From UHGV virus genome UHGV-1364187: DNA of 64,000 nt; one strand, written 5' to 3'. The DNA is from a virus. The notes beneath the pieces are model-generated. The model had not been told where the DNA came from, searched no databases, and worked only from the letters and a program-made list of their open reading frames with translations. Made by a program: the position numbers and the translations under genes. This document shows, one piece after another, positions 1 through 64,000 of the stretch (positions are counted from its first letter, which is position 1; each line of letters begins with the position of its first letter).

Positions 1-51
1 CTTCAACTTATTCGCAATCAATACATCAAACTAATAGAGGAGGTATACTAA

Positions 52-873
52 ATGTATAAAGGACTCGTCAAAACAACCGATATTACAAATTATAATATAT
101 TTAGAGGTGTAACTGACTTTGGTAACGTAAACCAGTTCATGGCATTTGAAGGTGGTCGTTCATTCATTAAAGTTATTTCATCTCCTAGATTCTTAACAGA
201 GTATGCTTTAACATCAAAAGACACGGAAGTTGCTGCTGTAGTTAATAACTATGTACATCTTCTTGAATATGAATTCTTAGGTCTTGAAGGATTAGAAGAT
301 ATTACTTCTGAAACTCAAGATATCAATGATGGTCTTCGTACTCTACAATTAATCAATAAAACTACTGAACAAGCATCTGCTACTATCGCACTTAATGGAT
401 ATCATGAACGTTCTGGTGGTTTAATGTGGAGATATCATGATATGTTCTTAAGAGGTATTGTTGATCCTGGTTCTGGATTTAAACATTATCACGGATTAAT
501 TCAAAAAGGTATCCTTAAGAAAGGTTATGCTAATGAAATCTTCCAAATCATGTACTTTGTAACAGATTCAACTGGTCTTGACCTTGAAGCTGCTTACTTA
601 TTATCATGCTGCCAATTAACAAACGCTAATCAATTTGCAAACACACAAAAAGGTGAATACAACTTCAAAGAAATCTCTGTAGAGATGAACTGTTTCCCTG
701 TTCGTAATGATTACGTTAACAAAGCTGCAGCTGATCACTTAAAGAACATGACTATTATTCGTAATTCAGCTAACTATGTTTGGACTGGTACAGAAGGTAT
801 GGCTGGTACTAATGCTTCTAGTAATGGTGCTGTCGGATATAATGGACCAATCGAAACATATGATAATATTTAA
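52..873 (+). CDS. hypothetical protein, possibly a virion structural protein
   Basis: Clean 273-aa ORF with a strong RBS (GAGGAGG) 8 nt upstream. It is followed by a perfect bidirectional terminator hairpin. No motif was recognised. Confidence 0.6.
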   Translation: MYKGLVKTTDITNYNIFRGVTDFGNVNQFMAFEGGRSFIKVISSPRFLTEYALTSKDTEVAAVVNNYVHLLEYEFLGLEGLEDITSETQDINDGLRTLQLINKTTEQASATIALNGYHERSGGLMWRYHDMFLRGIVDPGSGFKHYHGLIQKGILKKGYANEIFQIMYFVTDSTGLDLEAAYLLSCCQLTNANQFANTQKGEYNFKEISVEMNCFPVRNDYVNKAAADHLKNMTIIRNSANYVWTGTEGMAGTNASSNGAVGYNGPIETYDNI

Positions 874-881
874 TATAAATA

Positions 882-916
882 TACAGACTAGAAATTAATC
901 TAGTCTGTATATTTAT
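882..916. terminator. bidirectional rho-independent terminator between convergent genes
   Basis: 11-bp perfect stem tacagactaga/tctagtctgta (882-892 and 899-909) with loop aattaa. T/A-rich runs flank it on both strands. Confidence 0.7.
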
Positions 917-3111
917 TACATTTCTTCATTTTGTTTATCTTTTAATGCTGCATATTGAATATGTGCTCTAGCTTTAGCTTTATCAATTTTATCCCAAGGT
1001 AATATTCCAGCATATTCAATTCTCATCATAGTATTACCAAAGATATCTATTTCTTCTGGACTTATTCCTTCTCTATTTTCTCCGTATGCTAATTCGACAT
1101 ATTTACTTTTTGTATTTAATGCATTTTCTATAGTCATATCTACTTGTTGATTATTTTGATATTTTGGTGCTGGTAATACCATTTCAATAACATCATTACC
1201 ACCAAACTCGTTATTATACAACTTGGTTAAAAATGGATTAAACATATTTTCAGTTTTCGTCTGTCTCTTATAAGCCTTTTTTAACATTTTGCTATTATTC
1301 ATTGTTAATTGTGTGGCAAAATCCACTTGTTGTAATCTGGTTTGAACAGCTTCTAATGGAACTCCTGTAGGACTTATAGCCATATTCTCTAGCATTTCCA
1401 TTAATTCTGTTTTTACTGGAATATCTTGTCCCTGCATAATTTCAAATCTTACAGGCGGTCCATCATTTCCTTCTGGTATAATCATATCATTAAATCTTCC
1501 TGTTACATTAAGGAAGTTATTTAAGTTATTGATATCTCTCATACCAAAGTTTCCTTTTTTAATTTGGTTGATAGTGTTCATCATAACAGCAGCTATATTC
1601 GTATCGATTGTTGATCTTACATAGTAAGCTCTTTTATCTTGTCCTCTTGTAATAATACCTAATACTGTACTGATATATAAACTTGTATATAGTTTAGCTG
1701 GTATTATTGATTTTTTAAGATCTGATATACCTCTATGTGTTTTTGGATCTTTTCTAAAATAAAAATGTACTACATCTTCTGGTGGAATATATGTAACTTT
1801 TACATTAGATAAATTATCACCATGATCTACACCATATTTTAGAATATTGTATAATTCTTCTTTAAAATCTTGATGTGAATTAATGAAGTTTACATCTATA
1901 GCATCTGATAATTGTTTTGATAATACTCTAATAGCATTATCTCGTGTTGTAGATGATTGATTTAACTCTTCCATTGTAGTAGTTCTTCTAATATGTGAAG
2001 TTAAATCTGTTGCACTCTTTGATAATGATTCTAGTTTTGAATCATCACAATCGATATAATAATATCCAGCACATAAATCTCCAATGTATAATGGGACTAT
2101 TTTTTCTCTTGCAAGTTCTTTTACAATAGAACCTCTTACATTGAAACTATTAGCTGTAACTTTACTATTTTTACTAGTATCTGATAAACCATCTGTAGTT
2201 TCAAACTTATTATCTGGTTTAAGATCATCGTACATATCTTTTATGTCTTTTGAATTATAATCCATTATTGTTTTTAATTTCTTTCTTTCTACAGCAGCTT
2301 CTCTAATAAACATGTCTCTATCCATACTAATATTAATGTCTAATTCACTAATACTTTCTAATTCTTCTTTTGTCAAATCCAATTCTACATTTTGACTAGT
2401 AGAATTCTCATATACTAATGTGTTTTCTGTAATAGTAAGTTTCTTAGTTCCTTCTATTTTTTGATTTCTTCCATTAAAGATATCACTAAATGCCTGTTTA
2501 TATGGTTTCACATAGTAATATACTTCTCCATATTTAGCAGTTTTGTAATAAATATCATCTACTTTTTCTTCTAGATTATACTCATTTTTTAGTTTTTCTA
2601 TATTGGATCTAAACTGAACACTATCCACTGCAGATACATTATTCATATACATAAACTCTTTATTGAATTGCTCTGATGATAATACATTCTCTTTAAGTAT
2701 ATCTAGAGCTTCTTCTAACTGAGGCATATATGTACATATAGTATCAATTTCATCATCCATATCTTTAATATATTTATTCTCTGAATATACATTAATAAGA
2801 TTTTCTATATTAGCATCATTTTCAAATATCTTCTTTAATCCACCTTCTATATCTTTTTCATCTTTACGAATATTATTATAGAGAATAGTTAATGAGGACA
2901 ATCCACTATCATCTGTATTTCTTTGAACGATACTATTGATAGCATTTGTAAGACCTGTATGCAAATCATTTAACTCATCTCTATTTATTGTACTATTAAA
3001 ATAATTTGACATATAAGACCTATTTAATAAATTTTGAATATTACTTGCTAATTTGTTTATTACATTATTTGATACATGTTTTTCTTGATTATCATCCTTT
3101 TTCTTAGCCAT
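916..3111 (-). CDS. large hypothetical protein of about 730 aa
   Basis: Long ORF. The likely start is MAKKK at 3111, preceded by AAAGGAG. No confident motif was found. A weak YxDxDD segment was considered as a PolB motif C and not accepted. Confidence 0.6.
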   Translation of the reverse strand: MAKKKDDNQEKHVSNNVINKLASNIQNLLNRSYMSNYFNSTINRDELNDLHTGLTNAINSIVQRNTDDSGLSSLTILYNNIRKDEKDIEGGLKKIFENDANIENLINVYSENKYIKDMDDEIDTICTYMPQLEEALDILKENVLSSEQFNKEFMYMNNVSAVDSVQFRSNIEKLKNEYNLEEKVDDIYYKTAKYGEVYYYVKPYKQAFSDIFNGRNQKIEGTKKLTITENTLVYENSTSQNVELDLTKEELESISELDINISMDRDMFIREAAVERKKLKTIMDYNSKDIKDMYDDLKPDNKFETTDGLSDTSKNSKVTANSFNVRGSIVKELAREKIVPLYIGDLCAGYYYIDCDDSKLESLSKSATDLTSHIRRTTTMEELNQSSTTRDNAIRVLSKQLSDAIDVNFINSHQDFKEELYNILKYGVDHGDNLSNVKVTYIPPEDVVHFYFRKDPKTHRGISDLKKSIIPAKLYTSLYISTVLGIITRGQDKRAYYVRSTIDTNIAAVMMNTINQIKKGNFGMRDINNLNNFLNVTGRFNDMIIPEGNDGPPVRFEIMQGQDIPVKTELMEMLENMAISPTGVPLEAVQTRLQQVDFATQLTMNNSKMLKKAYKRQTKTENMFNPFLTKLYNNEFGGNDVIEMVLPAPKYQNNQQVDMTIENALNTKSKYVELAYGENREGISPEEIDIFGNTMMRIEYAGILPWDKIDKAKARAHIQYAALKDKQNEEM

Positions 3112-3162
3112 TGTAATATCTCCTTTCATTGTATTATAATTAACTAGATGTTGCCAAAATAG

Positions 3163-3196
3163 AATAGTATTAGACTTTTATTAGTCTAATACTATT
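3163..3196 (-). terminator. hairpin terminator downstream of the 3203-3841 gene
   Basis: 14-bp perfect stem aatagtattagact/agtctaatactatt, followed on the minus strand by tatttt. Confidence 0.45.
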
Positions 3197-3202
3197 CCGT
3201 AT

Positions 3203-3841
3203 CTATAGAAATCTATATGTTATATATACATCTATTACAATTTTCTTCTTTTTATATACAGTAAACTTACTAGTGAAATATTTCAATTTATCTGTAGATT
3301 TATCATTATATATACTTAATGATAGTTTATCTCCTTTATTTATTGGTAATAATCCTTTATATAATGACATGATGTATCCATTCTTTCTATACATAACTAC
3401 TCCATCTTTAGCAAGCATTGATGATAATCTAACAATATCAGGATCATCTGTTATGTCATCATAAAAATGATCATATTTTACAAAATTAGATAATTTATAT
3501 ATTAGATTTATTCCATCTGGAGGAACAACTATATTCATTATAATAATAGGTTGACTCTCTCCATTTAACCATATATACAAATTACCATACATATCCATAT
3601 CTACACTAAATAAGTTCTTATCACATATTGCATATATATCAGGTATGAAATAACAATATATCAATCCATTATTAAATTCATCTAAGATAAATTCAGTTGT
3701 TTTTGCATATGAAAATAACTTATTTGATGATACTAAAGATGATCCGTGGATCATCAATATATCATCTGATTTAAGAATTTTTAGAATATCTATAATTGAA
3801 TTAACGGTTTGATTTTGCAAAGTTTTCATCGTAGTATTCAT
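3203..3841 (-). CDS. hypothetical protein
   Basis: 212-aa ORF that overlaps the upstream polB fragment by 41 nt. Confidence 0.5.
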   Translation of the reverse strand: MNTTMKTLQNQTVNSIIDILKILKSDDILMIHGSSLVSSNKLFSYAKTTEFILDEFNNGLIYCYFIPDIYAICDKNLFSVDMDMYGNLYIWLNGESQPIIIMNIVVPPDGINLIYKLSNFVKYDHFYDDITDDPDIVRLSSMLAKDGVVMYRKNGYIMSLYKGLLPINKGDKLSLSIYNDKSTDKLKYFTSKFTVYKKKKIVIDVYITYRFL

Positions 3842-5744
3842 ATTGAACTCCTTCCATAGCTTTATTCATATTATTATACGTTGATATGAATATAGCAGGT
3901 TTATATAATTCTTTAGAAAATTCTGCAGGTCTCATTAATAAATTATTATTTACAATTCTAGCAGGAATAAACATACCTGTATGTTTATCTACATATTCAT
4001 AGTTACTACAGATCATTTGTGTTGTAAAGAATTCTTCAATATCATGAAGCATTTCTTTGTAATCTGCAAGATGAAGATATCTATGACAAAATTCGACAAT
4101 ACTTTCAGATTGAAGACATTCAAACATATCTCCAGCTCTATCATATTTCTCATTATCAAATGGATTTTCTTTATCATAAATCGCGTTATGTGCAATAACT
4201 CTAGCGATAATAGTATTAGGTGCAATATTATGTTGATCTATTTCACTTGGGTACAGGGCTTTAAAGTCAAAATCATCGCCATTATCAAATAACCATGTAG
4301 GTTTTCCATTAATTTTAACAAATCCATCTCTAACAACATGAGTTGGATCTCCTACTAATGCACCTGCATATTTATTTTCGGGTTTTTCACCGAACTTGTT
4401 AGCATTACATCCCATTATTAATCCATCTTCATAAAACTCTTTTGTTCCTCTATTAGAAAGATATACAGTTTGCCTATGTGATTTTGGAATACGAGTATTA
4501 TTAAGTAAAGCTTTATTGAAAATATATCCTACATCATCACATCTTTGTTCAACTACTTTTTGTACTATTGTATCCATGATGTTATATAAAGTAAAATCTC
4601 TAAAATTATAATATTCTCTATCTGCAAATCTAAGATTAGGTGGAAATGCTTCATATTTACCAATCTTAGCTATCATTTTACCTATGGTATCCAATTTATA
4701 GTTAGGAAACTTTGATTGACCTTTACGTCTACTTGCAAAATGTTGCAATTGGTCCATGTAAATAGTATATCCACTTATAGCAGAATAATCACCTTTAAGT
4801 TCAAATTCATTTTTGTGTTGTTCGTCTATATAATATTTACATTGTTTGTATTTAAAATCTGGATGACACATGATATCCATTGGATCATATCCTAATTTTT
4901 TAATTCTTTCCATGATATATGGAATATCAAATGCCATGTTCCATGCCAATACAAAATCTGGTTGTGTTGAATTTATATACATAAATAAATCTTGAAGTAA
5001 AGTTATTTCGTCATCATAAAATACTTGATCATAAACATAATCTATTACTCCTAATCGAGTAGCTTGTTTCCAACCACCTACAGATTTAACAACAAAGTCA
5101 TAAGCAGCTTTTTGAAATTCTCCTCTCATAACTTCTTGTTCTAATTGAGCAACTTGTGGATTAGTTGGATCTCTAAGTATCAAAGTAGTAACAATTTTCA
5201 TTTTATCATTTACTAATGTGATTAAGTTTATTGGATAATCTCCATAGTGATCTGATAAATCTTCATCTCCAGGCATATCTTTAACTCTAACCTCAATATC
5301 TAGATATGCTTTTGATAAATCAAATAATTGATTTTGATAATTCTGACTGAATACAAATCTATAGTAATCATTTATATCCATATCAGCTAAGAATACTTCG
5401 TTAAGTGTAAATAATCTCTTATTTGCACTAAAATTTTTATTCTTCATATTTTCATAAAAGTATTCTAAATTTCCAGTTTCTTTAGCTATACTTTTTAATA
5501 AATCTTTATATTTACAAGTAACTGGACGTACTCTTTCTTTTTCTATGAATAGATGATGATAATCTAATATTTCATTATCATTAGCCATAAAATAAGTATA
5601 AGTTGGATTTACAATATCTTGATGATGTTTCAATCCAGTATCATTATCTCGATATATAACAGTCATTACATCTTTATCATCGTACTGACCGTAGATTGTA
5701 TCAAGAATTGTTAAGTTTGATCCTTTATCATATCCTTTAATCAT
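3801..5744 (-). CDS. family-B DNA polymerase, N-terminal fragment (3'-5' exonuclease domain plus palm motif A only)
   Basis: Exo I motif YLDIEV, an Exo II-like motif FDIPYI and Exo III YNIMDT are present. Motif A is DFKALYPSEI (DxxSLYPS). The ORF ends about 140 aa after motif A, with no motif B (KxxxNSxYG) or motif C (YGDTDS). Confidence 0.75.
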   Translation of the reverse strand: MIKGYDKGSNLTILDTIYGQYDDKDVMTVIYRDNDTGLKHHQDIVNPTYTYFMANDNEILDYHHLFIEKERVRPVTCKYKDLLKSIAKETGNLEYFYENMKNKNFSANKRLFTLNEVFLADMDINDYYRFVFSQNYQNQLFDLSKAYLDIEVRVKDMPGDEDLSDHYGDYPINLITLVNDKMKIVTTLILRDPTNPQVAQLEQEVMRGEFQKAAYDFVVKSVGGWKQATRLGVIDYVYDQVFYDDEITLLQDLFMYINSTQPDFVLAWNMAFDIPYIMERIKKLGYDPMDIMCHPDFKYKQCKYYIDEQHKNEFELKGDYSAISGYTIYMDQLQHFASRRKGQSKFPNYKLDTIGKMIAKIGKYEAFPPNLRFADREYYNFRDFTLYNIMDTIVQKVVEQRCDDVGYIFNKALLNNTRIPKSHRQTVYLSNRGTKEFYEDGLIMGCNANKFGEKPENKYAGALVGDPTHVVRDGFVKINGKPTWLFDNGDDFDFKALYPSEIDQHNIAPNTIIARVIAHNAIYDKENPFDNEKYDRAGDMFECLQSESIVEFCHRYLHLADYKEMLHDIEEFFTTQMICSNYEYVDKHTGMFIPARIVNNNLLMRPAEFSKELYKPAIFISTYNNMNKAMEGVQYEYYDENFAKSNR

Positions 5745-5873
5745 TCCTAATTCCTCCTATTTTAATATGTTTACGTCATTATTATAATGTTTCATGATAT
5801 ATAAAAATATATAAAACCTTAAATCTGTAACATTTTTGTAAAATGATTAAAATTGGATAAAGGAGGAGTTATT

Positions 5874-6878
5874 ATGAATAACTTAGTAATCCCAGCTACT
5901 ATAGAAGATAAAAATGACAGTAGTTTTATGAATGGTATTTCTCTTAATTTAGATTTCTTTAATGGTGAAAATGAAATAGCTACATGTGATATAGAACCAA
6001 TGGTTACATCAGAAAAGAAAAAAAGAGGAAGACCAGCAGGAAGTACTAATAAGAAAAAGAAAGAAGATAGTGTAGAAACAAAAGAGACTGCTGACGGTAC
6101 AGTTATTGTTGTTGCAGATGATAACAAATCTGAACATTTACCAACAGTATACTCTAATGAAGATTATATGAATGGATTTGAATTAGGTAATAGTGTAATC
6201 AGACAATCTATTGCACAATTAGATGAACTTGGATATCAAGTTATGGAAGAGTTCAACAAAGTAAAGAATTCTCAAATGAAATCTAAATATGTTGTTCTTC
6301 CACAATTAGCATCGGCTATTAGTTCTATTATCAATAGTAAGATTAGTGCTGGTAATAGTATTAATAAAACAACAAAAGATGCATTTGATCTTGAACTTAA
6401 ACGTATGAAAGAAACAAATGCAACACAAAGTGAAATGTCTGATGAAGAATTTATTATGAATGCTTATAATGCATATATTTCTGCACCAGTAGGTGCACAA
6501 CCAATGGCATTACCTCCATCAATGGTCAACATGACAACTGCAGGTGATCAGATTGTTAGAGCTGCTATTGGAAATTCTAATGATGGATATAGTCAGTATA
6601 TGGGTAATATTACACCAGAACAAAACTTAATGAATTATGAACATAATCCAAATGTTCAAACTGTTGTTGTATACGATGTTGCAAATCCAAGAAATATGTA
6701 TTTTGATGTAATTGACATAACAACAGGTCAAAGTATTCCTAATGTACCAAAACCTGATGCTATGTTTTTGGAAAATCTTACATTAGATCAACGTAATATG
6801 GTTGCAAGAGATACTAATCTTGATAGAACATATAAGTTGATTTTATTAAATGCTAATAGTTCTATTGGGAATTATTAA
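5874..6878 (+). CDS. hypothetical protein with an AT-hook-like KRGRPAGS segment
   Basis: The ORF opens at 5853 (TTG). The ATG at 5874 follows AGGAGG at the right spacing. The basic stretch KKKRGRPAGSTNKKKK resembles an AT-hook. Confidence 0.6.
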   Translation: MNNLVIPATIEDKNDSSFMNGISLNLDFFNGENEIATCDIEPMVTSEKKKRGRPAGSTNKKKKEDSVETKETADGTVIVVADDNKSEHLPTVYSNEDYMNGFELGNSVIRQSIAQLDELGYQVMEEFNKVKNSQMKSKYVVLPQLASAISSIINSKISAGNSINKTTKDAFDLELKRMKETNATQSEMSDEEFIMNAYNAYISAPVGAQPMALPPSMVNMTTAGDQIVRAAIGNSNDGYSQYMGNITPEQNLMNYEHNPNVQTVVVYDVANPRNMYFDVIDITTGQSIPNVPKPDAMFLENLTLDQRNMVARDTNLDRTYKLILLNANSSIGNY

Positions 6879-6883
6879 TAAAA

Positions 6884-6924
6884 AAGACTGATATCTTGTA
6901 AATGATATCAGTCTTAACTTTTTA
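6884..6924 (+). terminator. rho-independent terminator
   Basis: 12-bp stem aagactgatatc/gatatcagtctt, then aacttttta. Confidence 0.7.
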
Positions 6925-6945
6925 GTAAAAAAGAGAAGTGAGTTG

Positions 6946-7227
6946 ATGTTTATGCGTAATGTTGTATTTAGAGCCAGAGAATTTATTATAGTAAAACAAT
7001 ATGAAGATAAGTATATGGTAGTAAATACTAAAAAAGATTTTAAACATGGTCATACTCATATAAATAATTTAGAATATGGAAAGTTAATGATATTTATATT
7101 AATAGAAAAACGTATAAAAAATAAAAAACATAAACGATTATTAAAAAATAAACATTTTATAGAAAGTCTATATAGAATATCTAATAGTGATGAACAAGTA
7201 GAAAAAATAATAAGAAGATCTAATTAA
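6946..7227 (+). CDS. small lysine/arginine-rich hypothetical protein
   Basis: 93-aa ORF, very basic. Its stop lies inside the terminator hairpin at 7212-7237. Confidence 0.4.
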   Translation: MFMRNVVFRAREFIIVKQYEDKYMVVNTKKDFKHGHTHINNLEYGKLMIFILIEKRIKNKKHKRLLKNKHFIESLYRISNSDEQVEKIIRRSN

Positions 7228-7245
7228 AGATCTTCTTATTATTTC
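7212..7245. terminator. bidirectional terminator hairpin
   Basis: 10-bp stem aagaagatct/agatcttctt with loop aattaa, then attatttctt. Confidence 0.55.
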
Positions 7246-7314
7246 TTAACTCACATCTATATTATCAGAGATATATCTCTGGAACATAGGTAATCTGTAC
7301 ATATATGTTAATTG

Positions 7315-7566
7315 TTATTCAAGCGTATATATAGTTTTAATCTTATATTTAGATTTTTCTACTACATAATAATCATAATATATATCTTCGCTAGCATATA
7401 TCCGTTTTGTTAAATCTTTATTTTGTGTTCGGATAAATTCTTTAAGTTTAGTTTCTTTTACTATTAATATAGAATCATAATACCCATTTTCACACAAATC
7501 AGATCTTAATACTACATAATTTGTATAATCATCTGATATTACATCACCAATATTAAATCTCTCCAT
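7315..7566 (-). CDS. small hypothetical protein, tandem paralogue of 7569-7832
   Basis: Shares an N-terminal F-x-IGD motif and a YVVL segment with the neighbouring gene. Confidence 0.5.
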   Translation of the reverse strand: MERFNIGDVISDDYTNYVVLRSDLCENGYYDSILIVKETKLKEFIRTQNKDLTKRIYASEDIYYDYYVVEKSKYKIKTIYTLE

Positions 7567-7568
7567 AA

Positions 7569-7832
7569 TTATTTATCCTCCTTAAAAAACATGTATTTTT
7601 GTCTTTCTATTATTCTAAAGAATTTAGGTTCAGAATTAAACCTATACATAAAAGCAATAGATGCTAAATTATCTAAAGTCAAATTACACAAATCATTTTC
7701 TCTAATACAATATATAGCAAAATATCCTTCTTCGTCTTTATCTTCTATAACATTCAAAACTACATATAATTCTCCATAACAATCTTTAACAAGATCTCCT
7801 ATTGAAAATGGATTAATGTTCATTATTATCAC
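7569..7832 (-). CDS. small hypothetical protein (paralogue)
   Basis: SIGDLVKDCYGELYVVL in this gene matches NIGDVISDDYTNYVVL in the neighbour. Confidence 0.5.
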   Translation of the reverse strand: MIIMNINPFSIGDLVKDCYGELYVVLNVIEDKDEEGYFAIYCIRENDLCNLTLDNLASIAFMYRFNSEPKFFRIIERQKYMFFKEDK

Positions 7833-8148
7833 TCTTTTCTTCTTTCATAAGATATTCTAATAAGGTATTAATTTGTTCCACATACTGATCATTATTTTCC
7901 ATACATTCTAATTTAATAGTATTGAAGTAGTTTAAGAATTGTGTTATTTTAGTTTTGTATGTTGGTATATATAATAATGGAGTATTATCTGACATACATA
8001 GCATAATTCCATTTATATATTCTATACCAATATCTTTTAATTTCTTCATACATTTATCAGAAGAAATAGCTAATAACATATCATCATTCTCGATTTTATA
8101 TGATATATAGATATCCTTTCTAGGTATCTGTATACATTTTGTCATCAA
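7813..8148 (-). CDS. hypothetical protein
   Basis: 111-aa ORF in a minus-strand operon. Confidence 0.45.
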   Translation of the reverse strand: MMTKCIQIPRKDIYISYKIENDDMLLAISSDKCMKKLKDIGIEYINGIMLCMSDNTPLLYIPTYKTKITQFLNYFNTIKLECMENNDQYVEQINTLLEYLMKEEKSDNNEH

Positions 8149-8794
8149 TACATAATTTAATCATCACATCATTATAATCTTTCTCTATCAAATAGCAATA
8201 TGATGTATTATTAATATCTGGGTTAACAAAACACATATTAGTAGGTCTTTTGTGACAAGTTGATAATTTTAAGAATTTCGCCAAAGTGCCTGTTCCAGTA
8301 ATTCGTATAACTTCATAATCATGATTCAATAATTTATCTTGTTTTGATACTATATTATCAATATCATTTATATTAAATGCGAAATCATTAAAAGAGTTTA
8401 CAGTGACTACTCCTTCATAATCGTCAATGTCTTCTTCAGCGTTACAATAGAATAATATTTTATAACTATTCTCTTGTTTTGTCTTGTATGCTACTATATA
8501 ATTATGTAAATTAGCATAGATTGTGTCTACTTTTTGTTTAACATAGAAACTTAATGTATAATTTTCATCATGATTATTAACAATATAACAATATACGTTA
8601 ATAAAAGTATATATACTATTAAGATAATCATCATATACAATTATTTTAAAATCATATAATGATAATAATGTTTCTCTGTTTCGTATCATGTTTAAGATAT
8701 CTTGTTTTGCTTCTGGGTAGATAAGTGTACGATATACAGTATCATATTTTTTACTCATTTCTTTCATTTGTTTGTAAAAATTATTATTCATCAT
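8120..8794 (-). CDS. hypothetical protein, paralogue of 8887-9624
   Basis: Shares a D-x-NI-x-x-QDKLLN block with the next gene. Confidence 0.5.
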   Translation of the reverse strand: MMNNNFYKQMKEMSKKYDTVYRTLIYPEAKQDILNMIRNRETLLSLYDFKIIVYDDYLNSIYTFINVYCYIVNNHDENYTLSFYVKQKVDTIYANLHNYIVAYKTKQENSYKILFYCNAEEDIDDYEGVVTVNSFNDFAFNINDIDNIVSKQDKLLNHDYEVIRITGTGTLAKFLKLSTCHKRPTNMCFVNPDINNTSYCYLIEKDYNDVMIKLCIDDKMYTDT

Positions 8795-8845
8795 AAAGCA
8801 TCTCCTTTTATATTATTTTATTCATATATATAATATAACTGAAAT

Positions 8846-8889
8846 AAAGATTAGTATACTAAAATGTATACTAATCTTTATTTTTTTTA
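8846..8889. terminator. strong hairpin terminator
   Basis: 14-bp perfect stem aaagattagtatac/gtatactaatcttt, followed by tttttttt on the plus strand. It lies directly after the minus-strand stop at 8887. Confidence 0.6.
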
Positions 8890-9624
8890 AATCTGTTCAA
8901 ATTGATATATAGATTTTTGACTAATCTTAAATCTAGATTTACTTACAATTTCTACAGTAGGATCTATAAAATATTCTATATACATACTATCATTAGAAGA
9001 TATATATCTAAATATATTAAGTTTATTAATAGCAAATACTCCAGTAATATTAGAATCGTTTATAATATCCACAATAATATATTGAGTCTTGTTTCCATTG
9101 ATATATACAATATCTCCGATTTCATAATCTACTTTATTGTCAATATTAATAGTCTTTGAGTATATAGAATTCAATAACTTATTCTGATTGCTTATAATGT
9201 CTTCTATATTCCCCATATCAAATATAACAGATTTTGTTATAATAGATAATTCATTTACAGTATTGATATTAAAACTGTTAGTAAATAATAATGGTAATAG
9301 ACCATTAGAACTTCCCTCATTTATCCATATCACCATTCCATTAATATCATCTTTATTGTCAATCTTTGGCATGGATATATAAATATCTATTATAGTCTTA
9401 TTGTCAACGTTAAATGGTTTAATATAGATATCATGTTGTTGTGATACAATAGTCCCCTTAGATGATAATGTTACATTAGCTTTAAAATTATTAACAAAAA
9501 GCATCTTTTCTAATATTTCTCTTAACTTACTCACATCTGGATAGAATAATTCTGTTGTATTACACATGTCATCTTTTTCCATTTTAGATATAGAAACTAT
9601 ATCTTTTATAAATTTCCCCTTCAT
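8887..9624 (-). CDS. hypothetical protein (paralogue of 8120-8794)
   Basis: The ORF extends to 9660. The likely start is MKGKF at 9624, behind GAGGGGG. Confidence 0.5.
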   Translation of the reverse strand: MKGKFIKDIVSISKMEKDDMCNTTELFYPDVSKLREILEKMLFVNNFKANVTLSSKGTIVSQQHDIYIKPFNVDNKTIIDIYISMPKIDNKDDINGMVIWINEGSSNGLLPLLFTNSFNINTVNELSIITKSVIFDMGNIEDIISNQNKLLNSIYSKTINIDNKVDYEIGDIVYINGNKTQYIIVDIINDSNITGVFAINKLNIFRYISSNDSMYIEYFIDPTVEIVSKSRFKISQKSIYQFEQI

Positions 9625-9706
9625 AAAAATATCCCCCTCATAAAATAAATTAGAGTACATAATTACTCTTTATTTTCTAGTTAGAAGTAATTATGTACTC
9701 ATGTTT

Positions 9707-12352
9707 TTAGTATTTATATATAATGTTACTTTCAGGATATTCATCATCAGATTTAAGTAAAATAAGATCAATATTATTGTATGGAATTTCTTGATTATGA
9801 GAAATCATAATAACTTGTTCTAATCCTAATTCATCGATCATTTTATACATTACATCTATAAATCTTCGCCTATTATGACTATCTAATTGTCCATCAGCTT
9901 CATCCAATTCAAATATATTATACTTAGTTGATGATTGATATAATATGCTGAATGACAATATCATAGATACAATAGCTTCTTGTCCAGATGACATAGAACT
10001 TACATCATCATGTGGCAATGTACCACCAATACATGGTATTTTGAATTCATTTTCATCTATATTAAATGGTAATAATGAATATTCTCCATCAAATACTATA
10101 TCCATTAGACTATTAGCTATATTTAATGTAGAATTTGAATATAAAGCCATAAACACTAACCCTATTCCTTTAGTTGGAGAACAATGTTTCTTTATGAGTT
10201 CTATCTTAGCATATTTAGTATTATATTCTTCTAATTCTACTAAATATCCTTCTAATAATTTAAGACTATGTCTTAATGTATCTCTATCATCTATAAGAGG
10301 TTTTATGACATTATTAATCTGATCTAGTTTTATCTTAGTTTGTTCTATAAGATTTAAATTTTGTTGAATAATTTGCATAGATGATTGTAAAGTATACACT
10401 TTTGAATTTAAATCTGATATTTGATTTTCTATATTATCGTATTCTTGTTTATATGATAACACTTTTTGAATTTGTTCTAATAACGTAGTCTTTGTATTGT
10501 AATTTGATCTTAATTCGTTAAGTTTATCATTATTATCACTTATCTTTATATCAATTCCATTAATATCTTCAAATAATATAGATATAGATTTCTCTATATA
10601 TAATATCATATCTTTCTTTGAAGATAATTGTTGATATTGAACATTAAGATTATCTAATCTAGATTTAGTATTTGTATACAATAGAAGAATACTACTATCT
10701 TCCATATATTTATGAATAAGATCTACTTCTTTATTCAGATAATAATAATTCTGTATACATGATATTACATCTATAGATATATTAACTTGATCTAGAATGG
10801 TTTTATAATTATTAACCATTCTATTACATATATCTATATCATTCTTACATTTGATAATCTCTATATTCTTAACTTTATCTGAGTATAGAGATTGTAGTTT
10901 GATATCAAGTTCTTTTTTCTCTAATTCTAATCTATCTATATTTTCTTGTGGATTTTGATTTAGAGCATCTATAGCACTCTTAATAAATGGGCAAGAATCT
11001 ATATTACAATTAGATGGTCTATTATCTAATACTTTTATGATATCCAATAATGTATTGTATCTTGTAATTTCATTTGATATGAATACTAGTCTACTTTCAA
11101 TATTAGATATATCTTTATCATAATCTATATTGGATATATTATCTATAGATTGTATAACATCAACTGTATATTTATCTCTTACCATAGATATATTATTAAC
11201 AATATCTGATAATATACTAAGAACAGATTGTAAGAATTCTATTGTAAATCCTCTATCAACAATAGACTTCTCTTTTATAATATCATCATATTGTTTAACT
11301 TCTTCTGTTAATGTTTTAATCTCATTTTCTAATTGATTATAATCATATTCAGATTGTAAAGATGCAATTTCTGTTTGATGTTTCTGTAATTCATTACTTT
11401 TAGATTCTCTATTAGATAATAAAGACATATTATTATTCTCTAATATTTTAATTTCTGTATTAAGATTTGTTATTTCATTTGATGTGTTTGAATATAAATT
11501 ACTTATACCTTTAAGATCGAAGTTGTATGATTTACATATAGAAACAATCTGATTAGCAACAGATTTCTTATTATTAGTAATTTCCATCAATGATGTACAT
11601 AAAGAATTATATGTTTCTTGTATGGACCCATCTGGATCATTCAATTGAATAATACTTTTATATTTTGCTAATTCTTCTACAATAAGATCTTTCTCGTACA
11701 TAGCTTTATTTAATCTTTCTTCAACTCCAGTTAAAGAGTTAGTAAGATATTCTCTATCTCCAATAGAAGAGATTTTAGCTGTTGTAGAATTTATAAACGA
11801 TTTAAATATAGAAGATCTCTTTACTAGAACTTTATACATATCATTATAATCTGTAAGCTCTGTAATAATAGAGTTCATGAATTTCTTTCTTTCACTTGGA
11901 GTCATACTAACTATACTTCTACATCTTTGTCCTAATTTACTTAATATAAGAAAGTTAGCATCTAAACCAAGTTCATTATATAAAGCTTCTTTATATGAAT
12001 TGACATTAAGGTTTGGATTAAGATCTATTAGTTCACCATCATCATTTAGTTTATGAAAATGAATCTTTGTTGTATCCCTTAATCCATTGCTCTTTACATT
12101 GTATAATATCTTTATGAAATATTGATTATCTATATCGATCTCTTTACATGCTGGAATTTCTGGAATTAAACTACTACTATCATCTGGCAAAGGATTAATA
12201 GCATTTAGTAATGATGATTTACCAGTTCCATTCATACCAGCTATAACAATTATTTTGTTTATAGATTTCGATAAATCTATTTCAATTTCATCTAAATTAA
12301 GTCCGTTCTTTATACCTATAAAACCAGTTAATTTAACTCGTGTATATCTCAT
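9707..12352 (-). CDS. Rad50/SbcC-like ATPase (T4 gp46-like recombination/repair ATPase)
   Basis: N-terminal Walker A GMNGTGKSSLLNAI, about 600 aa of coiled-coil-like sequence, then C-terminal ABC signature SGQEAIVS and Walker B/D-loop IFELDEADGQLD. Confidence 0.8.
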   Translation of the reverse strand: MRYTRVKLTGFIGIKNGLNLDEIEIDLSKSINKIIVIAGMNGTGKSSLLNAINPLPDDSSSLIPEIPACKEIDIDNQYFIKILYNVKSNGLRDTTKIHFHKLNDDGELIDLNPNLNVNSYKEALYNELGLDANFLILSKLGQRCRSIVSMTPSERKKFMNSIITELTDYNDMYKVLVKRSSIFKSFINSTTAKISSIGDREYLTNSLTGVEERLNKAMYEKDLIVEELAKYKSIIQLNDPDGSIQETYNSLCTSLMEITNNKKSVANQIVSICKSYNFDLKGISNLYSNTSNEITNLNTEIKILENNNMSLLSNRESKSNELQKHQTEIASLQSEYDYNQLENEIKTLTEEVKQYDDIIKEKSIVDRGFTIEFLQSVLSILSDIVNNISMVRDKYTVDVIQSIDNISNIDYDKDISNIESRLVFISNEITRYNTLLDIIKVLDNRPSNCNIDSCPFIKSAIDALNQNPQENIDRLELEKKELDIKLQSLYSDKVKNIEIIKCKNDIDICNRMVNNYKTILDQVNISIDVISCIQNYYYLNKEVDLIHKYMEDSSILLLYTNTKSRLDNLNVQYQQLSSKKDMILYIEKSISILFEDINGIDIKISDNNDKLNELRSNYNTKTTLLEQIQKVLSYKQEYDNIENQISDLNSKVYTLQSSMQIIQQNLNLIEQTKIKLDQINNVIKPLIDDRDTLRHSLKLLEGYLVELEEYNTKYAKIELIKKHCSPTKGIGLVFMALYSNSTLNIANSLMDIVFDGEYSLLPFNIDENEFKIPCIGGTLPHDDVSSMSSGQEAIVSMILSFSILYQSSTKYNIFELDEADGQLDSHNRRRFIDVMYKMIDELGLEQVIMISHNQEIPYNNIDLILLKSDDEYPESNIIYKY

Positions 12353-12414
12353 TATAAGCACCTCTTTTCGTTATTATAGATAAGTTAACGATACAATAAA
12401 AATATAAAGAGAGA

Positions 12415-13626
12415 TTAACTCTCTTTATATTTTTTCATTAATAAGTCTAAATTTTTCTTTGAAATTTTACCTTTATCAATGGACAAAGTTACAATAATAT
12501 GAGAATCTGTTACATTTTGAACATTAGTAACATTAATTTCTTGCAGATTTAAAAATGTTTTAGAACTATCATCTGATGCAACATCAACTCCAATTAATTC
12601 TACTTCATTTTTAATTTCTGGAACGTTTAATAGGTTATAGTCTTGTTGTTTTGTAAATCTTTCTGTATATACTCTTCTGCGATAATCATCTAAGATTCTG
12701 TCTGTTTCTTTAAGATTATATTCTGATTCATATATGTTTGTTGATGTTTTATGCCTTAATTTATCAGCTTCAATATGTAAGTTTTCAACAGTTTCATCTA
12801 CCAATTTTTTGTAAGTATTATTATAACGATCATCTAATGTATTTTTCATCAATTTTGCAGTTCTTGATAATTCATCTAAATCTTTACAAATATACGAATC
12901 TCCGCATTCTATATTTGATTTAGACTTGTCATATTCTTCTAGAGCTTTTTTAATCTCATCTTTTACAAGTTGTCGTATTGTATCAATATAATTTACAGGA
13001 ATACCTTTACTTGGTTTAATATCATAATCTAATATAATATTACCTCTGGTATTAGAAGTATATTCAATCATAAAAATGTAGCATTTAATAATACCTACAG
13101 TATTATTGATATCATACTTATGATCTACTGTATATAAATTATTAGCAATAATATTAAGATTTTTAAACTGTTTTTCGTCTTCATATTCTCGTCTAAATAA
13201 TTCAACCCAATCAGGATTTTGTTTCTCATTCTCTCTATTTATCAGATGATTAATTCTATCATATTCATCAACTTTTATGTATATTGGTAGTAATCTAATA
13301 TTGTTTTCTAGACAATATTTTCTATAGTTTTCATACATATCTACTGGTCCTTGAACAATAAATAGACTACCATCATCAAGTTCTGACTTGTGTGTAGCAT
13401 AATTCCATTCACCATTAGTAGTATTATATGTTCTCTTTTCAAAATATTCATATTCATAACATTTCATATTTTCTAAGAATCTATATTCACTGTCATCTTC
13501 TCCATCTCTTCTAGGGCGATCAGTATCAAGTTTAATTCTTTTTATATCAAGTTCTTCTACCAATTTATTTGTAATAGTTGTCTTTCCGCTTCCTGTTTTT
13601 CCTAAGATAAAAATTATAGTTTTCAT
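12415..13626 (-). CDS. guanylate-kinase-like P-loop nucleotide kinase with a long C-terminal extension
   Basis: GKTGSGKTT Walker A plus TDRPRRDGEDDSEYRF (GK-type T-x-R-x-x-R-x-G-E-x-D-x-x-Y-x-F). About 200 extra C-terminal residues have no recognised motif. The start MKTII follows AAGGAGG. Confidence 0.65.
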   Translation of the reverse strand: MKTIIFILGKTGSGKTTITNKLVEELDIKRIKLDTDRPRRDGEDDSEYRFLENMKCYEYEYFEKRTYNTTNGEWNYATHKSELDDGSLFIVQGPVDMYENYRKYCLENNIRLLPIYIKVDEYDRINHLINRENEKQNPDWVELFRREYEDEKQFKNLNIIANNLYTVDHKYDINNTVGIIKCYIFMIEYTSNTRGNIILDYDIKPSKGIPVNYIDTIRQLVKDEIKKALEEYDKSKSNIECGDSYICKDLDELSRTAKLMKNTLDDRYNNTYKKLVDETVENLHIEADKLRHKTSTNIYESEYNLKETDRILDDYRRRVYTERFTKQQDYNLLNVPEIKNEVELIGVDVASDDSSKTFLNLQEINVTNVQNVTDSHIIVTLSIDKGKISKKNLDLLMKKYKES

Positions 13627-13935
13627 ATTATTCTTCCTCCTTATTTTCAAGTAATTCTATTAATTCTGGATATTTTTCTATATCTAGTTTGATTTTAAAA
13701 TCCAATATATGCTCATCATTATTGTATGCTATTTCAGTAATATAACATCCAGGATAACACTACTCTATATCTTTTTTATATTTATCTATATGTGCTTCAT
13801 TCGTATTTACAAAGTTATATGTCTTTTTGCATTTTTCTATTTTATCTATTATATTTTCTATAATTCTTTTATTTTTTATATTCATACACATAATTATATA
13901 ACCTCCTTAAATTATTATATTTATGTACTGTATGA

Positions 13936-13975
13936 TATAAAAAAATAAAAAAGAAGAGGATTAGTCCTCTTCTTT
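13936..13975 (-). terminator. rho-independent terminator
   Basis: 10-bp stem aagaagagga/tcctcttctt, followed on the minus strand by ttttatttttttat. Confidence 0.7.
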
Positions 13976-14257
13976 TGTAAATTTTATAATAAAGTTATTT
14001 ATACGTGTATTTGTTTGTAAAGGAATTGGTATACCATTTTCCCATAATATAAGATATTTCATTCTACACTTATTACACTTAAAATAACTTATATAATTAG
14101 CAGCTTTATCTATAGATGAAAAATTATTCATCCTAAGCATTAATTGATAATTCATAGGTCTTCCATTAATATCATACAATTCAATAGAATGTTCAGATAA
14201 ACAATTTCTACATACAGAGTATGGTACTATTATTGCTGGTATCTCTAATGAACCCAT
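13961..14257 (-). CDS. small Cys-rich (zinc-ribbon-like) hypothetical protein
   Basis: Contains CRNC...CNKC Cys pairs. 98 aa. Confidence 0.5.
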   Translation of the reverse strand: MGSLEIPAIIVPYSVCRNCLSEHSIELYDINGRPMNYQLMLRMNNFSSIDKAANYISYFKCNKCRMKYLILWENGIPIPLQTNTRINNFIIKFTKEED

Positions 14258-14269
14258 AAATGATCCTCC

Positions 14270-14911
14270 TTATAGAATAGCATATATTCCATTATTAACA
14301 ATTAGTTCATTAATAGGATCATCTAGTTGTTTAGATAATTCATATATGTCTAATCCTTTCTCTTCTGATAAAGATTTAAATATATCTTTAATTTTAGCAT
14401 CTTCTAATAATTTATCAATATCTGCTACGCTACTACATGTATCTTTAACCAGTTGTATTACCATTATATATGGAATATAATTTTCATATACATATCCTTC
14501 ATATAATCCAATATCTGATATAATCAATTTAAAAATTGCTCCTGTTGTTCTGATATATGAATAATAAGATAGTTCTTGTAAACCATATTTATAATTTAAA
14601 GTCATACATTTAACTTTATTATCCATTGGGTTGTTCATATGTGATAGTATAATATTACCATCATCAACATCACCCATGATTGCATAATATTCTGTATTGT
14701 TTAATTCATAAAATTTTGTACATATACAATTATTTACATCATGTTTTTTATCAAAGTATGCCACAGGAATACTCATCCATTTAGGAAGAGGTTTCCAACA
14801 TGATTGTGGTGTATTTATAATACCTTTTACTGCTCTATAAATAGATATTATTTTTGGTTCATATGCAAGTTCATTTACTTCTTTTTGTGATAAAAATAAT
14901 TCATTATACAT
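14270..14911 (-). CDS. hypothetical protein
   Basis: 213-aa ORF in an operon. Confidence 0.5.
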   Translation of the reverse strand: MYNELFLSQKEVNELAYEPKIISIYRAVKGIINTPQSCWKPLPKWMSIPVAYFDKKHDVNNCICTKFYELNNTEYYAIMGDVDDGNIILSHMNNPMDNKVKCMTLNYKYGLQELSYYSYIRTTGAIFKLIISDIGLYEGYVYENYIPYIMVIQLVKDTCSSVADIDKLLEDAKIKDIFKSLSEEKGLDIYELSKQLDDPINELIVNNGIYAIL

Positions 14912-15225
14912 TATATAATTCCCCTTTCATAATCACTATATCTATAAAATGGATTGAATTGAACTTTTTGTTGTTCAAATTCTGGTTCGTGTTCTCCAGA
15001 ACCATCATCAATGAAATATCCATCTATACTATTTCCTGTATATGGATATTTACTATGGCATTTCAAACATTCAATATAACTTTCTCCATATTCACATGTC
15101 TGGAATGGTTTACCATTAACGTCGATATATGTCTCCTCAGTCATTGTTTCTATTATTCTAAAATGAATACTTCCACAATGTGGACATCTTGTTACATCTG
15201 TCAAAAATGCTGGGATAATTAACAT
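14911..15225 (-). CDS. small zinc-ribbon hypothetical protein
   Basis: Contains CPHCGS...CLKCHS. Confidence 0.5.
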   Translation of the reverse strand: MLIIPAFLTDVTRCPHCGSIHFRIIETMTEETYIDVNGKPFQTCEYGESYIECLKCHSKYPYTGNSIDGYFIDDGSGEHEPEFEQQKVQFNPFYRYSDYERGII

Positions 15226-15230
15226 ATCAA

Positions 15231-15464
15231 TTACCCCCTTAGATTTGTTACTTTTGGTTTTGTAAACTTAACTTCTGATTCTTCACCTTGATAAACAATG
15301 ATAGTATCTTTAAATCTATCATTGTATTTGTTTGATATCTCTGTAAATAATCTAGCTTCTCCACCAACCATTACAGTTCCAGGAATATATTTTCTTCCTA
15401 TTTTCTTTTCTAATTCTAGTCTTTTCTTATGTTGCTCTTTTGAATATAGAAAATACTTAATCAT
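15231..15464 (-). CDS. hypothetical protein
   Basis: 77-aa ORF, tightly packed with its neighbours. Confidence 0.4.
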   Translation of the reverse strand: MIKYFLYSKEQHKKRLELEKKIGRKYIPGTVMVGGEARLFTEISNKYNDRFKDTIIVYQGEESEVKFTKPKVTNLRG

Positions 15465-15543
15465 ATAAATTCCTCCTTTAAGATTAGAAATTATATAATT
15501 GTTATAGATTGGATAAGTATCTATATAGATACTTATCCTTTTA

Positions 15544-17265
15544 CTATTTTTCTATATATGCTGGTACGAATGTTCCTGGGATAATTAAAGAATTTTCTTC
15601 TACCTTCCTCACATAATCTACAGTATTCTGTAGACAACATGCAGCTTCTTTCAGAATTTCAATTTCTTCATCATCACCTTGCCCAAGAACTTTCTTCTTA
15701 AATGTTGCACCTTCAACAAGCCCTACAGATTCTTTATATAGATTCATTAATTCACTAAATTTTTCTTCCCAAGAATTTGGTTCTTCAAAATCTTTAAAGA
15801 ATCCATCTTCTCTTAGATTAGAATATGGAGTAATATTTCCAGTTAATCCTGGATTAGAATCACTACTTGAACATGTATCAATATTACATAAGTTAGATAC
15901 ATCCATACGCCTTTGAATTTCAGATACATTAGAGCCAGTCTTTTCTCCAATACCAGATATACCTTTATAACTAAATTTAGTACAGAATATAGCATCATCT
16001 TCGTTAACACTATTTCGATAATTTACTAAACTACATTTTGTAATCTGTGATAATAGATAGTTTGGAGAAATATTGATAGCTTTTCTTATAGTAGAAATAG
16101 TTGCACGTTTACCACTTACTGAAATACGCTTAATACCATTAGATAATTTTATAGCATATAAAGATGCTAGATATTCATCTAATCTTACTCTCTTTAATGA
16201 TGAATCTTGGTTATCTTTCATCATAAGATCAGAGAAGTTTCTAATCATCCATAGTAATACTTTATAAATATCATCTTTATACTCTAAAGGTAATTTAATA
16301 GCAGCTTTTGTAGATGGATCGTAAATACCTTCTAGAGATTCTAACAGTTTAACACCTTTTTCATGACTGTATTTAGTGAGAGTTACATCATTATCCAAAC
16401 GATCTATCCAGTAATCTATAGTAAACAGATCTTCATATACTACATCTTTGTTAATCACTTTTAAGATTGTATATATAAGAGATTGTGTTACATAATCACT
16501 ATCGAATATCATTTTTGGAACTTGAATATAAATCTCATGTTTTTCAAATATATACATATTAGAATTATCATCTGGTTTGTCTTTTAATACCTTTATGCAA
16601 CCAATACCAGATTGCATAAAAGTACCCATCAAACCAAACTTAGCTAATAGATATTTGAATACTATAATATTCCTATTGAATATATTAGATGAATATAATA
16701 CAATAGGAAGTTCTTCACCATCAATAGTAGTCAATTTATTATGGAATCTAAATATCTTAATAGGCATAAATATAGTCTTTTGTGTTGTTGAAGCACATTT
16801 GGCATTAGTATTAGCATTATTATATGTGCTACCATCTACTATCTGAAACATTGGTAAATAGTAATTTCCTTGTAATTCAAAGTAATATTTATCTGTATAT
16901 CTTGGTAAATTAATAAGTACATCCAAATCTTCATACTTATCTCTAATACCAATTGTATAGTGCACAATCATAAGTCTAGTCTTAGAATTTCTAATTGGAA
17001 TATAATCATAGATATTTTCAATAGGTTTAGATATCCTATCAATCCTATCTTGTTCATATTTTCTCATAGTATTATAGATTTCTATTGGACTATCGATGAC
17101 TTCAAATGAATTTACTTTAATAGTGAAATATTTATCACGTTGACAAGTGAGAATTACATTCTGTAATTCTCTTACTATATTATCATCATTTCTTTGAAAT
17201 AGTTGCGGATTGAATCTTTCCCTTTCATCAAATGAGTAATTGTATAAAAGTTCAGGAATGTTCAT
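15544..17265 (-). CDS. multisubunit RNA polymerase beta subunit, N-terminal/middle fragment
   Basis: C-terminal part RRMDVSNLCNIDTCSSSDSNPGLTGNITPYSNLREDGF aligns with bacterial RpoB [40 protein letters not shown]. The ORF ends near the E. coli approximately-580 equivalent. Confidence 0.65.
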   Translation of the reverse strand: MNIPELLYNYSFDERERFNPQLFQRNDDNIVRELQNVILTCQRDKYFTIKVNSFEVIDSPIEIYNTMRKYEQDRIDRISKPIENIYDYIPIRNSKTRLMIVHYTIGIRDKYEDLDVLINLPRYTDKYYFELQGNYYLPMFQIVDGSTYNNANTNAKCASTTQKTIFMPIKIFRFHNKLTTIDGEELPIVLYSSNIFNRNIIVFKYLLAKFGLMGTFMQSGIGCIKVLKDKPDDNSNMYIFEKHEIYIQVPKMIFDSDYVTQSLIYTILKVINKDVVYEDLFTIDYWIDRLDNDVTLTKYSHEKGVKLLESLEGIYDPSTKAAIKLPLEYKDDIYKVLLWMIRNFSDLMMKDNQDSSLKRVRLDEYLASLYAIKLSNGIKRISVSGKRATISTIRKAINISPNYLLSQITKCSLVNYRNSVNEDDAIFCTKFSYKGISGIGEKTGSNVSEIQRRMDVSNLCNIDTCSSSDSNPGLTGNITPYSNLREDGFFKDFEEPNSWEEKFSELMNLYKESVGLVEGATFKKKVLGQGDDEEIEILKEAACCLQNTVDYVRKVEENSLIIPGTFVPAYIEK

Positions 17266-17883
17266 CTATTCTTCATCCTCTCCAATATAATTCAATGGAA
17301 TTTTTATCTCTCTTCCAATTGGATTTGGTGCACCAGGTTTATCTTCTATAATAAGTGTTACATTCATATCTAAATTATCAGATATACTCTTTAATTTAGG
17401 AAATGTAATACTATTAGAGTTTGATATAATACGTTTATCATTATTAAAAGAAGCACCAAATCTATCTTGATATTTGTCTATATCAATATGCTTCTCAATA
17501 ATAGCCTGTCTTAAACCTGCCATCTCTGGTGTATCGTCTTGATTAATCTTAGGAACATAGGCTTCTGTAGAAGAACTTATAACTTCACTCTCTAGTTCTT
17601 TTAACATATGATTCATTTGAATAAGTTCTTTCATATTTTCACAATCATCAAAATTTAATATATTTGATGACATATATGGTTCTTGATTTTGTTCTTGTGG
17701 TTTAATATAATAAGAACCAACTGGATTAGAATAGAATCCAGGTAATACTCCACCTGCACCTAAATATGGTAATATATAATCTCCACATTGTACAGCCACA
17801 TCACCACGTTGATATTGATTATGGATATTGTTATTGTTAGTAACTACATCATAAATCCTATTGTTCAATTTTATCTTTTTCAT
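17266..17883 (-). CDS. hypothetical protein
   Basis: 205-aa ORF. Its stop abuts the start of the RNAP beta N-fragment. Confidence 0.5.
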   Translation of the reverse strand: MKKIKLNNRIYDVVTNNNNIHNQYQRGDVAVQCGDYILPYLGAGGVLPGFYSNPVGSYYIKPQEQNQEPYMSSNILNFDDCENMKELIQMNHMLKELESEVISSSTEAYVPKINQDDTPEMAGLRQAIIEKHIDIDKYQDRFGASFNNDKRIISNSNSITFPKLKSISDNLDMNVTLIIEDKPGAPNPIGREIKIPLNYIGEDEE

Positions 17884-17898
17884 TATAAAATCCTCCTT

Positions 17899-17943
17899 GA
17901 AAAAATAAATCTCGCATATAATAACTAAGATTATATGCGAGAT
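17899..17943 (-). terminator. rho-independent terminator
   Basis: 13-bp perfect stem atctcgcatataa/ttatatgcgagat, followed on the minus strand by ttatttttttc. Confidence 0.7.
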
Positions 17944-17963
17944 AATATGTTTATAAAACCTGA

Positions 17964-18563
17964 TTAAGCAACTTTTTCTGATGCATCAGATTTTACTTTT
18001 TGACGAATTTCTTCATCTGGAATTACACTGAATACTTTATGTCCTTCTTCAAATGCAACTTGTGCTGTGAAATATCCATCACATTCAAGTTCAACAACTT
18101 CTGAATCTTTTGCATTTACATCAAGCCATTTATATAGTTCATCTGCAAATACACTAAACATATCTACTAAGAAGCATGTTTGATTGAATTTTAATCCTGT
18201 TTCTTTGAATGAAGAAGATAATGCTACATTTTGGAAGAATGAGTCATGGATTGTATACACTTGACAATCTTCAATATCTTTAGGATCAAATGTAAATGTT
18301 AAAGACCATTCTCCAGGAGCATCTTCTGTTTCTGCTGGAGTATAACTTACAATACCTGCAAATTTTGTTACATTTTCATAGTTTTGAATAGCTAATGCTA
18401 CTTTATTATCTTTTGATTTTACCATAGCTAAAAAGTCTGCAATAGATACAATGAATGATTGTGCTACAGGTGGACATGCCTGAGCTTCCCAAGATAAATT
18501 CTTTGTTTCTAAAGCCTTTACGTAATTCATTCCTAATGTACTTTCTGCTAATGTTTGTTTCAT
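17964..18563 (-). CDS. acidic hypothetical protein
   Basis: 199-aa ORF with a strong RBS and its own terminator. Confidence 0.55.
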   Translation of the reverse strand: MKQTLAESTLGMNYVKALETKNLSWEAQACPPVAQSFIVSIADFLAMVKSKDNKVALAIQNYENVTKFAGIVSYTPAETEDAPGEWSLTFTFDPKDIEDCQVYTIHDSFFQNVALSSSFKETGLKFNQTCFLVDMFSVFADELYKWLDVNAKDSEVVELECDGYFTAQVAFEEGHKVFSVIPDEEIRQKVKSDASEKVA

Positions 18564-18723
18564 AATAAATTCCTCCTATTTATAAAAGATTATATTTTTT
18601 TAAGTAATATTCATTACTTATACACCTTAATAATATATAATTGAAATTTATATTACTCTGGTATTTTTTCTAATTACAATATAGTTTACTTGCAGTTAAA
18701 GTTTTAATATAAAGAATAGTATA

Positions 18724-21042
18724 CTAAGAAAGTATACTATTCATATTTGCAAGAAATTCTTCTAGAGTTATAATAGGAATGCCATATTTCTGTGCTGATA
18801 TTATTTTTGTAGATGGATTGTTAAATGCATCAATATTAACTACGATAAGTAAATCAGTATCTCTAGTTACAGATTTATCACTTATATCGTGTCCTAATGA
18901 TGTTACTAGATCAACTAATTCTTTATCTCTAAAGCCAGTAAATCTAATCTTCTTTCCACCACATGCATATCCAAAAGAAGATCTCATATTAACAAACGTT
19001 TTCTCTATATACATTAAATCTTCTATAAAGAATATACGTCTATCAATTACAGTTTTTGCTTTTACTTTTCCAATACCTTTGATATTGACTAATCTATTAT
19101 ATAAGATATCATCTGGAAGATTTATTATATCGTGTAATGTTATCTTATTAAGTATAAGCTTCCATGTTTCTTCAGCCATACTATCAAATCCTATAGCTCC
19201 TACAATCTGATAGTCCCATATATTAGATTCTTTTAATGCTTCTCTTTGAGCTATGAATTTATCCGCCATTATAGAACTATTAAGAGCATTTACTATAATA
19301 TCTCTATCGAGTTCCATTAATTTATTGAAAGAGAATACATTAGTTTTCAATACACTTGCTTCTGCAAATTGATCTATTCCTAACTTATCTAGCATATTAA
19401 CAGTTCTTGCAACTATTCTTCCTTTACATGCTAAATTTTTACAATATGCAGATGCACCAGATTTTGATATCTCTAATGGAGAACCACATACTGGACAGTG
19501 TGTTGGAAATGGAATAGGTGGAGTTACACTATCTATTTCATCATTATAACTATTATTAGGCTTAGTTACATATGGCATAACATCATTTACATACTCTACA
19601 TCTATAATATTACCCTCTCTTAATCCCAATTCCATAAATCTTTCATAAGAATGACCAGATGATTTAGGATGAATAGTTCCCATAAATTCAACTGGTTCGT
19701 AATGTATCATAGGTGTAATATATCCATCTTGTCCAACTGTATAAGTATATCCTTTAAATATAGTAGATTTCTTTAATGGATTAAACTTAACAGCTTGAGC
19801 ATATTTATTAACAGCATTTTCTCTACCCAATGCATGTTTGATATCTTCATCCATATATTCTATAACTACACCATCATATTGGAAATCGATATAATCTCTC
19901 ATCATTTCAGCTTCTTCAACAAACTTCTTAATTTGATATAAGATAGAAGTAAGATTTCCACTAATGATAGTATAGGTATTATATACACCTCTAGTATAAT
20001 ACTTATTAAGAAATTCTAACTGTTCATTTTTAGGTATATCTAATGAACACGCTAATGGTACTAATGTTACATATTCCATATATTTCCATGCATCTGAAGA
20101 TGAAAATAGACCACTAATAGCAGATCTGCAGTTCTTATAATTATATCCTTTAGCTTGATTGAATCTATATAGATTACTATATGTCATAATAGCCTCAAAC
20201 TGTACACCAAAATCTTCTTCTAATGGAATATTTTGTGGTGCATTAGGAAATATATAATTTCTCATAATAGGAGTTAAATCTGCAGCTTCGCCACCTATGG
20301 CATCCCCTCTTGATGTGAATAATCTACTTACCATAGAACCTTCGACAGATACTCCATCAAATTTAAGCATAAGTAATACATTAATAATTCTATTAGGATC
20401 TAGTATACCACGTTTAACATGTTCTCCAAAGAAATCCCTTTCTAATACTCTTACATTAGAATCATCAAATACTCCTAGTTCTTTTGCTTGATAATTCATT
20501 ACATGTTTACATTTTTCAAGAGTACCAACAAGATTTGGATATTGATGAGCTGTATTTCTCTTTCTTTTATCTATATTATTAGCAAATATAGCTGGAACTC
20601 TCATACATTCTCGTCTTGTTATTGGTGGTTGAAATAATAGCATATCAGTATATAATAAATCTTCATCATTAAGAATATCATTTACAAATACAGCTGGAGT
20701 AATCATATCAACTATATCATTTTTAACAAAGTTCTCATCTTTTGTTTGTATAGGTTTTCCTCCAACAGGTGCAATATATCCATGATTGACATATGATTCT
20801 CTTAATAAATCATACATTCCATCTTCTAATACTAATCCTTCACCATAGTTTTCCCATACAGTATTACAATACTCTAATATAGTTTGTGATATAGATGCAT
20901 CATCATTTTCCCATGCATTATTTAATAAATACATTACTGCATCATTTAATATTCTTTTTGCTAATGGATTTATACTTCCATTAAGATATAGGTCAGAACA
21001 AATCTGACCTATATTATTATAATATTCATTATTAGTATACAT
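18724..21042 (-). CDS. ligA: NAD-dependent DNA ligase (LigA-type)
   Basis: Adenylation motif KxDG within MLKFDGVSV. Cys4 zinc finger CPVCGSPLE...YCKNLACKGR. C-terminal BRCT-like region. Confidence 0.8.
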   Translation of the reverse strand: MYTNNEYYNNIGQICSDLYLNGSINPLAKRILNDAVMYLLNNAWENDDASISQTILEYCNTVWENYGEGLVLEDGMYDLLRESYVNHGYIAPVGGKPIQTKDENFVKNDIVDMITPAVFVNDILNDEDLLYTDMLLFQPPITRRECMRVPAIFANNIDKRKRNTAHQYPNLVGTLEKCKHVMNYQAKELGVFDDSNVRVLERDFFGEHVKRGILDPNRIINVLLMLKFDGVSVEGSMVSRLFTSRGDAIGGEAADLTPIMRNYIFPNAPQNIPLEEDFGVQFEAIMTYSNLYRFNQAKGYNYKNCRSAISGLFSSSDAWKYMEYVTLVPLACSLDIPKNEQLEFLNKYYTRGVYNTYTIISGNLTSILYQIKKFVEEAEMMRDYIDFQYDGVVIEYMDEDIKHALGRENAVNKYAQAVKFNPLKKSTIFKGYTYTVGQDGYITPMIHYEPVEFMGTIHPKSSGHSYERFMELGLREGNIIDVEYVNDVMPYVTKPNNSYNDEIDSVTPPIPFPTHCPVCGSPLEISKSGASAYCKNLACKGRIVARTVNMLDKLGIDQFAEASVLKTNVFSFNKLMELDRDIIVNALNSSIMADKFIAQREALKESNIWDYQIVGAIGFDSMAEETWKLILNKITLHDIINLPDDILYNRLVNIKGIGKVKAKTVIDRRIFFIEDLMYIEKTFVNMRSSFGYACGGKKIRFTGFRDKELVDLVTSLGHDISDKSVTRDTDLLIVVNIDAFNNPSTKIISAQKYGIPIITLEEFLANMNSILS

Positions 21043-21539
21043 TAGATATCAATCCTTTCTAGTGTAGAAAAATACATACTATAATGTTTATCCTGTGTTA
21101 CATGATAAGTTTCGTCTGTTATAACCCACTTATCTCTAGTTAATCTATCTGCTGGAAAGTAAGTATCGCCATCAAAGAATTCATCAAATTTTGTTACGAA
21201 AATTCTCTTAGTATAATCTAAGAATTCTCTATATACCCATCCTCCTCCAATAATAAAAATATCATCATCAGGATTTTCACAATCTAATAACAATATATCA
21301 TTTACAGAATGAACAACTTCTACACCAGGAATCTTTATATCTTTATGACTTAATACTATATTTCTTCTATCTGGCAATGGTCTACCAATACTTTCATAAG
21401 TCTTTCTTCCCATCACTACAGTATGACCTGTAGTGATGTCTTTAAAATGTTTTCTATCTTCTCTAACTATTCCCCAAGGTAATTCATTATCTCTACCTAT
21501 TATCATATTTCTAGATATAGCAACAATCATATTAATCAT
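21042..21539 (-). CDS. folA: dihydrofolate reductase
   Basis: MINMIVAIS-x-N-x-IG-x-DN-x-LPW...VVMGRKTYESIGRPLP-x-R-x-NIVLS is the classic DHFR fingerprint. The start was trimmed to the Met behind GGAGAG. Confidence 0.8.
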   Translation of the reverse strand: MINMIVAISRNMIIGRDNELPWGIVREDRKHFKDITTGHTVVMGRKTYESIGRPLPDRRNIVLSHKDIKIPGVEVVHSVNDILLLDCENPDDDIFIIGGGWVYREFLDYTKRIFVTKFDEFFDGDTYFPADRLTRDKWVITDETYHVTQDKHYSMYFSTLERIDI

Positions 21540-21993
21540 TATAATCTCTCCAATCTTTAACAATATATCCAGGAATAAATGTAGCTGGAATATTATTTGG
21601 TTTTATTTCTGCTGGTACAAGACAATTATTATATAATGCTCTTTCTTGCTCCAACATTATTTGAGCTGGAGTGTACATTCCTTCCTTATTAGGAGCTATA
21701 TTATTTGTATCTATAGCTGGAACAAAATATGCTGGTCTTATTCTCTGAACTAATGTCTTCTTAAATACCATTCTTAAGCCTATAGCTTTAAGATAAGTAT
21801 GCATAATTTGTGCAGTTATATTATTAGTTTCATTATCTATTTGTACATCCACGTTATATGGATCATCAGTAAGAATATTCTTAGCTAATCTTCTACCATG
21901 TGTACTAGCACTATTGATAAGTAGCATTACTAATAATAACTCAGCATCTACGTGCATTAAATTTGAAGCTTCCATAGACCCACCACTACACAA
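21532..21993 (-). CDS. RNA polymerase beta subunit C-terminal fragment, exon 2 (after the intron)
   Basis: GGSMEASNLMHVDAELLLVMLLINSASTHGRR aligns with RpoB [31 protein letters not shown]. The true exon start is about 21,985-21,993. Confidence 0.6.
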   Translation of the reverse strand: MCSGGSMEASNLMHVDAELLLVMLLINSASTHGRRLAKNILTDDPYNVDVQIDNETNNITAQIMHTYLKAIGLRMVFKKTLVQRIRPAYFVPAIDTNNIAPNKEGMYTPAQIMLEQERALYNNCLVPAEIKPNNIPATFIPGYIVKDWRDYND

Positions 21994-22470
21994 ATTGTGT
22001 AGCAGACTATATCACCACCATATACTTTAAAAAAGTACTTAGGTGCCTCCCATTTCGGATATACTATATCCTACTCTACTCACTTCGTCTATATCTAATT
22101 TATTAGATATACCTTATTTTTAACTAGATTACTAGTATATTAGCTTTCGATAGTCGTTGAACTTTAATCTTTGAATATAGTTTTATATTTATATATTATA
22201 TTTGATATTATTCAAAGATTCTTAGCTGCTGATTGTAGATCTGTTACGTTAACTTAGCACCTATTATTGAATAGGCTTTTATCTCAGCATATCAACACAG
22301 AATCAATTTTTTCTGTCTTTCGACGACATTCACACCCATCCTTACGGATCATGTTGTAGTTTGATTCTGAATAACTACTTCCCAGACAAATTAAAGAGGT
22401 TTTTACTTCTATCTTTTTCAAGATAAAAGGCACATGTATGTCTATGCAACTGGTGTACGACTGTATGGTG
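21990..22470 (-). ncRNA. group I self-splicing intron without an ORF, in the RNAP beta gene (boundaries approximate)
   Basis: Minus-strand R element gttcaacgacta (22151-22162), Q aatcagcagc (22226-22236), S gatatagtctgc (22002-22013), P-like aatttgtctggg (22381-22392) and P9 hairpin ctacacaaattgtgtag. The G+C content is higher than in the flanks. The RpoB homology resumes immediately after. Confidence 0.7.
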
Positions 22471-24220
22471 ACTCGTATAATTTACTTGCACGAGATCTTG
22501 TATTTTGCCCTCTTACATTAGTTGCTGATAAAGATGTTGTTGAGAATTTCTCTTCTGCAACTTGTTTTAATCTGTAATAATATATATGACCAGCAATAAG
22601 TTTTCTTCTAGTAGGTATGGCTCTATAATTACCCATAGAATCTTTTTGTTGAATCATAACTGTATAAGGTTCGATCCAATCAAAATGTTTATACATTTGA
22701 TCTAATAAATCTATACCATATGATTCTGTTATAGGTTCTATTTGGAAATGAATACAATCATAAGACTTGATACTGTCTAAGAATAATTTCTTATCTTGTT
22801 CTGACATATTGTCTACTATATTTTTTGTATATCTGTACATATTAGGACTTACAAAAGATAAGAAATCAAAGTACATTTGAAACGCTTCTTCATCTGTGCA
22901 TAATGGAGATCTCATTCTTTCTATAATTCTAGAACTTATAAAATTAGATTCCATTTCAATATGTTGTCCAGGATTAAGACGTCCTACTATACCTGCAGAA
23001 TTCCATATTGCGTCTGCATGTTTTCCATTGTCAAATAAAGGCATTAATTCTTCTGGTAAGAATCCAGCAATAACACCTTTACCTCCATATCTATTAGTAA
23101 TCTTATCACCAATTTGTATACGACTAACTTCATATACCATGAAATCAATTACTAAGAAAGAGAATTCATTATCTTTTTCATTCAAGAAATGTTGTCCGTC
23201 TAATATTCTCTTATGAAATAGATATAACTCTTCTAAGTCATATGATTTTTTAATACTTTTATCATTTACAATTGGTTCTAATACATTAACTATTTCTCTA
23301 GAGAATCTTTGTTGATTCATATAAATCATAGCTAATTGAGAGTATTTAGAATCTGTAAATAGTAATTCTGGATCGTTACAATATATATCACAATCTATTA
23401 GTACACCTGACCCTATTGTAACTTTAACATCAGAAGTCATTATTTTTCTTAATCTATCTTGGCTTGCAGAATAAAATTGTTCTTCATTTTTCTTTAGACG
23501 AGTACCCATAAGAATACCATCTTTTACCTCTTCTCCTACAAAAGGACATACTTTATAACTACCATCTTTACCATAAAGATTCAATGGAACGTTATTAGTA
23601 TTTATACTTATACGTTTTGGTTTGAATACTGGAGTATCAAATTTTGGACGAACAGCTTCGCTTAGAATAATACCATCTTCGCAAGTCTTAGCTATATTCA
23701 TAAATACTCCATTAAGATTTATACCATCCATCTTATTACCATAATCATCATAAGATGAGCTTTTTCTTATTACATCACCTTGTTTAATTACATCACCAAC
23801 TTTTTTACTATCCATATATTTATTATTATACTTATATCCATTTGTTTCTGTAAGATAATTATAATCTACTCTATGATATATAGTATAAGAATTATTAGTT
23901 GGATTGCGTAATATAAGAATATAATCATGTTCTGGTAAATGTTCAAATTTTGATATCTTAGCAACTATCTCATATTCCATATCAGCTAACAATACAGCAC
24001 TATTATATCTACCATATTCATTAGCATATCCAGTATCACAGAATGCGATTTCTGAATTAATAAGATCTGTTCTATGATCATTATGAACATTATACATCTT
24101 CTTTCTTGATGCTGCATTATGATTATTGAACGGTTCTTTCAATCCTTTAGACAATACGTAATCTAATTTCTTTGGAACGTATTGATCTATTCTTGTTAGT
24201 GGATCTGTTATTATTGCCAT
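22442..24220 (-). CDS. RNA polymerase beta subunit C-terminal fragment, exon 1
   Basis: GINLNGVFMNIAKTCEDGIILSE matches the RpoB GxN..VAFMPW.GYNFEDAI block. GDKITNRYGGKGVIAGF matches GDKxxGRHGNKGV, and NPGQHIEME is also present. The last roughly 20 codons before the stop at 22442 are intron-encoded. Confidence 0.7.
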   Translation of the reverse strand: MAIITDPLTRIDQYVPKKLDYVLSKGLKEPFNNHNAASRKKMYNVHNDHRTDLINSEIAFCDTGYANEYGRYNSAVLLADMEYEIVAKISKFEHLPEHDYILILRNPTNNSYTIYHRVDYNYLTETNGYKYNNKYMDSKKVGDVIKQGDVIRKSSSYDDYGNKMDGINLNGVFMNIAKTCEDGIILSEAVRPKFDTPVFKPKRISINTNNVPLNLYGKDGSYKVCPFVGEEVKDGILMGTRLKKNEEQFYSASQDRLRKIMTSDVKVTIGSGVLIDCDIYCNDPELLFTDSKYSQLAMIYMNQQRFSREIVNVLEPIVNDKSIKKSYDLEELYLFHKRILDGQHFLNEKDNEFSFLVIDFMVYEVSRIQIGDKITNRYGGKGVIAGFLPEELMPLFDNGKHADAIWNSAGIVGRLNPGQHIEMESNFISSRIIERMRSPLCTDEEAFQMYFDFLSFVSPNMYRYTKNIVDNMSEQDKKLFLDSIKSYDCIHFQIEPITESYGIDLLDQMYKHFDWIEPYTVMIQQKDSMGNYRAIPTRRKLIAGHIYYYRLKQVAEEKFSTTSLSATNVRGQNTRSRASKLYESPYSRTPVA

Positions 24221-24301
24221 GTTTCTTCTCCTCCTTGAATGTTTAATATATGATAGATATAAGAAAAAGTTCATTATATCTATCATATATATAATATATA
24301 A

Positions 24302-24763
24302 TTATGCGACGTTTTGGATCATAGATAATATGTCATCTGTAGATGATGTTAACCCTACTTCATCTTCTTCTGGTTCTTCATAAGTATCAGATAGCATAGA
24401 TTTCATCTCTTCTAAGACAATTGTATTAAATACTGATCTAAACTCTGAGTCTGTATTAAGTTTATTCTTAAATTGTTTTTGAGAGAATTTCATATCACTT
24501 CTATCACCTAGGTACAAATATGCACCTGCACCATTAAGAACTCCACGTTGTTTTAAGAACATAAACATTGATAAATCTGCATCAAATCCATCACTTTGAC
24601 TAAATACTAATGGAACAGATTGACCAGCTTTATTTGTTCTTGATTTAACAAGTGTTACCTCTGTAATGTTTCCGTCTAAGTCGAATACTTCTCCTTCTTT
24701 TAACTTAGATCCATCATCAAATCTAATAATATTATTTGCTAAGTATATAGGTGTATTGCCGCC
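24302..24763 (-). CDS. RecA/UvsX-like recombinase, exon 2
   Basis: GGNTPIYLANNIIRF matches RecA GGNALKFYASVRLDIRR and UvsX GGGTGPMYSADTVF. Confidence 0.6.
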   Translation of the reverse strand, partial: GGNTPIYLANNIIRFDDGSKLKEGEVFDLDGNITEVTLVKSRTNKAGQSVPLVFSQSDGFDADLSMFMFLKQRGVLNGAGAYLYLGDRSDMKFSQKQFKNKLNTDSEFRSVFNTIVLEEMKSMLSDTYEEPEEDEVGLTSSTDDILSMIQNVA

Positions 24764-24766
24764 CAT

Positions 24767-25150
24767 AATTTTATATTACATACGATCGCTACTCGTATTC
24801 TATAATTTTCATTATAGATTAGACTATATCTTCATCCTTATTATTAAGGAGCACTCCATTTCGAATACGCTTGTATTCTACTCTATTTCTAGATAGTCGT
24901 TGAACGTTCTTCTCATATAAGAAGCTTCGCTGCTGATTGTCCATTACAAATAAGACTTAGGATTTTGTCCATATCTCATACTAACCGCTTTTTTCTACTT
25001 TCGTAACCATCACGCTTATCTTTACAGATTACGTTGTGGTGGGTTAGTCTTTAGGAGTTCCCAGCAATTAAGAGTGTTTCCTAAATGCTCATTACTGAAC
25101 ATTCTCCCCAGTTATGCAATACGTTTAGGGAGTGATTCGTCAACCTTCAA
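24767..25150 (-). ncRNA. group I self-splicing intron without an ORF, in the recA-like gene (boundaries approximate)
   Basis: R gttcaacgacta (24894-24905), Q aatcagcagc (24929-24939), S gatatagtct (24821-24830), P aattgctggg (25060-25069) and P9 hairpin with a GAAA loop (24800-24817). It is homologous in sequence to the intron at 21,990-22,470. Confidence 0.7.
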
Positions 25151-25909
25151 ATATGATACTTGTGCTTTCTTACGTTGAGCAGGTGTAATAGCAACTGCTT
25201 GTGTAATATGATTGATTACAAATAAGATAATATTAGCAGCTTTTAATAATGGAATAATAGTTCTAAAGATCTTAGCATTAGCTTTAGCTGTTGCTGTTGT
25301 ACTCATCTGTCCTGACATTTCTTCTTCGTCAGAAAATTTCTCAGGCATTAATAATGCTAATGAATCTAAAATAACTACTGTAGGCTGTAATTTGTATAGC
25401 CTATTACCAAATTCATCATATAAACCAGTATCATATTCAAACTCACTTCTATTAGCAAGTTTGATATCACTAATCATCTTGATTCTTTGGAAGAAGTTTT
25501 CACATGTGATACCAGTATTTCTATGAATATATTTATCTTTAGCCTCTTCAGGTGTCATTTTAGCAAGTTTAAATAGTCTACTATTACTAATACCACCCTC
25601 AATATCTTCATGATATATAGCAGCATTAGGAAATGGTTTAACAATATTTCCAGCTGCTTGAATAGTCCATGTAGTTTTACCACATCCAGATCTACCAATA
25701 ATCATTACCATTGATCCATCTGCAATTCCAATAGAATAATATTGATATTGCTGACCGTCTGGAGTTTTTCCAATAGCTACAGTACCATTTCTAAAATCAA
25801 ATGTAAGAAATCCAGTTGAATATCCAACAGGTGTTTCTGTTTCAACTTTCATTCTATAATCTTTAGATTTTTCTACAGATTTTCTAAACATATCTACCAA
25901 TAAGCTCAT
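25112..25909 (-). CDS. RecA/UvsX-like recombinase, exon 1
   Basis: Walker A GRSGCGKTT, Walker B VVILDSLALL and INHITQA (RecA INQIR, UvsX INHT). The C-terminal approximately 15 codons are intron-derived and the stop lies inside the intron. Confidence 0.7.
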   Translation of the reverse strand: MSLLVDMFRKSVEKSKDYRMKVETETPVGYSTGFLTFDFRNGTVAIGKTPDGQQYQYYSIGIADGSMVMIIGRSGCGKTTWTIQAAGNIVKPFPNAAIYHEDIEGGISNSRLFKLAKMTPEEAKDKYIHRNTGITCENFFQRIKMISDIKLANRSEFEYDTGLYDEFGNRLYKLQPTVVILDSLALLMPEKFSDEEEMSGQMSTTATAKANAKIFRTIIPLLKAANIILFVINHITQAVAITPAQRKKAQVSYLKVDESLPKRIA

Positions 25910-25964
25910 AAAAAATAAACCCCTTTCTTTATTTAAGTTATTTATAAGTTATATATAATGTAAA

Positions 25965-26005
25965 AAATAAAACGTAGGCTACCATTTAGGCAACTCTACG
26001 TTTTA
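25965..26005 (-). terminator. terminator-like hairpin
   Basis: aaaacgtag...ctacgtttt stem, followed on the minus strand by attttttac. Confidence 0.45.
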
Positions 26006-26009
26006 TTTT

Positions 26010-26936
26010 TTAAGGCATAATAATATTCTCGAATGTTTGTAAGTTGTGAACAACTTCTAATATTCTAGGATAATCTGGACATGCAGAAATATCAAATCTT
26101 ACTCTATCGAAATTACTATTAAGCTTATAATCTTGTGAATATACTATTAATACTTTTCTAATATTATCTGATGTCATACTATCTAATAGATCTAATATAG
26201 CAAGATTGATTGTTGAATTAATGAAACTTGCATCAGGACCAAATGCAGCAAGTTCATTCTCTGTATAAATATCATACATAACTCCAATAAACAAAGGAGT
26301 CATATGAGAATATAACTCTTGATAGATATTTACTATCATTTGTTCTGTCATTAATTCTCTAGACTGTTGTATAAGTTTATTAGTAAGTCTTTTTGTACAT
26401 ATTACATCATCACTATTTGAATATCTACAAATAGCAATATCTGTTGCAATATGATCTGGTAAACCAATACCTATAAGTTTACTAATAATTGTTCTGTTAA
26501 TTGTTCTAGCAATAGTCATAAGTGCATTCATTGTATATTGATCTTTGTCTTCTAATACTGCATAATCATAAACTAATTTGTTCAAATAACAGATATTTGA
26601 ATGATCAATATACTGTTCTTGAGATAATACTTGATTGAGCACCATTAAGAATTTACTATTCATAAATAAACTAATATATCTACAATCATTGTAACTCATT
26701 ATAGAATATAAGATATCTGAATAGTACATCTTAATTTGTTTAAATAACTCTTCATCAGATATTGTATCAAAATCAATAGTCAACATATCTTCTGGTGTTG
26801 TTAAATTCACGTTTACATACACAGTTTTCTTCGCCTCCTCTTCAGCTTTTTTAACAGAAGCCTCAAAGAATTTATTAAAATTTGGTTTTTGTGGCTTCTT
26901 TAATTCTAAGTTCTCATAAACTTGAAAATCTTCCAT
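26010..26936 (-). CDS. hypothetical protein
   Basis: 308-aa ORF. Confidence 0.5.
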   Translation of the reverse strand: MEDFQVYENLELKKPQKPNFNKFFEASVKKAEEEAKKTVYVNVNLTTPEDMLTIDFDTISDEELFKQIKMYYSDILYSIMSYNDCRYISLFMNSKFLMVLNQVLSQEQYIDHSNICYLNKLVYDYAVLEDKDQYTMNALMTIARTINRTIISKLIGIGLPDHIATDIAICRYSNSDDVICTKRLTNKLIQQSRELMTEQMIVNIYQELYSHMTPLFIGVMYDIYTENELAAFGPDASFINSTINLAILDLLDSMTSDNIRKVLIVYSQDYKLNSNFDRVRFDISACPDYPRILEVVHNLQTFENIIMP

Positions 26937-27000
26937 ATATAAAATCTCCTTTCTAAATATTTATATTCAATAATATAATATATGATTAAAATTTAGTTTA

Positions 27001-27041
27001 ATATAAAAAAATAAAAGAGCATACTTACATGTATGCTCTTT
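27001..27041 (-). terminator. rho-independent terminator
   Basis: 11-bp stem aaagagcatac/gtatgctcttt, followed on the minus strand by tatttttttatat. Confidence 0.7.
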
Positions 27042-27050
27042 ATTAAAATT

Positions 27051-28238
27051 CTATAGTTCTTTTCCAGTTGAAGTATTAACTAGGATTGATTTTGGACTTG
27101 ATTGTTCATTGTTAATTGTTTGAGTTTTATTTGGTTCACTTGATTTCTTTTTATTCTTAAAGAAACCAGGTTTAGTTGTTCTTACATTAAACTCATCTTC
27201 TTCAATTTCCATTTTGTTAATATCACTATAGAATGAATCTTGAGTTTTATTAACTCTACTTGCAACTTCTTGATATTTTGTATAAATATCTTGAAGTTCT
27301 TTTACTGGTAATTTTAATCCAGCGATAATAATAATAGCATATTGATCTTCGCCATCTAATACTGGTTGAATATGATCGTATGCTTCATATGGTTCTCCAA
27401 CAACATCTTTAATTGCTCTATAAGAGTAATCAATGATATTCTTTGTTTCTTCATTGATATTCCATACAACACCAATACGTTTGCATGATGGTTGTTCAAT
27501 ATCAATTGATTTTGTATTTTGGATAGCTTTAACTAATAAGTCATCTAACTGTTCTTGAGTTTTAATATCTCTTCCGATAGATACTTTTTCAATTAAACTA
27601 TATCCAGGATTGTTGATAAGTTTAAAGTGGTCTGTATCATCAATATTTTGACTTCCTTCTCTTAATACTGAACCAGTAATAACTTTAAGCTCTTCTACGA
27701 ATAATTCATTAGCCATCTTTTCAGCTGCAACTTTATTACCTTTAGCATCTGATAAGAATTTTGCATTACTAATAGTATGAACTACGTATTGTGGTAAGAA
27801 TTGTTTAAATAGATTAACTGTATTTCCTAATCCTCTTGCATCTGCATGGAATCCCATTAATGGGAATTGATGTACTGTGATGCCTGTATTTTCTGTAATG
27901 TAGTTTCCTAATACAGGAGCACCACCACATCCAGTTCCACCTTCAGCACCAAATACAATTACAACTGCATCGTCATCTTCTTCTAAGAATTCTGGTAATA
28001 ATTCTTCTAATTCTCCACCATTAAGAGATTGCTCCATCATATCAGCACCAAGTTTTGTTTCTTTACCTGCACCATTAATGTCTCCAATGATGATTGAAAT
28101 ATCTCTATACTCTACTGGGATGTCTTTGTCAGTGCTATTGATAAGTTTAACATATTCTCTAGATATTGCACCTTTTTCAATTGCATCAATACTTGCTTTG
28201 TTTCCTGCTGCACCAACACCGAATAATTTTGTTTTCAT
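27051..28238 (-). CDS. tubulin/FtsZ-family GTPase (phage PhuZ/TubZ-like)
   Basis: Glycine-rich N-terminal loop GVGAAGNKA (FtsZ GVGGGGNNA). Tubulin signature GGGTG(S/T)G within GAEGGTGCGG. Long charged C-terminal tail. Confidence 0.7.
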   Translation of the reverse strand: MKTKLFGVGAAGNKASIDAIEKGAISREYVKLINSTDKDIPVEYRDISIIIGDINGAGKETKLGADMMEQSLNGGELEELLPEFLEEDDDAVVIVFGAEGGTGCGGAPVLGNYITENTGITVHQFPLMGFHADARGLGNTVNLFKQFLPQYVVHTISNAKFLSDAKGNKVAAEKMANELFVEELKVITGSVLREGSQNIDDTDHFKLINNPGYSLIEKVSIGRDIKTQEQLDDLLVKAIQNTKSIDIEQPSCKRIGVVWNINEETKNIIDYSYRAIKDVVGEPYEAYDHIQPVLDGEDQYAIIIIAGLKLPVKELQDIYTKYQEVASRVNKTQDSFYSDINKMEIEEDEFNVRTTKPGFFKNKKKSSEPNKTQTINNEQSSPKSILVNTSTGKEL

Positions 28239-28381
28239 AATAAAAATCCCTCCTAAAATATTATATATTATATAATCATGTGTTATAATATATTTTGAAA
28301 TTTAACACATGATAAGATTAGATAATAGATTAAGCTCTATTATCTAATCTTCATTCACTATTATAATATATAATTATAATT

Positions 28382-28594
28382 TTATTTGTTTACAATTTTT
28401 GACATATAATCTAGGTTTTCTTTATACTGAATTATTTCTTCGTTAAGATAATCATTTTGAATTTGTAAATCTATAATTGTTTGATTTTGTTCTTTTATCT
28501 TTTTATTAAGTTGAGTTATGTATCCTATTTCTAAAATTATTGTGAATACTATTAACCCAATTAATATGTAAGATTTTATAGATAATTTATACAT
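28382..28594 (-). CDS. small membrane protein
   Basis: One hydrophobic helix followed by a coiled-coil-like tail. Confidence 0.45.
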   Translation of the reverse strand: MYKLSIKSYILIGLIVFTIILEIGYITQLNKKIKEQNQTIIDLQIQNDYLNEEIIQYKENLDYMSKIVNK

Positions 28595-28596
28595 AT

Positions 28597-28719
28597 CTAT
28601 TTATTCTGTTTTTGATTATCTTTAACTTTTTTAGCATCTTCTTCACTAACTTCAGTAATACCTAAACCTAAATCACCTTGTTCTTGTATCATTACTAATT
28701 GTTCATCATTATTTCCCAT
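28597..28719 (-). CDS. small acidic protein of 40 aa (not in the ORF track)
   Basis: ATG 8 nt after GAGAGGAGAG. Its stop abuts the next ATG. Confidence 0.4.
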   Translation of the reverse strand: MGNNDEQLVMIQEQGDLGLGITEVSEEDAKKVKDNQKQNK

Positions 28720-28812
28720 ATATTAATCTCTCCTCTCTTATCTATCTTTTAAGGGTTCCTAGTCAACGCCTTTAAAAGCCCCTTAGTTTTTTGTTAGAAG
28801 TTTAATAAAAAC

Positions 28813-29544
28813 TTACATAGTTTTTATTTGCTTTACTTTAGAATTTTTCATTGTAAATGGCAACATGTAATCTTCATTAATAAGATTTGAATATAAATGT
28901 GAAGCTATCATATATGCATTTACAGTATTTTTTGCAATACTATCTTCTTCATCTATATCTAAATCTTCCAATCTTACCATACCTGTAGTTCTAATATCAT
29001 TATACATTTGTCCTTTAGCTACCATAGCATCAGCTTTAGGTTTATAAAATTCTGTAGCTACTTTATCAAGACCCATAACCACTAATGCATTTAATTCATT
29101 ATCAGAAGTTAAACTTCCTTTATCTTCATGTGTTAATCTACCAGTTTTACCATCACGTTTATCTATATTAGTTGGGTTACTGTTCTTCTTAGATAGAATT
29201 TGTTTCATTCTTTTTAGATGAAAATATACAACTGGAGCTGGTCTTGTTTCTAATGGATATCCATCTTTAGTATACACTGATGGATTGTATATAGTTTCAC
29301 ATATAGGAACTCCCATTACATCTAATGCATTTTTTATATCTCCATATGTAGGCTCAACTACAAATGGTTTATGATGAAATCTAAAACATAATGGTCTATT
29401 GATAAAAATTTCAAATTCTTTATCTGACATTTTTGAGAATAATTTCTTATAGTATTCTAAATTTGTATTACTTCTATCTAGTTTAGACATTACATCATAT
29501 ACTAGTCTTTCTATTTTATTTCTTACTTCTTTACTAATTGCCAT
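28813..29544 (-). CDS. hypothetical protein
   Basis: 243-aa ORF. Confidence 0.5.
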   Translation of the reverse strand: MAISKEVRNKIERLVYDVMSKLDRSNTNLEYYKKLFSKMSDKEFEIFINRPLCFRFHHKPFVVEPTYGDIKNALDVMGVPICETIYNPSVYTKDGYPLETRPAPVVYFHLKRMKQILSKKNSNPTNIDKRDGKTGRLTHEDKGSLTSDNELNALVVMGLDKVATEFYKPKADAMVAKGQMYNDIRTTGMVRLEDLDIDEEDSIAKNTVNAYMIASHLYSNLINEDYMLPFTMKNSKVKQIKTM

Positions 29545-29554
29545 AATATCTCTC

Positions 29555-30715
29555 CTATCTACTACAATTATGAGTATACAGTATAAAATATGACAGTATA
29601 GCTCTATTGTATGAATTTTTTGTTGCTATTCTCGATTTTCTCTTATTATATGCTGGACTGTTCTCTGATAAGAATATTTCTAATATCTCTTTTTGTCTAG
29701 CGATATTAGGATTCTTCGAGTTTGGTTTAGCAGTATTAGAGAATGATACGAATCTAATATCAGAAGCTCTACCATTTGGATATGTATCTAAGTATTCTGT
29801 CAAAAGAATACCAATTAACTCTTCTATCATTGGTAGATTTTGTTTATTATCTAATATAGATTCCATAATACTCTTTATTTCATCTGTTTTTACATCACTA
29901 TTGGATACATATTTACATAATCTATAATCTACGTTTTTAGTAGTCATATTTGATATAACTTTTTGTGATGTTTGATTAATTTGTAAAGTTTTACTATCTG
30001 CTCTATGAAAATTATCTTCATCATCAGAGTCTGTATCATATGTGATATATTCTCTCTTTTCAAAAGCATCATAATACATAGAGGCAACATTTTTAAGCAT
30101 AGCTTTTATTCTATCACGTAATTGCAGTATAATATATGCAACATCTTCATCTGAAAATTCTTTAATTTCATCTTTATAAGTAGATAACCATGTTTCTGTT
30201 AAACTATTAACAGCTTTGATTACACTGCCTTCTTTCTTTATATCGAATTTAGATGATAGTTTATTATTTACTACATATTCCATAATATACCTATATTGTG
30301 TTGGAGCAATTGGGAAACAAACATAATGCATGGATGGATAAAATTTACCACTAAATGATAAATATACACATGCTAAATCTAAGTCTTTTCCATGCTTAGT
30401 ATCATAGAGAAGTTTCACTAAACATATTACACATACTGTGAATTCATCTTTAGCAGCCATAGCTCTAAATTTAGCATCTTCCCAATAATATGTGTGTGAT
30501 AACATTTCTCTTACTTTATTGATATCGATATCGAATGTATTAAAGAAATCATCACGATCTTCTGCCATAAATGATATTCTATCACATGGACATGTATCAT
30601 ATAACATAGTAGATCGTTTATTCATAAATCTAGACATAATCTGTTTAAATTTTGTTGGATCATATTTAGATTTTATATATGGATATATTTCATTTTTGAT
30701 AGCGTAAGTATCCAT
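29555..30715 (-). CDS. hypothetical protein
   Basis: 386-aa ORF. Confidence 0.5.
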   Translation of the reverse strand: MDTYAIKNEIYPYIKSKYDPTKFKQIMSRFMNKRSTMLYDTCPCDRISFMAEDRDDFFNTFDIDINKVREMLSHTYYWEDAKFRAMAAKDEFTVCVICLVKLLYDTKHGKDLDLACVYLSFSGKFYPSMHYVCFPIAPTQYRYIMEYVVNNKLSSKFDIKKEGSVIKAVNSLTETWLSTYKDEIKEFSDEDVAYIILQLRDRIKAMLKNVASMYYDAFEKREYITYDTDSDDEDNFHRADSKTLQINQTSQKVISNMTTKNVDYRLCKYVSNSDVKTDEIKSIMESILDNKQNLPMIEELIGILLTEYLDTYPNGRASDIRFVSFSNTAKPNSKNPNIARQKEILEIFLSENSPAYNKRKSRIATKNSYNRAILSYFILYTHNCSR

Positions 30716-30776
30716 AAAGTTTACACCTCCTTATAGAATTACTTAGATGTTCTGACACATAAAATATACGAAGGAA

Positions 30777-31085
30777 TTAACCTTCGTATATTGCCACAAC
30801 AGCTAATCCTCCATTTTTTAATACATTGATAACAAACTGTTTCCCTTCAGGAACCATATTATCTTTTTCAAAATGGAAATTCATTGCTAAATATCTAGGT
30901 ATACATAAGTTTTGTATACCACGTTTACCTCCACAATCCATTGCAACTGATTTTGAATTAAACCTATCGAATGGTTCTACTGTAGTTGCAACAAACGGTT
31001 TATCTTCAGAATCATAATCACAATCATGACACTTGCAATCTGGTGGACATGTTTGTGGTTGTCCATTTTGATCTTCATCAGCCAT
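30777..31085 (-). CDS. Cys-rich acidic hypothetical protein
   Basis: Contains CPPDCKCHDCD. Confidence 0.45.
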   Translation of the reverse strand: MADEDQNGQPQTCPPDCKCHDCDYDSEDKPFVATTVEPFDRFNSKSVAMDCGGKRGIQNLCIPRYLAMNFHFEKDNMVPEGKQFVINVLKNGGLAVVAIYEG

Positions 31086-31098
31086 ATTAATTCACCTC

Positions 31099-31485
31099 CT
31101 AAAAATTTCTACCTATTACACGTATATTAGCCAATTCACCATCCATACATGTTATTATAAATTCTTGACCTTTACTAATAGTATCACCTTCATCACGAGG
31201 ACACATAAACGCAAATTCTTGAGCTACATTTAATAATACATAATTACTTGTCTCATATTCTTCTGGTTCTACTTTATTTTTATTTACTATATGAGAAGTT
31301 GATACTTTTTGTTTAGACTCCATCGGTTCCATTTCTGGAATTTCTGGCATTAATAATGGAATTTTAAACTTAATTCCTTGTGTTGATTGACAGTTCATAT
31401 CTTCCATCATTACTGCAGTCATATTATTCGATAATTCATTTCTAAAATTATAAGGTTTAATTTCTTTAAATAACATATATCTCAC
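31099..31485 (-). CDS. hypothetical protein
   Basis: 128-aa ORF. Confidence 0.45.
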   Translation of the reverse strand: MRYMLFKEIKPYNFRNELSNNMTAVMMEDMNCQSTQGIKFKIPLLMPEIPEMEPMESKQKVSTSHIVNKNKVEPEEYETSNYVLLNVAQEFAFMCPRDEGDTISKGQEFIITCMDGELANIRVIGRNF

Positions 31486-31574
31486 CTCCTTATTTATTAT
31501 TAGGTTATATTCTAAAAAATTAAACAGATTTTAACACATATATAATTTTAAGACATCAAAAGGAGACTTATATT

Positions 31575-31982
31575 ATGATGACAGTACAACAATTACAACT
31601 TATGATTTTATATTTATTAGGATATCATACAGATCAATACATGAACGTATTATATCAAAATGACGATCATGTAGTAATTGATGGTATGAATGTTTATGTT
31701 GAAGATGGTGTTTCTAATATAACACCTAATAATAGAAGACTATTGAATATATTATATGATTTGCATAGTATATTACCTATATTTGAATATTCAATATTTA
31801 ATTCTAATATAAAAGTTTATGCTTACTATACAGAGATTATAAATAAGAAATGTATAGTATATATACGAACAGATTCTATGACAATAGAGTCAAAACCTTT
31901 TAGTAATCATTGTTTAGCTTATATAGATATTCTATTACAGTTACACAATGTTCATATAGATTTAACTCAATTTGAAAAATAG
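31575..31982 (+). CDS. hypothetical protein
   Basis: First gene of the plus-strand block. RBS AAAGGAG. Confidence 0.5.
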   Translation: MMTVQQLQLMILYLLGYHTDQYMNVLYQNDDHVVIDGMNVYVEDGVSNITPNNRRLLNILYDLHSILPIFEYSIFNSNIKVYAYYTEIINKKCIVYIRTDSMTIESKPFSNHCLAYIDILLQLHNVHIDLTQFEK

Positions 31983-31997
31983 AAAGGGTGATTTAAT

Positions 31998-32465
31998 ATG
32001 ATTAGTTTATTAATAGCATTAGTATTCTTAATTTATAATATAAATACACTATATACAATATTAGACAAGAATAATTTATCAAATCTAAAGAAATGGTTTG
32101 AAATTGGAATTATATGTCTATGTGTTGTATGTATGAATATTGATATTAATTTCTTATATAACTTATCTATATTTATGATATCTTCAATAATTATCACTAA
32201 TATGTGTATAATTATATTAGAAAGGAGATTACAAAATGAGAAAGCTAAAACTAAACAGTGGACAAGAAAAGATAGTACAAGAAGCAGTGGATTGGTATTT
32301 CAATTCATCAGAACAAGTATTTCAAATTTCTGGTCCAGCAGGCTCGGGAAAGAGTACTGTATTACTAGCTATTATCCAACGTATTGGAATCCCTATGAGT
32401 CATGTTCTTCCTATGAGTTATGTAGGAGCAGCAGCCTTGAACATGAGACTAAAAGGATTGTATAA
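31998..32465 (+). CDS. small multi-pass membrane protein (3' extent uncertain)
   Basis: The N-terminal 75 aa are strongly hydrophobic. The ORF runs 230 nt into the helicase gene in another frame. Confidence 0.35.
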   Translation: MISLLIALVFLIYNINTLYTILDKNNLSNLKKWFEIGIICLCVVCMNIDINFLYNLSIFMISSIIITNMCIIILERRLQNEKAKTKQWTRKDSTRSSGLVFQFIRTSISNFWSSRLGKEYCITSYYPTYWNPYESCSSYELCRSSSLEHETKRIV

Positions 32466-33441
32466 TGCAAAAACTATTCATTCAGCATTATATGAATTAG
32501 TAGATATAATCAAAACAGATTCTTTAGGTAACGTTATTATGGATAAATATTTAAACAGACCTATACTTACACAAGTATTTAGACCTAGAGAATTGATTAA
32601 TAATTATTCACTTCTTATTGTTGATGAAGCTGGCATGGTTCCTAGTTATATGAGAAAAGATATACTTCATCATAATATTAAAGTACTTGCTGTTGGAGAT
32701 CTTAATCAACTTCCTAGCATAGATGGATCTCCAGCATTCTTATATACAGGAGAAGTTCATTTCCTTACAGAAATTATGAGACAAGGAGTAAACTCTTCTA
32801 TTATTGAATTGTCACAAAGAGCAATTAATGGATTACCTATTCATACAGGATATTATCCTAATGATGTATTAGTAATCGATTATGATGACTTAACTTCTGA
32901 AATGATAATGAGTTCTAATATGGTTATTTGTGGAAAAAATAATACTAGAGATTTCATAAATAATAAAGTTAGAAAAGAGATACTAGGTATTCATTCGGAG
33001 ATACCTATTTGTGGAGAACGAGTTATGTGTGTTAAAAATGATTGGAATGAAGAAGTTGATGGAATTAATTTAGTAAATGGTCTTACTGGAATAGTACTAA
33101 ATAATCCTGATGTTTCTAATTTTGATGGTAAATCATTTAGAATGGATTTTATGCCTGATTATGGTAATGGACCATTTGTAAACTTACCAATAGATTATGA
33201 GTATATTACTTCATTATCTGATCAAAGAAAGAAATTGAAAAATAGAAACTACTCTAATGGGGAATTGTTCGAGTATGCTTATGCAAGTACATGCCATAAA
33301 GCACAAGGTATGACAATTCCTAGAGTTGTATATTTGGAAGAATATCTGAATAGAGATATTCAAAATAACCTTAACTATACTGCTATTACAAGAGCAAGTC
33401 AAGGTTTAATTTATGTAAAACAAAAACGTAAGTTTTTTTAA
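32236..33441 (+). CDS. Dda/RecD-like SF1 helicase
   Basis: Walker A GPAGSGKS, Walker B LLIVDEAGMV, VLAVGDLNQLP and motif VI CHKAQGMT. Confidence 0.8.
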   Translation: MRKLKLNSGQEKIVQEAVDWYFNSSEQVFQISGPAGSGKSTVLLAIIQRIGIPMSHVLPMSYVGAAALNMRLKGLYNAKTIHSALYELVDIIKTDSLGNVIMDKYLNRPILTQVFRPRELINNYSLLIVDEAGMVPSYMRKDILHHNIKVLAVGDLNQLPSIDGSPAFLYTGEVHFLTEIMRQGVNSSIIELSQRAINGLPIHTGYYPNDVLVIDYDDLTSEMIMSSNMVICGKNNTRDFINNKVRKEILGIHSEIPICGERVMCVKNDWNEEVDGINLVNGLTGIVLNNPDVSNFDGKSFRMDFMPDYGNGPFVNLPIDYEYITSLSDQRKKLKNRNYSNGELFEYAYASTCHKAQGMTIPRVVYLEEYLNRDIQNNLNYTAITRASQGLIYVKQKRKFF

Positions 33442-33483
33442 TAAGAGAATAGTCATTCATAAAAATGAATGACTAATCTCTTA
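33442..33483 (+). terminator. terminator hairpin
   Basis: 18-bp stem with one mismatch, taagagaatagtcattca/tgaatgactaatctctta. Confidence 0.5.
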
Positions 33484-33535
33484 TTCAATTATATATTATA
33501 TATATGAATATAATATTAAAGGAGAGTGTTTTATT

Positions 33536-33916
33536 ATGGAAACAAAACAACTAGTATCACCAGCAGTTATAGTGTCAGCAGAAGAAAGGAATGCTAATTA
33601 TGATAATTTTGATAAGTATTATCTTGTCTTATTAGTATTTAATACAGATCAAGGAGAAGAAAGAGATTGGGTTGTAAAAAGAGGTCGTAAAGAAGCATAT
33701 GATCTATTAAAAGATTACATTCAAAATGATCAATATTTTGATTCTATTGCATCAAAAATTCTTGTTAATGGAAATACATTAGGAGACGAATTATGTGTTG
33801 CTAAATTTATGAGCATTATGCAATTAAGATTTAAAGATAATGAATTTAATATTGACAACTATGTTGAACCAGAAGAATACGATATTGAAGAGGCTAACAT
33901 ATTACCAGAAGAATAA
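33536..33916 (+). CDS. acidic hypothetical protein
   Basis: 126-aa ORF. Confidence 0.5.
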   Translation: METKQLVSPAVIVSAEERNANYDNFDKYYLVLLVFNTDQGEERDWVVKRGRKEAYDLLKDYIQNDQYFDSIASKILVNGNTLGDELCVAKFMSIMQLRFKDNEFNIDNYVEPEEYDIEEANILPEE

Positions 33917-33933
33917 AAAAGGAGTGAATCAAG

Positions 33934-34398
33934 ATGGCAAAACCAAATAATAAAAACAAAAAACAAAATCAAGACTATTTTAGCAAATCAATTCAACAAA
34001 AAGGAGAAGGATTTATTCAAACGAAATCTCCACAAGAATTACAAAGAGATGCTATTAGAATCTTTAGAGATATTGCTAGAGGTAATATCGATTTAGAAAA
34101 GATGGCTCAATATATGATGGACCAGACAATGTTGACAAATATGATCATAGCAGCAAAAGGAAAACTTACAGCAGAGACAATTAAACGTGATGGTGTTTCT
34201 ATGCTATACTCAGAACAATTAAGAAATCCAATGATTCAAGATACTAGTATGGTAGAAACTGTATTACAAAATCAAATGGCATTAGTAGAAGTATATACAA
34301 TTATTTGTAATATGCTTGAACAAGTGCAATTTACTAATGACCCTGCATGGTTATATACATTAGCTGCACAACTTAGTAGCTATAAGTATATAATTTAA
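33934..34398 (+). CDS. hypothetical protein
   Basis: 154-aa ORF. Confidence 0.5.
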   Translation: MAKPNNKNKKQNQDYFSKSIQQKGEGFIQTKSPQELQRDAIRIFRDIARGNIDLEKMAQYMMDQTMLTNMIIAAKGKLTAETIKRDGVSMLYSEQLRNPMIQDTSMVETVLQNQMALVEVYTIICNMLEQVQFTNDPAWLYTLAAQLSSYKYII

Positions 34399-34433
34399 CT
34401 TATTAATAATCTATTAAAAAAGGAGGAAAAATA

Positions 34434-34814
34434 ATGACACAATCAGATATCACTGAATTCAAACCGTATATGAAAGAAGATGACATATTTGTAATCATTA
34501 CTGGAAGTCAATATTCTATTATCAATACACCATCAACACCAGTTATCTTTGATGACGCTAAACAAAGAATATATTATTTTTCTATCTCTAATCATAGAAC
34601 AAATAATACACATAACGGTAATAAAAGATTTAGAGAAATGCAAATATTTGAATATGAACAAATTGAAAGTATTATTCTCATTCAAGATGTAGATGATATC
34701 ATTAAAGTTGCACAGGCTAAAGGTATTACTGGAAGTGATTTAGACCGTGTTAAGAAAGCATTAAGTGATAATCATGGTACTTATATCAATGAGAATGAAA
34801 ATGTAAAAGGTTAA
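34434..34814 (+). CDS. hypothetical protein
   Basis: 126-aa ORF. Confidence 0.5.
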   Translation: MTQSDITEFKPYMKEDDIFVIITGSQYSIINTPSTPVIFDDAKQRIYYFSISNHRTNNTHNGNKRFREMQIFEYEQIESIILIQDVDDIIKVAQAKGITGSDLDRVKKALSDNHGTYINENENVKG

Positions 34815-34972
34815 GATTTAAAACAACTGCAAACTATACAGTAATTATAGTTTGCAGTTAATAAAAAAGTGATAGTAAACAAAATTTCAATTATATATTA
34901 TTAACGTGTAAACAAGTAGTTAATCAACTACATTGTATAAAAATAATTTAAAATTTCAAGGAGGAATTAATT

Positions 34973-35803
34973 ATGTACAACAATTATAATGGTAGTTACA
35001 ATGGACAAGGAAATATGGGTATGGGATACAATGGACAATATCAAGGTCCAGTTATGACAAATGCAGTATCTCAAGAAGAAATTAAAGAACTTAGAAAAGC
35101 AGGTTCAACATCTGCTATTCCACAAGTAACAAGAGCAGAAATGTTAGCTGCAAAATGTACACATAGAGATCCACAAAAGAATTGCTTTGCAACAGTTCCA
35201 GCTAATGAAGAAGGTTATGTAGTATGTACTATTTGTGGTGCAAAATTTAGACCAGTAGAAATGACAGAACAACAAGCAACAGAAGTCGTTAATGAAACAA
35301 TCGATATTGCTCAAACAGCTAAAATGAATTTCATTGACATGAGTCCAACAGCAGTTGTTGAATATTTCCAAATGATTCCACTTCTTAGCAGATTACCAAA
35401 ATTATATGCACAAAGTTTAAACAACTTTAACAAATATGACAATGGTATGCAATATCAACAAAATGGAAATAACAACTTCTTCAATATGTTCTCAGCATTA
35501 ACATCTCCTGGTATGGGCATGGGTTATGGACAACAACCTATGTATCAACAACCAATGTACGGACAACAAATGGGAGGTCAACCAATGTATGGTCAACAAC
35601 CTATGTATCAACAACCAATGTGTGGACAACAAGCTCCACAACAAAACTACTTCTATCAACAACAACCTAATCCATTACAAGCAGCAACAACTGTAATGCA
35701 ACAACAAGGTCAGGTTGCACCAAATCAACCTGTACCACCTCAACAAAATGCTCCAGCACCACAAGCTGGAAAACCAGAAGTTAAAAATGTAATTAATGCC
35801 TAG
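34973..35803 (+). CDS. protein with an N-terminal Cys-rich segment and a C-terminal Gln/Pro/Met/Tyr-rich low-complexity repeat domain
   Basis: CTHRD...C...CTICG near the N-terminus. The C-terminal 100 aa are built from QPMYQQPMYGQQ repeats. Confidence 0.6.
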   Translation: MYNNYNGSYNGQGNMGMGYNGQYQGPVMTNAVSQEEIKELRKAGSTSAIPQVTRAEMLAAKCTHRDPQKNCFATVPANEEGYVVCTICGAKFRPVEMTEQQATEVVNETIDIAQTAKMNFIDMSPTAVVEYFQMIPLLSRLPKLYAQSLNNFNKYDNGMQYQQNGNNNFFNMFSALTSPGMGMGYGQQPMYQQPMYGQQMGGQPMYGQQPMYQQPMCGQQAPQQNYFYQQQPNPLQAATTVMQQQGQVAPNQPVPPQQNAPAPQAGKPEVKNVINA

Positions 35804-35830
35804 TACATACTAGGTATAACTTAATAAATA

Positions 35831-35870
35831 AAGTATAACTAGAATTTTCCTAGTTATACTTTATTTTTTT
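35831..35870 (+). terminator. rho-independent terminator
   Basis: 12-bp perfect stem aagtataactag/ctagttatactt, then tttattttttt. Confidence 0.8.
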
Positions 35871-35963
35871 CTGTGTAGATACAAAGGCAAATTATTTATG
35901 ATACTAATATTAAATTAACACATAATTATAGACATTAAATTTATTAGAAAGAGGTGTAATGAA

Positions 35964-38351
35964 ATGTCAAAAACATTACAGAAGAATTATCAAGAAAACA
36001 TCGATAATTACAAGAATGAGATTAAACAATTAACAAGACTTGTAGATATCGTAAGACAGATGCCTGGTATGTATATTGGTGATGTTGGATTAAAAGGTCT
36101 TATTAATATGATAAGAGAAATCTTTCAAAATAGTGGAGATCAATTAATGCGTGAAGATTCACCATGTGATCATATTATTGTATCTTTTGATGAAGCTACA
36201 TGTACTATTATAATCGAAGATAATGGTTTTGGTATTCCATTTGGTATTATGGTAAAATTATTTAGTGAACAACATGTAAGCTCGAATTATGAAAAGACTC
36301 CATTTAAGTTTACTTCTGGCAGACATGGTATTGGTTCAAAAGTAACGAATATGTTATCTAAATTCTTTGTTGTGCAATCATTTTCTAGTAAAGATAAGAT
36401 AGGTCATGAGGTAAGATTTGAAGAAGGTGTTTGTGTAGAAGACGAACATGAAATTGAAAATCCAGAAGGAAAGCAAGGCACTGTAGTAACATTTTCACCA
36501 TCAGAATTTATATGGGAAGCTGGAAGAAAGAATGGTATAGAAGAACATTTAAGTTCAGAAGAATTATTAGCATTTATACAATCTTTAGTTCCACAGCTTA
36601 ATATTGGTGCTAAAGTAATATTTAATGCAATAAGACCAGATGGTTCACAAATTCATGAAGTTCTTGTTAATGAAGATGGAATTTTTACACATATTTATGC
36701 AGCAACACAAAATAGCCTTATTGAACCTATTCATATTTTTGATAATACAGATGGTGAGCATAAGGCTGAAATTATATTTACATTTGACCCAACTTCTAAT
36801 ATTTCACCATACATCATTTCATTTGCCAATACATGTCCAGTATCAAATGATTCTAAACATGTAATTGGATTTGAGAATGGTTTGGTTGGATGGTTTAGAA
36901 AATATATGAATAATGTATATTTAAAGAATAGTAAATCGAAAACACAGATTATCGCTAATGATATTAAAGAGGGGCTAATTTGTGCAATGTCTGTATTTGT
37001 ACTAGAGCCAACATTTGATGGTCAATCAAAGAATTCATTGGCTAATGCTGATATGATTAAATATATGCAAGATTTAGTCTATAACGGACTAGAAGAATGG
37101 AGTAAACAAAAACCATCAGATCTTAATAAAGTCTGTAAATATTTAAAAGAGGTAGCAGACTTAAGAACAAAACATGAACAAGGTAAAGTTAAATTAAGTA
37201 ATAACTTTAAATCTTCTAGTATTACAGGTATGCCAAAGAAATACACTAAACCTTCTGGAAAGAAAAATTTAGAGTTATGGATTGTTGAAGGTGATTCTGC
37301 TAATGGTCATGCTAAAGTAGCAAGAAACAAAGAACTCCAAGGAACTTTTCCTATAAGGGGGAAGATGCCTAATGCCTTAACTACAGAAAGAAGTAAATTT
37401 TTATCTAATCAAGAAGTTTCATCTATCATAACAATTGTGTCTAACGGTGATGATAGAAATTATGGAAGAAACTTTGATCTAAACAAATGCATATGGGATA
37501 AAATTATAATTGGAGCTGACGCAGACGAGGATGGTAAACATATAGCAAACCTTATTCTTATATTCTTTATGACTTATATGACGCCATTAGTAATAGATGG
37601 AAGATTATATAAATCAGTACCACCATTATTTGGTATTAATTTTGGTACTGTTCAAAAACCAAATTTCAAATACTTTACAAATAGATTAGAGTATTCTGAA
37701 TATGTACAAAAAGAGTTTGCAAAGAATCATAAATTATCAACAACAACAGGTGTACAATTAACAGATAATGAAGCATTAGCTTTAATCTATAAGAATATTA
37801 TGTACACATACGAGATGGATTTAGTATGTAAACGATATGCACTTGATCCTATCTTATTAGAAACAGTATTGTCAAATATTTATGAACCATTTGAAGTTAT
37901 GAAACAAAGAGTAGAAGATAAGTTTAGATTCATGAAAGTTAATAGAAAAGGAAATATGTATGAGATTACTGGTTTAGTAAACAAAGTATATCAATTACTC
38001 ATTCTTAATGATAAACTTATTGAAGATGCTAAACATATTATAGATTTGATCCATAATGTAAATAATAATAATCTTCATTATTCTGTAGATGGTCAAATAG
38101 TTTCTATGTATACACTTATGTGTATCTATAAGAGTTCAGAACCAAAAGGACTAGTAAGATACAAAGGGTTAGGTGAAATGAATGAAGATCAACTACAAGA
38201 GAGCACAATGGATCCATATGGAAATAGAACATTAATTCAATATACTTTCGAAGATGCTAAAAAAGAAATAGATCGTATACATTGGATTAATAATAACAAA
38301 GATCAATTGTTATCTAAGATTAATGTATCTAGATACGAGTTATTAGGTTAG
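35964..38351 (+). CDS. type II DNA topoisomerase, ATPase/TOPRIM subunit (GyrB/T4 gp39-like)
   Basis: GHKL-type N-terminus (QNSGDQ, GRHGIGSKV). TOPRIM ELWIVEGDSANGHAK and IIIGADADEDGKHI. Confidence 0.8.
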   Translation: MSKTLQKNYQENIDNYKNEIKQLTRLVDIVRQMPGMYIGDVGLKGLINMIREIFQNSGDQLMREDSPCDHIIVSFDEATCTIIIEDNGFGIPFGIMVKLFSEQHVSSNYEKTPFKFTSGRHGIGSKVTNMLSKFFVVQSFSSKDKIGHEVRFEEGVCVEDEHEIENPEGKQGTVVTFSPSEFIWEAGRKNGIEEHLSSEELLAFIQSLVPQLNIGAKVIFNAIRPDGSQIHEVLVNEDGIFTHIYAATQNSLIEPIHIFDNTDGEHKAEIIFTFDPTSNISPYIISFANTCPVSNDSKHVIGFENGLVGWFRKYMNNVYLKNSKSKTQIIANDIKEGLICAMSVFVLEPTFDGQSKNSLANADMIKYMQDLVYNGLEEWSKQKPSDLNKVCKYLKEVADLRTKHEQGKVKLSNNFKSSSITGMPKKYTKPSGKKNLELWIVEGDSANGHAKVARNKELQGTFPIRGKMPNALTTERSKFLSNQEVSSIITIVSNGDDRNYGRNFDLNKCIWDKIIIGADADEDGKHIANLILIFFMTYMTPLVIDGRLYKSVPPLFGINFGTVQKPNFKYFTNRLEYSEYVQKEFAKNHKLSTTTGVQLTDNEALALIYKNIMYTYEMDLVCKRYALDPILLETVLSNIYEPFEVMKQRVEDKFRFMKVNRKGNMYEITGLVNKVYQLLILNDKLIEDAKHIIDLIHNVNNNNLHYSVDGQIVSMYTLMCIYKSSEPKGLVRYKGLGEMNEDQLQESTMDPYGNRTLIQYTFEDAKKEIDRIHWINNNKDQLLSKINVSRYELLG

Positions 38352-38363
38352 GAGGAAACAGAA

Positions 38364-40727
38364 ATGGCAACTAGAATTATATCAGTTCCAGCTAGTGAAC
38401 AATTCGAAAACGATACTATTGATTATATGATTGAAGTTAATAGAAAGAGACAGATACCATCAAGTAGAGATGGATTAAAATTTGTTCAAAGAAGAATACT
38501 AGATACTATGACAAGATTTTTAAATTGCTTCAATAAGACTGTAAAAAGCCAATCTATTGTAGGTAGAACAATGGAAATATCCCACCCTCATGGTGGTGGG
38601 GTATATGAAGCAATGAAACCATTAACAAACTGGTTTGAAGAACTTCATCCGCTTATTACAAAACAAGGATCTTTTGGTACAAAATATGGAGACCCTGCAG
38701 CTGCACCACGTTATACGGAAGCAAAAATTTCACAATTTGCAAAAGAAGCGTTAGGTCTATATGACTTAAAAGATTTTGAAAGTATAACAGATTGGTTAAC
38801 GACATATAATAATGATAATGTTGAACCAGAATATTTTCCAGCAGCAATTCCATTATTATTGATCGAAGGGTGTTTTGGTATTGGTATGGGGTTAAAAACA
38901 GAATTACCACCGCATAATTTAGTGGAGGTAATAGATGCAACATTAACTCTGCTTCATAATCCAGATGCAAAAATTATGCTTATACCAGATCAATGTATGC
39001 CATGTTATGTTTTTGATACAGACTTTCAACTTATTTCAAATAAAGGACATGGTTCTGTAACTTTTAGAGGAATAGTTGATATTGAAAAGAGAAATGGAAG
39101 AGATGCATTGATTATTAAATCAGCACCAGATATGGTATATATAAATACTGTTCATGATAAAATTGAAGAATTGGCAGAAGCCAAACAAATTCAATTAGCA
39201 GATTGGTATGAAGAAGATGCATGGAATGGTGATGGTGAAAAATATTCATGGTATGTATGTGAATTAAAGAAAGGTGCAGACCCATATTATACAAGAGATA
39301 TCTTATATAAGAAAACAGAATTAGAACATACTGTTGCTATTTCTTTTGAATCTCTTGATGATGAATATAAACCAGTAAGATATTCTTATAAATCTTATTT
39401 ACAAACATTTATTCAGTTTAGAATGCTTACTAAGTTTAGAGTAATATATTCTAAATTACAATGGTCTCTAACAAGACAACATCAAATAGAAGCATTTATT
39501 AAAGCTATGACATCTGGTCAAATTGATGAGATTATTCATAGAGTAAGACAATCTACTACAAAGAATGATGTAGAGCTTATTGAATATCTTATTCAGCTTC
39601 TAGATATTACAGATTTGCAAGCTAAGTTTATTATTGATGCTAATATCAAGAAACTTAGTCCAGTATATTTACAAGGATATCAAGAAGAATATGCTTCTTT
39701 ACAAGCAGATATTGATAAATATATGTCTGTAGTAGAAAGTGATGATTTGATACTAAGTGAAATTGAACAAGAGTTAATTCAGTTCAAGAATAAGTATGGT
39801 AAACCTAGAAATACTATTGTCATTGATGCTCAAACGGATACAATTCCAAAAGGAGAATTTAAGATTATCATTACACAAAATAACTTCATTAAGAAACTTC
39901 CACTTAATATGAATGGAGTAGGAAGTCTTAAGGGTGATAAGATTAAAACTATAATCAAAGTAGAAAATGATAAAGATATCTTATTATTCGATGAAATTGG
40001 TAAGGTATACAGATTACCAGTACACAAAATTCCAGTATCAGATAAATCTACTAACGGAACGGATGTTAGATTACTATGTAAGAATCTTACGTCAAATATT
40101 GTGACTGTTATGTATACACCAAAAGTACAAGAACTGGCACAATCTGTAGAGCCATATTATCTTACTGCAGTTACAGCAAATGGTAATATTAAGAAACTTG
40201 AACTTCAAGATTTAATTAGTGTACCATTAAGTGGTATCATCTTCTTTAAACTAGATAGTGATGCTATCAGAGATGTAAAGATTGTTCATGATAGACTAGA
40301 CATAGTAGTATATTCATCTGGAGAAGCATTAAGAATTCCAATGAGTGAAATTCCATTACAGAAGAGAAATACAAAAGGTGTTAAGTCTATGAATAACACA
40401 TCTGTTATTGATGGATTTGGAATTGTAACTCCAGATACAACTAATGTATTAGTCATCACTAATAGTGGTAAGATTAACAAACTTAGTATTGTTGCATTAC
40501 CACAAAGTGAACGTAATAAGAAGAGTACTAGAATTATTAAACTTAAACAAGGAGATAGTATTTTCAATGTACATATGTGCAATGATCATAATGTACTTCA
40601 CGTAAATACAACAAATGATAAATTTGATATTCCAGTACAAGATATACCAGATGGAAGTAGTATTTCTGGTGGTAAGAATATGATTTCTCTTAAAGGAGAT
40701 ATTCTTATCAGAACAAGTATTAGATAA
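38364..40727 (+). CDS. type II DNA topoisomerase, DNA-cleavage subunit (GyrA/T4 gp52-like)
   Basis: IPSSRDGLKFVQRRIL matches GyrA IPDVRDGLKPVHRRIL. AAAPRYTEAKIS matches AAMRYTE. Confidence 0.8.
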   Translation: MATRIISVPASEQFENDTIDYMIEVNRKRQIPSSRDGLKFVQRRILDTMTRFLNCFNKTVKSQSIVGRTMEISHPHGGGVYEAMKPLTNWFEELHPLITKQGSFGTKYGDPAAAPRYTEAKISQFAKEALGLYDLKDFESITDWLTTYNNDNVEPEYFPAAIPLLLIEGCFGIGMGLKTELPPHNLVEVIDATLTLLHNPDAKIMLIPDQCMPCYVFDTDFQLISNKGHGSVTFRGIVDIEKRNGRDALIIKSAPDMVYINTVHDKIEELAEAKQIQLADWYEEDAWNGDGEKYSWYVCELKKGADPYYTRDILYKKTELEHTVAISFESLDDEYKPVRYSYKSYLQTFIQFRMLTKFRVIYSKLQWSLTRQHQIEAFIKAMTSGQIDEIIHRVRQSTTKNDVELIEYLIQLLDITDLQAKFIIDANIKKLSPVYLQGYQEEYASLQADIDKYMSVVESDDLILSEIEQELIQFKNKYGKPRNTIVIDAQTDTIPKGEFKIIITQNNFIKKLPLNMNGVGSLKGDKIKTIIKVENDKDILLFDEIGKVYRLPVHKIPVSDKSTNGTDVRLLCKNLTSNIVTVMYTPKVQELAQSVEPYYLTAVTANGNIKKLELQDLISVPLSGIIFFKLDSDAIRDVKIVHDRLDIVVYSSGEALRIPMSEIPLQKRNTKGVKSMNNTSVIDGFGIVTPDTTNVLVITNSGKINKLSIVALPQSERNKKSTRIIKLKQGDSIFNVHMCNDHNVLHVNTTNDKFDIPVQDIPDGSSISGGKNMISLKGDILIRTSIR

Positions 40728-40733
40728 AACATA

Positions 40734-40769
40734 AACAGGAATGGATAACCCATTCCTGTTTTATTTTTT
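40734..40769 (+). terminator. rho-independent terminator
   Basis: 11-bp stem aacaggaatgg/ccattcctgtt, then ttttatttttt. Confidence 0.8.
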
Positions 40770-40810
40770 GCCTGAAACATATAAATAATGACGAAAGGAG
40801 AGTGATAGAA

Positions 40811-41359
40811 GTGGCAAGAGATAAGATTACTATTAATGAATTGTCAGACTATTTGAAACAGAAAATAGAATCATCATCTACTTCTACAAATAATAGTTAT
40901 AGTAAATCTGAAATTGACACAAAGATAGATGAAGTTAAAGAAATGATTCAAAATATTACAGTAGACCCATCACAAATAGATCTTAGTAATTATTATACTA
41001 AAAGTGAAGCTGAAGTATTTGTAAGTAAACTCATATCTACAGCTATTGTAGAGCATAATACAGATACGAAATCTCATAATGGTATTAGTACAAAAGTTTC
41101 AGATATTACGAAGATGCTAAGTAATTTATCTATATCTACTAGAGCATATAAACTTGATGTAACACAAGATATGCAAACTGAGTTTACTATATCTGATACA
41201 TCATTTACACCTGGAATTAATATTGGAAGTATTGTAGTATGGAATACTATAGTATTAACAGATTATACTATAAATGGAAGAATATTAACATTCTCTAGCG
41301 GTATCAATTTAGGATCTAATCTTACATTAGTAGTATTCTCTATAGAAGGAGTGATTTAA
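40811..41359 (+). CDS. tail-fibre-family protein (short member)
   Basis: The YSKSEIDTKIDEV motif is shared with the fibre paralogues. GTG start after AAAGGAG. The ORF opens at 40802. Confidence 0.5.
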   Translation: MARDKITINELSDYLKQKIESSSTSTNNSYSKSEIDTKIDEVKEMIQNITVDPSQIDLSNYYTKSEAEVFVSKLISTAIVEHNTDTKSHNGISTKVSDITKMLSNLSISTRAYKLDVTQDMQTEFTISDTSFTPGINIGSIVVWNTIVLTDYTINGRILTFSSGINLGSNLTLVVFSIEGVI

Positions 41360-41360
41360 A

Positions 41361-41771
41361 ATGACACCAGAGAAAACATCATCTATGACTGAATTTATAT
41401 CTGTGGGAAGTATAGAAAAAATGACTTTCCAGAATAGTATTATATTAGCACAAGCTTCAGAGTCCACTGTACAATACGGAATACATAGTATAATAGATGA
41501 CTATCTTGATGAAATACTTGAAGAATGTGTTGTATTACAACTAACTAATACAGAGATGATGACATATAAATACAAACCTTGGTTGTTATCTTATCATATA
41601 TACAATACTACAGATTTAGATTTTCTTATATTACGTCTTAATAATATGATTTCCCCAAAAGATTTTACTAAGAATAAACTTACTGTTATAAAACCTAGTG
41701 GTTTAGAGTTAATCAATAAAATATATAATGCGGAGAAAAAATATATAAGAGCAAATAGAAATACTTTATAA
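41361..41771 (+). CDS. hypothetical protein (tail module)
   Basis: 136-aa ORF. Confidence 0.5.
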   Translation: MTPEKTSSMTEFISVGSIEKMTFQNSIILAQASESTVQYGIHSIIDDYLDEILEECVVLQLTNTEMMTYKYKPWLLSYHIYNTTDLDFLILRLNNMISPKDFTKNKLTVIKPSGLELINKIYNAEKKYIRANRNTL

Positions 41772-41774
41772 AAA

Positions 41775-41820
41775 TTATATACGTCTACAATTTTTACACC
41801 GTAGACGTATATAATTTAAC
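41775..41820 (+). terminator. terminator hairpin
   Basis: 14-bp stem ttatatacgtctac/gtagacgtatataa. Confidence 0.5.
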
Positions 41821-41866
41821 ATCTATATAAATTTTATATTACTTTAGAAAAGGAGGTTAGAATGTA

Positions 41867-42622
41867 ATGAATGGTCAAATTCAGAAGTTTAATCTATCCA
41901 AAGAATTAGCAGATGAAATAGATTCAAAAGTTTCATCTAATGATATTTATACAAAAACAGAAACTGATACATTACTAGATAATAAAGCTAATTCTAGTGA
42001 TGTGTATACTAAAACTGAAGTTGATTCACTTATATCAACGTCTAGTGGATCATATACAAAAAAAGAAATAGATGATAAATTTGGTAATTTATGCTGGAAA
42101 GATCCAGTTACAGATTTTTCTAATTTATCTTCATTCTATCCATCTCCGAAATCAGGATGGGTAGTTCCAGTAATTAATGATAATATGATTTATAGATATG
42201 ATGGTTCTGCTTGGGTAGCATTAATTAAAGACGCTTCAACATTATCAAGTGGATTACTATCTACTACATTATATGAAAAACTGTCTGAAGATTATACTAA
42301 AGATGAAATAGATGATCTTATAGCAAATATATCTTTGACAGATTATTACACAAAAACACAAACAGATACATTGCTAGATAATAAAGCTAATTCTAGTGAT
42401 GTGTATACTAAAACACAAGTTGATAATCTATTATCTAATAATTCTAGTAATGATGCTGAATTAGTAAATGAAATTCTGGCTTCTAAATTAAAATATAATA
42501 GATTATTCAATTTAGATGCAGAAATTACATCATCATATATAATAGATACTTTAAAATATGATTCAAAAATATCAGATTACAACGGTTGTTCTTTCAATTC
42601 AGATTTAGGAACAATTGAGTAA
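41867..42622 (+). CDS. tail-fibre protein with repeated YTKTEVD motifs
   Basis: IYTKTETDTLLDNKANSSDVYTKTEVDSL occurs twice in the protein, and a 55-nt direct repeat encodes it. Confidence 0.6.
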   Translation: MNGQIQKFNLSKELADEIDSKVSSNDIYTKTETDTLLDNKANSSDVYTKTEVDSLISTSSGSYTKKEIDDKFGNLCWKDPVTDFSNLSSFYPSPKSGWVVPVINDNMIYRYDGSAWVALIKDASTLSSGLLSTTLYEKLSEDYTKDEIDDLIANISLTDYYTKTQTDTLLDNKANSSDVYTKTQVDNLLSNNSSNDAELVNEILASKLKYNRLFNLDAEITSSYIIDTLKYDSKISDYNGCSFNSDLGTIE

Positions 42623-42649
42623 ATAAAATAAAAAAGGAGGTATAATATC

Positions 42650-43108
42650 ATGGGATATACATCTACAATGGGTGATATTATTAAAGCCGAAGATATCAAA
42701 AAAGAAATACCTATTTATTACAGTAAAAAAGATTTAGATGAAATCCTTGGTAATTATATGAGTAATGTAGATAAAACTATTGATACAAAACTCAATAAAT
42801 TATTAGAGGATATGATTAATAATGGTGGTACTATCAGTATGACTAATTATTATACTAAAGATCAAGTACAAGATATTATCAAGTCAATGAAACCACAAAC
42901 AACAATTCATACATTAAATGTTGCGACAGATAAACAAACGGTGTTTAGTATTCCTAATATTAATGCACCAATTGCAACTTTCTTAATCTTTAATACTACA
43001 GTCAGAACTGACTATACTATTACTGGATCAACTCTAACTACTTTATTTGATGTACCATTAGGTTCACAATTATCGTTAGTAGTTGTTAATTTAGAATACA
43101 CATTCTAA
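42650..43108 (+). CDS. tail-fibre-family protein
   Basis: YYTKDQVQDII motif. C-terminus similar to 40811-41359. Confidence 0.5.
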   Translation: MGYTSTMGDIIKAEDIKKEIPIYYSKKDLDEILGNYMSNVDKTIDTKLNKLLEDMINNGGTISMTNYYTKDQVQDIIKSMKPQTTIHTLNVATDKQTVFSIPNINAPIATFLIFNTTVRTDYTITGSTLTTLFDVPLGSQLSLVVVNLEYTF

Positions 43109-43130
43109 TTAGGAAAGGAGGTGAAATATT

Positions 43131-43886
43131 ATGGCAGATAAAGGAATTACAAGAGCCAATTTATCACCAGAATTACTTGCAGAATTAGATAATATTGTTG
43201 GAGGACAATGTATTATTCCACAAAATTCTCCACCAACAACAATTCAATTTGGTGGGATTGCACCTGGAACTGATTTAAGTGGTAAAACTGTAGTAGAAAC
43301 ACTTCTACTTGCAACTAATCCATATCAGAAACCAGAGATCACACAATTCTCAACAACGAAAACGTTATATGAAGCTGGAACAACTATTACTTCTATTGAC
43401 TTAACTATTAAAGTTACTAAAAAGTCAGATGCTATCACAAATATTTCATTATATGATGGGTCTACATTAGTAACAACTTTCTCTAATGTGTCTAATGGTG
43501 GTACATTTACTTATACTTATAGAAGTACTATTAATGCTAATAAAACATTAAAAGTTACTGCTACTGATGGTAAAGAAACTGTATCTAAACAATTAGCTAT
43601 TTCATTTATCAATCCAATGTATGTTGGTACTGTTAATGGAACTATTAATAAAGTTTTACAAGCTAAAGGAACATATACATTTAGCAATATTACTTGTACA
43701 AATGATCAAGTAGTATTTAAATATGATGCATCATATGGTAATTTAGCATCAATTAAAGACTCTAACAACTTTGAAAACATTGGTGCATTTACAAAAACAA
43801 CGGAAGTTATTAGTGGAGTTACATATAATGTCTACACAAGTGGAAGTGCAACTCTATCTAACTTCAAATATATATTTAGTTTCTAA
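43131..43886 (+). CDS. tail-fibre/Ig-like protein
   Basis: The N-terminus MADKGITRANLSPELLAELD is paralogous to 55638-56552. Confidence 0.5.
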   Translation: MADKGITRANLSPELLAELDNIVGGQCIIPQNSPPTTIQFGGIAPGTDLSGKTVVETLLLATNPYQKPEITQFSTTKTLYEAGTTITSIDLTIKVTKKSDAITNISLYDGSTLVTTFSNVSNGGTFTYTYRSTINANKTLKVTATDGKETVSKQLAISFINPMYVGTVNGTINKVLQAKGTYTFSNITCTNDQVVFKYDASYGNLASIKDSNNFENIGAFTKTTEVISGVTYNVYTSGSATLSNFKYIFSF

Positions 43887-43904
43887 AGAAAGGAGTGAAA
43901 TACT

Positions 43905-45026
43905 ATGAAGGGAGCTAAAGGTATGCAGATTGGTGCTCCTTTCTCTCTACGTTCAACTGCTAGTTTGGACGATAGAGAAGAATTTGACACCTTACAAGAC
44001 ATGCTTGATTTTCCAGAAACTTCATTACCACCTTTAATTACTTCCACTATTAAAGCTACTGGTGAAATCTATACATATTGTGTATACAATACACCTAATG
44101 TAGATAGACCAGAGTTAAATAAGTGGCGTGAAGGTGGTTTAGGTGGAAGCTCTAGTAATACTTATACTAAAGCCGAACTGGATGCTATTCTAGGAAAAGA
44201 TCCATCCAGTGGTCAAATTGGAACTAATATTACAGAATTAGAAAATACTATTGGAGAAGATGCTGTTATTGATGACAGTGATCCAGATAATCCTGTAATT
44301 GTTACACCAGCAACAGGTATTAAAAAAGATATTGATGATCTAAAAGAACAAGTTAAGAATGCTTCTGGTGCAAGCGATGCAGAAAAAGTCACATATGATA
44401 ATACATATGGATATACTTCTGTAGAAGATGCACTTAATGATATTCTAGATAAAATTAACTATGTTAAACCAACAATTACATCATTATCTATTACACCTAG
44501 TGCAACCGAATATGAAATTGGTAAATCTGTTCCAAGTGTTCAATTCGATTGGGCTTTGAATAAAGATGTTACCAGTCAATCTTTAACAGATTGTACTGTA
44601 ACTATAACTGATAGAACAGCAACATATTCTACCCCACTAACTTCAACAAAAACATTCACTCTTACTGTTAGTGATGGTAAAAATTCTGCTAGTTCATCAA
44701 AAACAATTAGCTTCTTACCTAAAATTTATTGGGGTGGAGCTGAACAACCAGCAAGCTATGATGATGCTTTTGTATTAGGTCTTTCTAATAGTAAATTAGC
44801 ATCAAAATTGACTGGAACTTACACAGTCGATGCCAGTGGCACGAAGTACGGGTATCTAGTAGTACCAGCGTCACTTGGTAAACCAGCAGTACAAATTAGT
44901 GGGTTCGATACAGACCTTGACTTAGTTGCTACATTTGATCATACTAATGCTAGTGGACACAAACAGTCTTATAATGTGTATCAAGCATATCAAGGCTTAG
45001 GGGTCTTTGATATGGAAGTGAAATAA
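43905..45026 (+). CDS. tail fibre/receptor-binding protein, tandem paralogue A
   Basis: Shares DAVIDDSDPDNPV...PATGIKKDI-x-DLK and ATFDHTNASG..QSYNV with 45051-46109. Confidence 0.6.
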   Translation: MKGAKGMQIGAPFSLRSTASLDDREEFDTLQDMLDFPETSLPPLITSTIKATGEIYTYCVYNTPNVDRPELNKWREGGLGGSSSNTYTKAELDAILGKDPSSGQIGTNITELENTIGEDAVIDDSDPDNPVIVTPATGIKKDIDDLKEQVKNASGASDAEKVTYDNTYGYTSVEDALNDILDKINYVKPTITSLSITPSATEYEIGKSVPSVQFDWALNKDVTSQSLTDCTVTITDRTATYSTPLTSTKTFTLTVSDGKNSASSSKTISFLPKIYWGGAEQPASYDDAFVLGLSNSKLASKLTGTYTVDASGTKYGYLVVPASLGKPAVQISGFDTDLDLVATFDHTNASGHKQSYNVYQAYQGLGVFDMEVK

Positions 45027-45050
45027 TATTAAAAAGGGAGAGTGGTATTT

Positions 45051-46109
45051 ATGGCAGCAGTTAGAGTTGCAGCAAAAATCAAACAATTAAACGATGCATC
45101 CTTCTTCTTAATGGATGCAAAAGATATTGAAACTAAAGGTGGAACCGACCTACAAACATTCCTTGATGATTTATCTGGTGGGGCAGTTGAAGACATTGAA
45201 GAACTCAAAACTTTAGTTGGTAAAAAAGCGTATACAGATAATACAGTTCCAGATAGTCCTGTTGATGTTCCTTCAACAGGTATGGTAAAAGATGTAGAAG
45301 ATATTCAAGCTACGATTGGTGTTGATGCTGTTATTGATGATAGTGACCCAGATAATCCTGTAGAAACTTCACCAGCAACAGGTATCAAAAAGGATATCGC
45401 TGATCTTAAGAAAGCTATGGATACTAATGTTTGTGATGTAGACAAAATTCTTTATACTCAAGCAGATTTTCCTACTATTGCAACAGTAAAAGATGCTTTA
45501 GATCAATTATTTGAAGATCTCTATTACTTAGCTCCAGAAATCACATCATTTACTACTACACCAACTTCATTAACATTCGAAATTGGTTCTACAGTAAATA
45601 CTATCGATTTCACATGGGCACTTAATAAAGAAGTAACTAGTGTTACATTGACAGATTGTACAATTGCTGATCCAGCAGATACAACTGCTCAATATGCTAC
45701 TCCATTAACAACAGATAAAGAATTCGTTCTTACTGTTACTGATGGAAAAGAAACAGCTACTGCTAAGAAGAATGTTAAATTCTTACCATATGTATATTAT
45801 GGAAAAGCTGCAGCTCCAGATGGGGTTACAACAAACTATGATGATACATTCGTATTAGGTTTACCACAAAAAGCATTTAAATCAAATGCTAAAGGTAGTT
45901 ATGATATGACTTTAGGTGTAGATGAATTTGGATATTTAGCACTTCCAGCTTCATTTGGAACACCAAAAGTTAAAATCGGTGGATTTGATACAGAATTAGA
46001 TTTAGCTGCTACATTTGATCATACAAATGCTAGTGGATATCAACAATCTTATAATGTATTCAAAACAGGTAATGCTAACTTAGGTGCAATCTCTATGGTT
46101 GTCGAATAA
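45051..46109 (+). CDS. tail fibre/receptor-binding protein, tandem paralogue B
   Basis: Paralogue of 43905-45026. ATG at 45051 after AAGGGAG. Confidence 0.6.
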   Translation: MAAVRVAAKIKQLNDASFFLMDAKDIETKGGTDLQTFLDDLSGGAVEDIEELKTLVGKKAYTDNTVPDSPVDVPSTGMVKDVEDIQATIGVDAVIDDSDPDNPVETSPATGIKKDIADLKKAMDTNVCDVDKILYTQADFPTIATVKDALDQLFEDLYYLAPEITSFTTTPTSLTFEIGSTVNTIDFTWALNKEVTSVTLTDCTIADPADTTAQYATPLTTDKEFVLTVTDGKETATAKKNVKFLPYVYYGKAAAPDGVTTNYDDTFVLGLPQKAFKSNAKGSYDMTLGVDEFGYLALPASFGTPKVKIGGFDTELDLAATFDHTNASGYQQSYNVFKTGNANLGAISMVVE

Positions 46110-46138
46110 TAAAAATTATTTTTTGGAGGTGAACAATC

Positions 46139-46354
46139 ATGGCATATGTAAGATTAGCAGATAAAATTAAACAATTAAACAATGCTAACTTCAAACTTGT
46201 AGATTCAGTTGATGTAGAGATGGATGATGGTACTGATCTTCAGACTACGGTTGACGCATTAAAAACTGCATCTGGAAGTATTGAAATGATGTCAACAGAT
46301 GATTGGAACACCTTCTTTGGAGGGCTAACAGTTGATGTTAGCTCTTCCAATTAG
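46139..46354 (+). CDS. truncated N-terminal remnant of the 45051-type paralogue
   Basis: MAYVRLADKIKQLNNANFKLVDSVDVE matches MAAVRVAAKIKQLNDASFFLMDAKDIE. Only 71 aa. Confidence 0.45.
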   Translation: MAYVRLADKIKQLNNANFKLVDSVDVEMDDGTDLQTTVDALKTASGSIEMMSTDDWNTFFGGLTVDVSSSN

Positions 46355-46386
46355 AAGGTGTTTTATTTTAGAAAGGAGTGAATACA

Positions 46387-47748
46387 ATGAGTAAATATGT
46401 GACAGAAGAAGTTCTTAAACAGGCAGCCGAAGATATTATCAGATCATTAGGTAGTCATATTGTAGAATATGAACCTTATACTGACGATGAGATTGCCGAA
46501 CTTTATAATCTTACTCCAGAAGAAGTTCAACAATTAAGCGAATTAATCAGAGATGATATTATTTCTCAATATAAACTTTGGTCTAGTAAAAAAGTTGATA
46601 GCTCTATTACAGATGCTAAATTGGAATGTAATGAATATACTGATAAAATGCTTTCTAATATCAGTAGCATTTCTTTAGAATGGTGTGAAACTTCTCTTCC
46701 AGTTACTGGAGAAACAAACAAGATTTATATATTTCCAAAAACCACTGATGGTAATACTGTAAACACTCTAAATATTTGGAGTACTACTAGTTCTGATTGG
46801 GTCACATTTGGAAATTTAGATATAGATTTTTCTCAATTTTATACTAAAAGTGAAATTGATACTAAACTTGATTTAAAAGCTAATAAAACTGAAGTACTAT
46901 CTCAAGATGGAGTTATTGTAGATAAATCATTAGCAACTACTGCTAATGTATTAAGTGCTACTACTACTGTAGAAGAATTGGATAAAAAGATAGATAAAAC
47001 AAGTATTGTTACGAGTATTACTGATTCTAGTACAGATGAACAGATTTCTACAGCTAAAGCTATTTATAATAGTATTATTAATGGAAAATTAGGATGCTTA
47101 AAATACAATACTGAGTATATGAATTCAGATACATTAAATATTTTTCTACCTAATGCCGGAATGTATAAAATTGGTTCTCCAACTAAAGGTGTCCCAGAGA
47201 ATAATTTACAAGATTATACATTATTTAATATTCCTTGGATGCTTACTGAAAATAATAATTTTGCTACACCTACATTAGAATATGGGTGTCAACTACTATT
47301 TTCACCAAGATTTATAAATAGTTTCTGGTATAGAGTTGTATGGGGATATGATAAAGACACATATACATATACTGAAGGTGATTATTCAGTATTTACAAAA
47401 TGGAGAGTAGTTAATACAACTTCTATAGAAAATATAAATCCAACAACATTAACATATGATACATCTGTTGTTTCAGAAGGAACTATTTCATATGAAGTTA
47501 GAAATGGTATTTGCTACATTTCATTCATATCTGTAAAACTTGCGACTACTGGAACTAATCAAATTATTTCATCAACACTATTACCAAAGCCAAGTCAAGG
47601 ATTTGCAACATTTTCTTTATTTAATGATAGTGTTGATATAAGAGTTGGAACGTTCTTTATTGATGGTTCTGGATATTCTAAAGTACACTGCTTTACTGCA
47701 AATACTGGTGTATGGCAAACATTTTCTTATCCAGTAGCAGAATCTTAA
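46387..47748 (+). CDS. tail fibre protein (family with conserved C-terminus ...TFSYPVAES)
   Basis: FYTKSEIDTKLDLKANKTEV motif. The C-terminus is identical to that of 49550-50839. Confidence 0.6.
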   Translation: MSKYVTEEVLKQAAEDIIRSLGSHIVEYEPYTDDEIAELYNLTPEEVQQLSELIRDDIISQYKLWSSKKVDSSITDAKLECNEYTDKMLSNISSISLEWCETSLPVTGETNKIYIFPKTTDGNTVNTLNIWSTTSSDWVTFGNLDIDFSQFYTKSEIDTKLDLKANKTEVLSQDGVIVDKSLATTANVLSATTTVEELDKKIDKTSIVTSITDSSTDEQISTAKAIYNSIINGKLGCLKYNTEYMNSDTLNIFLPNAGMYKIGSPTKGVPENNLQDYTLFNIPWMLTENNNFATPTLEYGCQLLFSPRFINSFWYRVVWGYDKDTYTYTEGDYSVFTKWRVVNTTSIENINPTTLTYDTSVVSEGTISYEVRNGICYISFISVKLATTGTNQIISSTLLPKPSQGFATFSLFNDSVDIRVGTFFIDGSGYSKVHCFTANTGVWQTFSYPVAES

Positions 47749-47749
47749 A

Positions 47750-47792
47750 ATACTATGATAACCTTAATCGGTTATCATAGTATTATTTTTTA
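47750..47792 (+). terminator. rho-independent terminator
   Basis: 14-bp stem atactatgataacc/ggttatcatagtat, then tattttttt. Confidence 0.8.
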
Positions 47793-47924
47793 TATACTAA
47801 AATACATCTATAGCGTCAAATGTATTATTTTAACACTATAATAAATATAATCAAACTATACTATTACAATTAGTACAGTTTACAATCACATTATATTAAA
47901 TTAAAAAGAAAGGATGTGTATTTT

Positions 47925-49520
47925 ATGGATATCACATTACGTAAAGAAAAAGGTATTACTACGGATAATCTTAAAAAGATTGTTCAGATAGGTATCAATT
48001 TCGGTGAAAAACTTAATACCATAGAAGCAGCATGTATTGAACAATATGATCCAGATACACCTTATGTTGCTGGTAATCACTGTTATTATGACAATTATTT
48101 ACAGGAAGCATTAGCAACAACAAAAGGTGAATGGAATTCATCCAGATGGAAAAAAGTAGGTGATGATCTAAATCCTATTACTAAAGATGATATTGATGCT
48201 TGGCTTGGATTATCACAAGATGAAATTAATACATTATCAAGTATTATCTTAGATAGTGAAGTACGACTAGATAAAACTTATAGTTCTTCAAAAATTTATA
48301 CAGATATACAACAGTGTTTATCAGATTCAAAAACATTTACTTTAGCACAATTTGCTAAAGCAAATAAAGCTTCATACAAAGTGGCTAATTCTTTAGATGA
48401 AATGACAGAAACTAATATCTTATATTTATATAGTGCTAGTGGAGATACTAATTATGATATTTATGCTTTAATAGACGGAACAGCTACACCTATTGGAAGT
48501 ACAACTATCGATCTTAGTAATTATTATACTAAAGATGAAGTAGATGCGGATTTCTTAAAGAAAACTGATGCTGCTTCTACATATGCTACTATTGATAATG
48601 TAAATGGTAAAGCTGATAAAACAGATATTGTTACTCCTAGTAAAACATCAACCACATCACAAATGGCAAATGCTAAAGATGTATTTGATATGCTTTCTGG
48701 AAAACAACCAATTTTAAAACACAATTTATGGGATGAAGATGCTCTTAATAGAACAGATAGAACAGAAGTTGCGTACGGGTATATAGAAACTACAACAGCT
48801 GTATCAATAGGTATAACAGACGCTACAGATTTCTTCCATGTAATATATTTACCTTGGGATATGTCATATCCTACAGAAATTTTAATTACATGCTCTGGAC
48901 AAAGTAGAATGTATTTAAGAAGTTGTTTTAATGGAACATGGAGTAATCCTAAAGAAATATTAACACGGAATAGAGTTATAGAATTAGGAGATTTAGGAAA
49001 CGGTACACGAGGATTAATATATACATGGAAAGGTGATAATGACGAAGGATATTTTGGTTTAGATTTAACAGGTGCAGATGGAACAACAAAAAGAGTTCAA
49101 TTTAATAAAGAAGCATCTAATAATATAATAGAGATGTTTAATCACGACGGTACAAATTGGAATTATCTAGGTAGATGTGCAATGACAAAAGTTAATGATA
49201 TTCCATATACACAATTGCAACTTAGTGGAACTTCTATATTTAGTGAAGGTGTAATTACATACTGTGTAAATAATGGATGGTGTAATTTTACATTTTCTGC
49301 TTTTACAAGTGCTTTAGGTTCATCTGTTGGATTATCAAGTTCTGCATTTCCTGCACCAGTTAATGGACTTATAACAGTACCATTAATAGATGATCTTAGT
49401 GGTACAGTAGTAGGAATGTTCTATATAGATAGTCAGTATGGTTCTATACCTAGATGTCATGTATATAAAGCAGGATTACGTGCATTTGCATCATTGTCAT
49501 ATAAAGTAGAAGAACCTTAA
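47925..49520 (+). CDS. tail fibre protein (paralogue)
   Basis: YYTKDEVDADFLKKTD motif. The upstream leader is duplicated with the one before 49550-50839. Confidence 0.6.
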   Translation: MDITLRKEKGITTDNLKKIVQIGINFGEKLNTIEAACIEQYDPDTPYVAGNHCYYDNYLQEALATTKGEWNSSRWKKVGDDLNPITKDDIDAWLGLSQDEINTLSSIILDSEVRLDKTYSSSKIYTDIQQCLSDSKTFTLAQFAKANKASYKVANSLDEMTETNILYLYSASGDTNYDIYALIDGTATPIGSTTIDLSNYYTKDEVDADFLKKTDAASTYATIDNVNGKADKTDIVTPSKTSTTSQMANAKDVFDMLSGKQPILKHNLWDEDALNRTDRTEVAYGYIETTTAVSIGITDATDFFHVIYLPWDMSYPTEILITCSGQSRMYLRSCFNGTWSNPKEILTRNRVIELGDLGNGTRGLIYTWKGDNDEGYFGLDLTGADGTTKRVQFNKEASNNIIEMFNHDGTNWNYLGRCAMTKVNDIPYTQLQLSGTSIFSEGVITYCVNNGWCNFTFSAFTSALGSSVGLSSSAFPAPVNGLITVPLIDDLSGTVVGMFYIDSQYGSIPRCHVYKAGLRAFASLSYKVEEP

Positions 49521-49549
49521 AATAAATAAAAAGAAAGGATGTGTTTTAG

Positions 49550-50839
49550 ATGAGTCAAAAGTTTGACATATTAACTAAAGAAGAAGTTCAATATTTATGT
49601 GGATTAATACGTAAAGTTGTAACTGTTTCTGAAGCAATTGATGATATTAATCTTAGATCAGATGGGACTTTCTCATCTGTTAAGATTGATAACTTAATCA
49701 AATTAGCAAAACAAGAATGTAATGAATACTCTGATCAGGTATGTAGTGCATTAATTAAACTTACATGTAAGAAAACTACAGTACAACCTACATTAGATAA
49801 TTCAGAAACAAATGTAATCTATTTATATTCTGCAGATGGAAATGCTCCATTTGAACAATGGTTAAAGCTTTCAGATACAGAATTAGTAGATATGGGTAGT
49901 ACTACTATTACATTAGATGGATATTATACTATTGATCAATGTGATGGTAAATTTGCATTAAAAACAGATTTAGCAGATGTAGTTACTGCTGTTAATGAAA
50001 TTAAAAATACTATTGGTACTGATACTTTAAATACTACTGATAAAACATTAATTGGTGGTATTAATGAAGTAAAAGATTCAATAGATACTAAGATTGATAA
50101 ATCAAAAATTATTACTACTATTGATAGTTCTAGTACCGATGAACAAGTACCTAGTGCTAAAGTAACATATGATGAAATAAATTGTGGTAAAGAAATAAAC
50201 GATGATATTATTTCAAAATACGGAACAGAAATTTATAAATACCCAATAGGAAGATGGTATATTCCTACTGTTGAAATATATATGAAAATGACAGATTTGC
50301 CATCAAATTCAAAAACTGCATGTACAATAGATATATCATCAATAACACCACATAGAAATATAACAAGTCCTTGGTGTTACAGAAATATAGTTTTAAGATA
50401 TATTTGCACAAATTCTGGATATATGTATATAAGATCTTTTAATAGTGGTTCTACTGGTGGCGAAATAAATTCAGATAGTGGATGGGAAAGAGTTTGTACT
50501 ACAAAAGTTGATGATGTAAGCCCTACAAAGATTAATATTAATACGGCATATATATCAAATCCTATGTGTTATTATGAAGTAAAAAATGGTATATGTTATA
50601 TAAATATGATATCAGGCAATTATATAATACCTTCACAATTAGATGGAGTTACATTAGCTTCAGGATTGCCAAAACCATCGTTAAGTCAAATTACACACAC
50701 ATACAATCTTTGGAGCAATATAAATGCACAAGTAATATTATTTGTTACTGCTGAAAAACAATTGATTCTTCATGCAAATGCTGCAGCCAATGGTGGATGT
50801 GTATTTACTACATTCTCATATCCAGTAGCAGAATCTTAA
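49550..50839 (+). CDS. tail fibre protein (paralogue)
   Basis: YYTIDQCDGKFALKTDLADV motif. C-terminus TFSYPVAES. Confidence 0.6.
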   Translation: MSQKFDILTKEEVQYLCGLIRKVVTVSEAIDDINLRSDGTFSSVKIDNLIKLAKQECNEYSDQVCSALIKLTCKKTTVQPTLDNSETNVIYLYSADGNAPFEQWLKLSDTELVDMGSTTITLDGYYTIDQCDGKFALKTDLADVVTAVNEIKNTIGTDTLNTTDKTLIGGINEVKDSIDTKIDKSKIITTIDSSSTDEQVPSAKVTYDEINCGKEINDDIISKYGTEIYKYPIGRWYIPTVEIYMKMTDLPSNSKTACTIDISSITPHRNITSPWCYRNIVLRYICTNSGYMYIRSFNSGSTGGEINSDSGWERVCTTKVDDVSPTKININTAYISNPMCYYEVKNGICYINMISGNYIIPSQLDGVTLASGLPKPSLSQITHTYNLWSNINAQVILFVTAEKQLILHANAAANGGCVFTTFSYPVAES

Positions 50840-50859
50840 AATGTCATACAAAACATTAA

Positions 50860-50896
50860 AATAAGAGTGAGAATAATCCCACTCTTATTTTTATTT
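50860..50896 (+). terminator. terminator hairpin
   Basis: aataagagtg/cactcttatt, then tttttattt. Confidence 0.55.
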
Positions 50897-50920
50897 CATA
50901 TACAAAGGAGTTGGTCTTTC

Positions 50921-52549
50921 ATGACTAAAAATTACAAAGTTTCAAAGAACATTATAAGCAATAAACTAAAACTCACTAATGTTGTACATAATAGTTTGTC
51001 TAAATTAAATATTTATGCACAAACAAACAGAAAAACATTACATAATGATTTTGAAAAGAATATTGTATTATCTGTAAATGATAAAGAATACAATATTCAA
51101 CTTCCAGTCCCTATGTATGGTATTGAATTATTTAGGGACTATGTAGATATAATTAATAAAAAATTATATAAAAAGGTATCTAAAAGAATTATTAATGGAT
51201 CAGAAAATATCTTTTCAATTCAGGTATGCAGTACTGTTGTAAAAATTTGTATCAAACTAGATCCAACTACAAATTATATTTCAAGAAATGAAGAAAGGAC
51301 TATAATGTATAGTAAAATCAACGGAGTAAAAGAAGTATCTGTTTATAATAGAGATTTCAATATTACTTTATCAAAAGATGTTCTTTCTGAATATACAGAG
51401 AATGGAGTAAAATCTTTCTTAAAAGAAAATAATCTTGTTATATACTACATTAATAAAGTTTATAAAGAATATGATTTAGATATAGAAGATATAAATTTAG
51501 TAGATGGAGAAAACGAAATATCTATTAACGGTACAGAAGAAAATGGAATTGAAATCGAATATGTTTCAACTGTAGAGCCAGAAGAAAAAATATTTAAACC
51601 TAGATTTTGTAGCGTATTAGATTTCGTAGCCACACCAGCAGATGCTAAGGGTGGTATGAGATATTGTCAAGAGACATTATATAATGAAGATATTGAAGTA
51701 TTTAATTCTCTTAAAATAACAGATGATCCATCTATTCTTGTTGTAGACTGTTATTACAACGAAGAGACAGATGAGATGTATCTATTAAAAGATAAAGATT
51801 GGTATGTAACAAATTATGCAAGTAAATATATTGATAATGGAATTAATATAGACAAAATTAAGTTACATACATTCTTCTATAATGGAGGATTAGGAAATTC
51901 AGAATATATAAGACAAGTAATTGGTAGAGATAAATTTAAAGAAAAATATGATAAGATTCTTGACGATGTAATTTATATCGCAGATAATCTAAGAGACAAA
52001 GATGGAAATAAATATATCAAAGATATTATCTTATTTAACGAATTAGATGCTTTATTCCATGATGATGAACTTACAGACTATGTTATTGATTCTGTTAATA
52101 AGATAAAAGCATTAGGATATAATTCAGGTGTATCAAATGCAAGCCCTCTTAATTTCAAGAACAATGATGAAAGATTGAAAGAAGCTTCATCTAAATTCTA
52201 TATCAACTGGTATATTAAAATTCAAGATAATAATCATGTAGTTGATATTGATAAAGTTGTAGAAAATGTAAGAAATTCAAGAGAAATAAAGATTCTTGAA
52301 GAATTTACGAAGAAATATAATAAGAAAGTGTTTATTAGTGAAACAGGAGTATTAGATGATTGGGAATATCTTCATTGCCCAACTAGATATGGATTTACAA
52401 ATGTAACACCTTCATATGGAGAGACTGAAAATATTTACTTAAACATGATGTTTAAGGCATTAAACTTAGATTATATCGAAGGTGTATGCTATTGGTGGTA
52501 TATGGGTTATAATAAACTCATTAATCCAATTCAAGAATATACTAAATAA
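50921..52549 (+). CDS. glycoside-hydrolase-like protein (TIM-barrel, NE...E type), putative virion-associated polysaccharide depolymerase
   Basis: FNELDA (acid/base NE) and VFISETG (nucleophile E) lie about 130 aa apart, as in clan GH-A enzymes. ATG at 50921 after AAAGGAG. The ORF opens at 50867, inside the terminator. Confidence 0.5.
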   Translation: MTKNYKVSKNIISNKLKLTNVVHNSLSKLNIYAQTNRKTLHNDFEKNIVLSVNDKEYNIQLPVPMYGIELFRDYVDIINKKLYKKVSKRIINGSENIFSIQVCSTVVKICIKLDPTTNYISRNEERTIMYSKINGVKEVSVYNRDFNITLSKDVLSEYTENGVKSFLKENNLVIYYINKVYKEYDLDIEDINLVDGENEISINGTEENGIEIEYVSTVEPEEKIFKPRFCSVLDFVATPADAKGGMRYCQETLYNEDIEVFNSLKITDDPSILVVDCYYNEETDEMYLLKDKDWYVTNYASKYIDNGINIDKIKLHTFFYNGGLGNSEYIRQVIGRDKFKEKYDKILDDVIYIADNLRDKDGNKYIKDIILFNELDALFHDDELTDYVIDSVNKIKALGYNSGVSNASPLNFKNNDERLKEASSKFYINWYIKIQDNNHVVDIDKVVENVRNSREIKILEEFTKKYNKKVFISETGVLDDWEYLHCPTRYGFTNVTPSYGETENIYLNMMFKALNLDYIEGVCYWWYMGYNKLINPIQEYTK

Positions 52550-52564
52550 GGGAGTTGATCTTTT

Positions 52565-53521
52565 ATGACTAAATATGATAATTTAGTTGCAGCGTGCTTA
52601 TACTTGGTCTAATTTATGGTCCACATGGAGAATGTAGCCGTAGAGAACGAACCTGACGATATAGATAAGCAGATTAAAATGATTAAAGATCATAATATAA
52701 ATAAAGCACAAATTGTGCTTACTTTAGGACTAGATGATGGCGAAACAAGTAAACATAAAGGATTGTATATCGCTGGTCCTAAAAATTATGACACATCAGA
52801 TTATTTATTTAAAAGATTGGAAGAAGAAAATATAAGCATATAATTATTAAAAATCCATTTTAATTATACTGGAGTGAAGGATTGTGATAAATGGATTTCT
52901 AATACATTAGGTTCTTTAAAGGAATTTTCTAATTACTACCACGATAAAGTAATTGAAATTGCTGAAAGATATAAAGGTAGAATAGAAAATATATGCCCTT
53001 GGAATGAAACAGGATGGGGTAGTAGAGGAAATTATATCCCATTTATTAAAGATACAATTGATGATTTACATAAATTAGGATATAAAGTCACAATGAGTAC
53101 GATGGGCTTTACTGAACTTGTAGAAATTGATAAAGAAATATTAGATAAACTTGATTTCTTTAGTTGTAATAATTATCCTCACGGTTCAGTAAAAGGTAAA
53201 AAAATGTACACCAAAAGATACGGCTCAAGCATTTAGAAATTATGAGTTTGATCCATTAACAGTATATAATTGGTGTAAAAAGAATTATCCTAACAAAAAA
53301 GTATGGATAACAGAAAGTGGAACTTTTGATTCTAGTAAGCATGTGTTATTACCAGCTCTTTCTGATCCAAATATTGCAGATGGAAATAAAGAGGCTAATG
53401 GTAAAATACAAGCAAATTATTTAGATGCATTATTTACACTATATGTAAACAAATTTGAAAGAATTTGTTGGTGGTGGAAAATGGAATGTGAAGAAACTAA
53501 AAAATTATTAGGAGTAAATTA
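52565..53521 (+). pseudogene. decayed paralogue of the GH-like gene (N-terminal truncation, in-frame TAA, +1 frameshift at an A7 tract)
   Basis: Pieces 52565-52612, 52616-52843, 52874-53236 and 53222-53521 together read ICPWNETGW...VWITESG, parallel to the NE...ISETG of the intact copy. A TAA at 52841-52843 and a frame change at the A7 run (53198-53204) interrupt it. Confidence 0.55.
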
Positions 53522-53522
53522 A

Positions 53523-54170
53523 AATGACTACAATTAATAGTGATGATTTAGATTTTATCAAAGGAATGACAGTATCAAATATTTTCGATGGAGTAACTGA
53601 GCCTTTTACTTCTGTAACTATCAAAGATGATTTATATACTAAACTTTTTACAATTCAAACTCATAATAATGACCATAATGATATTGATCCTTGAGAACAA
53701 TTATTTGTTGTAGATTTTATCAATTATAGATACAAAGCAAATGGGTATGAATTAAATAAAATACCATATACTGGTATTGAAGATTTTAAGATAATTATAA
53801 ATATTAATACAAATCCAAATAATTTCCATTGTACTTATGCTTGTACAAATAAAAAAAACCATTTATTGATATTATAGCTTTAAGAACAGATGATAATAAA
53901 GTAGATTTCTATGGACTTAATAGAGTAAATGGTACTAGATTATTAAGTAGATTAAGTATTGGAAATATTTCATGTATTGATTTTTATAGAGTAGACTATA
54001 TAAAAGAACATGAATGGACTGATACGATAACAAGTGAAAAGAAAAATGATAAAGAAAGATATATTAAATGCTACTATCCTAACGTCGCTTATATGAGCGG
54101 TATTACAAATAAGATAACAGCTTTAGAAAATAGGGTAAAAGAACTAGAAGAAAAATTAACAGTTTCATAA
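53523..54170 (+). pseudogene. disrupted gene of about 216 aa (in-frame TGA at 53692-53694, frameshift at the A8 tract 53851-53858)
   Basis: Coding-like sequence with an RBS and ATG at 53523. Inserting one A at the A8 tract restores a continuous frame to the TAA at 54168. Confidence 0.45.
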
Positions 54171-54201
54171 GAAAATAAATAATACGAAGGAGTTGTTTAT
54201 A

Positions 54202-55563
54202 ATGGAAAATATTTTAAATGTAAAAGATTTTGGTGCATCTGGAAATGGTGTTGATAATGACACAGAAGCTATTAAAGAAGCATTAAAAACTATGGAAGAA
54301 AACGGTGATGATAAAATATATTTTCCTAAAGGAGATTATATTGTAGATTATGATGTAGAATTTAAAAACTTTGTTGGTGAAGGTACTATTACATTTAATG
54401 GTATGGTAATTGAACCTTTTAAATCTCATTCACAAGGAAAGAAAATTAAAATTAAAGATCTTCATGATGAAGTTAATATGGCTATGCAAGTTCCAAATGA
54501 AGTTGGATGTATAGAAAAGATTGATAAAAGAAAAAGAAATTGTGGAGCATGGCAATTAGATGATTTTTCATTCAAATCTTATAAATATACATCAAGACAA
54601 CGTGTTAATACTTGGGGCGTTGTTAGAGTGTGTGATATTAATAAAGTCCCAGATAAAGCTACATTTAAAATTGGACATATGCATACTCTTGGATATATCA
54701 AATCATTACAAAAATGGGTTATGCTTGGTACAAGTAGAGTAGCTGGAGGATATTGGGCTAGAGGGAACAATTATGTAGGAAACTTAGATATTAAATTTGA
54801 TAAATTTGGTAATGGACTTGTAGAATACGATAAAGAAACTAGAGGCGAATTAGGACTTCATTTCTGGGGTGATGTAATTCATGTAAAAGAAAAATGTCAA
54901 TATAAGTGGGATGATATTCAGAATGTAGTATGTGTATATGATATTTCTGTTACAAGTTCTACTGGAAGTGTAGAAGGTGCATGGTTTGGTTATTCAGGCG
55001 GAGATGCTAAACATGATGATTCTTCAAGAAATTATCTTGATGATGAAAACTCTATTCTAGAAATGTGTAGTGGTAGAGCAAAATTCTTACATAATTATCC
55101 TGTTAGACTATATTCTAATACATTAGATTATCCATCTAGTATGGAATATTGTAGCCAAGAATTAATCGATAATATTATTGGAGAAACTGTACATAATAAA
55201 CAAGTAGTGAATTATAGTGTAGACTTTAATACACTTATTATAGAAGGAGATTATAATGTTTGTGCAACAAATTGTGTGCATTCACCAAGATCAACTGGAT
55301 ATAATATTGGTGTATTAAATGTAAAAACAATCGATGGATATATAATTCAAGAATTTACAGAAAATAAAAATAATGAAAAGATTACTATTTTCAAAAGAAT
55401 GTATATCCAATATCATGGATGGACATCTTGGTGTACAATTCCTAAGATTTATGAAAGACCAAAGATGGGAAGTAAATGTACAGATTTAGATAGTTGTATT
55501 GAGCTTACTAATAAAATCGCTCAAGGTTTAGCAGATTTATATATTTTACAATTCGGTGAATAA
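54202..55563 (+). CDS. right-handed beta-helix (pectate-lyase-fold) tailspike/depolymerase
   Basis: The N-terminus VKDFGASGNGVDNDTEAIKEAL is the canonical pectate-lyase-3/tailspike signature. Confidence 0.65.
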   Translation: MENILNVKDFGASGNGVDNDTEAIKEALKTMEENGDDKIYFPKGDYIVDYDVEFKNFVGEGTITFNGMVIEPFKSHSQGKKIKIKDLHDEVNMAMQVPNEVGCIEKIDKRKRNCGAWQLDDFSFKSYKYTSRQRVNTWGVVRVCDINKVPDKATFKIGHMHTLGYIKSLQKWVMLGTSRVAGGYWARGNNYVGNLDIKFDKFGNGLVEYDKETRGELGLHFWGDVIHVKEKCQYKWDDIQNVVCVYDISVTSSTGSVEGAWFGYSGGDAKHDDSSRNYLDDENSILEMCSGRAKFLHNYPVRLYSNTLDYPSSMEYCSQELIDNIIGETVHNKQVVNYSVDFNTLIIEGDYNVCATNCVHSPRSTGYNIGVLNVKTIDGYIIQEFTENKNNEKITIFKRMYIQYHGWTSWCTIPKIYERPKMGSKCTDLDSCIELTNKIAQGLADLYILQFGE

Positions 55564-55568
55564 AAAAA

Positions 55569-55610
55569 ATATATGATAACCAATTAAATTTGGTTATCAT
55601 ATATATTTCA
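55569..55610 (+). terminator. terminator hairpin
   Basis: 14-bp stem atatatgataacca/tggttatcatatat. Confidence 0.5.
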
Positions 55611-55637
55611 CATTATATTAAAAGGAGTGTGATAACT

Positions 55638-56552
55638 ATGCAACAAAGAGGGATAACTAGAAACAATCTTTCTAAAGAATTAAACGCTGAATTAGACTCA
55701 ATAAAAAGTTCAGCACCTACAAATGTGTATACAAAAATAGAAGTAGATACATTATTATTAAATAAAGTAGACACTGTAATTGATAAAGATTTATCTACAA
55801 ATGATTATACAAATAATGATAAATCTAAAGTTGACCTAATACAAAATACTGGAGATGGATCATTATATTTTAATAATGCTGGTGGATATAGTGCACCACC
55901 ATCATCAGATGGTAAAGTAAAATTATCATCAACATCTACAGATTCACATTATCTAGATCAATTGATAGATGGTATTACATTAGTAGTAGAAAATGAAAAG
56001 ATTATAGCTAAAACACTTGATGGGTTAAATGTGACTATAGCTGAATTAAATTTTGTTAAAGGTGTTACATCTAGTATACAAGATCAAATTAATGCATTAT
56101 CAAAACCAATGACAATGTATGGTGTATATAATACACATGCAGATTTATTAACTGCTAGTGCAACAACTACACCTACAGATGGATCAACAGCTATAATAAT
56201 AGCCGATGAAAATAATTCAGGAAAACAATGGACTTATATATACATTGATTCTCTATCATCATGGAAACCTGTTTCTGAATCAAATGTAGTATTACGAGAC
56301 TTTACAACTAACCCTATTGATCTAACTAAAGAAGTTACAGGAGTATTACCATTAACTAATATCGATACAACAAATCTAACATTAAAGACAGATTTAGAAG
56401 ATTATCTTAAATCTGATAATTTAATTGCTGGTAGTGGAATTACGTTGACTTTGGATTCTTCTACTGGTCAAATTACAATTTCTTCTTCTGGAAGCAGTAT
56501 TGATACATCATATACTGATACGGATGTTGATGATGTAATTAATTCATTATGA
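55638..56552 (+). CDS. tail-fibre-family protein
   Basis: MQQRGITRNNLSKELNAELD is paralogous to 43131-43886. VYTKIEVDTLLLNKVD motif. Confidence 0.55.
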   Translation: MQQRGITRNNLSKELNAELDSIKSSAPTNVYTKIEVDTLLLNKVDTVIDKDLSTNDYTNNDKSKVDLIQNTGDGSLYFNNAGGYSAPPSSDGKVKLSSTSTDSHYLDQLIDGITLVVENEKIIAKTLDGLNVTIAELNFVKGVTSSIQDQINALSKPMTMYGVYNTHADLLTASATTTPTDGSTAIIIADENNSGKQWTYIYIDSLSSWKPVSESNVVLRDFTTNPIDLTKEVTGVLPLTNIDTTNLTLKTDLEDYLKSDNLIAGSGITLTLDSSTGQITISSSGSSIDTSYTDTDVDDVINSL

Positions 56553-56629
56553 TAAATATACAAGTATCTATATAGGTACTTGTATATTTAAAACATCTAA
56601 TTAAATATCATAAAAAGGAGGAGACTTAT

Positions 56630-57760
56630 ATGGAACTAAATATCAAAAATTTCATAAGAGATGTACTTAAAAAGTACGACACCAGAGTAGATACAAAGTT
56701 ATCAAATTTAAATATATCTACTGATTATACAAGTTTATCAAATAAACCTACATTAAATGGTGTAGAAATATCTGGTAATAAATCATCATCAGATTACAAT
56801 TTAATTGGAGAAGATCATGACTCTTCAACAACAGCTCATAGTGATATTAGATCATTAATATCCACTAATAAAACTACTATAGATTCACACACATCAAATA
56901 CAGATCTACATGTTTCTAGTTCAGATAGAAATTTGCTTACAGCATTAAACCATAATAAAGGTACATTTGAATCAGAGACATTATTACGTGCAGCATATCC
57001 AACAGCATCTAGTGGAGATTATTGCGTTTGTTATAATGGAACTAACTATACTGTTTGGACATACAGTACAGATTGGGTTGATACTGGACAATTAGGAAAT
57101 GTAACATCAGTAAATAATCTTACAGGAGATATTACATTAGATTCTAATAATGTAAATTACGAAACTGGTATTACATTAAAAACAAAGATAGATCAAAATC
57201 AATCCGATATACAGACATCTATAGGAGATTTATCAGCATTACAAACTGTAGATAAAACTTCTATTGTTAATGCAATTAACGAGGTTTTTCTAGAAGTCGA
57301 TAATGGGAAGACTTTATTGGCTAGTGCCATTACCGACAAAGGAGTTACTACTAGCAAAGATGATGAATTTAATACTATGCTAGGAAATCTATATAGTATT
57401 AAATCTGGAAATAATAATAAAGCAATTGTCACTTCTATATTAAGTGAGAATTCTAATAATTATACGCAAATCATGACAAAAGAAAAATACACAGTATATG
57501 CAGAAACTATATATAATGTAGACTCTGTATATACTGATAATGGAAATGGTAGTATAACTATAGACAACGATTATACAACAGTATCATGTTTAGGGTATAT
57601 TACTGTTCTAGATGAAACAAATAAACCAGTTTTTATGAAACCAAATGACAGTAATATGTATTACATGTTATCGTATATGATAGTTATAGATAGTTCTGGA
57701 AACCAAACTACTGGATTATCTGGATTAAAAGTATTGCCTCGACCATGTGTAATATTATAG
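56630..57760 (+). CDS. tail fibre-like protein
   Basis: 376-aa ORF in the fibre array. Confidence 0.5.
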   Translation: MELNIKNFIRDVLKKYDTRVDTKLSNLNISTDYTSLSNKPTLNGVEISGNKSSSDYNLIGEDHDSSTTAHSDIRSLISTNKTTIDSHTSNTDLHVSSSDRNLLTALNHNKGTFESETLLRAAYPTASSGDYCVCYNGTNYTVWTYSTDWVDTGQLGNVTSVNNLTGDITLDSNNVNYETGITLKTKIDQNQSDIQTSIGDLSALQTVDKTSIVNAINEVFLEVDNGKTLLASAITDKGVTTSKDDEFNTMLGNLYSIKSGNNNKAIVTSILSENSNNYTQIMTKEKYTVYAETIYNVDSVYTDNGNGSITIDNDYTTVSCLGYITVLDETNKPVFMKPNDSNMYYMLSYMIVIDSSGNQTTGLSGLKVLPRPCVIL

Positions 57761-57771
57761 GAGAAATAACA

Positions 57772-59028
57772 ATGAACTTAGTTACTAAAATTAATGACAT
57801 AACAGAAATATCTAAAATTAATAAAAATACATTTATAAAAGAATTACAAAATAAAGGATTTGATATTGATGATAATGCAACATACAAAGATATATCTAAT
57901 TATATAAACAAAATAGATATTACTAATAATAATATTCATCTAAATGGTATTTCAACATCATTTATAAATTCTGAATGGGTAGAGCTTAGTTCTCTACCAT
58001 CAGATTTTATAAAACATAAATCTGTAGTATACAATGGAGATATTCATATATTAGGGGGAGATGGAACTAAAAATTCCACTCTTCATTATAAATATGATGG
58101 AACTTCATGGACAAAAGTATCAACATTACCATTTGTATTTATAGATGGTCAGGCTGTAGTGTATAGAGATTGTATACATATAATAGGATCTTCATACAAT
58201 TCGACAGTAAGACCATATCATTATAGATATAACGGAACTTCATGGACAAAATTAACAAATTCACCAGCATCATACCCATATGGAGGATATGCAGTTAATC
58301 ATAACGATAAAATTCATTCTATTGGTGGAACTTATACTTATAACGATAGACATTATACATGGAACGGATCAAAATGGACATCTATAAAATCTGTACCTTT
58401 TGATACAAGATATGGTTGTGGTGTAAGTTATAATAATCACATATATGCAATTGGGAGTAGTATATCATCTAGTAAAAACAGATGGTCTAGATGGTCAGAT
58501 GAAACTTCTAGTTGGGATGATATAAAAACATTATCGGCTTCTTATACAAATGCATATGCTGTTGTATATAATAATAGTCTACATTTACTTGGTGGTTCAG
58601 AAACGAAAAGACATTATTCATTTAATGGATCTAAATGGACTTTAGAAACTACACATGAAAATTTATTATATTATGGTGCATGTGTTATTTGGAATGAACA
58701 ATTTCATATATTAGGTGGAACTGGTACAGAAAATAAACACTATGTTTTATCTAATATAACAGTAAATAATACAATAATAGTAAAAAATACTTCAACTATT
58801 TATCATGAATCTACAGAACCTACAATAACAAAGATAAATGATGAATATGATTGTATTACGTATGTTAAAGATGAATATTTAACCATTAAAGATAATGATA
58901 AAATAACATTTATTCATTCTAATAAAGATAATAAGTGTTATTTACCAAAAGGAAGTAAGATAAACGGTAATATACAAGATATATATGGTGTAATTGATTA
59001 CCCAAATTATCCATGTATTATCGAGTAA
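57772..59028 (+). CDS. Kelch-repeat beta-propeller protein (putative receptor-binding protein)
   Basis: At least 6 repeats of the form hhhYNN-x-IHhhGG....HYKYDGTSWTKVSTLPF. N- and C-terminal domains are shared with 59073-61118. Confidence 0.6.
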   Translation: MNLVTKINDITEISKINKNTFIKELQNKGFDIDDNATYKDISNYINKIDITNNNIHLNGISTSFINSEWVELSSLPSDFIKHKSVVYNGDIHILGGDGTKNSTLHYKYDGTSWTKVSTLPFVFIDGQAVVYRDCIHIIGSSYNSTVRPYHYRYNGTSWTKLTNSPASYPYGGYAVNHNDKIHSIGGTYTYNDRHYTWNGSKWTSIKSVPFDTRYGCGVSYNNHIYAIGSSISSSKNRWSRWSDETSSWDDIKTLSASYTNAYAVVYNNSLHLLGGSETKRHYSFNGSKWTLETTHENLLYYGACVIWNEQFHILGGTGTENKHYVLSNITVNNTIIVKNTSTIYHESTEPTITKINDEYDCITYVKDEYLTIKDNDKITFIHSNKDNKCYLPKGSKINGNIQDIYGVIDYPNYPCIIE

Positions 59029-59072
59029 CATAAGTTAATATTTTTTATAAACAGGAATTGGGGGTGATAAAT

Positions 59073-61118
59073 ATGTCTTTAGTTAATCAAATAAACGACA
59101 TTACAGATAGTATAAAACTATATAAGGATGCATTTATAAAAGAATTAAAAAATAAGAATATTACAATTGATTATGATTCTGGTTTTCAAGAGATATCAGA
59201 AAAAATACAAGATATTTCATCATCAGTAACTGAATTTTCAACATGTGCATATAATGAAGATTACATAAATGGGGTATGGAAAAATGTATCAACATTACCA
59301 GATAGTATATATAAGATGAAAGCTGAAGTTATTGATAATAAAATAGAATGTTTGAATGCTAATTATAGACTAGAATATGATGGATCTTCATGGACTAAAT
59401 TTACTGATATTCCATACTCATGTGGAATTGATATGTGTGTTATAAATTATAATAATGAACTTCATGTATTAGGAGGCGGTACTGGATCTAATAGAACAAA
59501 ACACTATAAATACGATGGTGATTTGTGGACCACAGTGTCAACTATACCATATCAATTTTATAGAGGAATATGTATTGTGTATAATAATGAGATACATCTG
59601 ATAGGTGGATATTCTTCTAATAATTATCATTATAAATATGATGGAAATTCTTGGACAAAAGTGGCAGTGTTACCATTCGCTTCAGTGTACGGTACAGCTG
59701 TAGTGTATAATAATGAAATACATGTTATTTCTGCAAATTCAACAAATGCTTCAAAAGGGAATCATTATAAATATGATGGGACATCATGGAGTTTAGTTAC
59801 TACATTTGAACCTGTAAAAACAAATAATGATAGATCTTGTTATTCAATAGCAGTTGTTTATAATAATAAGATACATGTATTCAATGCGTACGATTCATAT
59901 TATAATACATATGATGGTACATCATGGACTTCTATTGGAAATTACCCATATGGCACATATAGTGCAATTGTTATATATAATAATAAAATACATTCATTGG
60001 GAGGCAGTAATACTAATTTAACACATGTAAAATTGGAATTTTCTAATAATACAATACCTTCAAATATATCTAGTACAATTGTAGATAATATATCAAGTGA
60101 TGATGATATATTTGATAGTATATATTATAAAGGTAAAATATATTCATTTGCTAATGAATATAGATATGAATATGATGGTACATCATGGACTAAAATATCA
60201 GATATACCTAACTTATATGCAAATATTATGAGGTGTGCGGTAGCAATATATGATAATAAAATTCATATATTGGGTGGCGGTTATGCTGAAGATAGAGCTG
60301 GTCATTATTCATATGATGGTACATCATGGACTAGTGTATCATCTTTACCAATAAGATCAGTATACGCTAATGCTATATCGTATAATGGAGAACTTCATCT
60401 TATTGGTGGGGATGGATACACTACAATACATTATAAGTGGGACGGAACTTCATGGACACAACTTACAAATTTACCGTTCGATTCCAAATCAGGAACATGT
60501 GTTATATATAATAATGAAATTCATATAGTAACAAGTGTTGATAGAGGATATGATGTGCACCATTATAAATATGATGGAACGACATGGACTCTTATTCACA
60601 CATTTACTTCAGACGAAATTAATAGACCAGAATACACAAAAATGATATTATATGATAATAAATTGCACTTATTTAGTGAGTTTAATAATAGATATTATAT
60701 ATTTGACGGGACATCGTGGACATATGTATCTAATTATACATACGATGGATATGCTTCCAGTGGTATAGTTATATATAATGATAAAATTAATACTATAGGT
60801 GGATATTCTAAAATGTATAGATATATTATAGATTATAATGAACTTTCTATAAATTGTACAATGATAATTCCTAGTACATCAACAATATACCACGAAACTA
60901 CATCTCCTACTATAACTAAAATAAATGATGATTATAATCTTATATCTTTTATAAAAGGTGAATATTTAACTATTGCTAATAACAACAAATTAATATATGT
61001 GTGTAAGAATGATACTACTAATAAGTGTTATTTACCAAAAGGAACAAAAATTAATGGAACAGAAATAACAACATACGGAGTAGTGGATTATCCTACAACA
61101 GCATGTATTATAGAATAA
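59073..61118 (+). CDS. Kelch-repeat beta-propeller protein, long paralogue
   Basis: About 12 YDGTSWT repeats. Both ends are homologous to 57772-59028. Confidence 0.6.
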   Translation: MSLVNQINDITDSIKLYKDAFIKELKNKNITIDYDSGFQEISEKIQDISSSVTEFSTCAYNEDYINGVWKNVSTLPDSIYKMKAEVIDNKIECLNANYRLEYDGSSWTKFTDIPYSCGIDMCVINYNNELHVLGGGTGSNRTKHYKYDGDLWTTVSTIPYQFYRGICIVYNNEIHLIGGYSSNNYHYKYDGNSWTKVAVLPFASVYGTAVVYNNEIHVISANSTNASKGNHYKYDGTSWSLVTTFEPVKTNNDRSCYSIAVVYNNKIHVFNAYDSYYNTYDGTSWTSIGNYPYGTYSAIVIYNNKIHSLGGSNTNLTHVKLEFSNNTIPSNISSTIVDNISSDDDIFDSIYYKGKIYSFANEYRYEYDGTSWTKISDIPNLYANIMRCAVAIYDNKIHILGGGYAEDRAGHYSYDGTSWTSVSSLPIRSVYANAISYNGELHLIGGDGYTTIHYKWDGTSWTQLTNLPFDSKSGTCVIYNNEIHIVTSVDRGYDVHHYKYDGTTWTLIHTFTSDEINRPEYTKMILYDNKLHLFSEFNNRYYIFDGTSWTYVSNYTYDGYASSGIVIYNDKINTIGGYSKMYRYIIDYNELSINCTMIIPSTSTIYHETTSPTITKINDDYNLISFIKGEYLTIANNNKLIYVCKNDTTNKCYLPKGTKINGTEITTYGVVDYPTTACIIE

Positions 61119-61136
61119 AAAAAGGAGGAATATTTT

Positions 61137-61484
61137 ATGACAACGACAGACTATAAGTACAATAATCAAGAAGTATCATATGAAATCTTAAGTAATGGAT
61201 ATGAAATTTATTTAAGTGGAAGATTATGGATATCACAAAAAGAACCATATATTCCAAATCCATCATTATCATATGAAGAAAATTGCTTAAATCAGATTAA
61301 AGAAACCTGTACAGCAGTTTCTAAAGATGAAACAGAATTAGAACAACTTAAAACAACTAATATGCAATTAGAATCACAAATTTCAGAATTAGACAAAACA
61401 TGTAGTATGCTATTATTACAAATAGCACAATATCATAATGAAGAAATGTCTTCTTCAACAACAGATACTACTACAACAAAATAA
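61137..61484 (+). CDS. coiled-coil hypothetical protein
   Basis: 115-aa ORF. Confidence 0.45.
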   Translation: MTTTDYKYNNQEVSYEILSNGYEIYLSGRLWISQKEPYIPNPSLSYEENCLNQIKETCTAVSKDETELEQLKTTNMQLESQISELDKTCSMLLLQIAQYHNEEMSSSTTDTTTTK

Positions 61485-61514
61485 TACAATTATAAATTAA
61501 AGGAGTTGTTAATC

Positions 61515-61676
61515 ATGATTTCATTTTACAATCAAATTAAAAGATATTATTTACAAGGACGATATACAGAAAATGATTTAGACACATTCGTAAAAGCTGG
61601 TATGATAACGGAGAGTGAAAATAATGAAATTATCAAAGCAAAAGTTGAGATTGAGTCTAATAATTCTACTAACTAA
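61515..61676 (+). CDS. XkdX-family small protein (53 aa, not in the ORF track)
   Basis: IKRYYLQGRYTENDLDTFVKAGMITESE matches the XkdX pattern (KRYYD.GLWT...V..GKIT..EY..I). Confidence 0.55.
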   Translation: MISFYNQIKRYYLQGRYTENDLDTFVKAGMITESENNEIIKAKVEIESNNSTN

Positions 61677-61722
61677 TATTAACTTTTATATAAATAATAT
61701 TTTTGAAAGGATGGTGAAAAGA

Positions 61723-61896
61723 ATGTGGTATCCTGTTATTAGAAGATATTATTTACAAGGAATGTATACAGATGCAAATTTAATCGTATTTGTTACTGCT
61801 GGTATGATTACAGAGCAACAGATGAACGATTTAATTGCTGAAAAAGAAGCTCTTGAAAAAGAGCAAGACAGCACTTCTACAGAAGATGGAGAATAA
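61723..61896 (+). CDS. XkdX-family small protein, second copy
   Basis: MWYPVIRRYYLQGMYTDANLIVFVTAGMITEQQ. The ORF opens at 61615. Confidence 0.55.
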   Translation: MWYPVIRRYYLQGMYTDANLIVFVTAGMITEQQMNDLIAEKEALEKEQDSTSTEDGE

Positions 61897-61903
61897 TAAG
61901 ATG

Positions 61904-61949
61904 AAACCCATAGTGATAAAAATGTCACTATGGGTTTTTACATTTTAAT
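61904..61949 (+). terminator. rho-independent terminator
   Basis: 13-bp perfect stem aaacccatagtga/tcactatgggttt, then ttttacatttt. Confidence 0.7.
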
Positions 61950-61977
61950 AATACTTTATAAAAAGGAGGAGTTTATC

Positions 61978-62427
61978 ATGAATACTGGTGATATAATCTT
62001 AGTAAAAAATAATAAGTTAATTAGTAAGATTATTAAATGGTGGACTAAAAGTGAATATTCACATGTAGCATTAGCAGTGGATGATTTACATATGTATGAA
62101 ACAAATTATGATACTAATTCACATATAAAGATTATAGATTTTCCAACTAATATGTATGACATATATAGACTTAAAGATACATCAAAATTAGATACAGAGA
62201 AACTCAATAAGTTTATGAAAGAACATCTAAAAAATAAATATGATTTAGGTGAAATCTTTAAAATTGTATTTAAAATAAACACACCAGATGATGATGGTAA
62301 ATATATATGTTCTATGTTGGTCAGAGAAGCTTTCTTAGATCAGGGAATAGATTTAACTCCTGGAATTGAAATTCCAACTCCAGAAGATTTAAGTCATAGT
62401 GAGCTATTATATAAAGTAGAAGAATAA
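61978..62427 (+). CDS. YiiX/YaeF-like permuted papain-fold (C92) peptidase, putative cell-wall hydrolase or lysis protein
   Basis: GDIILVKNN..ISKIIKWWTKSEYSHVALAV, with a later Cys in YICSMLV. ATG at 61978 after AAAGGAGG. Confidence 0.55.
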   Translation: MNTGDIILVKNNKLISKIIKWWTKSEYSHVALAVDDLHMYETNYDTNSHIKIIDFPTNMYDIYRLKDTSKLDTEKLNKFMKEHLKNKYDLGEIFKIVFKINTPDDDGKYICSMLVREAFLDQGIDLTPGIEIPTPEDLSHSELLYKVEE

Positions 62428-62430
62428 TTA

Positions 62431-62462
62431 GTAAGTGTGCAGTTAAAATACTGCACACTTAC
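62431..62462 (+). terminator. hairpin
   Basis: 13-bp perfect stem gtaagtgtgcagt/actgcacacttac. Confidence 0.45.
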
Positions 62463-62493
62463 ATTATAATAAAATAGAAAGGAGGTAATATGA

Positions 62494-63354
62494 ATGAATT
62501 TAAGTAGTATTACTGATGTAAAATGGAATGAAAAAGATATACAAAAATTATTATATTGTGGTAATACATTATGGGAAAGAAAAACAGAAAATGTAAAATA
62601 CACAGAGTATAATACAGATAGACTTGATACTGATATTGAACTTAAATATTATAGTGCTGTAGTGTATAATGATCAAATACATTTAATAGGAAAAAATTCA
62701 TATGTAACACAACATACAATATTTGATGGAACTAGTTGGAGCTATGGTACTAATTTTAATTATGGACCTGGTGTTGCTGCAGTGTATAACGGTAAGATTC
62801 ATAATATGAATGGATATGGGTGGTATAGTTATGATGGATCTTCATGGTCTAGTGAAGGAAGTGTACCATATCCATGTAGTCAAGCTGCAATTGGAGTTTA
62901 TGATAATGAGATCCATATAATGGGTAGTATAACTTCTGAATATGGCAAGAAACATTATAAATATGATGGATCATCTTGGTCAGAGGACACATATTGGCTA
63001 CCAGGACAAAATACTGGTGGAGGAAATATAGTTAAATATAAAGGTAAGATATATTATGGAAATATGGAATGGGACGGAACACGCATTACTGTATTAGGCG
63101 ACCATTTAATTAGATCATCATGTTATAATGATATAATATACAATGGATATTTGTATATATTTGCTGATGATTTAGCCAGTGGAACTATAGGTCTATTTAA
63201 TGCTATATTTAGATACGATGGTTCCAATTTAGAATTTATAGGTAGAACACCATATAGTATGCAGAAAGCATTAACTGTATTATATAATAATAAAATTCAT
63301 ATTATTGGTAAGAATGATGTACTAGCAAGTTCTCATTACATGTTAAATATTTAA
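62494..63354 (+). CDS. Kelch-repeat beta-propeller protein, short paralogue
   Basis: Repeats FDGTSWSYGTNF, YDGSSWSSEGSVPY and YKYDGSSWSED. Confidence 0.55.
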   Translation: MNLSSITDVKWNEKDIQKLLYCGNTLWERKTENVKYTEYNTDRLDTDIELKYYSAVVYNDQIHLIGKNSYVTQHTIFDGTSWSYGTNFNYGPGVAAVYNGKIHNMNGYGWYSYDGSSWSSEGSVPYPCSQAAIGVYDNEIHIMGSITSEYGKKHYKYDGSSWSEDTYWLPGQNTGGGNIVKYKGKIYYGNMEWDGTRITVLGDHLIRSSCYNDIIYNGYLYIFADDLASGTIGLFNAIFRYDGSNLEFIGRTPYSMQKALTVLYNNKIHIIGKNDVLASSHYMLNI

Positions 63355-63369
63355 GGAGGAATATAAATT

Positions 63370-64000
63370 ATGAATAATTCAGATTTTATTAAAATGATGG
63401 TAGAATATAATAAAGATTGTAAATCAACTTTTAAATCTGTTTCTATTGCACAAGCTATAGAAGAATCTGGTAGCGGAACATCAAATTTATATGTGTTAGC
63501 TAATGCTTCATATGGTATTAAAGCGACATCAACATGGTCAGGTAAAGTATATTCAACTGCAACTAAACAAGTATATAGTTCTTATGATGAAGCTAAAAAA
63601 GTTGGAGGAACTTTATATAGAGCTTATAATTATATAAAAGACTCTGTAATAGATCATGATAAATTCTTACAAGCTAGTAGATATACTCCAGTAAGAAATG
63701 CTAAATCTTATCAAGAAGCATGTTTACAATTAAGATTATGTGGATATTGTCCAGATGATGGATATGAAACAAGACTTATGAAAATTATAACTAAATATAA
63801 TCTTACTCAATACGATGAACCATTAGAATTTCCATTTAAAGTTAAAGTTGTATATAGTGGAAAGGATGGTGTAAATGTAAGAAAAAATCCAGATTATAAA
63901 GATTCATCAATAGATAATGTCAATGGACCTATTATGTATGGCAGTCAATGTACTGTAGTAGAATTAGTTGGTGATTTTTATAAAACAAAGTCTGGTTTAT
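63370..64000 (+). CDS. endolysin: N-acetylglucosaminidase (LytD/FlgJ-type) with an SH3b-like domain, 3'-partial
   Basis: SIAQAIEESGSGTS matches the glucosaminidase AQAALESGWG motif. The later VKVVYSGKDGVNVRKNP is SH3b-like. RBS AAGGAGGA. The gene runs off the window. Confidence 0.65.
   Translation, partial: MNNSDFIKMMVEYNKDCKSTFKSVSIAQAIEESGSGTSNLYVLANASYGIKATSTWSGKVYSTATKQVYSSYDEAKKVGGTLYRAYNYIKDSVIDHDKFLQASRYTPVRNAKSYQEACLQLRLCGYCPDDGYETRLMKIITKYNLTQYDEPLEFPFKVKVVYSGKDGVNVRKNPDYKDSSIDNVNGPIMYGSQCTVVELVGDFYKTKSGL

What the first reader, a model, noticed from the sequence alone, without database searches (positions are those of the whole stretch)
15544..24286. Multisubunit RNA-polymerase beta subunit split into two non-adjacent genes
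15544-17265 carries the RpoB fork/[13 protein letters not shown]-equivalent region. The gene at 22442-24220 plus 21532-21993 carries GxNxxVAFMPWxGYNFEDAI, GDKxxxRxGxKGV and the C-terminal GEME block. Ligase, DHFR and two unknown genes sit between the two fragments. Split beta and beta' genes are the hallmark of the phiKZ-like and AR9/PBS1-like rifampicin-resistant phage RNA polymerases, which have virion and non-virion forms. The catalytic loop here reads NRYGGKGV rather than the cellular GRHGNKGV.
Basis: partly seen in the sequence, partly recalled or inferred. Interest (0 to 1): 0.7.

Follow-up and report, generated by a model that had tools for sequence, protein, structure and literature searches.

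The report
Split phage RNA polymerase beta, intron-interrupted
This giant-phage fragment encodes the second-largest subunit of the phage's own RNA polymerase as two separate genes, as in Bacillus phage AR9, and the C-terminal gene is further interrupted by a self-splicing group I intron; both features are already known in this phage group.

Summary
ORF 15544-17265(-) is the N-terminal half of an RNA polymerase beta subunit. It matches AR9 gp105 (PDB 7S00 chain c, E=4e-40), and its AlphaFold model matches 7S00_c, the phiKZ nvRNAP and then bacterial beta subunits. ORFs 22442-24220(-) and 21532-21993(-) together make the C-terminal half (AR9 gp089, 7S00 chain C, E=1e-75; Pfam Rpb2_6).

Gene order matches AR9: uvsX, beta-C, ligase, beta-N. 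This is the AR9/PBS1-type non-virion RNA polymerase beta split, on a 256.5-kb metagenomic jumbo-phage contig about 30% identical to AR9.

Excising it gives ...YSRTPVAC GSME..., the same length as intron-less relatives (TPVQLGNME).

Relatives carry the same intron with an HNH/NUMOD4 endonuclease ORF, inserted 7 nt upstream, with a compensating guide-sequence change. The neighbouring uvsX gene holds a second group I intron (Rfam 80 bits).

Split beta genes, intron-disrupted RNAP genes and the TATATTAT early promoter are all published for AR9-like phages. This is a new member of a known kind. The beta' genes lie outside the window and were not seen.

The parts
15544..17265 (-). beta-N gene (573 aa), orthologue of AR9 nvRNAP gp105
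   Evidence: PDB 7S00_c E=4e-40. AF2 plus Foldseek: 7S00_c at 4e-25, 9rjs_E at 5e-12, bacterial beta at about 1e-7. 100% identical to P0241 on the 256,505-bp contig.
15511..15538 (.). 12-bp palindromic hairpin 6 nt after the beta-N stop codon, terminator-like
   Evidence: It was scored on the + strand; the stem is self-complementary.
17266..17883 (-). 205-aa ORF of unknown function abutting the beta-N start; conserved in relative L004
   Evidence: No Pfam or PHROG hit. L004 has a 209-aa ORF in the same place.
17909..17943 (-). 14-bp hairpin plus T-run between the 199-aa and 205-aa ORFs
17964..18563 (-). 199-aa ORF of unknown function; conserved in L004
18630..18643 (-). CAATTATATATTAT, an AR9-type early-promoter-like motif heading the unit 199-aa ORF, 205-aa ORF, beta-N
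   Evidence: Exact 14-mer, intergenic and correctly oriented. AR9 early promoters read A[AG]A[TA]ATATATTAT. The TATATTAT core is published (bioRxiv 10.1101/2020.12.14.422802).
18714..18742 (-). terminator-like hairpin at the ligase stop codon
18724..21042 (-). NAD-dependent DNA ligase (772 aa)
   Evidence: Pfam adenylation, OB, Zn-finger and BRCT domains. Syntenic with AR9 g095.
21042..21539 (-). dihydrofolate reductase (165 aa from ATG 21539), overlapping the beta-C stop by 8 nt
   Evidence: Pfam DHFR_1 1.8e-49. Gene call of 165 aa in L125.
21532..21983 (-). beta-C exon 2 (GSME block to the C-terminus, including an extension of about 80 aa that AR9 gp089 lacks)
   Evidence: The alignment to 7S00_C runs across the junction to residue 663. 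Homologues P0002, P0003, P0006 and P0007 are continuous here.
21984..22443 (-). ORF-less group I intron, 460 nt (P1-P9 with extra hairpins between P7 and P3')
   Evidence: The Rfam RF00028 alignment is full-length but scores only 10.9 bits. The core motifs GUUCAACGACUA and GAUAUAGUCU are present. 74-83% nt identity to introns in L003 and L004 that carry an HNH ORF. MFE z=-3.96, and the fold recovers P1, P2, P3, P6, P8 and P9. Compensatory changes occur in P1 and P3.
22444..24220 (-). beta-C exon 1 (592 codons plus the first base of the junction codon)
   Evidence: Pfam Rpb2_6 3e-14. PHROG 3295 3e-77. AR9 gp089 tblastn 9e-65. AAGGAGG Shine-Dalgarno sequence before ATG 24220.
24291..24304 (-). 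TAATTATATATTAT, an early-promoter-like motif 71 nt upstream of the beta-C start

Best explanation
The window comes from a jumbo phage about 256 kb long with about 28% GC, distantly related to Bacillus phage AR9/PBS1.

Like AR9, it encodes the beta subunit of its non-virion multisubunit RNA polymerase as two separate polypeptides.
- Beta-N carries the protrusion/lobe/fork half.
- Beta-C carries the catalytic GDK..R.G.KG loop and the GxME block.

The two genes sit in two adjacent, co-oriented transcription units.
- Unit 1: promoter-like motif, beta-C, DHFR, ligase, hairpin.
- Unit 2: promoter-like motif, 199-aa ORF, 205-aa ORF, beta-N, hairpin.

The beta-C pre-mRNA contains a 460-nt ORF-less group I intron. 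It lies between the first and second bases of the codon two positions before the conserved Gly of GxME.
- The apparent stop codon ending exon 1 is made of the last exon base (U22444) plus the first two intron bases (AG).
- Self-splicing, with a U.G pair in P1 and terminal G21984, joins the exons into a 742-aa beta-C reading ...YSRTPVAC GSMEASNL....

The two beta fragments then assemble with beta'-N, beta'-C and a promoter-specificity subunit encoded elsewhere in the genome. Together these form the middle/late transcriptase.

Shown here: the homology, the fold, the synteny, the intron anatomy and the exact in-frame junction. Inferred: splicing in vivo, early transcription by a virion RNAP from the TATATTAT-type motifs, and assembly with beta' pieces that were not seen.
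For: Identity of the two genes
- Beta-N and spliced beta-C match PDB 7S00 chains c and C at 4e-40 and 1e-75.
- Beta-C hits Pfam Rpb2_6.
- The beta-N AF2 model hits AR9, phiKZ and cellular beta subunits.
- tblastn best hits are the annotated nvRNAP beta-C and beta-N of AR9, PBS1 and Staphylococcus jumbo phages.
- No second place in AR9 reached E<1e-5. In the three AR9 stretches held locally, nothing but g089/g105 scored better than E about 1.
- Synteny with AR9 is conserved. It is also conserved in relatives L004 and L131.

The intron
- Intron-less relatives (P0002 at 71% identity, P0003, P0006, P0007) read TPV-xx-G[NE]ME.
- Only the junction U22444|...G21984 is in frame, keeps this length and keeps the conserved Gly. 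It also obeys the U(-1)/terminal-G rule.
- The free-energy fold independently forms P1 (GCAUA/UGUGC) at that site.
- L003 and L004 carry the same intron with an HNH_3+NUMOD4 ORF in the P6 loop.
- P1 changes from GCCU:GGGC to GCAU:GUGC, and P3 changes a U-A pair to C-G.
- Conserved intron segments are 74-83% identical to L004, against 67% for exon 1.
- The sister intron in uvsX scores 80.4 bits on Rfam RF00028.

Expression
- The 14-mer CAATTATATATTAT occurs 5 times at up to 1 mismatch, against 1.2 expected. All five are intergenic and correctly oriented, including upstream of both units.
- The 14-mer contains the published AR9/MarsHill early-promoter core.

Literature
- Split beta and beta' genes are described in PMC7598289.
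Against: - The Rfam group I model gives only 10.9 bits (E=6.4) for the beta-C intron, far below the 50-bit gathering score. The long peripheral insertions explain this but do not remove it.
- No RNA data exist, so splicing is inferred.
- The beta' genes, the specificity subunit and the virion RNAP are not in the window. A search with AR9 gp270 did not retrieve a protein from this contig.
- The 9-mer ATATATTAT alone is not enriched: 23 found against 17 expected.
- The related L004 intron has no in-frame junction that obeys both the U(-1) and the terminal-G rule.
Confidence: 0.82

Rival explanations
1. Beta is made in three polypeptides. The 460-nt spacer would be a dead intron or an ordinary intergenic region. 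Exon 1 would end at the TAG, and exon 2 would be translated separately from ATG 21975.
For: Gene callers annotate a separate 147-aa ORF. The published PB50 annotation lists four separate beta-C CDSs. Jumbo-phage RNAP subunits tolerate splitting, and intron loss has been proposed as the origin of such splits (PMC7598289). A GGTGGG run lies 3 nt before ATG 21975.
Against: ATG 21975 is simply the conserved Met of GxME. The GGTGGG run is too close to the ATG and unlike this phage's AAGGAGG sites.

The ribozyme core, the P1 U.G pair and the terminal G are all intact. Compensatory changes occur, and conservation is higher than in the exons. An exact in-frame junction restores the length seen in homologues. 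The closest relative has one continuous 743-aa gene.
Confidence: 0.08
2. The two genes encode beta fragments of the virion-packaged RNAP rather than the non-virion enzyme.
For: AR9-like phages encode both enzymes, and the two are homologous (PMC7598289). No proteomics is available for this phage.
Against: Both fragments align nearly end to end with the nvRNAP fragments gp105 and gp089, and the split site is the same. The review states that the vRNAP and nvRNAP beta split sites differ.

No other AR9 locus matched at E<1e-5. The genes sit in the AR9 nvRNAP synteny block, and a motif like the AR9 early promoter lies upstream, as expected for nvRNAP genes.
Confidence: 0.04
3. The ORFs are decaying remnants (pseudogenes) of an acquired rpoB, and a functional full-length gene lies elsewhere.
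For: About 192 kb of the source contig was not visible to me.
Against: The ORFs are intact and have hundreds of full-length homologues at 35-75% identity with the same split. The catalytic motifs are conserved. The AF2 model is confident. Strong ribosome-binding sites and tight operon packing are present.
Confidence: 0.02

Closest known systems
Bacillus phage AR9/PBS1 non-virion RNA polymerase beta fragments gp105 (beta-N) and gp089 (beta-C), PDB 7S00/7S01/7UM0/7UM1
   Same: The split site is the same. The alignments are end to end at about 30% identity. The gene order uvsX, beta-C, ligase, beta-N is the same. The catalytic loop reads ITGRYGNKGV in AR9 and ITNRYGGKGV here. A TATATTAT-type motif lies upstream.
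   Different: Identity is only about 30%. AR9 gp089 is uninterrupted. Here beta-C has an intron and an extra C-terminal tail of about 80 aa, and beta-N has an extra helical hairpin plus tail of about 75 aa. DHFR lies between the genes here. AR9 has uracil-containing DNA and a Ugi gene next to gp105.
phiKZ non-virion RNA polymerase (PDB 7OGP, 9RJS)
   Same: It is a split beta/beta' multisubunit phage RNAP. Beta-C matches 7ogp_C at 2e-15, and the beta-N model matches 9rjs_E at 5e-12.
   Different: It is much more distant (14% identity for beta-N) and comes from a different phage family (Chimalliviridae, stated from my own knowledge).
Introns in jumbo-phage RNAP genes: AR9 g270/g271, PhiPA3 gp210, MarsHill-like Staphylococcus phages, PB50, Internexus
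   Same: AR9 nvRNAP beta'-N is annotated as two joined exons with an HNH/NUMOD4 homing endonuclease inside.

PhiPA3 gp210 is an HNH endonuclease in an intron within a vRNAP gene (PMC11620839).

Staphylococcus phage PB50 beta-C has a short intervening sequence with the same GUUCAACGACUA and GAUAUAGUCUA core, lying between TRTP and GEME. That is the same hot spot. Internexus beta-C is split around a 326-aa ORF.
   Different: The intron here has no ORF. The gene and the exact site differ from AR9 and PhiPA3. The insertion register differs by 7 nt from the closest related introns in L003 and L004.
Phage group I introns of the T4 td / SPO1 type (Rfam RF00028)
   Same: P1-P9 architecture, a U.G pair at the 5' splice site, a terminal G, conserved J6/7-P7 and J8/7-P7' sequences, and insertion in a highly conserved coding site. 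In relatives the endonuclease ORF sits in a peripheral loop. The core 15-mer CAACGACTATCGAAA occurs in more than 120 viral contigs.
   Different: The score is below the Rfam threshold because of long P5, P6 and P7.x extensions. Assignment to subgroup IA rests on my own knowledge of the extra hairpins between P7 and P3'. It was not tested.

Membership tests
AR9-type nvRNAP beta-N (gp105-like) | Significant sequence homology over most of the length to gp105 | tested here: met
   7S00_c E=4e-40, residues 90-497 against 71-480. tblastn to AR9 g105 at 9e-37.
AR9-type nvRNAP beta-N (gp105-like) | Fold of the N-terminal half of the RNAP beta/Rpb2 subunit | tested here: met
   AF2 pLDDT 82. Foldseek: 7S00_c at 4e-25 (TM 0.62/0.72), and bacterial, plastid, Pol I, Pol IV and vaccinia second-largest subunits at 1e-7 to 1e-4.
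AR9-type nvRNAP beta-N (gp105-like) | Direct sequence or profile match to cellular RpoB families | tested here: not met
   No Pfam family at E<=1. A 3-sequence profile hits only 7S00_c in the PDB. The same holds for all 120 listed homologues, none of which has a Pfam domain, so this does not argue against membership.
AR9-type nvRNAP beta-C (gp089-like) | Rpb2 domain 6 with the GDK...R.G.KG catalytic loop and the GxME block | tested here: met
   Pfam PF00562 at 3e-14. IGDKITNRYGGKGV and GSME are present. 7S00_C at 1e-75 across the junction.
AR9-type nvRNAP (whole enzyme) | Beta'-N (GD[YF]DGD), beta'-C and a gp226-like specificity subunit in the same genome | not testable with these tools
   Absent from the 64-kb window. 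The top 120 hits of the AR9 gp270 search contain no protein from the 256,505-bp contig. The rest of the contig cannot be read.
AR9-type nvRNAP (whole enzyme) | Not packaged in virions; expressed early; rifampicin-resistant | not testable with these tools
   Only an early-promoter-like motif upstream bears on this.
Group I intron (Rfam RF00028) | Score at or above the family gathering threshold | tested here: not met
   10.9 bits against a 50-bit threshold for the beta-C intron. The uvsX intron 2.3 kb away scores 80.4 bits.
Group I intron (Rfam RF00028) | Conserved core: P3-P8, P7 guanosine-binding helix, J8/7 | tested here: met
   GUUCAACGACUA...GAUAUAGUCU are present. P3, P7 and P8 pair in all three homologous introns, with compensatory changes.
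Group I intron (Rfam RF00028) | U.G pair at the 5' splice site in P1, terminal G, and an in-frame exon junction | tested here: met
   GCAU|A pairs with UGUGC, the intron ends at G21984, and the junction restores TPV-xx-G-x-ME.
Group I intron (Rfam RF00028) | Self-splicing activity | not testable with these tools
   Needs RNA data or an in vitro assay.
Mobile (homing-endonuclease-bearing) intron | An intron-encoded endonuclease ORF | tested here: not met
   No ORF of 50 aa or more on the minus strand lies within 21984-22443. Homologous introns in L003 and L004 carry 332-aa and 279-aa HNH_3+NUMOD4 ORFs.

The most novel reading that the evidence does not exclude
The GxME-proximal site of beta-C may be an insertion hot spot where one lineage of group I introns has re-targeted itself between neighbouring registers.

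Three registers are seen: after TP in L003 and L004, 7 nt downstream here, and after TPIRFG in L128. An unrelated short intron sits at the same place in Staphylococcus phage PB50.

The internal guide sequence co-varies with the new 5' exon (GGGC:GCCU becomes GUGC:GCAU). That would be a natural record of group I intron site-switching within an essential polymerase gene, for example by reverse splicing. The ORF-less copy here would be a derivative that lost its endonuclease.

A weaker possibility concerns the clade-specific hydrophobic P-x-x-F-x-P C-terminal tails on both beta fragments. These might help hold the split subunit together in an enzyme that lacks alpha subunits.
Probability: 0.3. 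Interest if true: 0.4.

Novelty: new member of a known kind. Interest (0 to 1): 0.27.

Why it matters
This adds a divergent, uncultured lineage to the AR9-like phages that carry their own split multisubunit RNA polymerase. The lineage is about 30% identical to AR9, with hundreds of metagenomic relatives.

It gives an exact exon-intron model for a gene that automatic annotation splits into 'RNA polymerase beta subunit' plus 'hypothetical protein'.

It also supplies a small comparative series that could be used to study intron retargeting: an intron-less form, an ORF-less intron, an endonuclease-bearing intron, and three insertion registers.

It does not change how these polymerases are understood.

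Tried and rejected
- Megablast of 15-25 kb against 50,697 phage genomes found no match. The phage has no close sequenced relative.
- The whole-window Rfam 'gathering' scan returned nothing. That was a filter false negative, because the uvsX intron scores 80 bits when scanned locally or in 'evalue' mode.
- Pfam and a small profile could not link beta-N to cellular RpoB by sequence. Structure prediction was needed.
- I considered splice junctions giving TPVGGSME or TPVGSME (exon 1 ending at U22449). I rejected them because they are one or two residues shorter than every intron-less homologue, and because the guide sequence pairs with GCAU, not CCAGU.
- Rfam's own P1 (GUACA/UGUGC, splice after CGU) would delete the conserved TPV, so I rejected it.
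- The search for this genome's beta'-N with AR9 gp270 returned only AR9-proximal clades in the top 120.
- ORF 916-3129 was suspected to be the second half of the split DNA polymerase. It is the portal protein.
- The 9-mer ATATATTAT is not enriched overall. Only the extended 14-mer is.
- Sigma-70-like promoter matches are at chance level.
- AF2 of a full-length beta-C homologue gave low confidence from residue 554 onward. It says nothing about the tail motifs.
- The tail motif is absent from beta'-N homologues and is not conserved in more distant beta-N tails.
- L128 gave no Rfam hit, because the contig ends inside the intron.

Full report
**What is there**

The window has about 28% GC and no nucleotide-level relative among 50,697 phage genomes. 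On the minus strand between 25.9 kb and 15.5 kb lies a tight co-oriented gene array:
- a uvsX-like recombinase
- an ORF of 592 codons (start ATG 24220, preceded by AAGGAGG)
- a 460-nt gap
- an ORF of about 150 codons
- DHFR
- an NAD-dependent ligase
- two unknown ORFs of 199 and 205 aa
- a 573-codon ORF

The exon-1 product and the 573-aa product are each 100% identical to proteins recorded on a 256,505-bp metagenomic contig, ena:ERZ27229639:k119_250412.

**Checking the observation**

The 592-codon ORF hits Pfam RNA_pol_Rpb2_6 (3e-14) and PHROG 3295 'RNA polymerase beta subunit' (3e-77). It carries GINLNGVFMNIAKTCEDGIILSE and IGDKITNRYGGKGV.

The short ORF carries GGSMEASNL...HGRRLAKNILTDDPYNV, the GEME block.

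The 573-aa ORF has no Pfam hit. It does match AR9 gp105, chain c of the solved AR9 non-virion RNA polymerase (7S00), at E=4e-40. An AlphaFold model built on 77 homologues has mean pLDDT 82. Its Foldseek hits, in order, are:
- 7S00_c at 4e-25
- the phiKZ nvRNAP chain 9rjs_E at 5e-12
- about 50 bacterial, plastid, Pol I, Pol IV and poxviral second-largest subunits

That test is passed: by sequence for beta-C, and by sequence to AR9 plus fold for beta-N. The intervening genes are as described.

**Which polymerase**

The best tblastn hits of both pieces are the annotated non-virion beta-C and beta-N of AR9, PBS1, Goe21, Internexus, Listeria phage LPJP1 and the Staphylococcus jumbo phages. Each record holds a single matching place.

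Both alignments are nearly end to end: beta-N 90-497 against gp105 71-480, and beta-C 24-663 against gp089 20-645. The split site is therefore the AR9 nvRNAP one. The review PMC7598289 states that the vRNAP and nvRNAP beta split sites differ.

Gene order is also AR9's: g086 uvsX, g089 beta-C, g095 ligase, g105 beta-N. The same block occurs in two metagenomic relatives:
- L004 reads tubulin-like, uvsX, beta-C, ligase, 200 aa, 209 aa, beta-N.
- L131 reads uvsX, beta-C, DHFR, ligase.

The beta-N search found 844 homologues. The 120 listed are 513-673 aa stand-alone proteins. The split is fixed in this large, mostly uncultured clade.

**The gap inside beta-C is a group I intron**

AR9 gp089 is one 665-aa protein. 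The closest relatives P0002 (71% identity, 743 aa), P0003, P0006 and P0007 are continuous and read ...SRTPV-xx-G[NE]ME....

In the window, exon 1 reads ...YSRTPVA-stop, and the downstream frame reads ...SGGSMEASNL. Only one junction meets all of these conditions:
- it is in frame
- it keeps the homologues' length
- it keeps the invariant Gly
- it has U as the last exon base and G as the last intron base

That junction is exon 1 ending at U22444, intron 22443 to 21984 (460 nt), and exon 2 from 21983. The product is a 742-aa protein with ...TPVAC GSME.... The TAG 'stop' is the exon U plus the intron AG.

The intron has the expected group I landmarks:
- P1: GCAU|A pairs with UGUGC, with the U.G pair at the splice site.
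- A 10-bp P2.
- A long-range P3: CCUCUU pairs with GGGAGG.
- A 12-bp P6 with an AT-rich loop.
- The J6/7-P7 sequence GUUCAACGACUA and its partner GAUAUAGUCU.
- P8, and a 7-bp P9 ending 2 nt before the terminal G.

An unconstrained MFE fold recovers P1, P2, P3, P6, P8 and P9, with z=-3.96 against shuffles. Rfam RF00028 aligns over its whole length but scores only 10.9 bits because of long insertions. I count this as a failed formal threshold.

Independent support comes from homologous introns. L003 and L004 have 74-83% identical segments at the equivalent place. A 332-aa or 279-aa HNH_3+NUMOD4 endonuclease ORF sits in their P6 loop. Helices are maintained with compensatory changes:
- P1 changes from GCCU:GGGC to GCAU:GUGC.
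- P3 changes a U-A pair to C-G.
- P8 has unrelated sequences that still pair.

Conserved intron segments are more similar to L004 (74-83%) than exon 1 is (67%). The core 15-mer CAACGACTATCGAAA occurs in more than 120 viral contigs. In the window it occurs exactly twice: here, and with 2 mismatches in the uvsX gap.

**Insertion register**

In L003 and L004 the intron follows ...ACG CCU (TP|). Here it lies 7 nt further downstream, and the guide sequence changes accordingly.

P0119/L128 carries an intron with the same P5-extension sequences after TPIRFG. Its contig ends inside the intron.

Staphylococcus phage PB50 is deposited with beta-C as four CDSs. It has a short intervening sequence with the same core motifs between TRTP and GEME.

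This conserved stretch is therefore a recurrent intron target. In L004, no in-frame junction satisfies both the U(-1) and the terminal-G rule. I could not resolve this.

**Expression**

The 14-mer CAATTATATATTAT occurs 5 times at up to 1 mismatch, against 1.2 expected. Two of 100 shuffles reached 5. All five are in short intergenic regions and point at the downstream gene:
- One lies 71 nt upstream of the beta-C start (24291-24304).
- One heads the unit of 199-aa ORF, 205-aa ORF and beta-N (18630-18643).

The 14-mer contains TATATTAT, the published AR9/MarsHill early-promoter core read by the virion RNAP. Terminator-like hairpins follow the ligase, the 199-aa ORF and beta-N.

I infer two early transcription units. 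This is suggestive only: the 9-mer alone is not enriched, and there are no RNA data.

**What could not be shown**

No beta' catalytic motif occurs in the window. A database search with spliced AR9 gp270 returned only AR9-proximal clades among its top 120 hits, none from the 256,505-bp contig.

The presence of beta' pieces, of a gp226-like subunit and of a virion RNAP is therefore inferred from the family pattern. A full-length rpoB elsewhere is not formally excluded.

**Comparison with what is known**

- Split beta and beta' genes in two RNAP sets are the textbook feature of AR9- and phiKZ-like jumbo phages (PMC7598289).
- Introns in these genes are also documented. AR9 g270 (nvRNAP beta'-N) is annotated as two joined exons around the HNH/NUMOD4 endonuclease g271, and the intron splits the GDYDG|D catalytic motif.
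- PhiPA3 gp210 is an intron-encoded HNH endonuclease in a vRNAP gene that acts in phage-phage competition (PMC11620839).

The finding is therefore a new, divergent member of a known kind. Its modest points of interest are the exact intron model, the register shift and the clade-specific C-terminal tails.

**Scores**

Interest is 0.27. The most novel reading not excluded is retargeting of one intron lineage among neighbouring registers of an essential polymerase gene, with a possible assembly role for the tails. I put its probability at about 0.3 and its interest, if true, at about 0.4.

Noticed in passing
window 24302-25909 (-); intron 24764-25126: The uvsX/RecA-like gene is also split by a 363-nt group I intron (Rfam RF00028, 80.4 bits, E=6e-21). 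The spliced junction ESLP|GGNT aligns without a gap to AR9 gp086 ESIPGGTS. L004 and L131 have an intron at the same site.
   Followed up: yes
window, whole: The default whole-window Rfam 'gathering' scan missed the 80-bit uvsX intron. It appears only in a local scan or in 'evalue' mode. Negative gathering scans on AT-rich 64-kb windows should not be trusted for group I introns.
   Followed up: yes
window 15544-15582 (beta-N C-terminus) and 21532-21780 (beta-C tail): Beta-N ends in IIPGTFVPAYIEK. Beta-C has an extension of about 80 aa that AR9 gp089 lacks, containing RPAYFVPAI and IPATFIPGYIV. Similar P-x-x-hydrophobic-x-P motifs sit at two fixed positions in about half of the beta-C homologues. 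Both tails are disordered in AF2 monomer models. Function unknown.
   Followed up: partly
window 18630-18643(-), 24291-24304(-), 28363-28376(-), 33486-33499(+), 34888-34901(+): The 14-mer CAATTATATATTAT recurs in intergenic regions and contains the AR9-type early-promoter core TATATTAT. Every copy points at the downstream gene. 5 found against 1.2 expected.
   Followed up: partly
window 27051-28238 (-): A tubulin/FtsZ-like ORF (Pfam Tubulin 8.9e-5, below the family cut-off), reminiscent of PhuZ of nucleus-forming phages. A 395-aa ORF with a weak Tubulin hit sits in the corresponding place in relative L004.
   Followed up: no
window 21042-21539 (-): A DHFR gene overlaps the beta-C stop codon by 8 nt and is also present in the closest relative (L131). 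AR9/PBS1 replace thymine with uracil, so a folate-cycle enzyme hints that this lineage may make thymidylate. If so, it would not use AR9's uracil-dependent late promoters.
   Followed up: no
window 916-3129 (-) and 3801-5744 (-): ORF 916-3129 is the portal protein (AR9 portal, 25% identity). ORF 3801-5744 has the family B polymerase exonuclease domain and only the start of the polymerase domain. [quoted passage not shown]
   Followed up: partly
L004 11798-13202: In the related endonuclease-bearing intron, the only in-frame 3' junction compatible with a U at the 5' splice site follows an A, not a G. This could be an assembly error, a non-canonical terminal nucleotide or a defective intron.
   Followed up: partly
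L130 (Staphylococcus phage PB50, OR770614.1) 1534-4196: The deposited annotation lists four separate 'non-viral RNA polymerase beta subunit' CDSs. At least the last gap contains group I core motifs, so these are probably exons of one gene.
   Followed up: partly
window 9707-12361 (-), 35964-40727 (+), 57745-61118 (+): An SbcC/Rad50-like ATPase, uninterrupted gyrB and gyrA genes (AR9 gyrA is reported to carry introns), and two Kelch/NANM-repeat proteins.
   Followed up: no

What the first reader, a model, noticed from the sequence alone, without database searches (positions are those of the whole stretch)
21990..25150. Two homologous group I introns without ORFs interrupt the RNA-polymerase beta gene and the recA/uvsX-like gene
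Both interruptions carry the canonical group I core elements on the minus strand: P aattgctggg or aatttgtctggg, Q aatcagcagc, R gttcaacgacta and S gatatagtct. Each has a P9 hairpin immediately before the 3' exon. Host-protein homology resumes after each element: RpoB ...[13 protein letters not shown] resumes as GGSMEAS, and RecA ...TTTGGNALKFY resumes as GGNTPIYLA. The two introns are clearly related to each other, including their 5' regions, which encode similar read-through tails (ESLPKRIA versus ESPYSRTPVA). This suggests recent intron spread between essential genes. An intron in a multisubunit phage RNA-polymerase subunit is unusual.
Basis: partly seen in the sequence, partly recalled or inferred. 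Interest (0 to 1): 0.8.

Follow-up and report, generated by a model that had tools for sequence, protein, structure and literature searches.

The report
Two ORF-less group I introns

Summary
On the minus strand, a 363-nt element (25126..24764) splits the uvsX/recA-like gene. A 460-nt element (22443..21984) splits the non-virion RNA-polymerase beta C-half gene, the homologue of AR9 gp089.

- **uvsX element:** it scores 80.4 bits (E 5e-21) against Rfam Intron_gpI. This only appears when a short stretch is searched. The whole-window scans missed it because of the speed filters.
- **rpoB element:** it reaches only 10.9 bits in Rfam. It does match a profile of 82 related phage introns (E 8e-10). 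It has exact Q/R/S boxes and foldable P1-P9. Homologous introns sit 1 and 5 nt away in Staphylococcus phage PB50 and Listeria phage LPJP1.
- **Splicing:** removing each element restores an open frame that aligns without a gap to uninterrupted homologues (AR9, SA1, L131).
- **No endonuclease:** neither element holds an ORF longer than 49 aa.

- The "read-through tails" are mostly exon sequence.
- The two introns are not each other's closest relatives, so recent spread within this genome is unsupported.
- Introns in RNA-polymerase genes are documented for AR9-like phages, and a recA intron for phage 0305phi8-36.

Verdict: new members of a known kind, of modest interest.

The parts
25127..25909 (-). 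uvsX/recA-like recombinase, exon 1. It ends ...YLKVDESLP; its last base U25127 pairs with G in P1.
   Evidence: phrog_97 E 4e-28. AR9 gp086 aligns through ...DESIP. L131 reads ...GERLA|GGEAIVYLSN without interruption.
24764..25126 (-). uvsX group I intron, 363 nt, with no endonuclease ORF. Helices: P1 25132-25126/25110-25104; P2 25103-25096/25091-25084; P3 25076-25071/24857-24852; P4 25067-25061/24936-24930; P5 25056-25054/24942-24940; P5a 25048-25042/24986-24980; 11-nt GAAA-tetraloop receptor UAUGG 24973-24969/CCUAAG 24961-24956; P6 24929-24928/24906-24905; P6a 24924-24920/24913-24909; P7 24898-24894/24826-24822; P7.1 24893-24890/24885-24882; P7.2 24878-24873/24868-24863; P8 24850-24845/24840-24835; P9 24818-24811/24806-24799; P9.1 24798-24793/24785-24780; terminal (omega) G at 24764.
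   Evidence: RF00028 80.4 bits, E 5e-21. nhmmer family profile E 1.9e-30. The unconstrained minimum-free-energy fold recovers P2-P9.1.
24302..24763 (-). uvsX/recA-like recombinase, exon 2. It starts GGNTPIYLANN... The spliced product is 414 aa.
   Evidence: phrog_97 positions 363-472. AR9 residue 250 onward aligns from the first residue. The spliced protein aligns as a single HSP 1-386 to AR9 and 1-370 to L007.
22444..24220 (-). Non-virion RNA-polymerase beta subunit C-half (AR9 gp089 homologue), exon 1. It ends ...YSRTPVA plus the first base (U22444) of a Cys codon.
   Evidence: phrog_3295 E 3e-77 and Pfam RNA_pol_Rpb2_6. AR9 gp089 aligns through ...LYSKTPV. Gene order uvsX-rpoB-ligase matches AR9.
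21984..22443 (-). rpoB group I intron, 460 nt, with no endonuclease ORF. Helices: P1 22447-22443/22434-22430; P2 22429-22421/22414-22406; P3 22399-22394/22051-22046; P4 22390-22382 (one bulged U)/22232-22226; P5 22378-22375/22238-22235; P5a 22369-22361/22306-22298; receptor variant UAUGC 22291-22287/GCUAAG 22258-22253; P6 22225-22224/22163-22162; P6a 22220-22209/22177-22166; P7 22155-22151/22009-22005; extended P7.1 region 22150-22075; P7.2 22071-22066/22062-22057; P8 22045-22042/22019-22016; P8a 22038-22032/22028-22022; P9 22002-21995/21993-21986; terminal (omega) G at 21984.
   Evidence: Exact Q, R and S boxes. nhmmer family profile E 7.7e-10 over Q to S; the P7.2-P3'-P8-S piece alone gives E 1.7e-4. 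RF00028 gives only 10.9 bits, E 4.2. The minimum-free-energy fold recovers P2, P3, P5a, P6a, P7.1, P7.2, P8 and P9. The exact junction is inferred from the P1 pairing and from the length of homologues.
21532..21983 (-). RNA-polymerase beta C-half, exon 2. It starts GU GGG UCU AUG..., giving ...PVA-C-GSMEASNLMH... The spliced product is 742 aa.
   Evidence: AR9 GNMEISNL aligns with GSMEASNL. The spliced protein aligns as a single HSP 23-664 to AR9 and 23-666 to SA1. P0002 reads ...HTPIRMGEMEINDM without interruption.

Best explanation
Both elements are group I (subgroup IA-type, carrying P7.1/P7.2) self-splicing introns. They lie in two essential genes of an AR9-like jumbo phage of about 256 kb and 28% G+C, recovered from gut metagenomes.

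Inferred mechanism:
1. Each gene is transcribed as a precursor.
2. The intron folds into the P3-P9 core. A P5 extension carrying an 11-nt GAAA-tetraloop receptor helps stabilise it.
3. The internal guide sequence pairs with the last bases of exon 1: CUCCCU with GGGGAG in uvsX, and GCAU with GUGC in rpoB.
4. An external guanosine attacks after U25127 (uvsX) or U22444 (rpoB).
5. The freed exon 1 then attacks after the terminal G (24764 or 21984).
6. The ligated mRNAs encode a 414-aa UvsX-like recombinase and a 742-aa beta C-half.

A stop codon lies at or just after each 5' splice site: UAG spans the rpoB junction, and UAA is the fifth codon into the uvsX intron. Ribosomes are therefore kept out of the ribozyme.

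Neither intron carries a homing endonuclease gene. They are splice-only descendants of mobile introns. Any spread would need an endonuclease supplied in trans, recombination with a co-infecting phage, or reverse splicing.

What is shown: sequence, fold, family membership and frame restoration. What is inferred: catalysis, the exact rpoB junction, and the mode of mobility.
For: - **Covariance model:** RF00028 scores 80.4 bits (gathering score 50) on the uvsX intron.
- **Family profile:** a profile HMM built only from 82 IMG/VR introns hits exactly these two places in the window, at E 1.9e-30 and 7.7e-10, and nowhere else.
- **Family covariation:** the family shows strong covariation on the named P3/P6/P7.1/P7.2/P8 helices. 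95.7% of cells pair against 72.9% in shuffles. The covariation score is 0.628 against 0.174, and at most 0.171 when partners are slid.
- **Compensatory differences between the two window introns** keep these helices paired:
  - P3: CACUCU/GGAGUG versus CCUCUU/GGGAGG
  - P5: UCC/GGA versus GUAG/CUAC
  - P5a: ACUAACC/GGUUAGU versus CAGAAUCAA/UUGAUUCUG
  - P6: G-C versus U-A
  - receptor: UAUGG/CCUAAG versus UAUGC/GCUAAG
- **Junction rules:** both junctions obey U|...G| and restore the reading frame.
- **Gapless alignment to uninterrupted genes:** AR9 DESIP|GGTSCIYLAN and L131 GERLA|GGEAIVYLSN for uvsX. AR9 TPVRIGNME, SA1 PLRIGEME and P0002 TPIRMGEME for rpoB.
- **Related introns at nearly the same rpoB site** pass RF00028: LPJP1 58.9 bits and L129 62.8 bits.
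- **No coding capacity:** no intron ORF exceeds 49 aa and none has a Pfam hit.
- **Viable population:** the rpoB locus, with its intron, is 100% identical in the contigs examined from several gut assemblies. Three of them span the whole rpoB intron. The interrupted gene must therefore be expressed.
Against: - The rpoB intron fails the Rfam gathering score (10.9 bits) and has a bulged U in P4. Its P1 has only 4-5 bp and its P10 is weak.
- The predicted spliced RpoB reads ...TPV-AC-GSME. Relatives have R/K followed by I/V/M at those two positions. This is odd for a conserved catalytic-region motif.
- A GGUGGG sequence 4 nt upstream of AUG 21975 could act as a ribosome-binding site for a separate C-terminal fragment.
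- No RNA data were available, so splicing is not demonstrated.
- The family profile was seeded with a Q...R pattern taken from the window itself, so part of the profile score follows from that construction.
Confidence: 0.9

Rival explanations
1. The genes are genuinely split. The intervening RNA is a decayed intron remnant that no longer splices, and the halves are translated separately and assemble as subunits. Jumbo-phage RNA polymerases are already built from beta and beta' fragments.
For: Gene callers in public assemblies call the halves as separate proteins. A possible Shine-Dalgarno sequence, GGUGGG, precedes AUG 21975. The rpoB element scores below threshold in Rfam.
Against: - The breaks fall inside conserved motifs (R-I-G-E-M-E, and the segment before GG-x-x-x-Y).
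- They obey the U|...G| rule and restore the frame exactly.
- All core boxes are intact, with compensatory changes.
- The uvsX C-part has no ribosome-binding site.
- The relatives found (AR9, SA1, L131, P0002) carry uninterrupted sequence at these two sites rather than two separate genes.
Confidence: 0.04
2. The introns are real, but the two copies arose by a recent duplication within this genome, moving from one essential gene to the other.
For: Both share the long P5 extension with a tetraloop receptor, and identical Q, R and S boxes. In other phages a 95% identical intron sits in uvsX (L014) and in rpoB (L129).
Against: - Between the two window introns only short core patches align, with a best E of 0.002.
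- Each has closer relatives elsewhere.
- The Q/R core is shared by at least 120 IMG/VR contigs.
- Their P7.1 domains are of different types (read).
Confidence: 0.1
3. The rpoB intron is real but does not self-splice efficiently. It would need a protein cofactor, or act as a conditional splicing switch that limits synthesis of the non-virion RNA polymerase.
For: It has a bulged P4, a short P1, a weak P10, large peripheral insertions and a low covariance-model score.
Against: No maturase-like ORF is present. The peripheral elements (tetraloops and receptor) are of the kind that normally stabilise autonomous folding. These tools give no data either way.
Confidence: 0.12
4. The motif matches are due to chance in AT-rich intergenic spacers.
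For: None beyond the negative whole-window Rfam scans.
Against. The negative scans were filter losses, as one search shows.
Confidence: 0.01

Closest known systems
Introns in RNA-polymerase subunit genes of Bacillus phage AR9/PBS1 and of the MarsHill-like Staphylococcus jumbo phages (Lavysh 2016, as cited in bioRxiv 10.1101/2020.12.14.422802 and PMC12350094)
   Same: Same phage group, by synteny uvsX - beta C-half - NAD ligase. Self-splicing introns interrupt multisubunit RNA-polymerase genes.
   Different: AR9's own gp089 and uvsX are uninterrupted at these sites. Several AR9 introns carry endonuclease genes; these two do not.
Unannotated introns in the same beta C-half gene of Listeria phage LPJP1 (MZ422438) and Staphylococcus phage PB50 (OR770614)
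   Same: Same gene and the same R(I/V)GEME motif. LPJP1's intron is ORF-less, has the same P/Q/R/S boxes and P5 extension, and scores 58.9 bits in RF00028.
   Different: The insertion points are staggered. In the window the break is between bases 1 and 2 of the I/V-equivalent codon. In PB50 it is between bases 2 and 3. In LPJP1 and L129 it is after the following Gly codon. The guide sequences differ accordingly.
recA group I introns of Bacillus anthracis and of B. thuringiensis jumbo phage 0305phi8-36 (PMC2504315), and the rec intron with I-MsaII in Kayvirus MSA6 (JX080304)
   Same: A group I intron in a RecA-family recombinase gene. Most B. cereus-group copies have lost the endonuclease gene yet still splice. 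The MSA6 intron shares 69% identity over 204 nt with the uvsX intron.
   Different: The MSA6 insertion lies near the N-terminus and carries an endonuclease gene. The insertion sites of the B. anthracis and 0305phi8-36 introns could not be compared here.
Endonuclease-carrying intron of Enterocloster bolteae phages CB457P2/CB473P1-3
   Same: Its ribozyme core is the closest cultured-phage match to the uvsX intron: 74% over 283 nt, E 1e-31.
   Different: It sits in a different, unnamed host gene. It is followed by an I-TevI-like 'intron-associated endonuclease 1' gene.
T4 td/nrdB/nrdD and Twort group IA2 introns (from general knowledge)
   Same: Phage protein-coding genes of DNA metabolism, a P7.1/P7.2-bearing core, and a stop codon soon after the 5' splice site.
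   Different: Subclass (IA1, IA2 or IA3) was not determined here. The long P5 extension with an 11-nt receptor was not compared with these introns.

Membership tests
Group I intron (Rfam RF00028) | Covariance-model score at or above the gathering score (50 bits) | tested here: met
   uvsX intron: 80.4 bits, E 5e-21, when only 24740-25150 is searched. The hit is lost in the whole-window and 3.5-kb searches.
Group I intron (Rfam RF00028) | Covariance-model score at or above the gathering score, rpoB element | tested here: not met
   10.9 bits, E 4.2. This is most likely caused by the approximately 125-nt P5, 63-nt P6 and approximately 140-nt P7.1/7.2 insertions and the bulged P4. A sequence profile of the family gives E 7.7e-10. 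Neighbouring-site homologues score 58.9 and 62.8 bits.
Group I intron | Conserved core: P3-P4-P5-P6-P7-P8 with P/Q/R/S boxes in order, and the long-range P3 pairing | tested here: met
   Exact Q/R/S boxes in both. P3 pairs in both, with compensatory differences. P3 covaries in 5 of 6 pairs across 38 family members.
Group I intron | 5' splice site after a U that forms a U.G pair with the internal guide sequence (P1), and a 3'-terminal G | tested here: met
   uvsX: CUCCCU|A...U-GGGGAG, ending ...UUAUG| (junction fixed). rpoB: GCAU|A...U-GUGC, ending ...GUAGUG|. This is the only pairing-supported combination that gives the length seen in homologues.
Group I intron | Removal restores an uninterrupted, homologous reading frame | tested here: met
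   The spliced proteins align as single HSPs across the junctions to AR9, SA1, L007 and L131.
Group I intron | Guanosine-dependent self-splicing | not testable with these tools
   Needs an in-vitro transcript with GTP, or RT-PCR.
Subgroup IA | P7.1 and P7.2 hairpins between P7 and P3' | tested here: met
   uvsX: UCUA-GAAA-UAGA and GAAUAC-AAGC-GUAUUC. rpoB: an extended P7.1 region plus GGAUAU-AGU-AUAUCC. The IA1/IA2/IA3 subclass was not assigned because no subclass models were available.
Mobile (homing) group I intron | Intron-encoded homing endonuclease | tested here: not met
   The longest intron ORFs are 49 and 41 aa, with no Pfam hit. No GIY-YIG or LAGLIDADG motif was found anywhere in the window by a regular-expression scan. 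The HNH pattern was not evaluated.

The most novel reading that the evidence does not exclude
The R(I/V)GEME segment of the non-virion RNA-polymerase beta gene is a recurrent landing site for one ORF-less intron lineage. That lineage also hops between rpoB and uvsX.

- Three staggered insertion points lie within 5 nt in four phages (window, PB50, LPJP1, L129).
- A 95% identical ribozyme body sits in uvsX of one phage (L014) and in rpoB of another (L129). Their guide-sequence and P1 segments are completely different, and the flanking DNA is unrelated.

This would point to ectopic transposition by exchange of the 5' guide module, or by an endonuclease acting in trans, rather than classical homing. 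The Ala-Cys that replaces the conserved Arg-Ile at the window's junction could be a scar of such an event.
Probability: 0.3. Interest if true: 0.5.

Novelty: new member of a known kind. Interest (0 to 1): 0.3.

Why it matters
- **Annotation.** Public gene calls for this phage list four fragments where there are two essential genes. The correct products are a 414-aa UvsX-like recombinase and a 742-aa beta C-half.
- **Method.** An 80-bit Rfam Intron_gpI match was lost in a 64-kb scan and in a 3.5-kb scan, and appeared only in a 411-nt scan. Insertion-rich phage introns can fall far below the gathering score. "No covariance-model hit" is therefore a weak refutation criterion for phage introns.
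- **Biology.** The finding extends the intron-rich habit of AR9-like jumbo phages to an uncultured gut phage. It adds cases to an apparent insertion hotspot in the RNA-polymerase catalytic region.

Tried and rejected
- **Rfam scans.** The whole-window scan at gathering score and the 3.5-kb scan at E<=10 gave no Intron_gpI hit. One search shows these were filter artefacts. Rfam on whole related loci also missed their introns.
- **Compact synthetic core model.** R1 (109 positions, peripheral elements deleted) was built. It performed badly on real introns: uvsX got 29.8 bits with a spurious partial alignment and rpoB got 11 bits. I abandoned it in favour of an nhmmer profile.
- **Nearby phage genomes.** Megablast of the locus against cultured phages found nothing.
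- **Protein homologues.** The search for homologous proteins with the junction region returned only the phage's own C-fragment and one 47% relative.
- **Alternative rpoB junctions.** I considered YS|SMEAS, TPV|GGSME, KF|GGSME and TPV-SGGSME. I rejected them because they delete TPV or change the motif length relative to AR9, SA1 and P0002, or because they lack any P1 pairing. TPV-SGGSME (5' site after cca gu, 3' site inside P9) has the right length but no P1, and it stays a minor alternative.
- **Papers not held.** Lavysh 2016 and Ko 2002 could not be read.
- **0305phi8-36 recA intron.** A RecA tblastn did not bring it into the listed rows.
- **Population variation.** The contigs examined from the public assemblies carrying this phage are 100% identical over the locus, so there is no variation to exploit.


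Full report
**Setting.** All features lie on the minus strand.
- ORF 25909..25112 matches UvsX-like recombinases: phrog_97 positions 21-225, with weak Pfam RecA and AAA hits.
- ORF 24766..24302 matches the C-terminal part of the same family (positions 363-472).
- ORF 24220..22442 matches phage RNA polymerase beta: phrog_3295 positions 16-607 of 698, and Pfam RNA_pol_Rpb2_6.
- tblastn places the phage with the AR9/PBS1-like jumbo phages of Bacillus, Staphylococcus and Listeria.
- The gene order is the same as in AR9: uvsX, then the non-virion RNA-polymerase beta C-half (gp089), then NAD ligase.
- The window also holds a tubulin-like gene, DHFR, a DNA polymerase, an SbcC-like gene, and intact gyrase B and A genes.
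- Its G+C content is 28%.
- The same rpoB locus, 100% identical over the stretches compared, occurs on a 256,505-bp contig and on several gut-metagenome assemblies.

- The exact R (GTTCAACGACTA), Q (AATCAGCAGC) and S (GATATAGTCT) boxes each occur only twice in 64 kb. They fall inside the two gaps, on the coding strand, in the order Q-R-S.
- The two gaps are the two largest non-coding stretches among the minus-strand genes: 345 and 448 nt between called ORFs.

**The covariance-model question.**
- The first two Rfam scans were indeed empty: the whole window at gathering score, and 3.5 kb at E<=10. This is a filter artefact.
- Searching only 24740-25150 gives RF00028 Intron_gpI at 80.4 bits (gathering 50), E 5e-21, for 25136..24800. 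The alignment shows P1-P9.
- As a positive control, RF00028 finds many IMG/VR introns that carry the same Q...R core, at 52-104 bits.
- The rpoB element scores only 10.9 bits, E 4.2. It carries large insertions in P5, P6 and P7.1, and a bulged U in P4.

**Independent evidence for the rpoB element.**
- I aligned 82 IMG/VR introns, none from the window, and searched the window with the profile using nhmmer. This gave uvsX intron E 1.9e-30, rpoB intron E 7.7e-10 (22236..22003), and nothing else.
- With a 47-sequence profile, the P7.2-P3'-P8-S piece alone, which excludes the Q/R pattern used to collect the family, gives E 1.7e-4.
- The family structure is strongly supported. On a 38-sequence core alignment, 95.7% of cells pair (shuffles 72.9%). 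The covariation score is 0.628 (shuffles 0.174, slid partners at most 0.171). P3 varies on both sides in 5 of 6 pairs.

**Anatomy.**
- For the uvsX intron, an unconstrained minimum-free-energy fold reproduces P2, P3, P4, P5/P5a and its hairpins, P6, P7.1, P7.2, P8, P9 and P9.1.
- For the rpoB intron it reproduces P2, P3, P5a, P6a, P7.1, P7.2, P8 and P9.
- The two introns differ by compensatory changes in P3, P5, P5a, P6 and the receptor helix.
- Both have a roughly 120-nt P5 extension with GNRA hairpins and an 11-nt GAAA-tetraloop receptor. This is UAUGG/CCUAAG in uvsX and the compensated variant UAUGC/GCUAAG in rpoB.
- P7.1 and P7.2 place them in subgroup IA. I could not assign IA1, IA2 or IA3.
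- Their P7.1 domains are of different types. The uvsX intron has the simple UCNN-loop-NNGA form. The rpoB intron has the UCGAAAG...GAAGUGAGUAGAGUA form seen in L100, L110, L020 and L129.

**Junctions: uvsX.**
- AR9 UvsX reads ...NYFKQDESIP-GGTSCIYLAN. The window reads ...SYLKVDESLP then GGNTPIYLAN, with no gap.
- A 55%-identical uninterrupted relative, L131, reads ...SYLKQGERLA-GGEAIVYLSN.
- Exon 1 therefore ends at U25127 (CUCCCU, pairing with GGGGAG at 25109-25104). The intron ends at G24764.
- A 7-nt stretch of the P1 loop (GUAUUGC, 25122-25116) is perfectly complementary to exon-2 bases +5 to +11. This is a possible offset P10, which is my inference.

**Junctions: rpoB.**
- The "read-through" ...YSRTPVA aligns to AR9 ...YSKTPV, so it is exon sequence.
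- Relatives have V/I, two residues, Gly, one residue, then Met-Glu: AR9 TPVRIGNME, SA1 PLRIGEME and P0002 TPIRMGEME.
- One splice-site pair keeps this length, obeys the U|...G| rule and has a P1 (GCAU|A...U-GUGC, immediately 5' of P2 as in the other introns). It is 22444|22443 with 21984|21983, and it gives ...TPVACGSMEAS.
- I give this junction about 75% confidence. A same-length alternative (...TPVSGGSME) has no P1, and its 3' site lies inside P9.
- The spliced proteins align as single HSPs across both junctions.

**Relatives.**
- AR9, Staphylococcus phage SA1 and the metagenomic relative P0002 are uninterrupted at the rpoB site.
- Listeria phage LPJP1 and IMG/VR contig L129 carry a homologous ORF-less intron after the next Gly codon: ...RVG|EME and ...KIG|EME. 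These score 58.9 and 62.8 bits in RF00028.
- Staphylococcus phage PB50 carries a small group I intron one base further on than the window's intron (aga gu|c ggu gag).
- Together these make three insertion points within 5 nt of the conserved R(I/V)GEME segment.
- For uvsX, contig L014 has a related intron 12 nt upstream of the window's site (...YLKQD|, with P1 CAGGAU/GUCCUG).

**Are the two window introns recent copies of each other?** The evidence says no.
- blastn between them finds only core patches, with a best E of 0.002.
- The uvsX intron is 76% identical over 272 nt to L029, which sits in a different gene. It is 74% identical over 283 nt to introns of Enterocloster bolteae phages, which are followed by an I-TevI-like endonuclease gene.
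- The best partial match of the rpoB intron is LPJP1.
- The shared Q...R core occurs on at least 120 IMG/VR contigs, and similar introns occur in 168 cultured-phage records.
- Elsewhere the lineage clearly does move between these two genes. L014's uvsX intron and L129's rpoB intron are 95% identical over the 138 nt available, while their P1/guide segments and flanks are unrelated.

**No ORFs.** The longest ORFs within the introns are 49 and 41 aa, and none has a Pfam hit. Regular-expression scans found no GIY-YIG or LAGLIDADG motif anywhere in the window. HNH was not evaluated.

**Comparison with what is known.**
- Introns in RNA-polymerase subunit genes are described as frequent in AR9 and in the MarsHill-like Staphylococcus jumbo phages (bioRxiv 10.1101/2020.12.14.422802).
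- Group I introns in recA are known in the Bacillus cereus group, mostly without an endonuclease gene and with splicing shown. They are also known in phage 0305phi8-36 (PMC2504315).
- Kayvirus MSA6 annotates a rec intron with I-MsaII.
- ORF-less phage introns and "collaborative homing" with free-standing endonucleases are reviewed in PMC3984707.
- These two elements are therefore new members of a known kind.

**What remains odd.**
- The predicted beta protein has Ala-Cys where relatives have Arg or Lys followed by Ile, Val or Met.
- The rpoB intron has a short P1 and a bulged P4.
- Splicing itself is inferred. The argument rests on both genes being essential and on the phage being recovered unchanged from several independent samples.

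Noticed in passing
window 1-64000: Technical point. The Rfam scan of the whole window at gathering score, and a 3.5-kb scan at E<=10, both missed an Intron_gpI match. That match scores 80.4 bits when only 411 nt are searched. The speed filters lose insertion-rich, AT-rich phage introns.
   Followed up: yes
window 22450-21975 (spliced codons around 22444/21983): The spliced RNA-polymerase beta reads ...TPV-Ala-Cys-GSME. AR9, SA1, LPJP1, PB50 and P0002 have Arg, and L129 has Lys, followed by Ile, Val or Met. A conserved basic residue of the QRFGEME-like motif is missing exactly at the intron junction.
   Followed up: partly
window 24248-24288: A perfect 15-bp inverted repeat (AUAUGAUAGAUAUAA ... 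UUAUAUCUAUCAUAU, 11-nt loop) lies between the uvsX stop codon and the strong AAGGAGG ribosome-binding site of rpoB. It produced only noise-level Rfam hits. It could be a terminator, a processing hairpin or a regulatory hairpin.
   Followed up: no
window 53237-54192: A 956-nt stretch among plus-strand genes holds only short ORFs (59 and 56 aa at most). It is the largest stretch of the window without a long ORF. It contains no tRNA and no copy of this intron family.
   Followed up: partly
L014 1-136 and L129 5989-6126: Nearly the same intron (95% identity over 138 nt) sits in uvsX of one uncultured jumbo phage and in rpoB of another. The internal guide sequences are entirely different, and there is no other DNA similarity between the two loci.
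   Followed up: partly
L003 (Staphylococcus phage PB50) 2980-5642 and L006 (AH12): The same beta C-half gene is annotated as four separate 'non-viral RNA polymerase beta subunit' CDS. They are separated by gaps of about 150-190 nt. The last gap is a compact group I intron of roughly 190 nt with P/Q/R/S boxes. AH12 has an additional 447-aa ORF in one gap.
   Followed up: partly
L004 (Listeria phage LPJP1) 269-354 and 5948-7695: Rfam finds a group II intron domain upstream of uvsX. This fits the report of four group II introns in LPJP1 (PMC12350094). The NAD-ligase gene is annotated in two pieces (ligA_2 and ligA_1) with a gap of about 100 nt.
   Followed up: no
L002 (Bacillus phage Internexus) 4696-4800 and 9567-10057; L007 7780-7913: The family profile also hits an ORF-containing insertion in the Internexus beta C-half gene and an element splitting its DNA-ligase gene. 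It hits a 350-nt gap further upstream in the rpoB of the closest metagenomic relative (before ...KQYAEEKFS).
   Followed up: no
window 27051-28238 (minus strand): A tubulin/FtsZ-like gene (Pfam Tubulin, E 9e-5, below the curated cut-off) lies upstream of uvsX. Similar genes occur in other jumbo phages.
   Followed up: no

Follow-up and report, generated by a model that had tools for sequence, protein, structure and literature searches.

Which branch of the tubulin superfamily does this uncultivated gut jumbo phage encode, and what do the two hairpins in front of the gene do? In the window, which is the whole 64,000-nt stretch of UHGV virus genome UHGV-1364187 that was analysed, the gene lies on the minus strand at 27051-28238. 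It begins with ATG, encodes 395 aa and was called from its open reading frame together with a ribosome-binding site (RBS), AGGAGG, read from the sequence at 28249-28254 on the same strand, 10 nt 5' of the start codon. A sequence-only reading had taken the product for a PhuZ/TubZ-like tubulin GTPase from a nucleus-forming jumbo phage, with two perfect hairpins in the leader of its transcript.

The protein is a tubulin/FtsZ-superfamily GTPase. Profile searches place it in the superfamily, and Pfam, the family profile, the AF2 model and Foldseek all agree with this part of the earlier reading. Pfam Tubulin (PF00091) matched the 395-aa protein at E = 8.9e-5 and was also found in 68 of 69 family members. 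The N-terminal T1 glycine loop noted from the sequence does occur, as GVGAAGNK, and the family conserves it, whereas the GGGTGCG string reported for the T4 loop is absent and a variant of the signature stands in its place. This loop reads E-G-G-T-G-C-G (protein sequence there, FGAEGGTGCGGAPV). The PROSITE tubulin pattern is [SAG]-G-G-T-G-[SA]-G, from which EGGTGCG departs at two positions; SxEGGTGCGAxPI is the consensus across the whole family. In 69 aligned members G9, A11, G12, K14, G100, G101 and G103 are invariant. The T7 loop, Q197-N198-I199-D200-D-T202-D203 (NIDDTD), aligns with N-V-D-F-A-D (NVDFAD) of FtsZ; in this superfamily its acidic catalytic residues complete the GTPase site of the neighbouring subunit. 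Across the 69 sequences D200 and D203 never vary, and N198 hardly ever does. The AF2 model (pLDDT 88, pTM 0.81) shows the two-domain fold with a GTPase domain, the core helix H7 and a C-terminal activation domain; residues 1-345 are folded, and residues 348-395 make up a disordered tail that bears short conserved motifs. A Foldseek search with the model gave 1031 PDB matches at E ≤ 0.001, of which the best 50 were all FtsZ, CetZ or TubZ. PHROGs contained no family match for the protein. From these features we infer that it would form filaments in a GTP-dependent manner, and its task in the cell may be to position or organise phage DNA or the sites where it is replicated.

By sequence the nearest relatives are FtsZ and CetZ, and by fold they are CetZ and the TubZ of phage c-st. 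Only FtsZ chains were significant when the single sequence was searched against the PDB. For the family profile, the E-values among PDB sequences were 1e-15 for FtsZ, 2.4e-12 for CetZ and, over residues 24-366, 7e-10 for c-st TubZ. Archaeal and Thermotoga FtsZ headed the sequence matches. In the fold search the top match was CetZ1 (4b46, E = 6.9e-21; CetZ2, 4.8e-19), and c-st TubZ gave the best superposition (TMt 0.82-0.84, rmsd 3.1-3.4 Å). With FtsZ the protein further shares the T1 loop, a GGTGxG T4 loop followed by APV, the T7 NxDxxD motif and a long disordered C-terminal tail carrying short linear motifs. However, it differs from FtsZ in several respects. The TIGR00065 equivalog model scored 28.2 bits against a cut-off of 295.2, FtsZ_C (PF12327) was matched in 0 of 69 members, identity is only ~19-22%, and the gene is phage-encoded and outside a division gene cluster. 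In addition, the AF2 model has an extra helix (residues 312-328) after the last strand, a helix that is absent from FtsZ and present in CetZ, TubZ and tubulin. Unlike CetZ, which is an archaeal, cellular cell-shape protein, this is a viral protein with 18-22% identity to it, and the resemblance may reflect shared ancestral features and not membership. The tail motifs of the family are likewise not the FtsZ C-terminal peptide, which binds FtsA, ZipA or SepF. An acidic-F-[DNS]-hydrophobic motif occurs in 56 of 69 members and reads EEDEF in the window protein; TKPGFFKNKKK is a further motif of the window protein, and F-[FL] motifs are found in part of the family. The tail of PhuZ is acidic too, and EEDEF recalls it.

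The family itself is large. It comprises 178 representatives at 50% identity (E ≤ 1e-30) and more than 200 clusters at 90% identity, most of them ~360-425 aa long and many on contigs of 220-280 kb. The gene is a conserved component of a large group of uncultivated jumbo phages, about 220-280 kb in size, that are known from gut and oral metagenomes and are related to AR9. The best viral structure model was a protein of an uncultured 'Myoviridae sp.' (37% identity, TM 0.85). Among 50,697 deposited phage genomes, neither tblastn of the 395-aa protein, even at E = 10, nor megablast of 20 kb returned a match; no cultured relative in this set carries the gene, and relatives were found in MAG bins only and not in isolate genomes. 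The family is a distinct viral clade, neither PhuZ nor TubZ and uncharacterised so far.

The family gene sits in a replication, recombination and transcription module. A 243-aa RNAP-beta fragment is encoded upstream of it in 88 of 102 loci, and downstream lie UvsX (90 of 102) and the non-virion RNA polymerase (nvRNAP) beta subunit (81 of 102). In the window, the upstream neighbours are a 70-aa protein with a TM segment and a coiled coil, a 40-aa acidic protein and then the RNAP-beta fragment. The downstream neighbour is a conserved, all-helical protein of 308 aa (AF2 pLDDT 87) with no Pfam, PHROG or NCBIfam match and no PDB fold match below E = 0.19. An adaptor or sigma-like factor was considered for this neighbour on the basis of a weak sequence match to SigI6 (E = 0.0097), and was rejected because the fold search did not support it.

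Which kind of phage carries this module? Split multisubunit RNA polymerase genes are present, in line with the sequence-only reading, and the RNAP beta sequences have their best matches in Staphylococcus, Listeria, PBS1 and AR9 phages, with identity to AR9 of only about 30%. A 573-aa protein, the subject of a third PDB search for chimallin, instead matched the AR9 nvRNAP beta chain (7s00_c) at 4e-40. AR9 also shares the gene order UvsX, nvRNAP beta, NAD ligase. Judged by its RNA polymerase subunits, its synteny and the two promoter types described below, the phage is related to Bacillus phage AR9. A Firmicute host, as suggested earlier, is plausible: the RNAP beta kin infect Staphylococcus, Listeria and Bacillus, and relatives were co-binned with Bacillota MAGs. 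The nucleus-forming phage of the earlier reading, by contrast, finds no support in AR9-type promoters, polymerase subunits and gene order, because AR9 is not known to build a nucleus; it lies explicitly outside the chimallin-encoding family, Chimalliviridae (PMC13282480). Chimallin was not found in the 64-kb window by PHROGs (40 proteins) or by PDB searches with two large unannotated proteins, a negative that weighs little because chimallins diverge fast and the window is a quarter of the 256-kb genome.

Given the fold match to c-st TubZ, the protein might be a TubZ-type segregation motor, and the phage genome might be kept extrachromosomal in a pseudolysogenic or carrier state, as in Clostridium botulinum phage c-st. 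The TubZ of c-st is phage-encoded in a low-GC Firmicute setting, shares the fold, and is the only PDB match that spans nearly the whole protein, C-terminal part included. Moreover, PBS1/AR9-type phages are known for pseudolysogeny, and TubZ binds its adaptor through an element of the same kind as the long, disordered, motif-bearing tail seen here. The partition cassette, however, is not seen. Beside c-st tubZ, as part of the type III system TubZRC, stand a TubR gene and the tubC centromere of several direct repeats; here, no direct-repeat array resembling tubC iterons was found near the gene, 25900-29600 holding only two-copy, mostly intragenic repeats, and no small, TubR-like DNA-binding protein is evident among the adjacent 70-aa, 40-aa and 308-aa products. 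Identity to c-st TubZ is 15%, and Bacillus TubZ was unmatched by the family profile at E ≤ 1 and was matched by fold only. Finally, the setting of the gene is one of lytic replication and transcription, with promoters of the early and the late type, and its relatives occur in MAG bins and not in isolate genomes. TubZ likeness therefore holds for the fold and fails for the gene neighbourhood, and we regard a segregation motor as unlikely.

That the protein is a PhuZ-type spindle centring a chimallin-bounded phage nucleus is highly improbable: PhuZ is likewise a tubulin-superfamily protein of jumbo phages with multisubunit RNA polymerases, two traits that correlate among jumbo phages (PMC7824862), and the acidic C-terminal motif EEDEF is a point of likeness, but the family profile does not reach phiKZ PhuZ/TubZ (PHIKZ039) significantly (E = 0.28), PhuZ is not among the best 50 of the 1031 PDB fold matches, viral PhuZ models align at TM ~0.55 with 11-17% identity, and the phage group here is AR9-like and not chimallin-encoding. 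The protein is not PhuZ, and the PhuZ-like label of the earlier reading has to be dropped.

The region upstream of the gene has the makings of an AR9-type transcription unit. A predicted early promoter, of the type used by the virion RNA polymerase, lies at 28356-28375 on the minus strand: AATTATATATTAT at 28363-28375 is followed by AATAGT, which puts the predicted +1 at G 28356. The AR9 early consensus is AAATATATATTAT-(6N)-G+1 (Lavysh et al. 2017, PMC5312081). Compared with it, AATTATATATTAT-N6-G agrees at 12 of 13 positions, and annotated early promoters of the AR9 record are laid out in the same way. Sites of the form ATATATTAT-N6-G in the window are all intergenic and in sense orientation toward the next gene (6 of 6). 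Furthermore, the early motif precedes the tubulin gene in 9 of 9 close relatives (≥50% identity).

A second predicted promoter, of the AR9 late type that is used by the non-virion RNAP, lies closer to the gene. It reads AACACATGATTA (AACA-CATGAT-TA) at 28273-28284 on the minus strand, with a predicted start at A 28273, 35 nt 5' of the ATG, and its AACA falls within the 3' arm of hairpin 2. This AACA-N6-TA is identical to the AR9 late consensus, AACA-(6N)-TA/G (PMC5312081). In the window, the late motif is 3.2-fold denser in intergenic than in coding sequence (4.2 vs 1.3 per kb), and 18 of its 23 intergenic sites aim at a gene start 4-129 nt downstream. It also occurs at the same place in the related loci L002, L004 and L007. 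AR9 genes with both an early and a late promoter are expressed throughout infection (PMC5312081), and the tubulin gene resembles them in that both motifs, here as predicted sites, precede one gene. The starts at 28356 and 28273 are put forward on the strength of these motif matches. Another early-promoter-like core, within hairpin 2 (28283-28293), has T instead of G at +1; it is probably non-functional, because of this T and because the AR9 virion polymerase is reported to be intolerant of promoter deviations (PMC5312081).

At the other end of the gene, 9 nt past the stop codon, an intrinsic-terminator-like hairpin was called by the terminator scan at 27006-27041 (minus strand; 11 bp, 4 G-C pairs, T-rich tail TATTTTTTTA). 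It is followed by the next early promoter, with a predicted start at 26968, which serves the 308-aa gene. The tubulin gene would thus form a one-gene transcription unit closed by this terminator, in the order early promoter, 118-nt leader with two abutting stem-loops, late promoter overlapping the second of them, strong RBS, coding sequence and terminator.

Both hairpins of the earlier reading are real, and the first is longer than described. Hairpin 1 (28314-28351, minus strand) is a perfect stem of 16 bp, not 14, with arms at 28336-28351 and 28314-28329 and the loop GCTTAA. Hairpin 2 (28275-28313, minus strand) is a perfect 11-bp stem with arms at 28303-28313 and 28275-28285 and a 17-nt loop. 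The two abut with zero spacer. Their place in the leader of the tubulin transcript is supported by the predicted early promoter and start site, from which hairpin 1 begins at +6; 30 nt separate it from the stop codon that ends the 70-aa gene upstream. The predicted 118-nt leader folds at -30.8 kcal/mol, as compared with -15.5 ± 3.0 for 200 dinucleotide-preserving shuffles (z = -5.1), and 0 of 200 shuffles folded as well. Similar z-scores were obtained for the leaders of L002 (-5.4), L004 (-7.0) and L007 (-6.0). An Rfam search of the leader returned only sub-threshold matches to generic miRNA-type hairpins.

The structure is conserved among close relatives and its sequence is not. Of the 9 relatives with ≥50% identity, 8 carry a clear hairpin near the 5' end whose sequence is unrelated, and the ninth has only a weak one; such a hairpin was seen in L002, L004, L006, L007, L105 and L106, and in weak form only in L110. 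In all nine close loci the hairpins begin at +1 to +6 after the early motif, with unrelated stem sequences, and between the window and L106 one compensatory pair was found (A-T to G-C). Hairpin 2 is less widespread. It occurs in only 4 of 9 close relatives, its different-sequence counterparts are found in L002, L004 and L007 only, and these counterparts always co-occur with an AR9-type late-promoter motif. Within the window, a hairpin stands at +1 to +6 after 4 of 6 early promoters; of the hairpins that follow the other early promoters, two are weak (z = -0.8 at 18623). Family members at 33-43% protein identity have other upstream layouts, often a hairpin and a T-run right before the RBS. This rules out the double hairpin as a family-wide trait and makes it clade-specific.

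Taken together, the account that we consider probably correct is that a filament-forming GTPase of a distinct clade is expressed from an AR9-type one-gene unit whose hairpins act as a 5' mRNA stabiliser. Placed 5 nt from the predicted 5' end, hairpin 1 would shield the early RNA against decay that depends on access to the 5' end, which is the work of RNase J1 or Y in Firmicutes and of RNase E in Gram-negatives. Stabilisation is the most likely function of the hairpins, and hairpin 1 may also stop, or protect at the 3' end, RNA coming from upstream genes, so that the hairpins possibly double as a terminator for these genes. Known 5' stem-loop stabilisers are found in the E. coli ompA leader and in the B. 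subtilis SP82 and ermC leaders. The arrangement here resembles them in a stable stem-loop within ~5 nt of the (here predicted) 5' end, a long leader and a free RBS, and differs in that the 3' ends of RNA from the upstream genes could be a second target of the hairpin. It differs from AR9 as well, where the three early leaders inspected begin without a strong hairpin, so the 5' hairpin may be a feature of this phage clade.

The strongest competitor holds that hairpin 1, with or without hairpin 2, acts chiefly on RNA of the RNAP-beta fragment and of the 40-aa and 70-aa genes, either as a terminator or as 3'-end protection, and that its position in the leader is a side effect of tight intergenic space, which forces the promoter directly after the stop codon. 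Indeed, no other terminator lies between the 70-aa and tubulin genes, and about 20 intergenic hairpins of the window sit 0-22 nt past stop codons. The order stop codon, promoter, hairpin recurs at 24246-24299, between UvsX and RNAP beta. Hairpin 1 lacks the canonical form of an intrinsic terminator, a G+C-rich stem with a U-run directly behind it: only 4 of its 16 pairs are G-C, its tail reads AUCAUGUGUU and the terminator scan did not call it. No T-run follows the hairpin in the window or in L007, L105 and L006, while TTTT follows hairpin 1 in L002 and L004. We nevertheless rejected the missing T-run as decisive proof against termination, given that a clear T-tail is also absent from about half of the window's post-stop hairpins (for example 15511-15538, 34825-34859, 41772-41817 and 56553-56590). 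Other observations argue against a mainly terminating role. Where space is given, terminators in the window precede the promoter (26937-27050, 33442-33535 and 34815-34972), and an efficient stop 40 nt past +1 would abort the gene's own early transcripts. In L006, moreover, no terminator is needed at this place because the upstream gene is divergent, and the hairpin at +1 is kept nonetheless. We therefore treat termination as the main role of the hairpins as a serious but clearly less probable explanation than stabilisation.

It is much less probable still that the hairpins are processing sites for the double-strand-specific RNase III that uncouple the tubulin mRNA from upstream genes in a read-through polycistronic RNA. 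RNase III-type processing of early RNAs is known from T7 and SP82. The abutting perfect stems of 16 and 11 bp could stack into a helix of ~27 bp, they are located between two gene units, and their structure is kept while their sequence is not. However, a single stem of 12-20 bp is the rule among the relatives (weaker in L006 and L110), the T7-type internal loop is absent, and the position of the hairpin follows the predicted +1 (offsets +1 to +6) and not the end of the upstream gene.

The locus may bear on how phages outside the nucleus-forming lineage organise their infection. Phage tubulins have so far come in two models, the PhuZ spindle of nucleus-forming phages and the TubZ motor of plasmid or prophage partition. 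Here a family of ~178 clusters at 50% identity is syntenically fixed, occurs in none of the 50,697 deposited phage genomes searched, and belongs to phages that have the AR9 transcription system. As a tentative proposal that we would not yet expect to hold, a large clade of uncultivated AR9-like jumbo phages, with gut and oral Firmicutes as hosts and apparently without a chimallin nucleus, may carry an FtsZ/CetZ-like cytoskeleton of its own that is made from the onset of infection and has evolved independently of PhuZ. This cytoskeleton might organise replication sites, or it might act on host cell division by engaging or subverting FtsA or SepF through FtsZ-like tail motifs such as KPGFFKNKKK. 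If true, phages would have invented a cytoskeleton a second time, separately. The promoter and hairpin layout makes testable predictions on where transcription starts and how stable the RNA is in phages that cannot yet be grown. If filaments form, the family would place a further branch among FtsZ, CetZ and TubZ, one that helps to reconstruct how the superfamily evolved, and jumbo phages beyond the nucleus-forming lineage would also organise the infected cell with a cytoskeleton of their own.

The tubulin gene (27051-28238, minus strand) encodes a 395-aa protein from an ATG start with AGGAGG 10 nt 5' of it. The sequence-only reading had recognised a GGGTGCG tubulin signature. This string is absent, since the protein reads FGAEGGTGCGGAPV; the T4 signature loop itself is present as EGGTGCG, a variant that is the consensus across the whole family of homologues. 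The FtsZ-like glycine loop, also claimed by that reading, was found at the N-terminus as GVGAAGNK. The Pfam Tubulin/FtsZ model matched the protein weakly (E = 8.9e-5, under the gathering score) and was matched by 68/69 family members. A single-sequence search of PDB chains returned FtsZ only (best 1.1e-8) and aligned NIDDTD on the FtsZ T7 loop NVDFAD. When a profile built from the 69 homologues was run against PDB, it matched FtsZ (1e-15), Haloferax CetZ (2.4e-12) and Clostridium phage c-st TubZ (7e-10, spanning residues 24-366); phiKZ PhuZ/TubZ scored E = 0.28, and Bacillus TubZ and eukaryotic tubulin gave no match. Among the 69 sequences, G9, A11, G12 and K14 of T1, G100, G101 and G103 of T4 and D200 and D203 of T7 were invariant, and N198 nearly so.

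The AF2 model was confident (pLDDT 88, pTM 0.81), with a folded part at residues 1-345, a helix at 312-328 after the last strand and a disordered tail at 348-395. Foldseek against PDB placed CetZ1 on top (6.9e-21), followed by CetZ2, B. cereus TubZ and many FtsZ chains, and the best superposition was with c-st TubZ (TMt 0.84, 3.1 A). Among predicted viral structures, the top match (37% identity, TM 0.85) came from an uncultured 'Myoviridae sp.' and bears the automatic name 'Cell division protein'. Profile matches to FtsZ, CetZ and TubZ, the conserved T1, T4 and T7 residues and the tubulin/FtsZ fold all bear out the superfamily assigned from the sequence. Judged by sequence and model, it is a genuine member of the tubulin/FtsZ superfamily, a GTPase whose catalytic loop is intact.

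Its class was less readily assigned. FtsZ proper, the best match in both PDB sequence searches, was rejected on 28 bits against the equivalog cut-off of 295 and on the lack of an FtsZ_C domain. A TubZRC partition system, suggested by the c-st TubZ superposition, was disfavoured because neither a TubR gene nor tubC repeats were found nearby. PhuZ, the spindle tubulin of nucleus-forming phages and the reading first proposed, fell away, with no significant profile similarity, no place among the top 50 Foldseek PDB matches, viral PhuZ models at only 11-17% identity and TM about 0.55, and no chimallin context in the 64-kb window. By sequence and fold, then, the protein is neither FtsZ proper nor PhuZ; it would work like known prokaryotic and phage tubulin homologues, yet lies outside FtsZ, PhuZ and TubZRC. 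GTP-driven polymerisation would produce a cytomotive or scaffolding filament during infection. The disordered tail carries D-x-F-F in 52/69 family members, acidic-F-[DNS]-hydrophobic in 56/69, F-[FL] in part of the family and a terminal [DE][YF] in 26/69; these short motifs probably bind the neighbouring subunit or partners.

The position of the gene was fixed across 102 loci of 33-100% protein identity. A 243-aa RNA-polymerase beta fragment lay upstream in 88/102, UvsX downstream in 90/102 and the larger RNA-polymerase beta subunit downstream in 81/102, and a fast-evolving ~300-aa gene was detected between the tubulin gene and UvsX in 27/102. Directly downstream in the window lies the gene for a 308-aa protein (26010-26936, minus strand), a candidate partner that is conserved as a neighbour of the tubulin gene at 27 or more loci; its AF2 model is all-helical and confident (pLDDT 87), and the protein matched neither a family nor a PDB fold. 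Just upstream, a 70-aa gene (28382-28594, minus strand) encodes a protein with a membrane segment at its N-terminus and a coiled coil; its counterparts in the related loci L002, L004 and L007 are built the same way. An acidic 40-aa protein with the motif EQGDLGLG (28597-28719, minus strand) could be detected close to the tubulin gene in 18 loci, distant ones included.

The window's own contig measures 256,505 bp and carries several RNAP beta fragments, in line with the jumbo phage with split RNA polymerase that had been proposed. The best cultured matches of its RNAP beta were Staphylococcus jumbo phages, Listeria LPJP1 and Bacillus PBS1/AR9, at ~30% identity. A 573-aa protein without a Pfam match (15544-17265, minus strand) is another RNA-polymerase fragment, because it matches 7s00_c (E = 4e-40), the beta chain of the solved AR9 non-virion polymerase (nvRNAP). 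AR9 and this phage share the gene order UvsX, nvRNAP beta, NAD ligase, whereas AR9 has no tubulin gene in this region. The phage is thus AR9-like. AR9 lies outside the chimallin-encoding family (2026 review, PMC13282480), and a search of the 64-kb window, a quarter of the genome, found no chimallin-like protein. The nucleus-forming phage inferred earlier is thus unsupported.

AR9 early promoters follow AAATATATATTAT-(6N)-G(+1) and late promoters AACA-(6N)-TA/G (PMC5312081); three promoters from the annotation of the AR9 record showed the early layout. In the window, AATTATATATTAT-AATAGT-G follows immediately on the stop codon of the 70-aa gene (minus strand), so that the predicted +1 is the G at 28356. 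The core ATATATTAT-N6-G occurs at six sites in the window, all six intergenic (intergenic DNA makes up 8.5%) and oriented towards the following gene, whose start lies 30-118 nt away. A perfect late-promoter match, AACA-CATGAT-TA, lies on the minus strand in the 3' arm of the second leader hairpin and predicts a start at 28273, 35 nt 5' of the tubulin ATG; this motif is 3.2-fold enriched in the window's intergenic DNA, where most copies point at a nearby gene start. After the tubulin stop codon comes a terminator-like hairpin with a T-rich tail (27014-27041, minus strand), and beyond it the 308-aa gene's own predicted early promoter (start 26968). The promoters, the terminator and this separate promoter define the tubulin gene as a one-gene unit with a predicted early and a predicted late promoter. 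Being AR9-type, these promoters are already known in kind; in AR9 the same arrangement marks continuously expressed genes (PMC5312081). The tubulin protein would be made from the earliest infection phase onward.

Both perfect hairpins reported by the sequence-only reading are real and lie inside the tubulin leader, as placed by the predicted early promoter and start, with stems slightly longer than described. Hairpin 1 (28314-28329 and 28336-28351, minus strand; 16 bp rather than 14, loop GCTTAA) starts at +6 of the predicted early transcript, and hairpin 2 (28275-28285 and 28303-28313, minus strand; 11 bp, 17-nt loop) abuts it directly. The leader folded better than all 200 shuffles (z = -5.1) and matched no Rfam family. 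A second early core, ATATATTATAA at 28283-28293 (minus strand), spans the loop and 3' arm of hairpin 2 and is probably not functional because it has T where the G start should be; hairpin 2 of L007 holds a similar TTATATTATAA.

We compared nine distinct close relatives at 50-78% protein identity (L002, L004, L006, L007, L105, L106, L110 and duplicate contigs). In all nine, the tubulin gene was preceded by the early motif with N6-G, and a 5' hairpin began at +1 to +6. Its stem was about 12 bp in L002 (leader z -5.4), 18 bp in L004 (z -7.0), 17 bp in L007 (z -6.0), 20 bp in L105, 14 bp in L106 and 10-12 bp in L006 (z -1.8), and it was weak in L110. Stem sequences were unrelated between loci except in L106, whose stem is that of the window with a single compensatory A-T to G-C change. 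This shows that leader structure is conserved despite sequence turnover. Hairpin 2 was present in 4/9 loci (the window, L002, L004 and L007), always with the late-promoter motif; the leaders of the other five had neither, and distant family members had other upstream arrangements. Of the six early promoters predicted in the window, four have a hairpin that begins at +1 to +6, and the remaining two have 30-32-nt leaders.

RNases that depend on a free 5' end are blocked when a stable stem lies only a few nucleotides from it, and hairpin 1 would protect the 5' end of the early tubulin mRNA in this way. For transcripts arriving from the upstream genes, it may in addition act as a terminator or 3'-end protector, since there is no other terminator there and T-tails are not universal among the phage's post-stop hairpins. 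In L006, the 5' hairpin is kept beside a divergent upstream gene, and thus is not explained by a terminator role.

Similar layouts occur elsewhere in the window. The region 34893-34940, ahead of the gene at 34973-35803 (plus strand), has an early promoter whose predicted +1 is 34908. Behind it, a small hairpin and a late motif, AACA-AGTAGT-TA (predicted start 34922), overlap, which makes this, after the tubulin leader, the window's second early leader with such an overlap. At 24246-24299 (minus strand), where UvsX exon 2 gives way to the RNA-polymerase beta gene, come in turn a stop codon, an early promoter (core 24287-24299, predicted +1 24284) and an 11-bp stem at +1 (z = -3.1). This layout would place the real polymerase start near 24220, after AAGGAGGAG, rather than at the listed ATG 24286, and the contig's own 592-aa gene call agrees.

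A group I intron (24800-25136, minus strand) interrupts the UvsX gene in the gap that separates ORFs 25112-25909 and 24302-24766. Its match to RF00028 (80.4 bits, gathering score 50, E = 6e-21) was missed by whole-window and 8.5-kb Rfam scans and seen only in a 500-nt search. UvsX is intact in L002 and L007 (415-416 aa) and interrupted in L004. A second ORF-free, highly structured stretch of 290 nt (21994-22283, minus strand; -57 kcal/mol) shares TTCAACGACTATC and GATATAGTC with this intron, two sequences that look like the R and S core elements of group I introns. No Rfam model matched the stretch at E <= 1; possibly a divergent or degenerate intron here divides a gene (21532-21993 and 22284-22433). 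At ~31486-31574, genes diverge (minus strand to the left, plus to the right), GC and AT skew switch sign and there is a rightward late-promoter motif; the site may be a replication origin or no more than a module boundary. Finally, no ORF was called in 498 nt (53695-54192, plus strand) that immediately precede a gene whose N-terminal part resembles tail spikes; a frameshift or an interruption could have broken up a gene here.

The tubulin family comprises more than 200 clusters at 90% identity in a large protein database, most of about 360-425 aa and many carried by contigs of 220-280 kb; an exhaustive profile search returned 178 representatives at 50% identity (E <= 1e-30). Its loci came from IMG/VR (80), JGI metagenomes (15) and MAG bins (9), and the samples with a named origin were pig or other gut metagenomes. 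No homologue of the protein was detectable in 50,697 deposited phage genomes. Our literature search found no paper on this family; an FtsZ homologue has been noted in a circular jumbo-phage contig without a nucleus protein (PMC7452251). Taken together, the family is best described as a variant within the tubulin/FtsZ superfamily, carried by AR9-related uncultivated jumbo phages. While no surprise in principle, it is a sizeable, uncharacterised phage cytoskeletal family with clear predictions.
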